A DNA stretch of 64,000 nucleotides from Hormiphora californensis (Eukaryota > Animalia > Ctenophora): positions 7,812,001 through 7,876,000 of the forward strand of contig CM035356.1 of the NCBI GenBank assembly GCA_020137815.1. The letters run 5' to 3'. Made by a program: the position numbers and the translations under genes. This document shows, in pieces, positions 1-64,000 of the stretch; the first letter of the stretch is position 1; every line of letters starts with the position of its first letter. The notes under the pieces are model-generated. The model did no database searches. It had not been told where the DNA came from and saw only the letters and a list, made by a program, of their open reading frames with translations.

Positions 1-230
1 CACTGAAATTATTATTTTGTGCATATATACATATATATACTCGGTACACAATTACCCTACCCAAAAAAATTTCTACCTCAGAGTTACAAGACGTATAATA
101 TGTCTCTGAATCTGTTTTTATTGGGCACTGAAATTATTATTTTGTGTATATATATGTATATATACTCGGTACACAATTACCCTACCCAAAAAAATTTCTA
201 CCTCAGAGTTACAAGACGTATAATATGTCT
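1..230. repeat. ~125-bp tandem repeat, about 2 copies (intronic)
   Basis: cactgaaattattattttgtg...cctacccaaaaaaatttctacctcagagttacaagacg begins at 1 and again at 126. Confidence 0.85.
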
Positions 231-311
231 GACATATGTAAACCTCTGAAAAGTTTGTCCCTCGGACACCCGGCCTCCTCGACTAGCCTTAACATGTCGT
301 CCCACCTTCAG

Positions 312-888
312 GTACTGGGGATTGAGCCTACTGGAAAGATTCAAAGATATGGACCCGGGAAGACGGATTGTTAGTGACGGTGGTCCTATACAAGAAGAGA
401 TCGCATGGGACGCTGAAAACATACCTGATGATCCCATATTTGGTATGGGAGGGGAACTAGCCTTCAACTGGCAATACGGTAACCAAGGAAATAGGATCGT
501 ATTGATTGGAGCTGGAGGACATCTTTCAGATTTGAGAGCTGGTAATGACTGTACAAATGGACTAGGAAACGATTTCTTCTGCAATCCCTTAACAGGAACC
601 ACAACTGGTGATGCTGAGGGTATATGGGAAAGTGAGATATCCAATATTCAGCTGGACTGCCCATCTAATACATATCCACGTTGTAAAACTATCATAGTCC
701 AGGGAACTGACCACGGAATTGGGTTTCAAGGCTTAATTTCATTTACGACGGGACCGGTCTATGGTAACTATGCCATCTACGTCTCAAAGAATGTAAACCG
801 ATTCCCGGCTGTTGGCACAAAGCTTTGTCCCGTTGTAAAGGGAACACGGGATGTAAATTATCAACCGAGTTTGCTGTGTAAAATTTGA
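312..888 (+). CDS. Terminal coding exon of an unknown protein; upstream exons lie outside the window
   Basis: Acceptor ccttcag ends at 311. An open frame of ~190 codons with complex composition (NWQYGNQGNRIVL, GTDHG, GPVYGNYAIYVS) ends at TGA 886-888. No family recognised. Confidence 0.6.
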
Positions 889-935
889 GTCACTTGAAAC
901 AGTTAGAAAGTACAGATGAACAATTTATGTGAATT

Positions 936-1026
936 AGACTGTGATTTGTAAAATGATGGACTTATAATAGACTGTGATTTGAAAAATGATGGACTTATAA
1001 TAGACTATGGTTTGTAAAACGATGAA
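936..1026. repeat. ~33-bp tandem repeat x3
   Basis: tagactgtgatttgtaaaaatgatggacttataa repeated. Confidence 0.8.
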
Positions 1027-1662
1027 CACCAATTAATTCTTGCTAAATAACAACAACTGTTTACTTTTTACCACTTTATACCGCAAGCACTTAAAATTAA
1101 ATTGACAGCAGTTTTCTGTTCTCCCATTTCCTAGCCACCGACAGCTGCTCAACAACCAATCAAAACTCGTTATTTAGGTCACGTGACTGGTTATCAGCCA
1201 ATCAGGGACCAGTATTTCCTGATTCGGTCGGTTCCTGTCCATTTCTTAGCCACAGACACCTGCTCTATAGACAGGCCTTCACCACCTCCTCCTTGAGAAA
1301 CTTGGCAGATCTCACCAGGGCTTCTATAATAATAGACACTATAAAGAGAGACGAGTGATGGGGTTAGAAGCCGGGAACCCCAGTAAACGCGCGTACGCCG
1401 TTAGTTGCATAAACGACGTTGTTCTATAATATACTCCGTTAACAGCGCACGTAGAATAAGTTTTTGCAACTTTATGCGTCGCACATTTGCAGTTGCAAGA
1501 ACGGCATCGTTATAACGGGGTCGTACTTTGCACGCGAGGCAGTTAGTTGCACAAACAACGTCGTTGCTCGTTTTATTATTTTATTTGACTCTGTTATCTC
1601 CATGAACACTGTATTTCCATTACAGTGCTGCTTGTAGTCAGATTACCGTAATGAAAATACAG

Positions 1663-1887
1663 TAAACTCGGATTTTTTGAAACTGTCACCCCCCTGAAAT
1701 AAAAAATTTGTCATATCTCCGGTTCCTGATAAGATAGAGACTTGAAATTTGGAGGTTCGGAAGAACTTAGCAAGATCTTCGTAACTTCCAAATTTCAAGT
1801 CTCTATCTCATCAGGAACCGGACTTATGGTCATTTAATGAAATTTGAAAACTCTTGGGGGGTGACAGTTTCAAAAAATCCGACTTTA
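1663..1887. mobile_element. MITE with TAAAGTCGGATTTTTTGAA-type TIRs; family members at 25082-25297, 57528-57683 and, diverged, 58243-58399
   Basis: ~30-bp TIRs (taaactcggattttttgaaactgtcacccc / ggggtgacagtttcaaaaaatccgacttta) plus an internal palindrome at 1717-1822. Confidence 0.8.
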
Positions 1888-2187
1888 AGGAGACGCGCAC
1901 GGTACATAACGCGCGGCAAAAAGTTCATGTGTCAGCACGTACTAGCGCCCTGATTGGTCACGGTTGCGCGTCGTCTTACTGTATCTTCGTTTTCCATTAC
2001 CGTTTTCCCACTACAAGCGACCGTGTTACAAGTTACAGTTTACTAAATTATTTACTAAATTATTTTCAAAGGGAAATAACAATTACAATTGGTAAGTTAA
2101 AAGAACACTTAAAACATTTCATATCCCAATTTTAGTATTTTTTTCTCACAGACACTAAAACTGGGAATACACTTTTCAAATAATGTA

Positions 2188-2359
2188 CAGTCGGACCCCG
2201 ATTTAACGGCACCCTGGGGGGAAAGGGTTTTGTCCGTTAAATCGGGGTGTTCGCTAAATCGGGGTCAAATACTGTTAATTTCTCATATCGGGGGAAGATT
2301 ATGCTGCCGTTAAATCGGGGTGCCACTAAATCGGGGGCCGTTAAATCGGGGTCCGACTG
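2188..2359. mobile_element. Tc1/mariner(pogo)-type MITE, TA TSD
   Basis: TA|cagtcggaccccgatttaacgg ... ccgttaaatcggggtccgactg|TA. Confidence 0.85.
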
Positions 2360-2572
2360 TATATTGAAATAGTAATATTATACAGTTATACAGATAAATC
2401 TCAAGTAAATAAAAGATAGAAATAGAATAGTCAATATAATAGATATACAGTGATAAGATGCACAGCAATATAACTTAATTAATTAACTTAATTATCAACT
2501 AGTATCTGTTATAAAGAAACTGAAATGTAACTTGTCCATGACACAAATTCTGCTGCATGTAAGTGCAATAAA

Positions 2573-4672
2573 TTAAACAGCCGCAGTGGCTGCTGGCCTG
2601 GTAGAGCTAGAGGTGTCGTCCTTGTTCAGATCCTTTTTTAACCACCCTTCTCTGTGCAGCACTTCCTTAATGAGCTCCCGGTAATTAACCTCCTCTCCTG
2701 AATTATTTACCTGTAATTTTATAGGTTATTGTAACCATGGCAACTCACATCTACCAGTTGTAACCATGGCAACTCACCTCTACAATTTGTAACCATGACA
2801 ACCCACCTCTATTAGTTGTAACCATGACAACCCTCCTCTACTAATTGTAACCATGACAACTCACCTCTACTAGTTGTAACCATGGCAACCCACCTCTACT
2901 AGTTGTAACCATGGCAACCCACCTCTACTAGTTGTAACCATGACAACCCACCTCTACTAGTTGTAACCATGACAACCCACCTCTACCAGTTGTAACCATG
3001 ACATTATGAAAACTTACTTCTACTAGTTGTAACCATGACAACCCACCTCTACCAGTTGTAACCATGACAACCCACCTCTACCAGTTGTAACCATGGCAAC
3101 CCACCTCTACTAGTTGTTACCATGGCAACCCACCTCTATTAGTTGTTACCATGACAACCCACCTCTACCAATTGTAACCATGACAACCCACCTCTACTAG
3201 TTGTAACCATGACAACCCACCTCTGCTAGTTGTTACCATGACAACCCACCTCTACCAGTTCATGTAACCATGACAACCCAACTCTACTAATTGTAACCAT
3301 GACAACCCACCTCTACCAGTTGTAACCATGGCAACCCACCTCTACTAGTTGTAACCAAGACAACCCACCTCTACCAGTTGTAACCATGACAACCCACCTC
3401 TACTAGTTGTAACCAAGACAACCCACCTCTACAATTTGAAGCCACTCCTCTGCTTCCTCCTCCTCCAGCACATCTCCAATCATTGTCAGGTAATCCTTTA
3501 ACTCCCCCTTGTTAGCGTACCCCGTCTCGTAGGGGTCAAACACGGAAAACGCGAACATTAGGTCCTCGTAAATGCTCCACGAACCAATTGCCTATAGGTT
3601 AGACATGATGTAATTTAGTAGTATGCAACTGTCTATTTAGAAGGGTGGATACTGGATACTGGATGGCGGATTTCAAAATTACTAGTCAGTAGGTCACCTA
3701 TTGAAATCTACATCATCTTTATCAACAATCCTACTTACCGATTCCAGAGACTCCGCAAACTGTTTGTAGTTTAGTTTTCCCTTTGGTGTATTCTGTTCAA
3801 TTATCATTTCTCTAATCTGAGGCTCAGTTGGATTGAGGCCCAGCAATCGTAACGCGTGGCCAAGTTCCTTCTCTACAGGAAATTAAAGGTTATCCAAAAA
3901 AACGTAAGTAGATGGGTGAATACGTGAACCATAAGTATAAGGGGGAACCGGTCGTGCCAGAATCTAAGGGCTCAGTGACGGCTATTTACCCCTGAGTTTT
4001 CAGGGAATATCCAAGAATAGCCATGAGACCTTAGCTCTCAGGAGTAAATAGCAGTTACTTCAACCTGAGGTTTAGTCACGACTGTTTTCCCATTCCCCAT
4101 AATAGGGTTCGCGAAAGCTCCTGATTCTTCATTGAATTTTAGTCTTGAATTACAAAAGTAGCTACTAAAGGATACATGAATTTACTTTAACTAATTTGTA
4201 CTACCTGTAAGTTTGTCATCCCCATCTTTATCGCACATTTCAAACACTTCCTTCAGCACGTCGTCTCTGTGGTACTTCCAGTCCTAAATAACAAAATGTT
4301 ATTAACAAATTGTAAAAACAAATTGTAAAAATTTCGTTGTTATTAACAATTGAATATTTACATTACTACTACTGACTAGACACTCGCGTCACTATTTAGT
4401 AGAATCACGTGTAATTTGTGTAATACCGCAGAGTTGCAAAGTTATTGTAACATCTGAAGATAAAATAACGTTCAAACCTTGTAAATGTCGTTGAAAGAGT
4501 GTTTTCTTGACTCGATGTCAGCGGCTACTTTTGGTGAGCCACCCAATTCAGTCCCTCCTGCTGTTCCACTGCTGCAAGATTGATCCTTCAAGGTTGCCTT
4601 CTGTTTCCCAGAGACAGGCTGCTGTTCTTTACCGGGTCCAGGTTTGGGAAGGAGGGAATCTGTAGCAGACAT
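2573..4672 (-). CDS. Calmodulin/myosin-light-chain-like EF-hand protein; exons 4478-4672, 4205-4283, 3739-3872, 3427-3591, 2573-2710
   Basis: Phase-consistent GT-AG splicing gives DVLKEVFEMCDKDGDDKLTEKELGHALRLLGLNPTEPQIREMI...YEDLMFAFSVFDPYETGYANKGELKDYLTMIGDVLEEEEAEE...VNYRELIK. The start codon is uncertain. Confidence 0.85.
2729..3436. repeat. 29-bp minisatellite (~24 copies) filling the last intron of the EF-hand gene
   Basis: Unit acccacctctactagttgtaaccatg(a/g)ca. Confidence 0.95.
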
Positions 4673-4924
4673 GTGGTTCTGTGGTCTAGATATAGGGAGG
4701 TAGAGGCACAGAGGGGTTAGAGGGGAAAACGCAGTAAATTAAAAGGGGGTCGATTGGGCCGGGGAGGGTTGAAGGGGTTTGATGGGACGTGGGTCAGATA
4801 TAAAAACAGAATATTTGGAATTGTGAATTCAATCGCTAACAAATCGTGTGTCCTCCTCATCAGTTTCTATTCAACGTGCATGGTAACCATGGTAACCAGT
4901 GCTTGGTAACCATGACAACCAATG

Positions 4925-6652
4925 CTAACAAGAATAACTTCGTTCGTGGAGGAACCGTTCCTCTTCCTGGTGTTGTGCTCTGAACTTATCAAATATCGGT
5001 GCTGGGAACCGCCCCAGGCCACTACAATCCTCCAAACTTCCGGCTGATCTTGAATTCCCCGTTCTAGCAAGGTATTCCTCATATCTCCCATCATCACTCT
5101 CCACATACTCAACACAAACCTCCTGAGGTCCAATCTTGAAGGGGTTAATTACATGTCCCATCCGCCATCCAGGCATACCCTCCAGCCGGGTTGTTTTCCT
5201 CCTTCCCCAGTACTCCCTCCACTTCTTCCTAAGGACCCTAACCTGCCTCTGATAAAACTGGGACTCAACATTACTGTGATGCAGGAAGAAGAGAGGATCC
5301 TCGGCAGCACGGTCGGTAAAGAACAGCCCGTCCTCCTCTCCACCCACAATGTAATGGGGAACACCGTGCTCGAATCTTAGGTCATCCTCAAATGCATCAA
5401 AATCAGAGCGGATAATGTTCTGGATCCGGTGGTAAGTGGCGGGAGAGAACTGATAGGACCACTGTCTCACTAGACATTGGTGCTGGAGGGTTGTGAATCC
5501 TGTGGACTGTATTGAAAAGTATCCATTAGGGACGCACTGTGGACTCGTTCCTCTGTTTGCCCCAAACCAATTGAATACATCGTGGGTCCACCACTGATTG
5601 GGATTGATTGTCCAGTCCCAATATGGGATGGTGATAGAGCACCCTCCCCCCTCTCTCAGCAGGTCCTCCATCTGCAACACATAGGCTCGGTGCCAGGGGA
5701 AGAACTTGGTCCTATCGTGGATGGCAGTCCTCCAATAAAGCTCGTGAATCTTTAGCAGCCTTCTGAACCGGTCTTGGAGAACCCTCCCTGCCCTTCCTGT
5801 GGATATTCTAACAACTGTCTCCACATACGTCCTCTTCTCTCTCGAACTGAGGTCATCCCAGGATTTCCGCTGCCTACAACAGTACTGTTTTCCACCAAAA
5901 CAATGACAAATATCACCACATCGGTTGCGTTTAGTTCTCTTGCAGCTTCCAGTGGATGGGACTCGAAATATTTTAACCTTTTTAGGATCGAGAGACAAAC
6001 TTTTCGGATCACTTTTCTCCTTCTTCCCCTTCCTCTTCCCCTTCTTCTTTCTGTTATCCTGTTTCAAGTCCTGTTCCGGGTGGCCCGCCTCCTCATCATC
6101 ATCATCATCATTATCTGTTTCATTATCTGGTTCATTCTGTTGATAATCCTCGTCATCTGATTCACCATCGTCCTGTTGATCTGTTCTCGTGTCGCCACCG
6201 TCCCCATCACTCTCACTGGACTTCTTCTTTTTCCTATCTTGGTCTTTTTCACTCGACTTCTTCTTATTTCCATCATCGTCTTCTTTTTCGCTCGACTTCT
6301 TCTTTTTCCTATCTTGGTCTTCACTCTGACTGGACTTCTTCTTTTTTAAATCATCTCCTTCTTTTTCACTCGATTTCTTCTTTTTTTCACCATCGTCATC
6401 ATCATCATTGTTTTTATCGGATTTCCTTTTCTTCTTCATTGAGTCGGAATTAACATCTCTTCCATGATCATGATCATGATCATGATGGCTCCCTCCGTGG
6501 TGCTTGGCTCTCAAAACTAGAGAGACCTCATCCTCCTCACCAGTATTCTGATCTGCAGCTTCAACAAAAGTAGTAGTATCGCTGGGATCCTGATCTGTAG
6601 CTTCAACTAGAAATAGAAGAACAACTGTCAGAAGACAACAACGTAAAAACAT
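4925..6652 (-). CDS. Secreted tyrosinase/catechol oxidase (type-3 copper), single exon, with a long charged low-complexity N-terminus
   Basis: Signal peptide MFLRCCLLTVVLLFLVEA; CuA IHELYWRTAIHDRTKFFPWHRAY; IPYWDWT; CuB FEHGVPHYIVGG...AAEDPLFFLHHSNVE. Confidence 0.92.
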   Translation of the reverse strand: MFLRCCLLTVVLLFLVEATDQDPSDTTTFVEAADQNTGEEDEVSLVLRAKHHGGSHHDHDHDHGRDVNSDSMKKKRKSDKNNDDDDDGEKKKKSSEKEGDDLKKKKSSQSEDQDRKKKKSSEKEDDDGNKKKSSEKDQDRKKKKSSESDGDGGDTRTDQQDDGESDDEDYQQNEPDNETDNDDDDDEEAGHPEQDLKQDNRKKKGKRKGKKEKSDPKSLSLDPKKVKIFRVPSTGSCKRTKRNRCGDICHCFGGKQYCCRQRKSWDDLSSREKRTYVETVVRISTGRAGRVLQDRFRRLLKIHELYWRTAIHDRTKFFPWHRAYVLQMEDLLREGGGCSITIPYWDWTINPNQWWTHDVFNWFGANRGTSPQCVPNGYFSIQSTGFTTLQHQCLVRQWSYQFSPATYHRIQNIIRSDFDAFEDDLRFEHGVPHYIVGGEEDGLFFTDRAAEDPLFFLHHSNVESQFYQRQVRVLRKKWREYWGRRKTTRLEGMPGWRMGHVINPFKIGPQEVCVEYVESDDGRYEEYLARTGNSRSAGSLEDCSGLGRFPAPIFDKFRAQHQEEERFLHERSYSC

Positions 6653-6821
6653 AGTGGGTATACTGACACGTGCACAACCTTGGATTAGGTCAAGCGACGA
6701 TGATCTCGAAGCATTCTCGTCATAACAAAAACTTTTAAACGCACAATTCTTTAAACACACATGTTCGTGAGACGTATGATAATAGGGGAAATGCAGATTA
6801 TTGAGACATATAGACGTAGAG

Positions 6822-6825
<4 letters not shown>

Positions 6826-6874
<49 letters not shown>

Positions 6875-7156
6875 GAGAGAGAGAGAGAGGAAGAGAGAGA
6901 GAGGGAGAGAGGGTAGGCGTGGATAATGGTTCGTACACATAGAGGTAGGCTAGAGAGCTAATACACGCCGCGACACCAGTAGCAAAATAAGAGCTCTTGC
7001 TTGGGAGAACAAGGGTTTAATGAGGGGGAGATCGGAAAAGAGAGGGAGAACAGGGGGTTAACGAAGAGGGAGAGTAGAGAGGAAAAGACCCCAAGCGAAG
7101 GAGCAAGATCTCGGTCATGAGCTAAATAAATGGTCTCTACCTACTATATTTCTGCC

Positions 7157-7232
<76 letters not shown>

Positions 7233-7523
7233 CTCTCTCACACACTCTCTCTACTCTCTCCCTCTCATCTCAGTCACATTCTCTCTCATCCACTTCTCTC
7301 TCTCTCTTTCACTCTCTATCTCTCTCCCTCTCTCTCTCACATTCTCTCTCTCACTCTCTCTCTCTTTCACTCTCTATCTCTCTCCCTCTCTCTCTCACTC
7401 GCTCTCTCTCGCTCTAAGACCGGAGTCCAGAAAGGTGTGGGTCTGTTATTGGCCGCACAGTGTATTAACTGTATGTATGATGATGTGATACTGCGGGCCA
7501 TTAAAAAGAAAGCGAGGAAGAGA

Positions 7524-7601
<78 letters not shown>

Positions 7602-7617
7602 GAGAGAGAGAGAGAGA

Positions 7618-7658
<41 letters not shown>
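6826..7658. repeat. (GA)n/(CT)n microsatellite blocks
   Basis: Blocks at ~6826-6912, 7161-7414 and 7517-7658. Confidence 0.95.
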
Positions 7659-7660
<2 letters not shown>

Positions 7661-8244
7661 ATGGTCCCCTGGTATTATTATACATATCAGACAACACCTG
7701 CATAATCATTGCTCCACTCTACTAATGATCTTGACAATTATACATGACAACAAGTGGTTTACCGTCTTTGACAACTGCACATTTCAGACAGGCTTATATG
7801 ATCAAATACACCGTATATAGATTCCCTAAGGTATTGACTCTACTACTAAGGTAGGGTCTGACTGCAGTAGTCTAGTTGGATCAATTGGACTCAAAAGTTT
7901 TGCTCTGGATACATTCTCAGAATTATACTACTCACTCACCTTCCTTTTTTATTTCAGCTGGACTATTATCCTGAACCTCCCCTCCCTTAGAAAAAAGATG
8001 AAAATGATCAGATTTTTAAAAGAAAATTGAAAACGCGACTGATATCACTTACTGAAAACTTCAAAGTGTAAACGGCACAGAACAAATAGAAAAAGGTACA
8101 ACTTCTTGGCACGGAATATTTATTGGGGAAAACAGTCGTGCCTGATAGCCGTGAAATAGCCGTAGCCTGAACCTGAGGTTCAAGTACGACTGTTTCCCCT
8201 CACTGAGTTTATATCAACCCTCTCGCCCCATGATATCCTCCCTC

Positions 8245-11200
8245 TTATTCCAAGGAGGAGAGAGGGGAGTGCATGGATCAGCTGGGGAGGGATACAACTC
8301 TTCCTCCCAGACAACATCATCCTCGTCACGAGATTTTCTCATCTTCTCCAGCATCTCCTTCTCCATTGCCCTCTTTTCTTCATCGTACCTGTAAACATTG
8401 GATGTTATATCCTTTACAATAACATGATAACTAACAGGATAATCATTAGGATATAATTTACTAATTTCAAAAATAAGTAATACAAGTGTATAACCTACCC
8501 CAATGAAACTTACGAGCTAGAGAATTTGCTGACAATGATTGTCATCGGCAGGGCAAGGATAACAATTCCCATGACAACCACTAAACTCCCAAAAATTCTG
8601 CCAAGATGAGTCCTGGGCGCTACATCTCCATACCCTACTGTTGTTATTGTAACCACTGCCCACCAACAACCCTGAAAACAGTGGAGTTGTTATGGTGACC
8701 ACTGCCCACCAACAACCCTGAAAACAGTGGAGTTGTTATGGTAACCACTGCCGGCAATTTTGCATTTGCGGGCATCGCACTATAGACGTATTACCCACGT
8801 ACTATAGACGCATTATAAACGCATTATAAACGCATTATAGACGCATTATAGACACAAGCAATATAGACGCAATTTCGTAAGTAGCACTATAGACGCAATA
8901 TAGACGCATTATAACAGCAATATAAACGCATTTTTATAGACGCGACGCAGTATAGCCGCATTATAGGCGCACTACCCACCCCAAAATCACCTTATAGACG
9001 CACTATAGACGCATTATAGACTGACTATAGCAGCACCATAAACGCTACATAGACCCATATAGACGCATGATAGAAGCATTATAGACGCAAATCGCTTTTT
9101 ATAGACGCCGCGTCTATAAAAAACGTGCTTTTTAAAGAAGCACTTTAGACGTACTCCAGGCTACAGTGCGATATTTGAGGTGCAGTTGGGCGTTTTATAA
9201 ACGCATTTTTGTCGCATATAAAAGGAAGCAGTACAGACGCATTATAGACGCATTATAGCCGCATGTGTGCGAAATCGATAAAGACGCAATATAGACGCAA
9301 AATAAAAAGGAGAGGGAGAGAGAGGCGAGGGAGGAAGGGAGAGGGAAGGAGAGGGAGGGACTGAGGGAGGGGTACAGGGACAGAAACAGGCGGATCGGAT
9401 AGAGACCTGAGACAGAAGGACAGAGTAAGATGGAAAGAGAGTAAGATGGAAAGATAGTGATAATAGGGACGGAGTGAGACATAAAAAGAGTGAGACAGAA
9501 AAAGACAGAGATGGAAACAAACGGACAGAGACAGACGGACGGACAAACACGCGCTTACTATCTCCCTCTCTGTCTCACTCTCTCTCCACTCTCCATCTTA
9601 ATCTCTCTCCATCTTACTCTGTCCGTCTGTCTCAGATCTGTGTCCATCTGTCTCTGTCTGATCTGTCTCTGTATCCCTCCCTCTTTCCCTCTCCTTCCCT
9701 CTCCCTCCCTCCCTCCCTCCCTCTAGTCTCTCTCCCTCTCCTTCTTATTAATTGCGTCTATATTGCGTCTTTATCGATTTCGCGCACATGCGTCTATAAT
9801 GCGTCTATAATGCGTCTATACTGCTTCCTTTTATATGCGACAAAAATGCGTTTATAGTTCGCCCAACTGCGCCTCAAATATGGCAGCGTGCGTCTGAGTA
9901 CGTCTATAGTGCTTCTTAAAAAAGCACGTTTTTTATAGACGCGGCGTCTATAAAAAGCGATTTGCGTCTATAATGCTTCTATCATGCGTCTATATGGGTC
10001 TATGTAGCGTTTATGGTGCTACTATAGTCAGTCTATAATGCGTCTATAGTGCGTCTATAAGGTGATTTTGGGGTGGGTAGTGCGCCTATAATGCGGCTAT
10101 ACTGCGTCGCGTCTATAAAAATGCGTTTATATTGCTGTTATAATGCGTCTATATTGCGTCTATAGTGCTGCTTACGAAATTGCGTCTATATTGCGTGTGT
10201 CTATAATGCGTCTATAATGCGTTTATAATGCGTTTATAATGCGTCTATAGTACGTGGGTACTGCGTCTATAGTGCGATGCCCGCAAATGCAAAATTGCCA
10301 CCACTGCCCACCAACAACCCTGAAAACAGTGGAGTTGTTATGGTAACCACTGTCCACCAACAACCCAGAAAGCAGTAGTTTATAGAGTTATTGATATCGA
10401 ATGTGAAATCAAAGCCAATAGTTGTCAAGTTCTACCTCTAAAAAAGATTTAATTTCATTGCAAATAGTTGTTCTACCTCTAAAATGGAGACGAAAACAGT
10501 GTCATCTGAGCTATCAAACTCTATATAATACATGATCGTTCCACAAGATAAGACGAAGATAAGAATTAGCAGCAGAAGGACCAGGAACTCTTTAGCTGCT
10601 CCAGATATAACCTGAAGATGAGATAGGGATCGCTAAATTTTAACACCGAATAGAAATACAGTAGGACCCTTGGTAATGAAATTACCCCTCTGTTATTATT
10701 GCTCATGTATGCAATAAAAGGGGTGACTTCGTAACCAAGTACATAGGACCCCGATTTACCGGGCCCCGATTTACCGGAACCCCGATTTACCGGGAGGATT
10801 TCTTTCCCCCAATTGTTTTTTTTTGGAAAATTTTCGAAGTTTTGCCGGTTTGTAAACTTGCATTTGCAATTTGCTAGGTCTAATGGGGATCAGGTATCCG
10901 TGGTATCGGTTCGTTTCGAACCGTCTAATTAGCGGCAGGACACGTGATAAGATGCACCGATTCGAAACACGATTCGAACGTGGCTGGTATAAAAATTTCA
11001 TAACTTTTTTTTGCAAAATTTTACAGAATCATTGTCAATGCTTTGATCGATGCTCCCCGTAAATTTTCATAGAAAAAGTTATTTTGAAACTTTGATACTT
11101 CCTCACCTTGCTTAGGGTGCCCGGATTCGGCATGGTATCACGTATCGGTTCGTTTCGAACCGTCTAATTAGCGGCAGGACATTCGATAAGATGCACCGAT

Positions 11201-14200
11201 TCGAAACACGATTCGGTCTGGGTGGTTTACCTTAGAAAAAGTTTTTACAACTTTTTTTGAAAAAATAATTTTTAAATTTTGTATTTCTAATGACAGAAGC
11301 AATGATCATGTCATCAATAAATGTATACTATACAGTTAGAGGTGTCTTGGTATAGAATTTTGGACAAAAGTAGGATTTATGGGTCAAATATGCTCTACCC
11401 CGATATACCGGGCACTAGCCTTCCCTATTTGTCCATTCGGAGCTGTTTTGAAACAAAATCTCAAAAATGTGTCCCCTATGATGTCTAGAGGACACCTTTT
11501 ACTGCAATCTGACGACTCGAAAATTTTCGAAGAGTTTGAGTAGCGCTGCCGCAAGCGGCCGGAAATTATGCGAACGTTTGCGAATGTCTGCAATGATTCG
11601 CGATGACTTGCTATACTTTGCTATATCATGCGATTTTATGCGATTTTTTGCGAATTTGGCGGAGAGTATCCGTAATGAATTAGCATTCATTCGCATGAGA
11701 TCGCATAAGATCGCATGAGATCTCATTTAGTAGCAAAACATTGAATTCGTTCGCATTCTATCGCATTTATTAGCAAGTGGTGGCAAACAATCGCATTATG
11801 TCGCAATCGCATTTTATCGCATTTTATCGCAACTATTTGCAATCAATCGCAAACATTTGCATTGGATCGCAAACACTCGCACAATTTTAGGCCGGATGCG
11901 GCAGCTCTGCATTCATTCAAGATGTTATTCTAAGGTGATTCCCCTCTAGTTATGATGTCGTCAACATATTCTAGGGGGCACATTTTTGAATTTCAAAAAT
12001 TTTGATAAATCGGGGTGCCCGGCGGGCACCCCGATTTACCGGTCAAAATGGCTTCCCCCGAGGATCCCGGTAAATCGGGGTCCGACTGTAGGACCCCGAT
12101 TTACCGGAACCCCAACTCACAGGGCAAACCCCCCCCCCCCCCGAGCATTCGGCCGGTAAATCGGTGGTAAATCTAAAATAATGTTATTTTCTAAGGATAA
12201 ACAATTAATTATTGAGACTAATTGCATAATAATGTCATTTTCTAAAGATAATTACATACTATTGATTAATTAATAATTAACTAACCTTCATCACTACGAT
12301 CAGCTCCTTTGAGTGCCGGACGAATTTAAATATTCTGATTATCCGGAACGTTCTACAAACTCTCAGAGCCACGTATCCGTGCTGCTTATCAGTGTCAGGC
12401 GTTGATTTAGACATCAAGTCCGCTATCAGCCCAATGTAGAATGGGAGTATGGATAATAGATCCATGATGTGCATCGGAACAGATAGGAACTTTAGCATGT
12501 TTTTCCAGGAGACGAGGCGCAGGAATAGGTCCACGCTGTAACAAAATATCAAAGATTTAGTTTACCTGAACCTCGGGTTCAGGCCACGGCTAATTTTCCA
12601 CTGAGACCTGAGATCTCAGGTTTCAGCGACGGCTATTCCCTTAAATCTCAGGGAATAGCCGTCAATGAAACCTGTTTCCAGCTAATAGCTGCAGGAAGCA
12701 GGACCCAAGCTGTAACTTTACCTGAAGAAAGCTATTACGATGCTATCCAAGATCAGAAAGAAGGCGTAAAGAGGTTCTGAATCATCTGAGAAGTATATCC
12801 CAATTTCAGGGATCGTTTCGAGGACAAGGAGAGTGAGGGAGATACAGATAAAGATAATATCCACCACTGCCCAAACACATGCCCCGAATGAGTAGTGAGG
12901 GTTGTTCACAAACTCTCGTATCTGAAACAAATATATTGGGAATATATCATTCCTTTTATTAAAATCAAATGAAATAGCTGTGCAACGGAAAAAATTAATT
13001 ATTAATTATTAATTGATTAATAATTAATAAACATGCAGTGTGTTTATTGATAAACATAAACAAGTGTTTATGATCAGTACCCTTTGTTTAAGTGTTGTTG
13101 GAGCTGCAGCTACTGGTTCTTCATTCGTCCCAACAAATATCTTCTCCATTGAAATCTTAAAAAACTCCAGTTCCGTATTTACTACGTCCTGAAAATTAAA
13201 CAATTTTAGTTAAATTATGGTTAATTTATTCAGTAATGAAATATCTGAGCAGGGAAGAAAATTGAAAAATACTGGGTTTGACCGGGAATTGAACTGCAGG
13301 GACTTTTAGAGATTCATGCTCGAAGCCAGGAACCGACCGACACAAGTAAACAACCAATCAGAACTCGTTATTTAGGTCACGTGACTGGTTATCAGCCAAT
13401 CAGGGACCAGTACTTCCTGATTCGGTCGGTTCCTGCTCGAAGCCACTACCAAATATTTACTTTACTTCATTTTACCTCATCAATGTTAGTAGGTGGTTTG
13501 AACATTCCTTTTGACTGATAAAAGTAGAGGATCGCGTCAAACATGGATCTATTCCTAAAAAGAACAAAAACTAAATTGGTTGCCATGCCATGGTTGCAGC
13601 TGTTTCTTCAAGTCAATGTTGGAAGGTAGGTTGGAATATCCTAACAAGTGTACAAGCTTGTGGAACTATCATACGGTCCTATGAACTCCTAATACCCAAA
13701 TTCTACAAATGAAAACATAGAAAACCTTGAATACTAGCTCGACCCCTTTTCACCCTCGACAGGAGGGTTAGAACATAACATAACCTCACCTGTTGAAGTA
13801 GTACATGCCGAGAGTGGGATGAAAGAACTGTTCCCGCTCTGAAGAACCGAGTAGGGTCTCAGGAAAGTAGGCCAGAGTACTCTCACGAGTGATGTAAACA
13901 GAACCACAAACGTTTATATAAATTAACTTATCTTTTCTTACTTTCTACAGGAGTAATTGTTTTAAATTATTTGGAATATTATTATTTGGAATATTATTCA
14001 ATTATAATAAACTATGATAATGAATAATATTAAAAACATTAATTACTTTTTCTGTTGGTGACACCAGGTCTGTCTCCTCATCTTCAAACTCCTCCTGTTG
14101 ATCCATGTCCTCCTCAACAATCCGGGCCATTGTATTATGGTTACCATGGTTACCAAGCATCATCACCTGGTTACCTTGCATCATCATTACCTGCTGTTGC

Positions 14201-14494
14201 TGCCCATTGGAAGCCTGCAGGTACTGGCAATGTTGTAACTCATGGGCTCTGGAACTGAAGAATAAATAGAGCGATGAAAAAACGCATTCGTCATGTAAAA
14301 AATTACAGTCGCACCCCGATTTACCGGGATCCGGGGAAATGGTTTTACCCGGTAAATCGGGGTACCCGGTATATCGGGGTCAAATATATCGGTAGAATTT
14401 ATACTGCTGGTAAATCGGGGACCGGGGTCCAACTAGAACTGTACCTGGTTTGATAGGTATTATGAAGGGGAGTTTCGGTCCACCCACCTTCCAT
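8245..14494 (-). CDS. Shaker-family voltage-gated K+ channel, 10 coding exons: 14445-14494, 14047-14253, 13790-13944, 13476-13554, 13081-13188, 12722-12921, 12286-12535, 10477-10611, 8514-8671, 8245-8388
   Basis: T1 domain (LIYINVCGSVYITRESTLAYFPETLLG...YYFNRNRSMFDAILYFYQS); S3 IMDLLSILPFYI; S4 LRVCRTFRIIRIFKFVRHS; pore GCWWAVVTITTVGYGD; S6 ILALPMTIIVSKF. All junctions are phase-consistent. Confidence 0.93.
8753..10299. mobile_element. Foldback/Mutator-like non-autonomous element, 9-bp TSD ACCACTGCC
   Basis: Long inverted arms starting ggcaattttgcatttgcgggcatcgcactatagacg and rich in tatagacgcat subrepeats. TSD at 8744-8752 and 10300-10308. Confidence 0.92.
10745..12088. mobile_element. Longer member of the gaccccgattta MITE family, with nested palindromic insertions (~11430-12000 and ~11535-11920)
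   Basis: Ends ggaccccgatttaccgg / ccggtaaatcggggtccgactg. Internal sequence is shared in inverted form with 15726-16568. Confidence 0.7.
13327..13435. mobile_element. 109-bp hAT-type MITE, 8-bp TSD CTCGAAGC; partial copies at 1151-1237 and 40428-40467
   Basis: TIR caggaaccgaccga/tcggtcggttcctg flanked by identical 8-mers. Confidence 0.9.
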
Positions 14495-14989
14495 GGTCAG
14501 GTGCTATACTAGAGTTCGTTCATTTTACATGATACACCTTTGGAAATTGGGGATCGGGAACTATTGCTACTGCTAAATGAACTTAATGTAAAGGGTATCA
14601 TCGAAGACTAAAAAGTATCATGGCCGAGGACTAAAAAGTATCATAGGGCTGTTAGTAGAGTCGATAACTACATCGACCTCTCCCAATTGTTCCAGTTTTT
14701 GTCACATCAGTTTGGAGCCTCGACACGACCTCTAAACAGGTGTTACTTTTTCACAAACTGTTTTCATCTTGGTGTAATCAGCAGTTGAAATGTTGTTGAT
14801 CATAACAAAAACCTGACTAAATTTTTTCAACTTGGGGTAAAACCATGGGTGTCAAAAGTTAGCTCTAGGTCCCCTGAGTAACCATCCGGAGACTCCAAGA
14901 GATATTTCAAGCCGTTCTCCTGTAATCATTAATCCCGCTAGAGCACATATTTGAGTATGGACGTACGTGCAATTGCCTACAACCTCAAC

Positions 14990-15651
14990 TATGGTGGGAG
15001 AAATGGCTCACCCTATATTTTTTACTACTTTACAACAACAAATGTCTTTAACTTACATTATAACCTGTAAATAGATTTAAAATACACTTCAAACTAGTTT
15101 TGAAATAGAAATATAAATAGAATAGAGATGAAAATAGAATAGAAATAAAAGTAGAAATAGAATAGAAATAGAATAGAAAAAAAATAGAAATAAAATAGAA
15201 ATAAAAATAAAAATAGAATAGAAATCGAAATAGAAATTGAAATAGTTTTGAAACAGCTCGAAACCGCGTGGTAGTTTCGGCTCATGTGGCTCACCTTGGT
15301 GTAGCGCTATCGCGCAAAGATTATCAGAACTATGTACCCGCGCGCTACGTCAAGTACTCAGATTTTCTGCACAATTGTGCACAATTGTCCCCTAAGGCAA
15401 AACTGTGCGTTTCGTTAAGAAGAACAAGAGTTTTTCAATTAATAATAATAATAATACTAATGGATTAATGAAAAGACAGGCCGGAATGCAGTTTGTAACT
15501 TAAAAACCAGCCAGTTTGATTGTCTGTTACACCTTGAGTTACGAATAGAACAGTCTCGTCCACACATCCAAATTTCTGTTGCTTATTCTCACCCAGGCGA
15601 TCAATGTTTAAAACTTGCCAAGATCCCGGAATCAACCCGTGTATCTTGGGG
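14990..15651 (+). repeat. Left terminal inverted repeat (662 bp)
   Basis: Reverse complement of 29992-30653 with only a few substitutions; mirrored ORFs 15094/30349 and 15268/30175 differ at 1-2 aa. Confidence 0.97.
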
Positions 15652-15725
15652 AAAAGGAAATTGTGTTAGAGAATAAAGATACTAAAGATAAATTGATATG
15701 ATAGATCATAGATTGAGCTGTGTTA

Positions 15726-16568
15726 CAGTCGGACCCCGATTTAACGGCACCCTCGGGGGAAAGGGTTTTGTCCGTTAAATCGGGGTGTCCGTTAAATCGG
15801 GGTAGAGCATATATTTGGCCCATAAAACCCTATTTTTGTCCAAAATGCTGTACTAAAACTCCTCTAAGTGTTAAATGCAATGTCCATGTATTGATTACAT
15901 AATCATTTCTGATTAGAAAAAGAAAGTAATTTCAAAATAATTTCAAAATACGTTATAAAAATTTTCTAAGGTACCATATCAACCACGTCCGAATCGTTTA
16001 TCGAATCAGTGCATCTTATCGCACGTCTTGCTGCTAATTAGACGAACCGATACGTGATACCATGCCGAATCGGGGCACTTTAAGCGGGGTGAGGAAGAAT
16101 TTGAATTTCAAAATATATTGTTCTCTGAAAATTCATGAGGAGCACCGATCAAAGCATTGACAATCATTCTGTAAAATTTTGCAAAAAAAGTTATGAAAAT
16201 TTTTCAAAGGTATATCAACCACGTCCGAATCGTGTTTCGAATCAGTGCATTTTATCGCACGTCCTGTCGCTAATTAGACGGTTCGAAACGAACCGATACG
16301 TGATCCCCATGAGGCCAGTTTAACAAGCGTCAAAATTGCGATTCGATGGGCCTCATGGGGATCACATATCTGTTCGTTTTGAACCGTCTAATTACCGGCA
16401 AGACATGCAATAAGATGCACCGATTCGAAACACGATTCGGACGTGGTTTTTCAAAATAATTTCAAAAAAAAATTTCAAAAAAAATTTCAAAAAATTTTGG
16501 GGGAAATTTATCCTGCCGTTAAATCGGGGTGCCGCTAAATCGGGGGCCGTTAAATCGGGGTCCGACTG
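15726..16568. mobile_element. Tc1/mariner(pogo)-type non-autonomous element nested in the giant transposon
   Basis: TA|cagtcggaccccgatttaacgg...ccgttaaatcggggtccgactg|TA, same TIR as 2188-2359. Confidence 0.88.
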
Positions 16569-17365
16569 TATTAACACACATATCCATACATATTAAATCT
16601 ACCTGGTAGGAAGGTCATCATCTTGTTGTTCCCGTATTCCATTATAGATTGCACCGTTTATTCAACAAAGCGTTATGTCCTGATTCCCAAGTGATTAGTT
16701 CTCATTGTCTCGTCAAGGGAGCTGGAAAAATGTAGTACCTGTATAAAGAGGGATTGTAAACTAAAATTGTATGCTGATGAATGATGGCCCTATTAGCTAA
16801 GCTACCTAAACTAACTTCGAATTTTAGAAAATGAAATAACATGCATATTTTTAGGCCATATAGGTCATATTCATATATGAGCCAATAAATCCCATTTATA
16901 GGTTGTAATTAATAAACCAATGGTTGTTATATTTTAATCCTCTATAAAACATCCAAGTAATCAGCACTCAAGTTTACCTCTTAATCCGGATCGTCAGTAA
17001 ACCGATTAAGTTGGCATTGTACAGCTCTCCCTGAACAGTCATCATGCTATACCTCTACAGTGGAAGCTGGAGTTAGTGCTGAATTCGAAATGGGTCCAAG
17101 AGTCATTGGGAGGTGTGCAGGTACGCACGGGGAGGTGTGTGAAGGTGTGGGGAGGTACGGGGAGGTGTGGGGAGGCTTTGGGAGGTTTGGGGAGGCACGA
17201 TGAGGTGTGGACAAGAGTAGGACAAAACTTTTTGTAGAATAATTTTGAATTCATAAAAATTAGTGTATTTTAATGGTAAATGTATTTTAATGGTAAATGT
17301 ATTTTAATGGTAAGTGTATTTTAATGGTAAGTGTCAATTATGAAACAACTGTTTGTTATCAGGTT

Positions 17366-20300
17366 CTACAAAATTAATGGTGTGTCATCAGACACGCTGC
17401 CACTGCCAGCGGGTGATTCTATGATAGAGTCATCGGAGCCTAATAGGAAGCAGATTTCGCCACACTTGTGCCACTCCATGAAATTGTCCATAGCCTCTGC
17501 CGCAAAGTTGCCCGTTTTAAATTGTGCCTTATCGGAGCACCATTCCGCATCGATCATCATGTCCCCCACACCCTGGATATCAGTGATGATATAATTTCGG
17601 CTGGAGTGGACAACTGTCCAATGGACAAATGCCTCGAGTGCCAGTCCAAAACTTTGGGGAGCTTCTTCGCCGTCCACCCTCTTTCCGTCGTTTGTTATCA
17701 CCTTCCACGGCAATCCTTCATGGAATGGCTCCACTTCCACAACCTCCTTGGTATCCTCAAAGACGCCTAGCCAGCTCATGGTATATTTGAGACGTTCTGG
17801 TCTTCCGTTAGATATGAGGAGGGCCGTGAACTCGTCCACCAAAGGCCTGACCAAAGCGTCCAAATGAATTTCGAGCTCCCGCTCCTTGTCTGTGTTTGTA
17901 TCGAAAGTCTGGTGCCGTTTTATTCCATGCTCGTGATACCGTTTTATAACTACAAACTTTTGGGCCGCTTCCGAGATTACTTTTGCTTTTTTAGCTTCTC
18001 GGAAGCCCCCTGACCCCACAACCCCCTCCTCAACTACCCGCAGATATCCATCCCCTTCAAATTCCCCCTTTATCCTTGACCATTTTCTGAGTTCCAGTTT
18101 CCCCCCTGTCTCCCCATTTCCCGCTGCTATAACCTCGGAAACTGTGACCTTCCTTTTCGGCATGAGGGAATATGTGAGCTGACGAGGCCTCTTGGAGACA
18201 GAGCATGATGGTGTATCAGAGGAGGAAGATTTACCAGATGGATAAATGGATGGGGATTTACCAGAAAAAGCACTAGCCCCCGAAACGGATGATCCCGAAA
18301 AGCCTGCTCTAGATGTACCAGCTGCAGGCACAGGAACCCGTGGAGGTGCAGCACCATGTGTTGATGGACGAACAAAATTCCCCAGATTTCCACCTCGGTC
18401 AACTAACTCCTTACCTACCAGATAATAAATCTTCTTCCCTGGGAGAGTGTTTTGAGTGTGTTAATGAGTGTTTTGAAGGGGGTGGGGAGGCAAGCATAGG
18501 AAAACATCATCGAGTTCTATCTAGGCCATGATACTTTTCTTTATACGGCAGGGCGCTATGTTAAAACATAGATTTGAAATAATCTCAATGAGATTATACT
18601 TTATTCATATTTAGAGCAAAAACTAATTGAAATTAGTTCGCCAGAAAGGTGGCCCATTTTGAACTTACTCCTTCATTTCCGTCACCTTTGAGTTGAGTCT
18701 TCTAAGACATTGAGGTATCCGTAAACTTTTCCGCCTTCAACTCAAAGGTGACGGAAATGAAGGAGTAAGTTCAAAATGGGCCACCTTTCTGGCGAACTAA
18801 TTTCAATTAGTTTTTGCTCTAAATTTGTACTCTTTTTTGGTCGTTTGAGGTCATTTATGACCTCAAACAGCTAAGATAATTGTCAACTAAAGTGTTCAAA
18901 TGTAATTCAAATGTATCCTGGGTTGTAAAAAACTGATTTGACGAAATTTTCAAAATTCGACGTCATTTTGACGTCGTGACGTCACACGTGACGTCACGAC
19001 GACGTAAAAAAATTATGACAGACTATTTGGTCAATGAAGCACTAAACGTGTGAAAAGTTTTAAAGGCCATGGTAGTCAAGAACTGAAGTTATTGCACGAA
19101 ATGTGAGTTTTTTCGTGGATTTTCACATCACATTTTTGAGTTCCGACGCGTTTTAAGGTCTAAAAATTACAAGTTAGAGAAATTCGCAATATGGTATCTT
19201 AAAGTTCAGACAATTTGTCACTAACGATTTTCCATCAAATCAGGAATCAGAATACGTCTTGAGGGTGTTAGAGGCGTTTGAAGATATTTGGTCTGAGATT
19301 TTTCAATGACGTCACTTTGTGACGTCATTACGGTCGTCATAGTGAACATTTTCACTCGTAATCTTAATTAATGCATGCCCCAAACGATTTGCTAACGGAT
19401 AAAACTTGGTTCAAGCCTCTAGCTAGTATGGTTCGAGCTACAAGTGTTACACAGTGAAGCGTCTATCTATATACCTATCGCCACACTGAATTTTCTGTTT
19501 TGGGGGTGGTGTCATAACTTGCGAACGGAATGAGCTAGCCACTTCAAATTTTTACCTTCAGTAGAGGTCTATGTGAAGCTTCTTAGTACCAAATTTCAGC
19601 CTCCTGGCTCATCTGGTTCCGGAGTTAGGAGGGGTCGAAAAGTGCCAATATGGGCTAAAACTTCAAAATTGTTATATCTACGCTGTTGGCAAGCGGGCCC
19701 ACTTTTTCGGGAAAAGTTTTTGGGGGGATGGGATGGGGCCACCTTTGCGCTTGCCAGCGCAGTGATGGGTGACGATCCCCCCTACCGGATTATACTGTAA
19801 CAAACTAAAAATGTGTACTATCAGACCATTAACCAGCATGCAACACTTTTACTCACCTTTGGTCACGGCGTGCACGTCTTCGTCGTCTACAAATCTCGAG
19901 CCTTTCAACGTGTAATACAAAACTATTTCACCTTTCCCAATAGCAGTAGTCAGACTATTCACAAAAGTAACGATATCTGAAGAAAAATAGCGGAGGTGGT
20001 AGTAGAGAAAGGGAGAGATCGACGGGTTAAAAAATAAAAATGCATATTTCAATTTTTAGATAGGAAAGACGGACCAATTGACGTGCTTATTCTTTGTGGA
20101 GGCCGGGGGGTTCGATTAAGGTTTCTGTTCTATGCTATAAAAATCTAAAATTGAAGTCAACCGGCCAACCTCCTCCATTCATAATCACTATTTTATGCAC
20201 ATTTTTGTGATTATATAACCACTTTATTTTATTGGCTATTACTGAACTTACTTGTACAGTCTGCAATATACTTGTTCTCTAAACCAGTTTGCTGTAGACT

Positions 20301-20399
20301 TGCCGGGCCCTTCTGAATAACTTCTGCAGCCAGGACATTTTTCTTTGTACCGATGTCTTTCATTCTTGCCTTCACCGTAAAATTTCTGAATTTCGACAT
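17366..20399 (-). CDS. Alpha-kinase (eEF2K/MHCK family) with an N-terminal putative beta-grasp domain; exons 20252-20399, 19857-19976, 17366-18438; 446 aa
   Basis: Motifs GSGGFREAKK, VVIKRY, EVEPFHEG.PWK.ITND, EAFVHWT, ITDIQGVG.MMIDAE, GNF, Zn site HKCGEIC. Two phase-1 introns join an open frame. Confidence 0.9.
18609..18824. repeat. Perfect hairpin, 88-bp arms and 40-bp loop
   Basis: 18609-18696 is the exact reverse complement of 18737-18824. Confidence 0.95.
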
Positions 20400-20691
20400 T
20401 ATCAGAAGTCACTACGTGGAGAGGTTCTGTTATGTTATTGATTTTAGAATGACCACACTGCAGACCAGCATTTGGAAACGATAGTCGGTAACATATTTAT
20501 GACGCAAAACTGCGAACAGTGAACAGTGAACTGTCAACCATCATCGAATTTCGAAGCTGTACAAAACAAAACCGGTAAAATACAAATAAGTGTTTAAATT
20601 CTAGAATGAGGCAACTTGTTATTCAATGTCTGAAACAAACTCTCTCCCACCACCGCGAGAACTACCAAACCAACTAAATTCTAGAAAGTGT

Positions 20692-21747
20692 TCATCGCCC
20701 GGTTCGAAATAATCTCCTTAGCCTTTTGTACTCTTCTCCAAGGCAGCTTGCTTTCACTGGACTCTGAAAAATACGTCGAATTAATAGCATTAGTTTGGGG
20801 AAGGAAAGGACAGTTTGTAGCAGGGGAGGGATCGAGTTTGACAAAAATTTAGTAGATAAATTATAAAAGCCAAAAGGGTCAATGGTAGTTCTATTTTGAA
20901 TGGACTGTAATAATCACCAGACCTTCTCTCCCACCCCTATAAAATGAAGAAGCTTCCTTTTGCTTCTCCACTAATTTTCTAATTTTTTGACCTAAATTGA
21001 ACTTATTAAGTTCGCAGTAACCTATCCCGAGCTATCATGTACCATTGGTTGATTGTCTCTGAGAAGACGTTCGATCTCTGGCGTGATTGTCCACTCGTCA
21101 GGATCACTAATGTCAAGGTCATCCACTCCATTCAAAAGGCTATCGATCATTTCTTCTGTCACATCTATTCTTCGATCCTAAAGGAAGGTGCGTGTAATGT
21201 GTATACTGTATAATATACATTGTATATAATAGTGCTCTTGATAGCAAAATGATAAATGATAAAATAAAATTGGAGGACTTATTTCATGTTTGATGTAGGG
21301 TAAGCTGGGGCACTTTGGCCCACCGGGGAAAGTGGCCCATGTATGGGGAAAATTGGCCCTAAGAATAACGTGTGGTCACGTTACTTTTTCTCCAGCGGAG
21401 ACTTGCTCGTTCTGTTCCGGATTTTTGCTTAAAAACCGCTGTAATTTCTGTTTGAGTTGGCCTATTTTAATTTTGCAAAAACTAATACAGTCGGACCCCG
21501 ATTTAGGGACACCCTCAGGGTGTTAGTTAGGTTTTTTATCCTTATCTAAAACCTGGTATAAAAATTTGTAAAAAAACTCAATGTTAAGTTAATTAAATTT
21601 TCAAATTAGTCAAATTGGGGCAAATATGGTCCACTCTCTGGGGCAAAGTCTTTCACCCTGGGGTAAAGTGGTCCACCTCTAGGACCAATGAAATGGAGCT
21701 TGCAATACCATGTGATACCACGTGACATTGGAATGCACTGTGTGTGT

Positions 21748-21806
<59 letters not shown>

Positions 21807-24330
21807 GGGGGGCCACTTTGCCCCCACTATCGGTGTTCTAACAACATCAGTCACGTGATAAAATTGAGCAATGCTATTGGCTTGGACCACTTTGCCGCAG
21901 TGCAAATTTTCCAAAAAAAGCCTCACCAAATTAATTGAATTGATTGAAAATTTAGCTCGGCTGAAAGGAAAACGTCCTGCTGTATAAATTGCGTATTTTA
22001 GAACCTAAAACGTTAAAAATGGGCCACTTTTGCCCCATATATATATTATTATTATTTGTTTACCTCATATGGATCAGGTGGATGATGGTAGAGGTTAAAC
22101 GGTTTTCCTGGTGGAAGACAAGTGTCTTTTTGACTTCTTATCCTGAAAGATGACAATCTAGAATGTTGGGCTTGAGGCGGTCAAGGACTGACCGGGCGGG
22201 TACCGGACAGAAACTCGAACGGACGATAACTCGAACTCGAAAATTTCGGACTACTCACTTTTGAAAATCTCTAATTTAGGTGAGTTATAGTCCGGATCTG
22301 GTGACTTTCTGTCCGCCCCACTATTTATGGTGAGTATAGACTATAGAGTTCAGATGGACATTAAATCACCTCTCATGGGAACTCGAGAATTCGGCCGATA
22401 GGCCGGATACGAGAGTTCACTGGTTTATATTCGTCTTAGTAGTTGTTGTTTGGGTTCGATGTTGTTGGGTTCGATGTTAGGGTTGTATTAGGGTTGGGTT
22501 TTACGGTAAAATCCAGGTGAGTTTTAAATTCGACATTTTGTCCTAGCAAAAAGTCGGAAAAAAATGCGGACAGAAAGTCACCAGGTGCTGTCCAGGTGAG
22601 TTACAGTCCTATCGCCGACCGGGCCGAGATCTCAATTGTGACCTGAGCCGGTTCGGTATTTCTATGAAACATCGTGAAGTGGACTTATAGTCAAAGTATC
22701 TAACCAGATGCACGTATTATGAGTATGGCCGAAGTACACTTACCTATGTAAGTTCCATATGCTCTTGAATGAGTCCAACGCCTCCTGCACTGGTGGGATG
22801 AATATCTTAGCCAATAACTCTCTGTCTTCAATACAGTCTGAATCATAATATCCTGTCTCCGTTAACTCCACAAGCTGATACTTAAAAACGCCTGAAAATA
22901 AATATTGTGCTACAGGTGATCACCCTCATATTGTCAATCAGTCACCTCCAAGTCTCGTATCATTACTATTGGTATTACTGTGTCAGTTTAGAAGAAAATC
23001 GAGTGCGTATGCTCGAATAGTTACATGACCGCAAACAACGATGATTACCTTCGACGTCCTTGATCACCTCTCGCCAGAGACCTTCGATCTTATTAGAAGT
23101 TGATGGCCCATACAGAACTGCAGTCGTGAAGTTGCCAGTAGCCTCGTTCATAAGGTAATTCTGAGACAAATCAAAAGATTTACAACGCTGCAAGCAATTC
23201 CATTCACATAACTTGGGCAGCGTTCAGAGAAAAATTAGGGCCCTATTATAGGAAACAATGCAGTGGGCCAAAAACGAAGTTTTTTTACCTGTATCAAACA
23301 CATTTCGTCCGTTTCTGTACCCCGATCTACACGAAGGTGTTCCGGGATACAACCGTGTTCGCAAACGAGGTTAAGGTAGTACCATCCAATTACGGACTTC
23401 CTTTTGTTACTGGGCATCACCTTCATTTCAAGAATCATCCTCGAAAACGTATCAAGGGTTCTGAAAATAGTCTGTGTAAGTTTTCAATGTACAACAGGTA
23501 CTGTTAAGTTTCATCCTAGGGGCGGGGGGCTAATTTATGAATGGTTTCTAGACGAACTTTAGATGCTCAGCGTAGAGGAGTGCATTGTCAGGTAGGTATC
23601 AGGCATGTGTACAGTATTGCAAAAGTAGGCAGTAATATCGGTATTAAAAAGTGATTTAAAAAAACTTACCCATAGATGTGAATATCGTAAGCCGCCCCAA
23701 ACAGGCCGGACAGCTTGTCGTGGCCATCACAACTCCAACAGAAATTGGGTCCAGGCGAGGCAAAAACTCCTTTCTTCATCCTCTTCTTGCCAGGAGTTCT
23801 TTCATGGACCCCAACAGGGTCAAGCAACGCAACCCCTTTCCGGACTTCATGTAGGGGAACACGTACGTCGTGCTTGAGTCGAAGACGTAAGCTCATCATT
23901 CGGTACCCTGTCCTGTTCGGGGCATCTCCTGAAGTACCCTCCATCGCCTCCTCTAATGCTGGCACTATTTTTACTCTATCTTCCTCTCTCCACTTTTTTA
24001 GATCCCAATGTTTCAGCATTCTGACAATATGAAGTGGATATTAGTAAGAGACACGAGCTTAAAAACATGGACCGCCACCCATTTTCTTGATTTTGTTTTC
24101 TCCTATTTTTGATTTAAATAACGACTAATACGCTAATTTGATGTTTGATATGTTTCACAGTGCAATATTCTGCCGTATTTGGTTGGGTACCTTTTTGTCG
24201 TAGCCATTGACCAGGGATAATCGGGAAACATTTTCCTACCCTCTGAAACGATTTCTTGTCTTGTCAGTCCTCGCTCTCCATACCATTTGTCCAGTTGAAG
24301 CCTGAGTGTCTCGTTGTTCTTCCACGACAT
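20692..24330 (-). CDS. DDE integrase/transposase (IS3/IS481-like core, N-terminal HTH region), 8 exons: 24191-24330, 23670-24020, 23289-23460, 23049-23160, 22744-22891, 22064-22142, 21043-21177, 20692-20763; 402 aa
   Basis: GPNFCWSCDGHDKL (D1), YGTLDTFSR, PEHLRVDRGTET (D2), GPSTSNKIEGLWRE (E), WNLHRIRSQ. Exon lengths sum to 1209 nt with no stop or frameshift. Confidence 0.92.
21740..21803. repeat. (TG)n microsatellite within an intronic repeat
   Basis: Direct reading. Confidence 0.95.
22198..22616. mobile_element. Non-autonomous DNA element with 8-bp TSD GACCGGGC (Merlin-like GG..CC termini) in an integrase intron
   Basis: gaccgggc|gggtaccggacagaaactc ... gagttacagtcctatcgcc|gaccgggc; imperfect TIRs. 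Confidence 0.65.
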
Positions 24331-24580
24331 AGGGGAGAACTAAAGAAATCTTGGAATGTAATCTCTCTATGCTAATCTGATCTAAATTTTTGAAATCTGT
24401 CAAGCACCCGTCCTTGTTCCTGGGGTATTAGTGGGTGATGGTAAACATTCGTAAACATTCGTAAATAAATTTAGTATTGTACACAAAGCTTTAGCTCAAA
24501 AGGAGCCAACACTCAGATGACATGGAAAGTCAGCAGGTTATATGTATCAGCCAAATTACAATGAAAAGCAAAACACATTT

Positions 24581-24900
24581 CTATGATTCGCCCATCTCTT
24601 TAAACACACTGGGGTCATTTCTCCAATCAATCAAGGAGTTACTGTGCTCCACCCGGTAGCCGCAGACAGGTGGCTGGTCGGGAATGGTGGTTAAGTAGGA
24701 CCCAGGGGACTGTTTCAACTCGAGCAGTGATGTTGCCTCTCTCACTGCACGGAGTAGGGAATTCCACAACTGTGCTCCTCTAACACCGAATGATGAGTCA
24801 TAAGGGCCAGATATGGATTTTTGAGCGAGGTAATTGTAACGGGGGACCAATGCTCTGGTACCAAGACTGGTGTGCTCAGTAAACAGGAGACCCGTGCCGT
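24581..24900 (-). mobile_element. 5'-truncated LINE (CR1/L2-like) ORF2 C-terminal fragment
   Basis: YDSSFGVRGAQLWNSL...YLTTIPDQPPVCGY...NSLIDW resembles CR1/L2-clade ORF2 tails. Confidence 0.7.
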
Positions 24901-26020
24901 TGGTATAGATGGTGCCACCACCATAATGATGGTGTTGTAGTCGGTTAGGTTTAGTAGGTCTCATCCTTGATATTGAGAGTGTAGGTTGTAAACAGCAAAA
25001 ACAAGATGAATTCAACGTTTCGGATTTAATATCCTTTATCAAGAAATTGGATTCAGCAGCTGCAAAAAAGAGAAACCCATGTAAAGTCGGATTTTTTGAA
25101 TTTGTCACCCCTGGGTGGCGCGCAAGTGTTATTTGTTTTTGCTTGTTTTTGCTCTCATGCCTTTTATGTTTCTTAACCAATTTCGTCGATCAAAAGTTTT
25201 ACGGACTCACAAAATTATGCTCTTTCCGGTGATATATGCAGTTTATACTGTAAAATGAGAGCAAAAGGGGGTGACAACTTCAAAAAATCCTACTTTAGGA
25301 TCAATCGCGTTGAGTCTAATACGTATAGGGTTCGATAATTTGTCTCTGGTGTAAAAAGGAACACTTTTCTGAAATTTACGGGCGCCGTACGATCTGGGTG
25401 TTTGGAGGCCTGTTTACAAGTGCGTGCTGCCAAAAAAGTTGATTCACTAAAATTGCTATAACCGCCAAACCACTCAACCGTTTTGGCTAATTCAAAGTTT
25501 ATATGGTAGGAATCTAAAGGCCTAACCCCAACCCTAACCCCAACCCTAACCCTACTTAGTTAGCCTTAACCCTAAAAACCATTTGTCAGCACTCCCAAAA
25601 CACCCAGATTTTAACGCTGTCCCTTGAAGTGGGTGTTTTGAGAGTGTCAGCCAAAACGGTTGAGTGGTTTGGCGGTTATAGCTATTTTAGTGAATCAACT
25701 TTTTTGGCAGCACGCACCTGTAAACAGACCTCTTGGCAAACGTTGCTGGCCACACAGCGCGGGATAAGGCAGCGCTTTTCAAACAGACCTCCAAACACCC
25801 AGATTTCGCAAAATTTGGAAGCAAAAAAACTTCAAATTTGTATTTTTCGAGAAAGTGATGCGCGCTCAGAATGCGGCGCTTTGATCAGAAAATTTCGCCG
25901 CTTACATCTGAAATACAAAAGACGCAGCGCAGAATTTGATAAAAACTTGAGCTGATTTTTTGTAATGATTTTTTGTTATGATTTTTTCAAGGTAAAAAGT
26001 TGGATTTTTTGTTGGCATTT

Positions 26021-26315
26021 AGGGATCCCTAAAAAAGTTCAGTACTTACACAGCGTTTACACAGTCTTTACACAGTCGTTACACCCAGAGCGCCCGCGCC
26101 GCTCTGGGTGTAATGACTGCGTCTTTCGCACTCGATTTTGCAGCGTTTTCGGAAACTTTTTTCACCGCAGCGCTCAATTTACTCAATTGTGCAGCACACA
26201 ATCCAATATTTTCTTAGAAAAAGCCGCAAAACGCAGCACGCGCCGCTCTGGGTGTAACGACTGAGTAAAGACTGTGTAAACGCTGTGTAAATACTGAACT
26301 TTTTTAGGGATCCCT
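26021..26315. mobile_element. Palindromic MITE
   Basis: agggatccctaaaaaagttcagta...tactgaacttttttagggatccct with long inverted arms. Confidence 0.8.
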
Positions 26316-26535
26316 GCAGACCCCAAATGCATGCGTTTTCCACGGCTTTGGGGGCTACAGCTTAGGGCTGTTTAGTTTACTCAAATTGGCCATGTGGTTG
26401 CGTGGCTATAGCCAGATAACAATCGCGCCCTTTTTTTAAGTCGGACTCCCGAGACCTTCCCGACATTCCCAGGACAGAATGAGTTCTTTATCTTATCTTA
26501 TTATTGATTTTTACTTGTTGTAGGAAATTTAAATC

Positions 26536-26786
26536 ATGAAGACTGTGCAGTTTACAAGAGTTACTGTCAAAGATTGGAACTACAAAAGAGCAGGTAAGTC
26601 CCACTTCAGCTCAGTTTAGGGTTTAGAGTGTATTTAAACAGCTGTCTACTGCAGGGCTGTCTCCAGCCCGATATTTCTGGGGGGTGCAGTGGCGAAGTCC
26701 GTAAATTTTATAACTAAATTATGCAAATTTTAGGGTTTTTAATCATTTGTGACGTCTACTTTCTAGACTTATGAATGCTACAAAAT

Positions 26787-26865
<79 letters not shown>

Positions 26866-29800
26866 TCTCTAGTCGATTACAACCGAAATTTGCTTTCCAC
26901 CAAGAAAAAACTAAAAAAATTAAAATTCGTCCCCACGATTCTGCAAGTTGGTAAAATTAGCAAAATTTTTGTTCAATAAGTGGATATCTGAAGGCTCAAA
27001 CTGAAAGTAACAGTTGTATAAGTTGTCACGAGACGATTGATATGTGTGTTTTGTTCGAAATAACGCCCTAAAACAGACTTTTTGAAATGAATATGCCCAT
27101 ATATGGGCATAGCTCGTGCCAACGTAATTGGGCCATGGTAGAGTCAAAACTTTGTGATAAAATGTTTTAGAATGATCGTAGGAGCTCATTTAACCCGATA
27201 CCAAGTGAAATTTTTGAATTGAATTAGGAATTGAAAAAATAGCACCCCCTGCACCCCCACCTGGAGCCAGCCCTGGTCTACTGTTACTACAAGATGAAAG
27301 ATATGTCTAATTAATTAAATTATTTGGGAATTCACCCAAACTAAAGTCTAAAAAGTACAGATAATACATGCTGCATTTTTCCTGTCTCAAAAGACTCATT
27401 TATTGCTAGGCTAATTCCTCGATCTTCAGATGTTACACAGACGGTGAACTTGGGGGATGGTGCGGGGATAGCAGATCTGAAGGAGGCAGCAGCAACGCAC
27501 TTCAATGTTGCAGTAGAGGAGGTCACCCTCGCTATATCCCTATCCGGTAAATGAGGGAAAACTTTTTCGCTTATTTTTCCACCTTCCATTTATCTACCAC
27601 GTGTCTTCGCAAATTAACTAAATGCTCTACCCCCATATTCATTCTCCCAGGGAAGGAATTAAGCGAGGAGGATATGAAGCAGAAGAAGGTATGCTGTTAT
27701 GTTCACATTCGAGGATTCCACTAAAACCGGCAACCACTCCCCACTCGCTCTGTTACCCACCCGCTCATCCCTATTGCTCCTCTCAACCCCGCTTCCGGTA
27801 ATTCTTCGTCTCGCCCGCTGTACTAGCCTTCTCGACCCTCTCCCTGGAGCCCTCCATTGCTTCTCATCCTTTCCTAGTATCGCTAGTCTCTGCTACTATG
27901 CTAGTATGCAACCCCTTTCTCTGGCTCCCTTAATCTCACCTACCCGCTTCGGCGCCTAGATGAAGTCCTCACTTCCACTATCTTCAGCCATTTCACCCCA
28001 TCTCTTCGTTGGCCCACCGTTAGACGGATTCCCTCAATAATCCCCCGCCTTTGTCTTATCACACTCCCGTCTCTACTTATCTGATAGACCTCAGTTTCTT
28101 CCTCGTCGCTCCCCAGCCTAGTTTCAACCAGCACCCAGCTGTTCTCGTGCCCACTGTTTCATCTACCTAGCTAGTATCTTGGTTCAACCCCGATACGTCA
28201 CCCTCCCCTTTCTTCTGGTTATCCTGGTATCTCCGCAGAAACTGTGGATCCCCTACTAGTCCTGCTCCAGTCCCACCGTCTCACTGCTTCCTCCCCATCT
28301 ATCTCTCTATTGTGTGCATTTCTTATTTTGTGTCTGTTACGAGATTGAAGTATAGCCCCTCAGAAATCCGACTTGAAGGCGATGCCTTGTTGAATGTTGG
28401 TCAATCGAATAAAGAGTGATGCCCCTGTTTTATCCTTTGTTTTTCAGAGAACTGTCAGAGCCCAATTAACATAAATTACATTAAAAGACACTAGTACAGA
28501 GCTCCAGATCATGGAGATCTATCATTATCCTTGTTCTCCTCCCTATAAAAACACAATTCTAATTTCAATAATTCAAAGACAGTTTAGATATCTCACGCCA
28601 AAATGCACTGAGTGCAGGATACGGAAAATTCTGGTGGCCGTGGAGATTTAGTCGGGTGTCCTACTCTGTCCAGATATAATGTACTGGACGATGCCTTAGT
28701 TACCTAGCTAGCAAATGTTTTTTAACCAAATATTTCTTAATCTTAATTTATCAAACTTTTATATTCTGCAAGATTGTATTCCTTCTCTATGTTTGGAACA
28801 GCACAATGTTTTATTTCAATTGTAAATCCCCCTACCCTTGCTATCCCCCTATTCCCATCCCTCACAACAATTCACTAGTATCTCTCTTACACTTTAGCTG
28901 CAGATGAATGGTGGGAATCTTGCATGGTCAGACGATGATAATATTGGAGAGGACCCGTTTAAGTCGATATCCCGACCATCCATCACTGAACTGCTACCTG
29001 AAGAGGAGGCCGGTGATGATGAGAGTACTACAATTGTAAAGGTTTGTTTTTTAGTTCTGATTCCACAACAACATGGTTTGTTGGGTATACCTTTTACTCA
29101 ACAAACTGCATGGTGGCCCCCACCAACATGGTATTTGTGGTGCCATGGTGACCTCATTCTCGCACGCACTTAGATGTCAATGTCATCAATTTGTAGTGTA
29201 CATGTGGGGAGAAGACTTCTAAACAAAGTTACAATTATGTTATCATCGACTAGTAGGCCCGTTCGCCCTACGGGCGAATTTCGGGGAAATGGTAGCTTGA
29301 TTAGGGAACGCTGACATCATCTGCACCATCCGTTCCTAGCCTATTTCTCACTTTCTCCCTACCCATGTTGTACGCTTCCTGACAATGTCAAGGTGCGAAC
29401 ATTGTTTTAGCTGTAATGTTTTTGGTCTTCTGCTTTTGTCCTACAACTAGCGGTTGTACAGTGGACACAGTCATAAACAGACAAGTTTTCTTAATTTAGA
29501 GATCTGTTGTTTATCTGTTTATCACTAAACCACCACTCTCACTTCTCAGGTTTCGACATATTTGCAGCTGGTATGAGAGATGCACTCGATAAAGAGGTGA
29601 AACTCTTTAAGAACCTGAAAGGACTGGAGTATGATGAAAAGGAAACAGCGATGATAAAAGACGGTAAAAATTATTTATATTTATGGAAATAAACAATTGA
29701 TAAGGAAATCTTCTTTAAAAATCTGAAAAAATACTTTAAACTCCTGATAAATCCAAAAAATATGATTAAAGAAAACTTTTATATATCTTTTCAACCTTTA

Positions 29801-30042
29801 AAATCTTCTTTTTCTTCTCAGGTACTACCGTTTACTACCTTGTAGAGAAAGCTGCAATCAAGAGTACTCGATCGCGGTCACCGATCATGATGCAGAAGAT
29901 TCAACCACCACCGTCGCTGCTGCCAGTTTTGTCCACATCCAACCACCGTGTACCAATACCAGCCTCCAAACCGCCTGCTCTGTCAAAGTTGCCCCAAGAT
30001 ACACGGGTTGATTCCGGGATCTTGGCAAGTTTTAAACATTGA
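26536..30042 (+). CDS. Transposon cargo gene(s): ubiquitin-like protein (exons 26536-26593, 27430-27546, 27651-27688, ~28898-29041) plus exons 29550-29663 and 29822-30042 homologous to the alpha-kinase N-terminus
   Basis: MKTVQFTRVTVKDWNYKRADVTQTVNLGDGAGIADLKEAAATHFNVAVEEVTLAISLSGKELSEE follows a ubiquitin-like pattern. The phase mismatch between 29041 and 29550 is unresolved (missing exon, two genes, or decay). Confidence 0.55.
26652..27275. mobile_element. hAT-type non-autonomous element, 8-bp TSD GTCTACTG
   Basis: gtctactg|cagggctgtctccag...ctggagccagccctg|gtctactg. Confidence 0.9.
29250..29290 (-). mobile_element. Helitron-like 3' end
   Basis: Minus strand has hairpin ttcgcccgtagggcgaa followed after ~8 nt by CTAG|T. 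Confidence 0.55.
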
Positions 30043-30653
30043 TCGCCTGGGTGAGAATAAGCAACAGAAATTTGGATGTGTGGACGAGACTGTTCTATTC
30101 GTAACTCAAGGTGTAACAGACAATCAAACTGGCTGGTTTTTAAGTTACAAACTGCATTCCGGCCTGTCTTTTCATTAATCCATTAGTATTATTATTATTA
30201 TTAATTGAAAAACTCTTGTTCTTCTTAACGAAACGCACAGTTTTGCCTTAGGGGACAATTGTGCACAATTGTGCAGAAAATCTGAGTACTTGACGTAGCG
30301 CGCGGGTACATAGTTCTGATAATCTTCGCGCGATAGCGCTACAGCAAGGTGAGCCACATGAGCCGAAACTACCACCCGGTTTCGAGCTGTTTCAAAACTA
30401 TTTCAATTTCTATTTCGATTTCTATTCTATTTTTATTTTTATTTCTATTTTATTTCTATTTTTTTTCTATTCTATTTCTATTCTATTTCTACTTTTATTT
30501 CTATTCTATTTTCATCTCTATTCTATTTATATTTCTATTTCAAAACTAGTTTGAAGTGTATTTTAAATCTATTTACAGGTTATAATGTAAGTTAAAGACA
30601 TTTGTTGTTGTAAAGTAGTAAAAAATATAGGGTGAGCCATTTCTCCCACCACA
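29992..30653 (-). repeat. Right terminal inverted repeat (662 bp)
   Basis: Reverse complement of 14990-15651. Confidence 0.97.
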
Positions 30654-30869
30654 CTCAAGTGTAAAAACCGCGAGGGTTTCAATTTTTCTACAGTTCTCCA
30701 GTTCAGAAAGCCATGTTTGTGGTTTTTGAATAACAGAAAAATTTTACCAATAGAAGGGGAGTATTTGGGCGGGGACTGGGGAAGGGGTGGGGTGCCGGGT
30801 AGAACCGATATATTCACAACTATCATGGACCCGCCCTACTGCACTACATAAAACAGACATATGACTCAC

Positions 30870-31769
30870 GATATGAGGATAAGAGTAAAGAGGCCCGCGT
30901 TGGAGGAGACCCTCCCTATAATCCCTGAAATGGTACAAAACCGTTCCAGACCTTCACGGTTTGCCATGAAGGCGAGCACTCCTAATCCCTGGATACCTCT
31001 TTTATCCTGTGGGAAATTAGTGGTGGTGATTTTCAAAACTACGATAGACAAGTCAGCTGATACTGCAGTTTAGCACAACTTTTCTCCAATCACGATAGCA
31101 ATTTGGAAACTATTAGATACCTGAAGGACTGAGTAAGCTGAGAGAGGCATCACAAATATCCCCTTGATCAGATCAGCCACGGCCATACTTATGAAGAATA
31201 TCACCGAGACCGTTTTAGTTACTGGGATCCGGGAAAATACTGTCAGGGCGATCACATTTCCTGGAAGAAGATTGAAAGGTAGCTCTCAAGTCTGGATACA
31301 CATGTATTCATGGATAATGGTTTTTACAAAAGTGAGGCGAAGGTGAGCGATACAAAATTGATCAAGTTTGAATATAATTTATACCTATGATGGTTACAGT
31401 TGAAAGGAGAATGAATATTGCAGCAAATCCCTTTTCCAACAGGGGGATTGTCTCAATTGTCTGATTTAGTAGCTGACTGGACTTTTCCTCGTTCGGCTCT
31501 AGAATCATTTGAATTTAAAAATTATTGGAAAATTATTTCACATTCTGCTGAGAATAATCCAATTTCTAAAAACAGTCGAGTCTCAATTTTTTGAATTTCC
31601 AGATGTTCCGGTAAATGGAGGTGAAATTTCTTCTAAACTCACGCATGGTCCATTGAATGGTGACAAGGTTGCTATCGCTCCAGTCCCAGATATAACTGGT
31701 AACATCAACATCAACAGGTGTCCCCACTGTTGGGTGACTCATATTCTCAATAAACGGTGAAGCGGACAT
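30870..31769 (-). CDS. Rhodopsin-class GPCR, 5' part only (N-terminus to TM3); exons 31643-31769, 31385-31498, 31121-31260, 30870-31006
   Basis: TM1 TVTIIGNVIAL; TM2 FFISMAVADLIKGIFVMPL; TM3 FCTISGIIGRVSSNAGLFTLILIS; N-glycosylation sites NMS and NQT. No downstream exons found. Confidence 0.85.
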
Positions 31770-32009
31770 GTTCTGATATCTCTAACACTTCCTCGATTGG
31801 AGCTGTACTGCTGCTGCTCCACTGTGGTTTGTCATGATCAGATGGCCTATAATAACTGGAAATATACAGTGTCAAAAAGTTGGTCCAACATATTTCAGCT
31901 TTGGAGTGTACGAACGCAGAAAGGTAGAAAAGTTTCGGTATGCAAGAGAGCTCGGACTCGCCAGACGTATAATTATAACAACTTAGTTTCAGTCCTACCT
32001 CTCTACAGC

Positions 32010-37650
<5,641 letters not shown>

Positions 37651-37965
37651 TTGGCCTTTCTGTCAATTTTAACGACCTTGTTCCGACATACAGAGAGAGA
37701 GCCGCGGTACCATGACTGACCTTATAATTAAACTCATGAACTTCTGAAAGTCGTAGTAACACACATCTGGCATGATACAGAGAAAAGGGAGTGCCTTAAA
37801 CGCTGTGACAAAGTATGAATCACTCACTCACAGCATGTTATATATTGCTCGACATTATGTCATACACAGCATAATGTCGCATTTTCTTGTTTCTCAGTCT
37901 ATCTAATGACACATACCCTCATTGGTGACATTGACACCTAGTGCGTGCGAGATCGAGGTCGCGCA

Positions 37966-38575
37966 GCGACCGAGATCGAGCTCGCACATAGGTGTCCGCT
38001 CCGCCCCCTAAAAAAGGGTCGTGTCTTTCAAGCCAAATTGCACGTGATCCACTGGACCGATTTGCATCCGGTTTGTCGCAAAAGACTACAAATTGGTCCT
38101 AGTTTACTGGAAAATACCCGAGAAGTTTGTCTGTCAACAGGAAGTGGGTCAAAATTGACACTGAGTCAAATCTATAATCTGGCTTCCGAGCCTTTTTGCA
38201 CCACTCCCAGACGGTGTAGAATGAATCTGAGGGTATCAGAAGATAGGTTGAAACTCTTGTGAGTACTGGAAAATACCCGGCATTAATAGCTGATGCTAAT
38301 TGCATCAACATATCTCCCAATATCTTCTAAATCGCATGGGCGTAGTGCAGAAACTCTCGGAAGCCAGATTATAGGTTTGACTTCAGTGTCAATTTTGACC
38401 CACTTCCTGTTGACAGACAAACTTCTCGGGTATTTTCCAGTATATTAGGATCATTTGTAGTCTTTTGCGACAAACCGGATGCAAATCGGTTCAGTGGATC
38501 GCGTGCAACATCCCTTGAAAGAAACGACCCTTTTTGAGGCGGAGCAGACACCTGTGTGTGAGCTCAATCTTGGTC
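37966..38575. mobile_element. Long palindromic MITE
   Basis: Imperfect inverted arms of ~230 bp, e.g. tactggaaaatacccgagaagtttgtctgtcaacaggaagtgggtcaaaattgacactga and its reverse complement. Confidence 0.75.
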
Positions 38576-38885
38576 GCGCACGGTGTCTATGTCACCAAAT
38601 ACCCTCAGTGTATCGATATTTTCTCCCATGACATTACACTGCATGAGTGGACAAACTTCAAACTACGACAATACAAACGATATGGTACTCTAAATTGGGG
38701 CCAAACACCGGTGTGGACCTTATGCACTGTAATATAGGACAGCAAGATGTAGCATTGTATTTGGAGTTTTATGTATGTGTCAAATCAACACTTCAATTCA
38801 TTCAATAACTCCTCTAATATCAGTTGAATGGACGTCCTAATGCCCCACCCATGCGGATTTTATGCATATCACCGCTTCGACATTG

Positions 38886-40291
38886 GCCAAGTGACTGGTT
38901 GGACAAGTGACTGGTTGGACAAGTGACTGGTTGGACAAGTGACTGGTTGGACAAGTGACTGGTTGGACAAGTGACTGGTTGGGCAAGTGACTGGTTGGAC
39001 AAGTGACTGGTTCTACAAGTGACTGGTTGGACAAGTGACTGGTTGGACAAGTGACTGGTTGGACAAGTGACTGGTTGGACAAGTGACTGGTTGGACAAGT
39101 GACTGGTTGGACAAGTGACTGGTTGGACAAGTGACTGGTTGGACAAGTGACTGGTTGGACAAGTGACTGGTTGGACAAGTGACTGGTTGGACAAGTGACT
39201 GGTTGGACAAGTGACTGGTTAGACAAGTGACTGGTTGGACAAGTGACTGGTTGGACAAGTGACTGGTTGGACAAGTGACTGGTTGGAAACAAGTGACTGG
39301 TTGGGCAAGTGACTGGTTGGACAAGTGACTGGTTCTACAAGTGACTGGTTGGACAAGTGACTGGTTGGACAAGTGACTGGTTGGACAAGTGACTGGTTGG
39401 ACAAGTGACTGGTTGGACAAGTGACTGGTTGGACAAGTGACTGGTTGGACAAGTGACTGGTTGGACAAGTGACTGGTTGGACAAGTGACTGGTTGGACAA
39501 GTGACTGATTGGACAAGTGACTGGTTGGACAAGTGACTGGTTGGGCAAGTGACTGGTTGGACAAGTGACTGGTTCTACAAGTGACTGGTTGGACAAGTGA
39601 CTGGTTGGGCAAGTGACTGATTGGATAAGTGACTGGTTGGACAAGTGACTGGTTGGGCAAGTGACTGGTTGGACAAGTGACTGGTTAGGCAAGTGACTGG
39701 TTGGACAAGTGACTGGTTGGGCAAGTGCCTGGTAGGTCAAGTGACTGGTTGGACAAGTGACTGGTTGGACAAGTGACTGGTTGGACAAGTGACTGGTTGG
39801 ACAAGTGACTGGTTGGACAAGTGACTGGTTGGACAAATGACTGGTTGGACAAGTGACTGGTTGGACAAGTGACTGGTTGGACAAGTGACTGGTTGGACAA
39901 GTGACTGGTTGGACAAGTGACTGGTTGGACAAGTGACTGGTTGGACAAGTGACTGGTTGGACAAGTGACTGGTTGGACAAGTGACTGGTGGGAAAAGTGA
40001 CTGGTTGGACAAGTGACTGGTTGGACAAGTGACTGGTTGGACAAGTGACTGGTTGGACAAGTGACTGGTTGGACAAGTGACTGGTTAGACAAGTGACTGG
40101 TTGGACAAGTGACTGGTTGGACAAGTGACTGGTTGGACAAGTGACTGGTTGGACAAGTGACTGGTTGGACAAGTGACTGGTTGGACAAGTGACTGGTTGG
40201 ACAAGTGACTGGTTGGACAAATGACTGGTTGGACAAGTGACTGGTTGGACAAGTGACTGGTTGGACAAGTGACTGGTTGGACAAATGACTG
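38886..40291. repeat. 16-bp tandem satellite (GGACAAGTGACTGGTT), ~88 copies
   Basis: Direct reading; this explains the SNQSLVQPVTCPTSHL ORFs. Confidence 0.98.
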
Positions 40292-40908
40292 CTAAGTAAG
40301 TCACTTCACTGGTGGCACCGGCCCGACTTCGATCTGATATTCAAAACAGGGTGGTCGCCACGTCGCCACAGCTTCCCAACTTTCACGAACAAGATAGGTT
40401 TTGCGGCACACTGCCTGCGCCATGTACCCAATCAGGGACCAGTATTTCCTGATTTGGTCGGTTCCTGCCATATACCCAAAACCTATCTTGTTTACCACCG
40501 CTAAACCACACACATAGATTGCCAAAAGCAAAGGAAAACAAGCAACTTTTTAGAACAAATACATTCTCTCTTAGTTGACACAATTAGCTGTATGTATTTA
40601 CAATTGGGTGGTTCTGTACAGCTGCACGTGCCTCTCAACAGGGGGGCAAATGGGATAAGCATAAAAAACACTTTCTCTCCGTATTATAATTGTCTCTCTC
40701 ACGCACATACTCTCTCTATCTTCTATCTCTCTCTCTCTCAAAGAGAGTTAACACGCATACACACACGCAATACAGTCCCTGCCGCAGAAGTATATCTCTC
40801 TCTCCTGTTGCATGTGCAAGTAGTTAACTTATAAAATCTCTCAAAACCGTCCACGGAGCAACACACAAACAAACACACACGAAAGTCTCTCCCACTCTAT
40901 CGTTTTAT

Positions 40909-43066
40909 CTAATCATCATCATCGTCATCATCTTCCATCTCAGCTTCCTCTGCCTCTCGGTCTAGTTGTTCCTGTTGTACTGCCTGGAGGGCTCGTTCTT
41001 CATCAACCGTGGGGTCGGGAACTTCCGTTACCTGGTGGGGTAATATACGGTGAGGTATATACGGTGGGGTAATATATACGGTGAGATTCGGTGACTTCCT
41101 AGATTAATCATTCAACCCAAATTGGGAATCGCCATTTTCATGGAATGGGGTACGATTAAACACAGTATTCTCTAATTACAAATTAAGGTTTTTAAGGTAT
41201 ATTCTCTAATTACCTCAACTCCGCTGGGGTATTCTTCCTGTGTGGCGGGAGGTGCAGGTGGGCTGTAACTCTCAGCTGTGTACTTGTGGCCCCAACCTGG
41301 AAGGTGAAAAATGTGTTAGAAACTGGGGGAAATACGATTGTTTGCGGAGTAAAACTAATATTTCTGATTTGTCAGATTTTTACCAGTCTGACAGAGCTGA
41401 AAACCCAGCTGCACTTACCGATATACAGGTTCTCGAACTTCTTCTCTAGACCGAAGGTAAAGGCACCTGGCCACAGGTTAGACCTGAGGATGGCGGCAGC
41501 ATACTGGGGTACAAGAGTTGATGTGAGGGAGGCGGACCAGGCAGGCATACTGTCCACATCACTATCCTCTGAAATGGGGGTGAGAAGGGCAGGTCCGTGC
41601 TCCGGCTGGGGCTCATCCGGCTCTTCCCTCTCCTCCTCTTCCTCCTCCTGTGTGGGGATATCATGGGTAATAACACTAATACAAGATATTTTAATTTCCC
41701 CACCAATCCCGATAGTTTTATCCAAAAATGGTACAACCCCCCCCCCCCCCCCCAATATCAAACTCACATCATCGAAATCCTCGGTTTCGGTTTTCACGGC
41801 GGGGTTCACCCACACACACCGACCCTGGGGCAGGATGTGTTGGACGTGGTGGACCCAGTTGGACAAGGCAGGGTCAACTAGCTCCGTGTTTCGGAGGTGT
41901 TCAAACTCGACATTCTCTACAAAAGAATCCCTTCCCTCTCCCTCAGAATCGTCCTCATCATCCTCCTCAAATCTGGGGAAGAATTTGGCGTTAGGTGTGG
42001 GGGTTACCATGGTTACCATGAAATTGTTTAGGGAGAAATATTTGGGAAAACAATAGAGCTAAGGTCTTACTTGAAGTAATCGATGGGGCTGATGTGGGTT
42101 CCAGCACTGATTCTGGCAATCTGAGCCCTTAGGTAGTTGATTTCAGTTCCGGGGAAGGGAGGGTAGCTCACAACGGGGGCATTCAGGTCACCGGTGAAGA
42201 ACTTCTTGATCTGTCGGGCACATACCATCTGTGCAGGAGTGACAGGGGGTAGTTTCACCCACTCGGACCCAGGCTCATTGCACACGAAGTAGGTCTTCTT
42301 GTTGCACCCAGTACCATTTTCCTCCTTGGGAATGACAGGGGGAGGTTTGTAGTCAGGTTTGGGCACCATATCCTCATCTCCTTCTTTAGCCTCATCAGCC
42401 TCTTCTTCCTTCGCCTCTTCCTCCTCCTCTCCCTCTTCCCCCTCCTCTTCTCCACCCTCCCTATACTCCACCTCCGCCACGATGTAGCTCTTGGCCGTTC
42501 CCATGATCTTACCCCAGAAGCGAACATTCTGTAGGGTGTGCGTGTCAACCAGGTTCTTCAAGGCCAGGAATATTCGGAATGTCTCCTCCCGTCCAAGACC
42601 CACTCCGGCCTGCTCGAAATACTGGGTTATGTCCATGAGATCAGGAAGGGGCATTTCCACCTCGTCCTCTGGCTCGGGTTCAGCATCCTCAGTGGGCTTA
42701 TCAAACAGCTTGTTTTGAAGGTTAGCTAGCTCCACTTCCAGGGACTTGGCCGACACGTCCTGTAACTTGATGGGTCAGGTTTAGAATACGTGGAAAAGTT
42801 AATTCAATATTCCCACACAAAACACATGACAGAAAAACTTGACAGATATTGTGACAACTTACAGATGAGGGGTCGGTCGAGGGAGCAAATTTTCCTGTCT
42901 TAATATCCTTGGAGATCAGTTCCAGGATATCAACAGAGTTAGCCTGTCTGTTTTCCAGGATCCTGTGCATCATAGAGCACAGGTGGTCATACAGGTTGGA
43001 TTTGCTGTCTGGCGACTCCTGGAGCAGGAAAGCCTTGGCATTCTGGATCATCGTCTCAGACGCCAT
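40909..43066 (-). CDS. RSPH4A: Radial spoke head protein 4/6 homolog, copy A; exons 42863-43066, 42071-42759, 41768-41972, 41419-41647, 41214-41296, 40909-41031
   Basis: [94 protein letters not shown]. Confidence 0.92.
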
Positions 43067-43836
43067 TCTCACACACTACTGTTGTCCTGTCACCTCACCT
43101 AGCTATATGGTGGTGTGGTGAGTTAGATTTTGTGACTGTTAAAGATGTTAAATTAAGGGTTAGGTGTATATCAGTGGGTGCTAAAGGTAGGGCTGGAAAT
43201 GTGTTATACTGAAAAGGGCAGTATGGACCCGGCGATTCTAGGATAATTTTCTCGCTGGGAGAGAGAGAGAGAATATGGGTGATAATTTAAACGATAGGGA
43301 AAGGAATGTGCACCGTTTGATAAAACGGGACAAAATATGCGGAATTGGATTAGAGTGCAAGATAGAGTTGAGGAGCTTAACATGGTAAATGTGACAAGCT
43401 TCCTCGTTTTTTATCTGTCCAAACACAATTACCATGCTTAACATTCCATCTACTGAAGCCATTGCTAAACAGGGAAATGTTGGGGTTAGAGAAAGGTGAA
43501 ACTGTGAGTGAAAACAAGAGGAACACTTCTTTCACTGCCAATTTTTGTTTGCAACGGAAAGGGGGCTCTCGCTATCCCTCTTGTAATATTTGATACTTTG
43601 AGTGAGAAGTGCATAAAAACTAGTATGAGAGAAAAGTGTGTGTGTGTATTTTGACCTGATGGACTTAAACCTGTATCCGGCTACCGGTTCAAGCACTGCA
43701 AATGGATGGAAACACCTACTCAGCAATCAACCCTCGCAGCAAAAACAGATAAACCTGTCGTTTTTATTGTCAGTTACTGTCCCTGTGATTGTTCTAGATT
43801 ATATTATAGGTATGTCGCGAGTTAGTAAGCTATTCT

Positions 43837-44043
43837 CAGTCAGTCAGTCAGTCAGTCAGTCAGTCAGTCAGTCAGTCAGTCAGTCAGTCAGTCAGTCAGT
43901 CAGTCAGTCAGTCAGTCAGTCAGTCAGTCAGTCAGTCAGTCAGTCAGTCAGTCAGACAGTCAGACAGTCAGTCAGGCAGTCAGTCAGTCAGTCTATCACT
44001 CAGTCAATCACTCAGTCAATCACTCAGTCAATCACTCAGTCAC
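43837..44043. repeat. (AGTC)n microsatellite grading into a 12-bp repeat
   Basis: Direct reading. Confidence 0.95.
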
Positions 44044-44984
44044 GCAGTGTATTATGTATTTGATCTCTTCATTTCTTTTTCTTCTGTATAGTGTCATTAG
44101 GCACTTAGTTTTTCATCCCCATAGTACTCATTCCTAGTTAGCTTCCCCGTTTCACCCCGGCTACATCGTTCTTTTTATCAGTTCTGGGAGGTGTGTGCTT
44201 CTATATGCTTCCCCTCGCCACGGCCACTATTTTTATTGTTTTATTTCTAGGCTGGACCTCTCCTCAGTTCCCTCTGCCTCAGTCCCTACTTTCATAGCAG
44301 GCGCCAGGCATGTTTCGTACCTTCCGCTTCAATCATGGATCGGGTCATTGGTTGCTTATTCCTCATCTCTCCTTCCCGCCATTATTCCTTTCCGGTGTTC
44401 GCCCCCTAGTGCCTGCTATACTGCAAGTTGGCACGTGACCTTCGGTGTTTATTTGTAGAGAGAGTTTTGTTTATAAACATTTATGGGTCAGTGTGGGAAA
44501 GGGAGGTGCCTTTTTCATAGAGTAGGTAGTCGAGGGGTCTCGTTATAGATAGGATTGCATATTACAGTTATCACTGACCCCGCTTACAATATTTTTTCAG
44601 GCAATCATATTCTATCATTATGATAGTATCATATTTCAGGTGTCTACCACATCTCAGTAATACCTTTCTGTACATACGCAGGGCACAACTCCCGAGTGGA
44701 GAACCATTCATTGCACCCCCACCCCCATTCTCATTTTTAGGTACGACAGCAGAAAATCACAAATCATGATTCAACTTTCAGGACACCCTTATTCTAATCC
44801 CCCGGTTCTCTGGCTCTTCCTTGCTCTTAGGTCTCTGCTCTCTACTTTATCTCTCCCTTTCTCTCTGTTAGAATTTCGGGTATGCCTCTTCTCTCGCAGT
44901 TTCCCCGTGGCAGTCTTCTTTAGTCGTTGTTTTGGTTGTCTCTATTTGTTTTTTTTCCCTTTTCTTCTTTTCTTTAGGTCTGTT

Positions 44985-46340
<1,356 letters not shown>

Positions 46341-47364
46341 TAACTTTATATCTTTACCCTTGAGCTTAACCATTTTTCACGAACACTATCAAATCGCACG
46401 ATCAGCACACGGCTATCACTCCCGTCTCACACACGAACATATACATGCTTGCTCACGAACATTTGACCCCGCTTCCACACCCTGCTTTTCAACTAGTCTC
46501 TAGGGTGTCGTCACATGCTACGCCAAGAAGTCTAGTTGACTACATACTGCAAGCTTTACTGTCAGTGATTGGGCAACAGAATTGCATAGAGCACCCGAGA
46601 TTGGGTGTTCGCAGTATACGGTTAATACCGGTTTCAACTGGATGGCTGCAGAGATGATATCCGTCAAACTCCACCTCACATGTATGTTGTATAGACGCTG
46701 TCAGACTTAGCCCGCCTGACCTGCCTTCGTGATTGAAGCAAATAGGGTCAGGCAATTGCCTGACAGGGTTCACATGATGAGGTAGGGGGGTGACAGATAT
46801 AGGAACGATGAAGACGCAAAAAAAAAAAAAAAAAAAAAAACAAGAGGAAAGTTCTTGCAGAAAGAAAAAAACATAATCAGATAATAATGAAGGTCTGATA
46901 ATATACTACCCTACAAATATTTACAAAGTTATGCATATATTTATACATTATATAAACAGTTTAATGCACAATATGAATAAACAAATGATAATCGTTATAC
47001 GCGAATGTGTCAAAACCATTTAGGTGTCAGTACTATACCTATCTCTCTGTTAATAGCTATCCTAGTAAGCCAATAATTGAGTATTTTATGTCAATCAAAA
47101 AACAAAATGTGCAGTACTGAAGCAATAGTCCACAGCTATCGTGTAACTGGCCTCATCTCTCTCTTCCTCTCAAGTGATGGTAACCGTTCCCATAACAACA
47201 CAGTCAATGAAGGCGCGCTGCGCAAACGATGCACTTTCAACTGCTCCCCGTTTGCGCGCGTTCCAGTTTTCTCTGAAATATTGTCCAACATGCATTGCCC
47301 CATCTTTGTGTCACTCGACGTCACGTCACTATTATAATGTTCGATGATATCTTTTCCTATCTTC

Positions 47365-49205
47365 TTAATCTTCGTCATCTTCGTCGTCTTCCATTTCTGC
47401 TTCCTCTGCTTCTCGCTCAAGCTGCTCTTGTTGCATTGCCTCCAGGGCCTTTTCCTCCTCAACCGTCGGATCAGGAATCTCGGTGGTCTGAAATTGGAGG
47501 AAATAGTCAAAGTTGGGAAACTAGAAACATGTAACAATTTTTCAGCGTTTTATTTCCCCTTGAATCCAATAATTCTCACCTCAAGGTCAGCGAAGTACTC
47601 CTGCATCACGGGAGGCGGTGGCACGGGACTGTAATTCTCCGAGCTGTATTTCTGACCCCAGCCAATGTATACATTTTCAACCTTTTTATCAATCCCATAC
47701 GCATATGCCCCGGGCCAAGCGTTTGATCGTATGAAAGCAATGGAATACTGTGGAACTAGATCAGAGCTCCGACAGGCGGACCACGCCGGGAACCCATCTA
47801 CATTTGCATCTTGTGAAATGGGGTTGAGAAGGGGCGGACCCTCCTCTTCCTGAATTTCATCTAACCCTTCCTCCTCCTCTTCCTCCTCTTCCTGTCAAAA
47901 AGGAATAAGATTTCTAAATGACATCCAAAGAGTTTATGATAAGATGAGCAGATTGCAGAATTGTAGTTTTTGACTAAAAAACATTCACAAAATCAGCACA
48001 GTTTGTCTTACATCTTCGAAATCCTCTGCCTCTCCCTTTACTGCGGGGTTGACCCATTTGCACCTGCCCTGGGGCAGGATGTGTAGGACGTGGTGTACCC
48101 AGTTTCTCAACTCAGGATCCACCAGCTCTTCAATTGAAAGGGGCTCATATTCTGGGTTTAGAACACACTCGTCCCTACCCTCAGCCATACTGTCGTCCTC
48201 ATCCCCATCTTCAAACCTAGGATAGAGGTGGGGTTAGACATCTTCAAACCTAGGGATTAGTTGGGGTTAGGCATCTTGTACGCATGGTGAAAATAATGGG
48301 GGGATACTCCTAGATCTAACTTCTTCTTACTTTCGGTAATCGATGGGGCAGATATGGGTTCCAGCACTGATTCTGGCAATCTGAGCCCTCAGGTAGTTTA
48401 TTTCAGTTCCGGGGAAGGGAGGGTAGCTCACAACGGGGGCATTGAGGTCACCGGTGAAGAACTTCTTGATCTTTCGAGCACAAGTTATCTCCGCTGGATC
48501 AACTGGTGGTAGTTTCACCCACTCTGAACCAGGCTCATTGCACACAAAATATACTCTCTTGTTACATCCAGTACTCTCCTCCTTTGGAACTTTTGGGGGT
48601 TGTTTCCAGTCAGGTTTTGGTACCGCATCCTCCTCTTCCTCCTTCTCCTCCTCTTCTTCTTCCTCTTGCTGGTTTGCCTCCGCCTCCTCTTCCTCCTGCT
48701 CCTCTTCCTCACCATCTTTAAACTCTACCTCCGCCACGATGTAGCTCTTTTTCGTTCCCATAATCTTACCCCAGAACCGCACATCCTGTAGGTTGTGTGT
48801 GCTGACCAGGATCTTCAACGCTAGGTTAATCCGGAACGTTTCCACCCGTCCCAGACCGATACCAGCATACTCAAAGTGATGTGCAATTTCCATAAGATCA
48901 GGAAGGGGCATATCTACATCATCGTCATCTCGCTCCGGTTCTACCTCCTCCGATCGCTCAAACAACTGTGCCTGTGTCTGGGCCACTTTCACCTCCTCCT
49001 CTCCCAACTCTCGGTCCACTGGCTCTGCTGACCGTACTGACTTGGATATGTCCTCAAAAGTATCGATAGGATTGGGAGATCTGTTTTCCAGGACGGAGTG
49101 AAGCACCTTGCAGAGGTGATCGTATATGCTACCCCCGGCCACTCCTGCAGCGGGTTCTGTTTTCAGGAAGGCTTTGGCATCATCTATCATAGCCTGGGAA
49201 GGCAT
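47365..49205 (-). CDS. RSPH4A: Radial spoke head protein 4/6 homolog, copy B; exons 48331-49205, 48012-48216, 47580-47891, 47365-47487
   Basis: Same motif set as copy A. Orthology to RSPH4A versus RSPH6A cannot be resolved by eye. Confidence 0.92.
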
Positions 49206-49526
49206 GGCTCCTGTTCCTACTATGCTACTAGAGAGAGATAGGGATGTTTAAGTTTGTTAAGTTGTTTCTTAGCATCGATACAGAGAGGGGAAGGGAAAGA
49301 TTTGATACACCGGAAGTTTTTTAAAACATCAGTAACCATTTACAAGCTTTGTACACAATCATACGGCAGAGTCATCAAACTTTCTCAAATCACAACACAC
49401 TGATTTTCTGAACTCTTCTTCCCACTCAAATTTCACTCATATCATTCCCCTATATCATCCCCCTAGATATTATCTCACTCTTCACATATATCTCTTAATG
49501 ATCATTACCCTCCTTCTTCTCCTCCC

Positions 49527-50260
49527 TCAGCTCTCCTCTAGAAGCATGAGGGGTGCAAAGTCCCGGAAATAAACAACCTGTTTATCTTGATCAACGGCAG
49601 CTGATAGCATTTCCTCCATTTCCTCGCTGGTAAAGGATTCACCCTCGGTAGTTAGGTACTTCTGGAGTTCGTCAGGAGTAAGGTAGCCCTTGCCATCCTT
49701 GTCGAGCACCTCAAAAGCTTTGATTATCCTAAAAAGGAGGTGATTGTTAAACGATTTAGTCAGAACTCAGAGAGAAAGAAATGAAGAAAGAGGAAGATAG
49801 AGAGGGAGGAGGACTGAGGGAGAAAGAGAGATTTATCTTTTTGTTCCTACCTGTCCTCAGGCTCAGGTCGATATCGGCTCTTGTCCATTAGGACTCGCGT
49901 CATCATGGGTTCAAACCGTTCATAGCGAACGTAACCAGTCGGTTCATCTTCTTCAACCTCCGCTATCATGTCATTGAGTTCTCCCTCGGTAGGGAAACAG
50001 CCCAGAGATCTGGAGGGAGTTGGTTTATATATGGTGGTTGGTTTAGAAATGGAAGAGGGGCGAGAATATCGATTTATTGTGGAAGATAGAACAAAAATAA
50101 TAGTTGTCACCGGGGACTCTCACCTTATGATAGTGCCGACCTCCCTCATATCAACTGTATCGTTGTTTTCATGATCAAAAATCCTAAACGCATCCATGAC
50201 CAACTTCTGCATTTCTAGCTGAGCCGGATCTTCGACCTTTTCTCCCCCATTACTGCCCAT
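49527..50260 (-). CDS. EFCAB2: EF-hand calcium-binding domain protein 2 / dynein regulatory complex subunit 8, 3 exons
   Basis: DAFRIFDHENNDTVDMREVGTIIRSLGCFPTEGELNDMIAEVEEDEPTGYVRYERF...KAFEVLDKDGKGYLT...EEMEEMLSAAVD. Confidence 0.92.
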
Positions 50261-50585
50261 AATGGCTACTAGGGTTAATAATAATAATTATAGACGAATG
50301 GCGAAATCAAAATAGTAGTTACATACAGATGTAAAAACTATATCCAGAGGTCGCTGGGGATTAAGGAAATAAAGCAAAGGGGATAGAGTAATTTTCTAAA
50401 GCATAGTAACCACGCAATTCCCCGCACACCATGGTGCATGAAGTGCGGTTATAAATTCAAATATTTCACATATAACAGCTCAACATATCTCTGTACGTAA
50501 CCAGCACGTAACAACTATAACATATGACGTCAATTTATGACGTCACTTTGGATTAACTATCCCCTTTTTCTCTTTTTGTGTCTTT

Positions 50586-52116
50586 TCATCTCTCAGGTTC
50601 TTCTTCGCCCGCCACTTGATTAATTTTTTGGAAATGTTGCGAGTTCTTGAATTCCGAAAAGAGTGTAAACAGGAGATGGAGCGAGTGTATTCGGTTTCTG
50701 TTGGGAAAGGGAAGTGATGCAATATAATCATAAATTAGTGAATAACACCCTTGCTAATTCGAATAAAATGATAAAGAGCTAAGTTCTAACTTACTGATAA
50801 ATCGGAATATCTAGAATACTACAGATAATATCAACATATTCCCCTAGTTCGCAGTCCATTTCCGCTGAGGGTAACTTGATTCGCGATAAAAGATCTTCCA
50901 TCTCTGTTGGCCATTCCTAGGGAATCATTATTAGTGAATTAATTAATCAATTACTAAAACTAGTTTTTATTAAAACTTGTTTTTATTGGTTATTTATTGG
51001 ATGATTCAACTATTTTTAGAACACGTTTTAAATCGAACCTGCATAAGAATGTCGATGTCGGGCATGTTTTTTGAGTAGTGAACGGCTGGGGGAGGTTTCT
51101 GGCGATGCAATTCGGAGATGTTCTTAATCCACGATTCAATGGCTTTAGGATTCTTTTCAGCGTTTTCTATACTGGAAACCTGGTTAAAGTATCAGTTACA
51201 TGCTTGAAGGTTTTGTTAATTGGTCAATTATTACATGCACCTCTCTCGTGCAATATACTGTAACACAGTGAAATTCAGATGTATGTAATACCTGCATTGC
51301 TCGAGCGGTGCTTTGCTTTGTTATGGCCCTTATTTGGAGATCCAGGACGGTCGGGTCGCTCTGTTTCGCACACGGCTCATCGATACACGCCAGACCAAGT
51401 TTATTGACTTGCCCATCTGGTCGGGGTACCGTGATGAAGGCGTCAATATCGCCCACAGCAGGGATGAAGTCGGGGATGAACGGCTTCAGCTTGTGATCTA
51501 ATTCAACCTGTATGGTTAGAGTTATTAATTGAATTGATTTTACCTACTTCAAGAACAAAAGGCGTAGTGTTATAGCAGGAGCTACCACTTTGGTTTCAGT
51601 CTGTTATTTACCTGTTGAGGCGTGTATCGTGTGATGTATTGGAACAGGTCCTTGATATCGTGAGAGACGTTGAGGTTCTCAAAATCAACTGGATTATACC
51701 CTCCCTCAAACACCCCACCCTGCTCACCATCCTCCTCTTCCTCTTCTGTACTCTCTTCATCATCATCCAACATTCCACCCATTATCTTTTTCTGGGCGGC
51801 AGGAACCACTGGATCTGGTTTTTGAGCATGTGCATACCTGTACGGGTGACTGGTGAGATTGAGTCACTTTGAACTTAAAATAATCATCGGATTAATTAGA
51901 ATTTGTGAATGAGGTGAACTCGTACCCCGTCTGAATATCATCATCATCTTCGTCATCTTCCTCTTCATCTTCTTCTTCGTCAGAACAATGTGAGAGGTCC
52001 TGTCGCATTGGTCTTGCTCTAGGGGTCACAGACAGGGCCGTTGGAACATCTTCAGCATCGCTAACATCAACACTCTCATCATATGGTAGGTTGCTTACTG
52101 GCCGATCTTCATCCAT
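50586..52116 (-). CDS. IFT46: Intraflagellar transport protein 46, 6 exons
   Basis: NLPYDES, GGYNPVDFENLNV, LFQYITRYTPQ, LKPFIPDFIPAVGDIDAF, QSDPTVLDLQ, MPDIDILMQEWP, SLHLLFTLFSEFKNSQHF. Confidence 0.95.
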
Positions 52117-53024
52117 CACTTGAGAGACATTGATTGACGTATTATAAGGGCGCAATCATTGCTGTAATTACAATCAAAGTTGTTTGTAAACAAAAAATTT
52201 GAAAAATCAAAACATTTTCGCAAAACTGAAAAAATCTCAAATTCCAAAACATGAACATTTGTGTGCGCGCGGCGCTAAATTAAGTGCAAGCCGCGCATTA
52301 TTGAATTTACTTCGCGCGTTACGTTTTGACCATCGCTTTTATCATTATTTGTTCCTCGATACAAAATAAAATTTGTCTCTTGGTTTCACTTTTCAATTTT
52401 TTTGCCTTTTTTGAAATTGAAAATTCGTTTTTTTCTTCCAAAAAGTGAAAATCTGTTCCTTTTTCTGCTTGTTCTACTTGAATAAACCCTGAAACTACAT
52501 GAATTATTATATGTACTCAACTGTCGTGGTTTGATATCGTCTCACAAGCAACTGAAAGGTTGAGCCCCGTCCGACCTCCTACCGCAGGTCGCCGGAGTCC
52601 TGCAGCTTGCGACCTGCCTCCTTGAGCCTCAGCTGTAACGAAGCTGCAGTGGGCCTATGCGGTTAAAACCGTTTCGCTAACCAAGACCAATGCCCTACCA
52701 ATCACACCCCTACCGGAATTTTACGTCTGGGAAGCAATTCATTTACTTTATCCCCTAAAGTGCGATTTTTAATAATGCGAACCGCTGACGCGCATTAATA
52801 ATAACATAATTCCATTTGCGCGTGCTAAATCCGGTTCCTGATAAGATAGAGACTTGTCATTGGTCGCATTGGAAAGATAAAATTTTTCTCTTTCCAACGC
52901 AACCAAGATGAAGTCTTTATCTTATCAGGATCCAGAGATATGATCGAAACAACCGACAAAAAACTTTCCCACGGGGCGTGGGAATTTTTTGCGGTTCGCT
53001 TTATTAAAAATCGGACTTTACAGA

Positions 53025-56000
53025 ATGTCGAGATGGATGTTAGTGTTGTTATTGCTACTAGTTGAAACTGTGTTCGGAGATATACAGCCTGGGGAGACCT
53101 TTCAGGCGCACAGTGTACTACCAGAATGGTTCCTCTCTCTTATTCAGAATCTGTTCACATATGGGCTGGTGATTGTACCGGGTGCACTTGCTATTCGATG
53201 GATCAAACAGACTAACTACATCGAGAAAATTAGTAAGTTTTACTGTTAATAAAATGTTCATTTACATAAAATATACTCACTGGTCACTTTGCTAAACTTT
53301 CTCAATTCAGATCCCGGTGGCCCAATGTACAAGATAATCCTGACATGTGTCTATGGAAAGAAGGATATTGTGGCAGATGATATTCTTGAGAAAGGAGAGG
53401 GTGCTGTAACACCAGAGACAAAGTCAGACCCTCAGTCACCAGTCAATAAATTGCTTCTGTGTGTCATTGGTAAGAATTGGACGGTGTTTTGGAATATAGA
53501 AATAGTTTATATCTTTGGCGTTCTTGTTCTTCTTTCTGTCCCTCTCTACCCCGTTCTCTTGATTTGCCTTGCTCGACCCTGTTTCAAATGTAAAGGAGGG
53601 TTAGAACATAACAACTCTTGATGATCCACTCTTTATTCAGGTCTGCAGTGCAGTTACCTGATGTGGGGATATCTCCAGGAGAAGATAATGATCACCAAAT
53701 ATGGAGATATGCAATTCAAGGACTCCCAATTTCTGGTCTTTATGAACCGTATCCTGGCTCTGGCAATGGTATCTGGATATGTGACTTTGTTTAAACAACC
53801 ACCTCACAAGACACCACTTTACAAGTATGTTTCTCCTCAATTTTGACTAGTGAAAACCGGTACCAGTTTTTAGAGAAATGCTTTTTATAAATTTTATTAA
53901 TTTTATTAATTTTTTCCCTGCCCGGGTGGATGCCCGAAGGGCATCCACCCGGATGATCGTTTTAGCACGTGTGCTAAAAAGATCATAAAGGGTTTAGAAA
54001 TCTCGGATTTGAAATAGTAACTCGAGCGTGGTCAAAATCGCGTGTGTCACGGTAGCAGCCTGACAACCGCGATGCTGACAATTTTGAAAAGTTCGTCTGC
54101 AAAGTTATTACAGTACGGATTTCGGTGGCGCGCGCTCAGAATTTGCTGCGCGCGCACACTCTCAATGCAGCGTATGTATACACACCTCGCGCGTTACAGC
54201 ATAGCCGTAGCGCTCGAATGGATTTAACTTCTTGGTAAATCTGATTGAAACTAAAAGGCGTTGAAAGCTCAGCTCGTTAGTATGGTGACTGAGGGAACGT
54301 GAGAAGTTTCCCATGCATAGCTTGGTGTCACATAACATTGTAATTAGGCGTTGGCGGACGACGATCAGATCACATTGCACGGTATCGTCTGGTGTGACTG
54401 TGAGCGGCGCTTACCAGATCTCATCGTTTATCAGTGATCGGTTCGAGTGTTCGTTGGCAGGGAAACACAGCATTATGAAACATAATGCAATAATAATTCT
54501 TGTTATTACTTTAAAACATTTCAGGTACTCCTTCTCTTCATTCTCCAACATTATGAGCAGTTGGTGTCAGTATGAAGCTCTCAAATACGTGTCATTCCCT
54601 ACTCAGGTACAATTTTCAAAAGTATATCTTTCTTTTATGATAGGATATTACAAACGATACCCGTGGTTATTACAAATGTGTGTTTAATTTCTGTTTTATG
54701 ATACATACATGTAGAAATGTTAAACCTCAAGATACAGCTAGTATAGTAAAAAGTATAGTACAGCGAGTATAGTAAACTTTGATAATGGCCTTTCCCTATT
54801 ATCTCTCTCTGTCTCCCTCTCTCTCCCTTCTTTTGTCGCAATAGTGAACACTGAACAAACATCTGGTGTCACACGTTTCTCACACCCACTAAATTATATC
54901 ACTCTTGTTCATGGAGGTCTGTAGATATTACAAACTCATTACCACCCAGTTCACCCCTCCTCCTCCTTCACCGGTCACCCTCAACCATGATGTACCTGCA
55001 TTTCGTACCTCCCTATTTACAATCACTCCCACCAACCCAACAACCCTACTTTTCTTACCCCACTAAGTTAGTGGCACTACCCCTGCACCCCACAGGTGAT
55101 ATGTAAAGCCAGTAAAACAATGGCTGTCATTATTATGGGCAAAGCTGTCTCCGGCAAGAAGTTCCCTGCGTATGAGTATGTGTGTGCGGCCCTCATCTTT
55201 GTGGGTGTGAGTGTCTTCCTGCTGTGGAACCCTCAGGAGACGGAGAAGAATTATACCACCGAGACAACGGTATTTGCATTTACAATTTGATCTTATCCAA
55301 GAATAACTAATTAATAAGTTGTAATTGTGTTCTTATCAATGATAATAAGAAAGTAAAGCAACTTGGTTTTGTTAATCCTAACCCCCCCTTCAGTTTTCTG
55401 GGTTGATAATTCTGTTGGGTTACATCGTGTTTGATAGTTTCACATCTAATTGGCAGGGAGAATTGTACTCAACATACAGCATGTCATCCTATCAGGTGAG
55501 CCGCCGAAACATGCCTCATATGACAGCTCCCACACCCGGGACGCGTCCTTACCCCCTACCAGGTTGGTGAGTACCCCTAAATGAGAGATGCTGCTCTCGA
55601 GTCTCGGGAGATCCAATGCTTTCCAAAATTAAATCCCCATTAAATCATGTGATAGGAAGAGGGACAAAGTAGGAACGTCTAATCTATCATCCCCCCTCTA
55701 TCATGACCTCTCCGGTTTATAACTAAAGCTACCAAGTAGCTGTACCAAAATTTAGCTTCTTATTGCCCCACACGGTATTGTCAACCTGTAACCGGTCCTC
55801 TAAATTCAGTGTATGTTAGGAACAAATATCTTCTCCTCTCTGTTCACTGGAGTCAGCTTGTTAATGGAGGGGTTGTTATTCTCCAACCTCCTTCTCTGTT
55901 TGAACACCCCTGCCCTGGCATATGACGTCATCAGCATGTCAATCTTCTCAATGACTGGTTAGTGTTTGGTAACCAGGGTCACCAGGGGTAGCTAGTGTTT

Positions 56001-56302
56001 GGTAACTAGGGGTCACCAGGGGTAGTTAGTGTTTGGTAACCAGGGGTAACCACTAACCAATATGTTGTAACTAGGGGTGTAACCACCTCCCCCCTCCAGG
56101 TCAGTTCTTCATTTTCTACTGTATCGAGACATTTGGACCGGTAGTGTTTACCATTATCATGGCATGTCGCCAAGTTCTCAGTATCGTGGTATCTTGCTTC
56201 ATGTTTGGACATCCCCTCACCGCTCAGTCCTTCCTCGGAGCTATCATCGTCTTCATTGCAATCTTCCTGAGAATATACGCCAAACAACGGAGTCGCAAGT
56301 AA
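53025..56302 (+). CDS. SLC35B2: PAPS transporter 1, ~8 exons
   Basis: [93 protein letters not shown]. Confidence 0.93.
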
Positions 56303-57919
56303 AAAAAGAAACGAAGCAGAGCTGTCAATTACTAATGTATGTTGGTGCGCCTTGGCCATGTTGCATGTTATGATCTTTCTTGTGTTTTTTTGTGATGTTT
56401 CTTGAGTCTAAGAAGATTGGTAGTTACATTTTAGGAACATAAAATCATAAGATCGAATCAACTCGATAATAGATCTCTGAGATGACATCGAATATAATGC
56501 ATGCTAAAATTCTCTCTTTACATGTATTTATGTGTGTGAGATTCTCTCCATTACCCCCCCCCCTCTCTGATAGTGATAACACCAAGCAAGATATTGTGGA
56601 AAAGGAAGAGGAAAAACCAGTGGACCGATGGAGTCAATACCCGGCCATACCTGTAAACTGTCTGGTTAAATACTGAAACACTGTCGGTAGAGAGAGATAC
56701 AGAGAGAAAGAAAGAGTGAGAGTGCTCTGTATTTGTGGGATGGGGCACAAATCTGGCTTGTTATAAAAAAACTGGACTCAGTTGCTTGCATGATGAGAAT
56801 TTCGTTGTATATGATATCCCAATATGGGTTGTTGAAAGTTTAAACCCCCCGATATGCAGCCCTTTTAGTGGTTCCCTAACCTTCTAAAGTAAACATCGGC
56901 GATTTACTGGTAGTTTTAACAAAACCTGTGAGGGAGAATTATGCTATAACAGATACTAAATAGTAAATACTTCCTGGGATACTGTGCGAATGAATATCTC
57001 ATAATACCAAGACTACAAGAATGTTTCTCGTATGATGAGTAAGCTATGAGTGTAGTAGGTATATGTGTAGGGTGGCAAGACTGTTGAGGAGTGAAAGGTC
57101 GCCGTGTTCTGTGTGATACGTGTTGGTAACCCGTGGAGCGCGCCCCGCCGAACGCATCTTGAGGTAGGAGTTGTGCGCGGGCAACGACCCACCGGGTGAC
57201 GGCTAAAACGAAATTGATCAATGGTGCTGTTCTGCGGCAGAATCTGCCAAGGATGCCAGTGAACCAACCTTCAATTGATTTAAAATGTCTCCAATTTGCC
57301 AGATTTTGCATTAGTTTGCTTGTTGATAGTATCCAAATCGCGCATGGGAATTTGATGGACTATGCGTGTTTTTTGTATAAACACTGCAACAAGGTACCGC
57401 GCGACAAAATAGTTTTAAAACGTGCGCGCGTGAAATCTTAAGGTTTTTTTTACCGATTTGACGTTTTTTGGTCATTTTTCCCTTGGCATGCGCTGCAGAC
57501 CCCAAGTGCGCGCGTTTTCCACGGCTTCTAAAGTCGGATTTTTTGAAGTTGTCACCCCCCTTCTCGTGCGCGGAATGTTTTTGCGCGTCACATCACATGT
57601 TAACGTGTGGTGTGCGCGTCAAAATTGATAAATTTCACATGCGCGGTCATTTTGGGGTGACAACTTCAAAAAATCCGACTTTAGGGCCTGTAGCATAAAC
57701 CCTAACCTTAATCCTAATACCAACCTAAAGTTAGGGTTAGGATTAGTGTTTGGGTTAAGGATTGAACCCTAGGCCTTGGACCTAGGTTTATCATATTGTC
57801 ATAAAAGTGTGGGGTTAACCCCTAGGTCTAGTGGTTAGGCTCGTACCCCTAACTGGAACCGAAACCCGGTGCTAACTCTAACCCTAGCCTTAACCCTATG
57901 GCTAAACTAACTCTAAGGT

Positions 57920-58212
57920 GTCATGAGATATGCCTCATGAGGCCTCATGAGACATGCCTCATGTCAAAACTGCTCATGAGGCCTCATGAGACATCAAAAC
58001 AAAGTCGGGATGAGGCACATGTCTCATGAGGCCTCATGAGCAGTGTCTCATGAGGCCTCATGAGGCCTCATGAGTGCCTCATGAGGCGCCTCATGAGGTC
58101 TCATGAGGCCTCATGAGGCACTAAAACAGCTGAAAATGTCTCATGAGGCCTCATGAGGCGCCTCATGAGTGCCTCATGAGGCCTCATGAGGCGCCTCATG
58201 AGGCCTCATGAG
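57920..58212. repeat. Array of palindromic CTCATGAG(GC) units
   Basis: About 20 ctcatgag cores; adjacent telomere-like (ccctaa) degenerate repeats at 57697-57912. Confidence 0.9.
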
Positions 58213-58609
58213 ACAAACGGACACGTTCTTCCGACTTACCGCATAAACTCCATTTTTTTTCAACTGTTCACCCCCCAAAGTCGTGCGCGGAATTATTTTG
58301 CGCGTTTATCACATGTTAACGTATAGCGCGCGCCACCCAAATTCTAATTTTTATTAAATTTCAGTTTTTGGGTGAACAGTTGAAAAAAAATGGACTTTAG
58401 GCCAAATTTTTCCCCGATTTGGCTCACTTTTCGGTTTGTTGGGTCGTTGACGCATTTGATGAGGATATACAAGCTCCTGACGCTCTTTTCCACGTCCAAA
58501 AACTCATTTTATGATCACTGGTACTGGTACTTTTGCCTGGTTGAATGCCTAAGGATTTCAAAATTAATTTTCCTAAATTCGACCCCACTTTATTTTCTTT
58601 ATTTTAGCC

Positions 58610-59197
58610 ATGAAACGGTCAGAACACCTAGATTGGGATACATACTTCATGTCAGTGGCATTTCTTACCGCTCAACGAAGCAAAGATCCTAACACACAAG
58701 TTGGCGCTTGTATAGTGAACTCCGAGATGAAGATAGTGGGAGTTGGTTACAACGGGATGCCTAGGGGTTGTAGCGATGATGTTCTTCCGTGGGCCAAGGT
58801 GGGGAAAACTAAAAATGATACCAAATACCCTTTTGTGTGCCATGCTGAGATGAACGCTATTCTGAATAAAAACTCTTCTGATGTTAAAGGTTGTACGATT
58901 TATTGCAACCTTTTTCCATGTAACGAGTGTACCAAGATAATCATTCAATCTGGTATCAGCAAGTTGGTGTATTTCTCTGCAAAATACCGGGGAACGGAGA
59001 TGTTCGAGGCATCCGTTAAAATGTTAGACTTGGCAGGTATTGCATACAGACATTTCCGACCAAAGGAAAGTAAACTTGTCCTTGATTTTACTGTGTTTGA
59101 AGATGTGAAATATGATGAGAGCGAAGGGGATGAATTACAGAACAAAAGACGAAAGTGTGATGAAACAAAAACAGATGTGGTGAAAAATGGTAGTTGA
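58610..59197 (+). CDS. DCTD: dCMP deaminase, single coding exon
   Basis: [52 protein letters not shown]. Confidence 0.97.
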
Positions 59198-59374
59198 TAT
59201 TTTTATTTTTCAAAGCTTATTTTTATTTATTTTAGCTCTTTTCAATGGTTTCTGTACTATTTAACATTTCTATTCCCTATATTTCTAATTTACTGATAAT
59301 AAAACTAACCTGAGAAATTGTATTTTTCTTGTCTATCCATGCAACATGATTTAACACAAATCCCTAATGTCAGG

Positions 59375-61644
59375 ATGTCTGGAATATGTAACAATTTTAA
59401 ACGGACTGGAAAATGCCGGTTTGGGGATAACTGTAAATTCCAACACGTTCGAGGCGGGAAACGGAAAGTAGCTCGAATAACATGTCCTCGATTTAGCTCT
59501 AAGGAAGGTAATAATTGTAATATATGGGACCAGTTACAGATTCGTTCCCAGGCATCAATGGATGCATGGCTGGGAATAAAGTGAGTGCTGACGTGCGCAT
59601 TCAGCTTTACTTTCTATTCAATTTACTTGACGTGCAGCAATGCAGCATGGTTCCTACAGACCCTCCCGCATGCCCGGCCATCAGGGAACGTCTCCGGATG
59701 GCCGGGCATCAATCTGTAACTGGTGCGTATGTTTATTGTTTATTGGCAGATCTAGATATGACAGTAATTGTGAGTATAGAAACTTGTAATAATAATAAAC
59801 TTGTCTCATCCCTAGGGTGCCAGGGAGACTGTAAACTAGCACACGCATTTGAACAAGACACTGAGTTACTCGGGATGTTCGAGAGGGGCATCAATATCAT
59901 CAACATCAGGGTGGATGATGTCAAGGGCAAGATGAGGGACCAGGCATCGCTTCAGGATATGTACGATCTACCTGTGGATTTAGTTGAGGAAAATGCCGGA
60001 CCTACTACATCGATTGATATTAATCTAGACCCCACGTCAATTAGTAATCTCAATGCTAACGCTGTTTCTTTCCACCCAATTTTAACTTCATCAACATCCC
60101 AAGAGAGGTGTACACCAACAACAGCCACCACAGAACAGGGTGGAGGAGGTCCATCTCTAGCTGGTGGAGGTCCATCTCTAGGAGGAGGAGGTCCATCTCT
60201 AGCTGGTGGAGGCCCATCTCTAGCTGGTGGAGGTCCAACTCTGGCTGGTGGAGGTCCAACTCTGGCTGGAGGAGGTCCATCTCTAGCTGGTGCCAAGGTG
60301 GTAACCACCCTTACTGGCGATGAGTACACAAGGGAGGTCCAACAAGTAACCAGGCTATACCGGGATCACTGCCAACTCCACGAAACAGACAGTGGCACTC
60401 TCATTCAACTCCAACATAAACCAACCGACCCGGATTGGAATCTCACGATAACAGAGATATCCCTGGATCTGTTTGTGCCGGTGAGCTACCCTGCTACCCA
60501 GTGTACACTGGAGTTTAGTGATGATCGGGTGAGTGAGAGGACGGAGGACAAGATAAATGCAGCAATAGCGGAGGAGCTGGTGCTACGGGAGGGTAGCTTG
60601 TGTGTGAGGCCCCTGCTCCGATGGATCGACCGGAACATCGGGGATATGCTCCAGGTGGAGAGTCAACTTAGAACAGCTCTCTCCCTCGCTGTACACAGAC
60701 ATGGCGGTGATGAGAGTGATAGTGAGAGTGGGAGTGAGAGTGAGGTTGGGACAACAGCCGCTGATTCTACTGAGTTTATGTTTGGTGAACAAGGTACCTC
60801 CATCAGGCTGCTTGACATTGATTTCCATTGTACTGGTGATGGTCTCATCGTCCAATCCCTTCTCCTCCTACTGCAGTGTTTGCGGTGTAAACAGCAAATG
60901 GAGGCCACTCTCACACCAGGTCTAAGTCACGTGACTGCGTGTACAAGGTGCAACAGTGAGATCACATGCACCCTGCACAAGAAGTTGTGTAATCAGAAGA
61001 GCTGTTCGCTTGCTTGTGTTGATCTGGTTGGGTGTAGTGTGGCTGATGCTCTTATTGCCCGCAGTCAGCTCTCTATTATTTGTACATTGTGCTCCAATTC
61101 AACCTATATTGGACCCTCCCCCGGAACCACTACCACATCTTTCTGTCGGTCATGCGGTGCCAAGATTACCCTCTCTTTTGATCGTGTCCGCCTCGTTGTT
61201 ATAACTCCCCCGGCTCCCAGCGGGAAACAGAGGTCACGTGCTAAAGTTGACAAGGGGTATGTCGAGGGACAGCCGTTACCAGATTCAGGCGCTTGCCGGC
61301 ACTACCGGAAATCAAACAGATGGTTTAGGTTTGCTTGTTGTGGCCGGTTGTTCCCCTGTGATAAATGTCACGACCAGGCCCTCCCAGATTGCCCCATGGA
61401 GTTTGGTAATAGGATGGTGTGCGGGTTTTGTGCTAGAGAACAACCCACCAGACAGCAGTGCAAGTTCTGTCATGGAGATTGTGGTACTGGGGTAAAGAGC
61501 CATCACTGGGAGGGAGGCAAGGGGTGCAGGGATGTTCGCCGGATGTGTCAGAATGATAGCAGGAAGTATAAAAATCGGAACAAAACCGTCTGTCAGAAAG
61601 ACAAACGGACTGGAAAACAGAAAGCTGATAAAAGGGATTCTTGA
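59375..61644 (+). CDS. Protein with two CCCH zinc fingers, a Cys-rich region and a C-terminal CHY zinc finger; exons 59375-59507 and 59816-61644
   Basis: CNNFKRTGKCRFGDNCKFQH; CPRFSSKEG|CQGDCKLAH; GACRHYRKSNRWFRFACCGRLFPCDKCHD; HWEGGKGCRD. Resembles the S. pombe C18H10.09-type family. Confidence 0.85.
60139..60291 (+). repeat. In-frame 21-bp coding repeat, (GGGP[S/T]LA)x7
   Basis: ggtggaggtccatctctagct units. Confidence 0.95.
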
Positions 61645-61763
61645 TTTGTCGTGTTTTGATTTTGATTAACGTTTTAAATGCAGCTAATTTTTGATTCATT
61701 TATTTGGGTGTAGTGATGAAAATCTAAATTGACATTTTTCTTGTGCCATGTGTGTATTACTTG

Positions 61764-63679
<1,916 letters not shown>

Positions 63680-63766
63680 CTGACTTTTGTCTTTGCTTTT
63701 TAAAGCTTTATCTCAAATTACAGAAAGTTAAAGCTGGTCAGCATTTAAATTTGCAGGGAAAGCACC

Positions 63767-63838
63767 GGGTGTATAGCTCAGTGGTAGAGCAATCGACTGC
63801 AGATCGATAGGTCCATGGTTCAACTCCGTGTGCGCCCT
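63767..63838 (+). tRNA. tRNA-Cys(GCA)
   Basis: Identical to the first copy. Confidence 0.95.
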
Positions 63839-63926
63839 CTAACTTTTGTCTTTGCTTTTTAAAGCTTTATCTCAAATTACAGAAAGTTAAAGCTGGTCAG
63901 CATTTAAATTTGCAAGTGAAAGCACC

Positions 63927-63998
63927 GGGTGTATAGCTCAGTGGTAGAGCAATCGACTGCAGATCGATAGGTCCATGGTTCAACTCCGTGTGCGCCCT
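63927..63998 (+). tRNA. tRNA-Cys(GCA)
   Basis: Identical to the first copy; the array runs to the window edge. Confidence 0.95.
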
Positions 63999-64000
63999 CT

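Follow-up and report, generated by a model that had tools for sequence, protein, structure and literature searches.

Inverted repeats, integrase and alpha-kinase

Within a window of 64,000 nucleotides of the ctenophore Hormiphora californensis (contig CM035356.1), the whole stretch of DNA analysed here, two terminal inverted repeats (TIRs) of 662 bp enclose an integrase gene, an alpha-kinase gene and, on the opposite strand, a putative ubiquitin-like (Ubl) gene (Table 1). The repeats differ at four positions (14991, 15267, 15299 and 15316; 99.4% identity), and on the inner side the match breaks off abruptly at 662 bp. The left end of the element reads TATGGTGGGAG and the right end, read inward, TGTGGTGGGAG. 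TATGG on the left is paired with TGTGG on the right, a mixed TA..CA pair that deviates by one base. In the single copy examined, the flanking hexamers CTCAAC and CTCAAG agree at five of six positions; agreement this good or better arose by chance in 0.6% of 200,000 random hexamer pairs drawn from the window. An earlier note on this DNA had reported the near-identical repeats and both hexamers, with the caveat of one mismatch each in the right terminus and the target-site duplication (TSD), all of which we find as described.

Table 1. Positions of the features of the element and its flanks within the window
Feature	Position	Strand	Details
TSD, left copy (candidate, 6 bp)	14984..14989	.	CTCAAC
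Left TIR	14990..15651	+	662 bp; starts TATGGTGG; AT-rich sub-repeat tract within
Nested MITE	15724..16570	.	25-bp inverted ends, TA flanks; inner inverted pair 16217-16448
Alpha-kinase exon 3 (S/P-rich linker and whole catalytic domain)	17366..18414	-	G-loop, catalytic Lys, DIQG Asp, Zn ligands
Nested palindromic repeat, kinase intron 2	18609..18824	.	Repeat analysis and depth profile
Alpha-kinase exon 2 (part of N-terminal domain)	19857..19976	-	Exon model; no family match
Alpha-kinase exon 1 (predicted start)	20252..20399	-	Exon model
IS3EU-type DDE integrase	20692..24330	-	8 predicted exons, 402 aa, D145/D209/E247
Integrase exons (predicted)	24330-24191, 24020-23670, 23460-23289, 23160-23049, 22891-22744, 22142-22064, 21177-21043, 20763-20692	-	
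Other nested inverted-repeat elements	22298-22584, 25082-25297, 25392-25804, 26021-26315	.	Repeat analysis and depth profile
Open frame, likely nested truncated retroelement	24581..25189	-	ORF; no Pfam match
Stand-alone Ubl gene (predicted)	26536..27724	+	Exons 26536-26593, 27394-27546, 27651-27724; 94 aa; no C-terminal GG
Three further open exon candidates	28904..30042	+	28904-29075, 29550-29663, 29822-30042; last enters right TIR by 51 bp
Right TIR	29992..30653	-	662 bp; read inward TGTGGTGG
TSD, right copy (candidate, 6 bp)	30654..30659	.	CTCAAG

The integrase model is stop-free, each of its introns is GT-AG, and D145, D209 and E247 fall in the motifs that the earlier note had named when it proposed an eight-exon DDE integrase here. 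All exon models in the element, this one included, were predicted from homology and splice signals rather than from RNA. Exons 3 and 5 match Pfam family PF24764 (rva_4) below the curated cut-off; two open reading frames homologous to the integrase match it above the cut-off, and homologues also give weak matches to HTH_21 and to IS3 transposases. The model has no N-terminal HHCC motif, and its first catalytic Asp (D145) lies within residues 100-300. Its sole match is a Pleurobrachia bachei protein (52%), which ends at the same exon boundary. The TIRs, the TA/TG termini and a DDE integrase without HHCC support the original assignment to IS3EU-like DNA transposons: judged from its sequence, this is a TIR transposon of the IS3EU/GingerRoot type with intact-looking integrase and kinase frames, a placement drawn from homology to relatives ending in TATGGTGG. 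Such elements have TA..TA and occasionally TG..CA ends and usually a 6-bp TSD, and are known from animals including coral and fish (PMC10045372, PMC6839031).

The alpha-kinase, likewise anticipated as a stop-free gene of three exons directly downstream, runs on the minus strand from 20399 to 17366 and encodes 438 aa uninterrupted by a stop codon. It lies within the TIRs and begins 292 bp past the integrase stop, so that the two genes stand in tandem on one strand rather than in opposite orientations. Exon 3 matches PF02816 with an E-value of 1.4e-24. The catalytic and zinc-binding residues agree with those of MHCK-A, with the catalytic Lys, the DxQG Asp and the C-terminal Zn site all present, and 12 columns are invariant in an alignment of 45 kinases that includes this one. 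A word-index search with the kinase domain returned 390 candidates, none significant, and none of 178 stretches found with the element's own kinase in metagenome contigs was confirmed. The N-terminus is split over exons: its 97 aa do not match the profile of the Ubl domain found in related kinases (see below), and exon 2 gave no result in the ESM Atlas. A resemblance of this N-terminus to PB1, noticed by eye, was backed by no tool.

Nested repeats, flanks and age of the insertion

At least 2.7 kb of the element consists of nested elements, none of which interrupts an exon. The ends of the MITE at 15724..16570 recur elsewhere in the window, and it has very high depth in the read-run profile; across the element, depth in run X5 exceeds 10,000 in 14 of 25 bins. 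In its 3′ part the frame at 24581..25189 resembles a LINE reverse-transcriptase ORF near its end. Run X5, from a second sample and a second study, contains eight listed pieces over 16569-24428 with 0-2 substitutions each. Run X7, which carries another species label, holds diverged pieces of the integrase, a kinase exon and the third gene, and run X13, possibly RNA, matches only repeats and a short piece of flank and says nothing on expression. The description of this element as giant was overstated: the copy is swollen by nested repeats, and the 15 rows considered, out of about 27 for fungal TET+ IS3EU elements in Table S1, all give lengths of 8.3-12.9 kb (PMC12730594).

We consider it quite unlikely that this is an old, immobile insertion, fixed or domesticated, whose genes are held open by host selection, rather than a young autonomous element. 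The load of nested repeats, the mismatches in TSD and terminus and the diverged pieces in run X7 would fit such an origin, as would coding-exon depth of the same order as right-flank depth, although depth does not give copy number. Against it, both ends are intact and the TIRs nearly identical, whereas domesticated transposases usually lose their TIR ends; no exon is broken, and the second-sample pieces hardly differ from the copy. The copy may be young and autonomous, as the earlier note proposed, but identity between TIRs does not date a DNA-transposon insertion as LTR identity dates LTR elements.

Directly to the right of the element lies a fragment of a receptor gene, with no continuation identified on the left. 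No 7tm_1 match that could mark its TM4-7 exons was obtained from 42 of 61 hydrophobic minus-strand frames and 14 other sequences, a weak scan given that one known exon of the same gene likewise has no Pfam match. A scan for a D/E-R acceptor likewise found nothing.

It is also conceivable, but in our view extremely unlikely, that a short repeat of 662 bp is present here twice independently and flanks the genes by chance, or that the repeats are the ends of two different insertions joined by rearrangement. The right-TIR bin in run X5 reaches a depth of 1,778 compared with about 70-200 in coding bins, a weak point as depth does not give copy number, and the one-sided receptor fragment would be compatible with a rearrangement. 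However, surplus TIR copies are expected anyway from non-autonomous derivatives, the hexamers would rarely match so well by chance, and the repeats share the TATGGTGG signature and AT-rich interior with the TIRs of kinase-integrase relatives.

Related loci and the Ubl gene

Related loci were collected from marine metagenomes by alignment of nine related kinases only; we analysed the best 80 of 212 confirmed loci, which were chosen by cnidarian-type kinases and not by the element's own. A homologue of the element's integrase is present in 51 of these 80, in 40 of the 46 loci of at least 4 kb, in 19 of 30 sequence families and in 17 of the 18 families with a contig of at least 3.5 kb. Integrase and kinase are convergent in all 51 linked loci, in contrast to the tandem order in the element. 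Among the 16 best-covered loci, the integrases share 35-44% identity with ours, and distances between the kinases track those between the integrases (Mantel rho 0.55, p 2e-4), though not all of these loci are independent. The flanks of near-identical copies diverge at a TATGGTGG-type motif in five families, which shows that these relatives occur as copies dispersed over different sites. Upstream DNA sufficed in 30 of 47 loci checked, and in 25 of these an end motif lies 266-465 bp before the kinase: 22 times TATGGTGG, twice TATGTTGG and once, in L065, TGTGGTGG, the TG variant seen at the element's right end. TIR length could be estimated in 7 of 17 loci tried, at about 220-420 bp. A search for paired termini and TSDs in the loci of at least 4 kb among these 80 short contigs did not recover any relative complete from end to end with its TSD.

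The relatives' kinases are under purifying selection, as judged from kinase pairs: dN/dS is about 0.06-0.07 in two of five and 0.29 in a short pair, with dS saturated in the other two. Their N-terminal domain is predicted to fold as a beta-grasp, the Ubl fold. None of 123 stretches that the kinase alignment found in viral contigs was confirmed; named relatives from Clytia and Paramuricea suggest that the metagenome loci are likely cnidarian host DNA.

The best full-length relatives of the element's kinase are these integrase-linked kinases, and it scores 112.9 bits against their HMM versus 98.3, a modest preference. In the tree its long branch sits on the margin of the transposon-linked clade, to which a weak node (0.31) joins it; the next node outward has 0.96. 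The Puccinia alpha-kinase P0105, which may or may not be transposon-borne, is placed across the midpoint root from it, so the tree does not show that fungal and animal IS3EU kinases arose once.

The earlier note took the kinase for unusual cargo in an undescribed module. That proposal is not supported: the pairing of an IS3EU transposase with an alpha-kinase has been published for rust fungi and Tuber (PMC12730594), and it recurs in the 51 linked loci. Because of that report, the linkage, the shared ends and the purifying selection, we regard the alpha-kinase as a core second gene of the family. Recent capture of kinase and Ubl as host genes by an ordinary IS3EU element would explain the kinase's own introns, its N-terminus unlike that of coral-type kinases, its tandem position and its long branch, and GingerRoot elements do capture gene fragments (PMC6839031). 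We nevertheless judge it very unlikely, given the printed fungal pairing, the integrase-linked affinities of the kinase, and a Ubl gene closer to the N-terminal domain of those kinases than any of 1,000 shuffles.

The gene on the opposite strand, which the earlier note had called Ubl, can be modelled in two ways: three exons and 94 aa, or six exons and 251 aa ending within the right TIR. The exon candidates at 28904..30042 would lengthen the Ubl gene to the latter or make a fourth gene. Both models lack the C-terminal di-glycine of conjugatable modifiers. The Ubl identity is on weaker evidence because the gene has no Pfam match, and we call it plausible from sequence comparison. Two HMMs for the relatives' Ubl domain give the 94-aa model 10.3-10.5 bits, whereas no shuffle among 1,000 exceeded 6.9. 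Four of the named leads in the structure atlas are beta-grasp families (PB1, ubiquitin twice and Rad60-SLD); atlas scores are below 0.9 and to be read as leads only. A diverged counterpart of one downstream stretch (29483-29675) occurs in run X7. We found no support for a second domain, akin to the relatives' Ubl, in exons 28904-29663. We think it rather unlikely that the rest of the element is as described and this gene is no functional part of it, but either a passive remnant or a set of exon-like pieces that are open by chance. Besides the missing Pfam match and the low atlas scores, such a reading would account for an hhalign probability of only 20%, for the absence of homologues among 26 candidates when the Ubl exon was compared with longer proteins, for the lack of a tblastn match to a separate Ubl gene in the 80 related loci, and for the two competing exon models; the HMM scores, the fold of the leads and the match in the other species' run speak for a genuine gene.

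Role of the kinase and comparison with known systems

Together, these findings make it likely that the locus is one copy of a ctenophore IS3EU/GingerRoot DNA transposon, with the alpha-kinase as the family's regular second gene, likely serving the element's own spread. The predicted integrase, of the DDE type and with a putative helix-turn-helix region at its N-terminus, would bind to the TATGGTGG ends and carry out transposition with a 6-bp target duplication, and the kinase would act as an accessory that promotes this transposition. We give about an even chance that the kinase acts on chromatin, or on factors that silence the element, a target favoured because cleaved TRPM6/7 alpha-kinases phosphorylate histones (PMC13143021) and because TET anti-silencing genes lie beside fungal IS3EU kinases. 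The transposase itself is a possible but appreciably less probable target, and something else is less probable still. In this lineage the usual convergent two-gene layout has probably been rearranged into an integrase-kinase tandem with a divergently transcribed Ubl gene, and host MITEs have gathered in introns and spacers.

A more far-reaching reading, which we put forward as speculative and on balance unlikely, is that animal IS3EU elements have an obligatory Ubl-fold and alpha-kinase second gene acting as a transposon-encoded kinase of chromatin or transposase, and that cnidarian 'TRPM6/7-like' and 'myosin heavy chain kinase-like' genes are transposon genes. The ctenophore lineage would have split this gene into a stand-alone Ubl adaptor and a kinase with a new N-terminus, in tandem behind the integrase, and the result would be an intact, still mobile three-gene system. 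Kinase-only cnidarian 'TRPM6-like' proteins have been noted as mis-annotated (PMC13143021); they belong to a family that sits in IS3EU elements, which bears on kinome annotation.

IS3EU elements are little studied, and this copy, with its open frames and intact catalytic residues, could serve as a substrate for testing why a transposon retains a protein kinase. It extends to a ctenophore a pairing stated for fungi (PMC12730594). We found no paper stating the pairing in animals; Repbase Reports, subscription journals and bioRxiv supplements lay outside the search, and the first two may already describe animal kinases. The word 'kinase' does not occur in the main texts of PMC10045372 and PMC6839031, and the latter does not mention ctenophores.

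The element belongs to a kind of system already known. The unusual layout singled out at first reading holds in detail: the tandem of integrase and kinase, the longer TIRs and the Ubl as a separate gene set it apart from the kin examined. Likened by description only, the Oxytricha TBE, a DNA transposon, likewise has three genes, one of which contains a kinase domain and is under purifying selection, but its transposase is of the Tc1/mariner type, its ends carry telomeres and it encodes a zinc-finger/kinase protein (PMC4724952). The marine-metagenome elements share a homologous integrase, TATGGTGG ends, AT-rich TIR interiors and an intact kinase core; they are shorter (about 4-5.5 kb), with shorter TIRs and convergent genes starting beside them, and their Ubl domain is fused to the kinase N-terminus. 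GingerRoot/IS3EU elements have the same integrase-like DDE transposase without HHCC, TA..TA termini and a 6-bp TSD, of which our element has a candidate, but TIRs of 100-150 bp in elements of at most 12.9 kb (PMC10045372, PMC6839031). In the TET+ IS3EU elements of rust fungi and Tuber, TAYGG..CCRTA ends, a 6-bp TSD, an IS3-like transposase and a third gene accompany an alpha-kinase in every case (Kojima 2025, PMC12730594). There, transposase and kinase lie in opposite orientations with TET/JBP between them, whereas our element, from an animal host and bounded by TIRs of 662 bp, has the two in tandem and a Ubl-like third gene.

Structure and surroundings of the element

The element at 14990..30653 is a real, intact-looking IS3EU element. 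As the earlier note had claimed, it is bounded by two 662-bp terminal inverted repeats (TIRs); these differ at four positions, one being the second base of the end, and their similarity stops sharply at base 662. The bordering hexamers, CTCAAC on the left and CTCAAG on the right, agree at five of six positions (0.6% chance of such a match among random window pairs). The single mismatches in the right terminus and in the candidate target-site duplication (TSD), against which the note had cautioned, are both present.

The stop-free integrase previously read from these sequences was reproduced as a predicted eight-exon, minus-strand model of 402 aa, with GT-AG introns and catalytic residues D145, D209 and E247. 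Single exons match the integrase-core family PF24764 with scores below its cut-off, and homologues give weak HTH_21 matches. Exon 2 retrieved only one protein, a Pleurobrachia bachei gene model (52% identity) that stops at the same exon border, which points to a probable ctenophore host. The alpha-kinase, also stop-free as described before, is predicted as three exons (438 aa) on the same strand, 292 bp downstream of the integrase. Exon 3 of this model encodes an alpha-kinase domain (PF02816 match at E 1.4e-24), and its alignment with myosin heavy chain kinase A takes in both the catalytic DIQG motif and the Zn site at the C-terminus. No second copy of the integrase, kinase or ubiquitin-like (Ubl) gene was found in the 64-kb window.

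Though the TIR-bounded extent stands, the description of the element as giant needs qualification, as its size owes much to nested repeats; those delimited by structure alone amount to about 2.7 kb. We compared contigs from four of 13 listed public sequencing runs with the region. Run X5 comes from a different sample and a different study from X1, the possible source; its eight listed pieces over the kinase-integrase region, 400-920 bp long, each carry 0-2 substitutions. Run X7, under another species label, has diverged sequence from the integrase, from kinase exon 2 and from the region of the third gene. Summed X5 contig depth, which does not equal copy number, exceeds 10,000 in 14 of the element's 25 bins and is ~70-200 in the cleanest coding bins: introns and spacers are crowded with host high-copy repeats.

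The receptor gene on the right flank appears to end after transmembrane helix 3, ~200 bp outside the right TIR, and the far side of the element yielded no further receptor exons. The gene may be truncated, or its remaining exons may lie at a distance.

Features of the window in and around the element
Feature	Position	Strand	Remarks
Abundant MITE family	2186-2362, 10740-11415, 12023-12090, 14303-14380, 15724-16570		Very abundant; TA flanks, shared ends; inside and outside element
Tandem array	2621-3524		29-bp unit
Tyrosinase-domain gene	4928-6823	minus	632-codon single open frame, E 4.8e-19; left flank; domain preceded by likely signal peptide and long charged low-complexity tract
Voltage-gated potassium channel, multi-exon	8217-14379	minus	BTB_2 and Ion_trans matches; left flank
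Foldback, 1.6 kb	8739-9389 / 9663-10313 (arms)		Arms ~90% alike; overlaps channel pore exon region; 46-bp repeats duplicate part of pore-coding sequence
Left TIR	14990-15651		662 bp; inverted-repeat comparison
Hairpin beside CTAG motif	29240-29330		In third-gene intron; very high contig depth; resembles a Helitron 3' end
Right TIR	29992-30653		662 bp; inverted-repeat comparison
Rhodopsin-family receptor, first part	30747-31781	minus	7tm_1 match at 31073-31285; right flank
Tandem array, ~1.5 kb	38743-40340		16-bp unit, 95-96% identical
Two tandem gene copies	40910-48941		~80% identical, 6.26 kb apart, acidic tracts; translations resemble radial spoke head proteins
Tandem array	43788-44091		
Open frame	58577-59194	plus	Resembles dCMP deaminase
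Open frame, 707 codons	59521-61641	plus	21-bp repeat tract

The kinase in related elements

The earlier note had placed the kinase in a module not recognised as described in this lineage. This reading was not supported, as the pairing is already known in print for fungi and is regular in marine-animal relatives. Used as the query of a full HMMER search, kinase exon 3 returned 304 matches, and 35 of 64 matched proteins of 330-560 aa share a conserved N-terminal domain; named examples, from Clytia and Paramuricea, are annotated myosin heavy chain kinase-like or TRPM6-like. Using alignment of nine kinases with this domain, and no integrase information, we fetched the best 80 of 212 marine metagenome loci. 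The element's integrase matches 51 of these 80, including 40 of the 46 loci of at least 4 kb, and in all 51 it is encoded on the other strand, downstream of the kinase. When these best 80 of 212 loci were clustered, the genes were linked in 19 of 30 families, and in 17 of the 18 that include a locus of at least 3.5 kb.

In five families, nearly identical copies occur in different flanking DNA, and their similarity ends at a TATGGTGG-type motif. Of 47 loci checked for this motif, 30 extend far enough upstream, and 25 of those carry it 266-465 bp ahead of the kinase; across all 344 kb of loci it occurs 37 times. The TGTGGTGG form, present at the element's right end, recurs in one related locus. 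Inferred TIRs measure 220-417 bp in six loci, plus one weak 160, and their interiors are AT-rich, as in the element; none of these loci yielded a complete relative bearing a TSD. Of the kinase pairs, two have a dN/dS of about 0.06-0.07, a short one has 0.29, and two are saturated. Furthermore, kinase and integrase distances correlate (rho 0.55, p 2e-4) over 16 of 22 loci, selected on coverage and including some that share a family. Together, the linkage, shared end motif, dN/dS and covarying distances establish the kinase as a long-standing second gene of such IS3EU elements.

The Ubl-plus-alpha-kinase family inside IS3EU elements includes cnidarian proteins that carry TRPM6-like and myosin heavy chain kinase-like annotations (metagenome loci L001-L080; comparison-set kinases P0010, P0026 and P0103), and the P0103 cluster has near-identical copies on several scaffolds of one assembly. 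At L003:4617-7721, a 1,035-codon LINE-like frame adjoins a kinase-integrase element at its right TIR region.

In a FastTree phylogeny of 128 kinase domains, the element's kinase is a long branch that pairs with two unnamed proteins (support 0.97) and joins the transposon-linked clade at a weak local support of 0.31 (next node, 0.96). Its HMM preference for the transposon type is modest (112.9 versus 98.3 bits). A Puccinia alpha-kinase groups with protist-type kinases in this tree, which therefore lends no support to a single origin of the fungal and element kinases.

The ubiquitin-like part and a possible mode of action

Exons of the proposed opposite-strand Ubl gene can indeed be modelled on the plus strand, as three exons (94 aa) or six (251 aa, with an end that falls within the right TIR), but its Ubl match is weak. 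The 94-aa model scores 10.3-10.5 bits against HMMs of the relatives' N-terminal domain (maximum of 1,000 shuffles, 6.9), as any beta-grasp protein might, and 23.7 by hhalign, with a probability of 20% (maximum of 100 shuffles, 18.7). Its atlas leads, all scoring <0.9, include PB1, ubiquitin and Rad60-SLD. The relatives' domain itself, predicted at pLDDT 89.5, matches ubiquitin folds nearly throughout both hit lists (best Foldseek E 0.01; VIA-align Z 7.3 at an rmsd of 3.4 across 78 residues, with no match at Z of at least 8). The element's own kinase N-terminus did not match the profile of this domain, and the usual Ubl-kinase was possibly split here into two genes. The Ubl model lacks a terminal GG, and its product would, judging from sequence, act as a domain for interactions and not as a modifier.

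The integrase may recognise TATGGTGG ends via its N-terminal helical region, and by family resemblance would release the element by excision or copying-out and integrate it with a stagger of 6 bp; to our knowledge, how IS3EU transposition proceeds chemically has not been established. The kinase would be maintained by selection acting on the element. By analogy, chromatin or silencing factors would be its leading candidate targets, at about even chances, with phosphorylation of the transposase a doubtful second. Cleaved TRPM6/7 kinases phosphorylate histones, according to PMC13143021. The integrase and Ubl genes point away from each other across a 2.2-kb central spacer, with the kinase behind the integrase, suggesting a promoter logic unlike that of the relatives.

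Comparison with published systems

In the published sources, IS3EU is defined by TA..TA ends and by TSDs that are usually 6 bp long (PMC10045372), and its structure and function are called largely unexplored (PMC11934779). Fungal families have TAYGG..CCRTA ends, 6-bp TSDs and lengths of 8.3-12.9 kb among 15 rows of Table S1 (Kojima 2025, PMC12730594); multi-protein fungal 'Intons' derive from IS3EU (PMC3520738). GingerRoot ends are mostly TA..TA, occasionally TG..CA (PMC10045372), with 100-150-bp TIRs, lengths up to 12.9 kb, captured gene fragments, and coral and fish relatives (PMC6839031). Ciliate TBEs carry an ORF with a kinase domain (PMC4724952), and kinase-only cnidarian proteins bear a wrong TRPM6 annotation (PMC13143021); the available parts of PMC10853768 and bioRxiv 2021.09.26.461848 added nothing on kinases. 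Our literature search, with Repbase Reports outside it, found no statement of IS3EU integrase-alpha-kinase pairing for animals.

Three features of the element remain unusual: its tandem gene order, its 662-bp TIRs and its stand-alone predicted Ubl gene. In the relatives, kinase and integrase each start beside the TIRs and converge, whereas here the kinase follows the integrase in tandem, an order seen in none of the 51 linked relatives. All TET+ fungal IS3EU likewise hold transposase and kinase in opposite orientations, with the TET/JBP gene between them (PMC12730594), in contrast to the single strand used here. The TIRs exceed those inferred in the six related loci, and the Ubl part, a predicted gene of its own in this element, is fused to the kinase N-terminus in its relatives.
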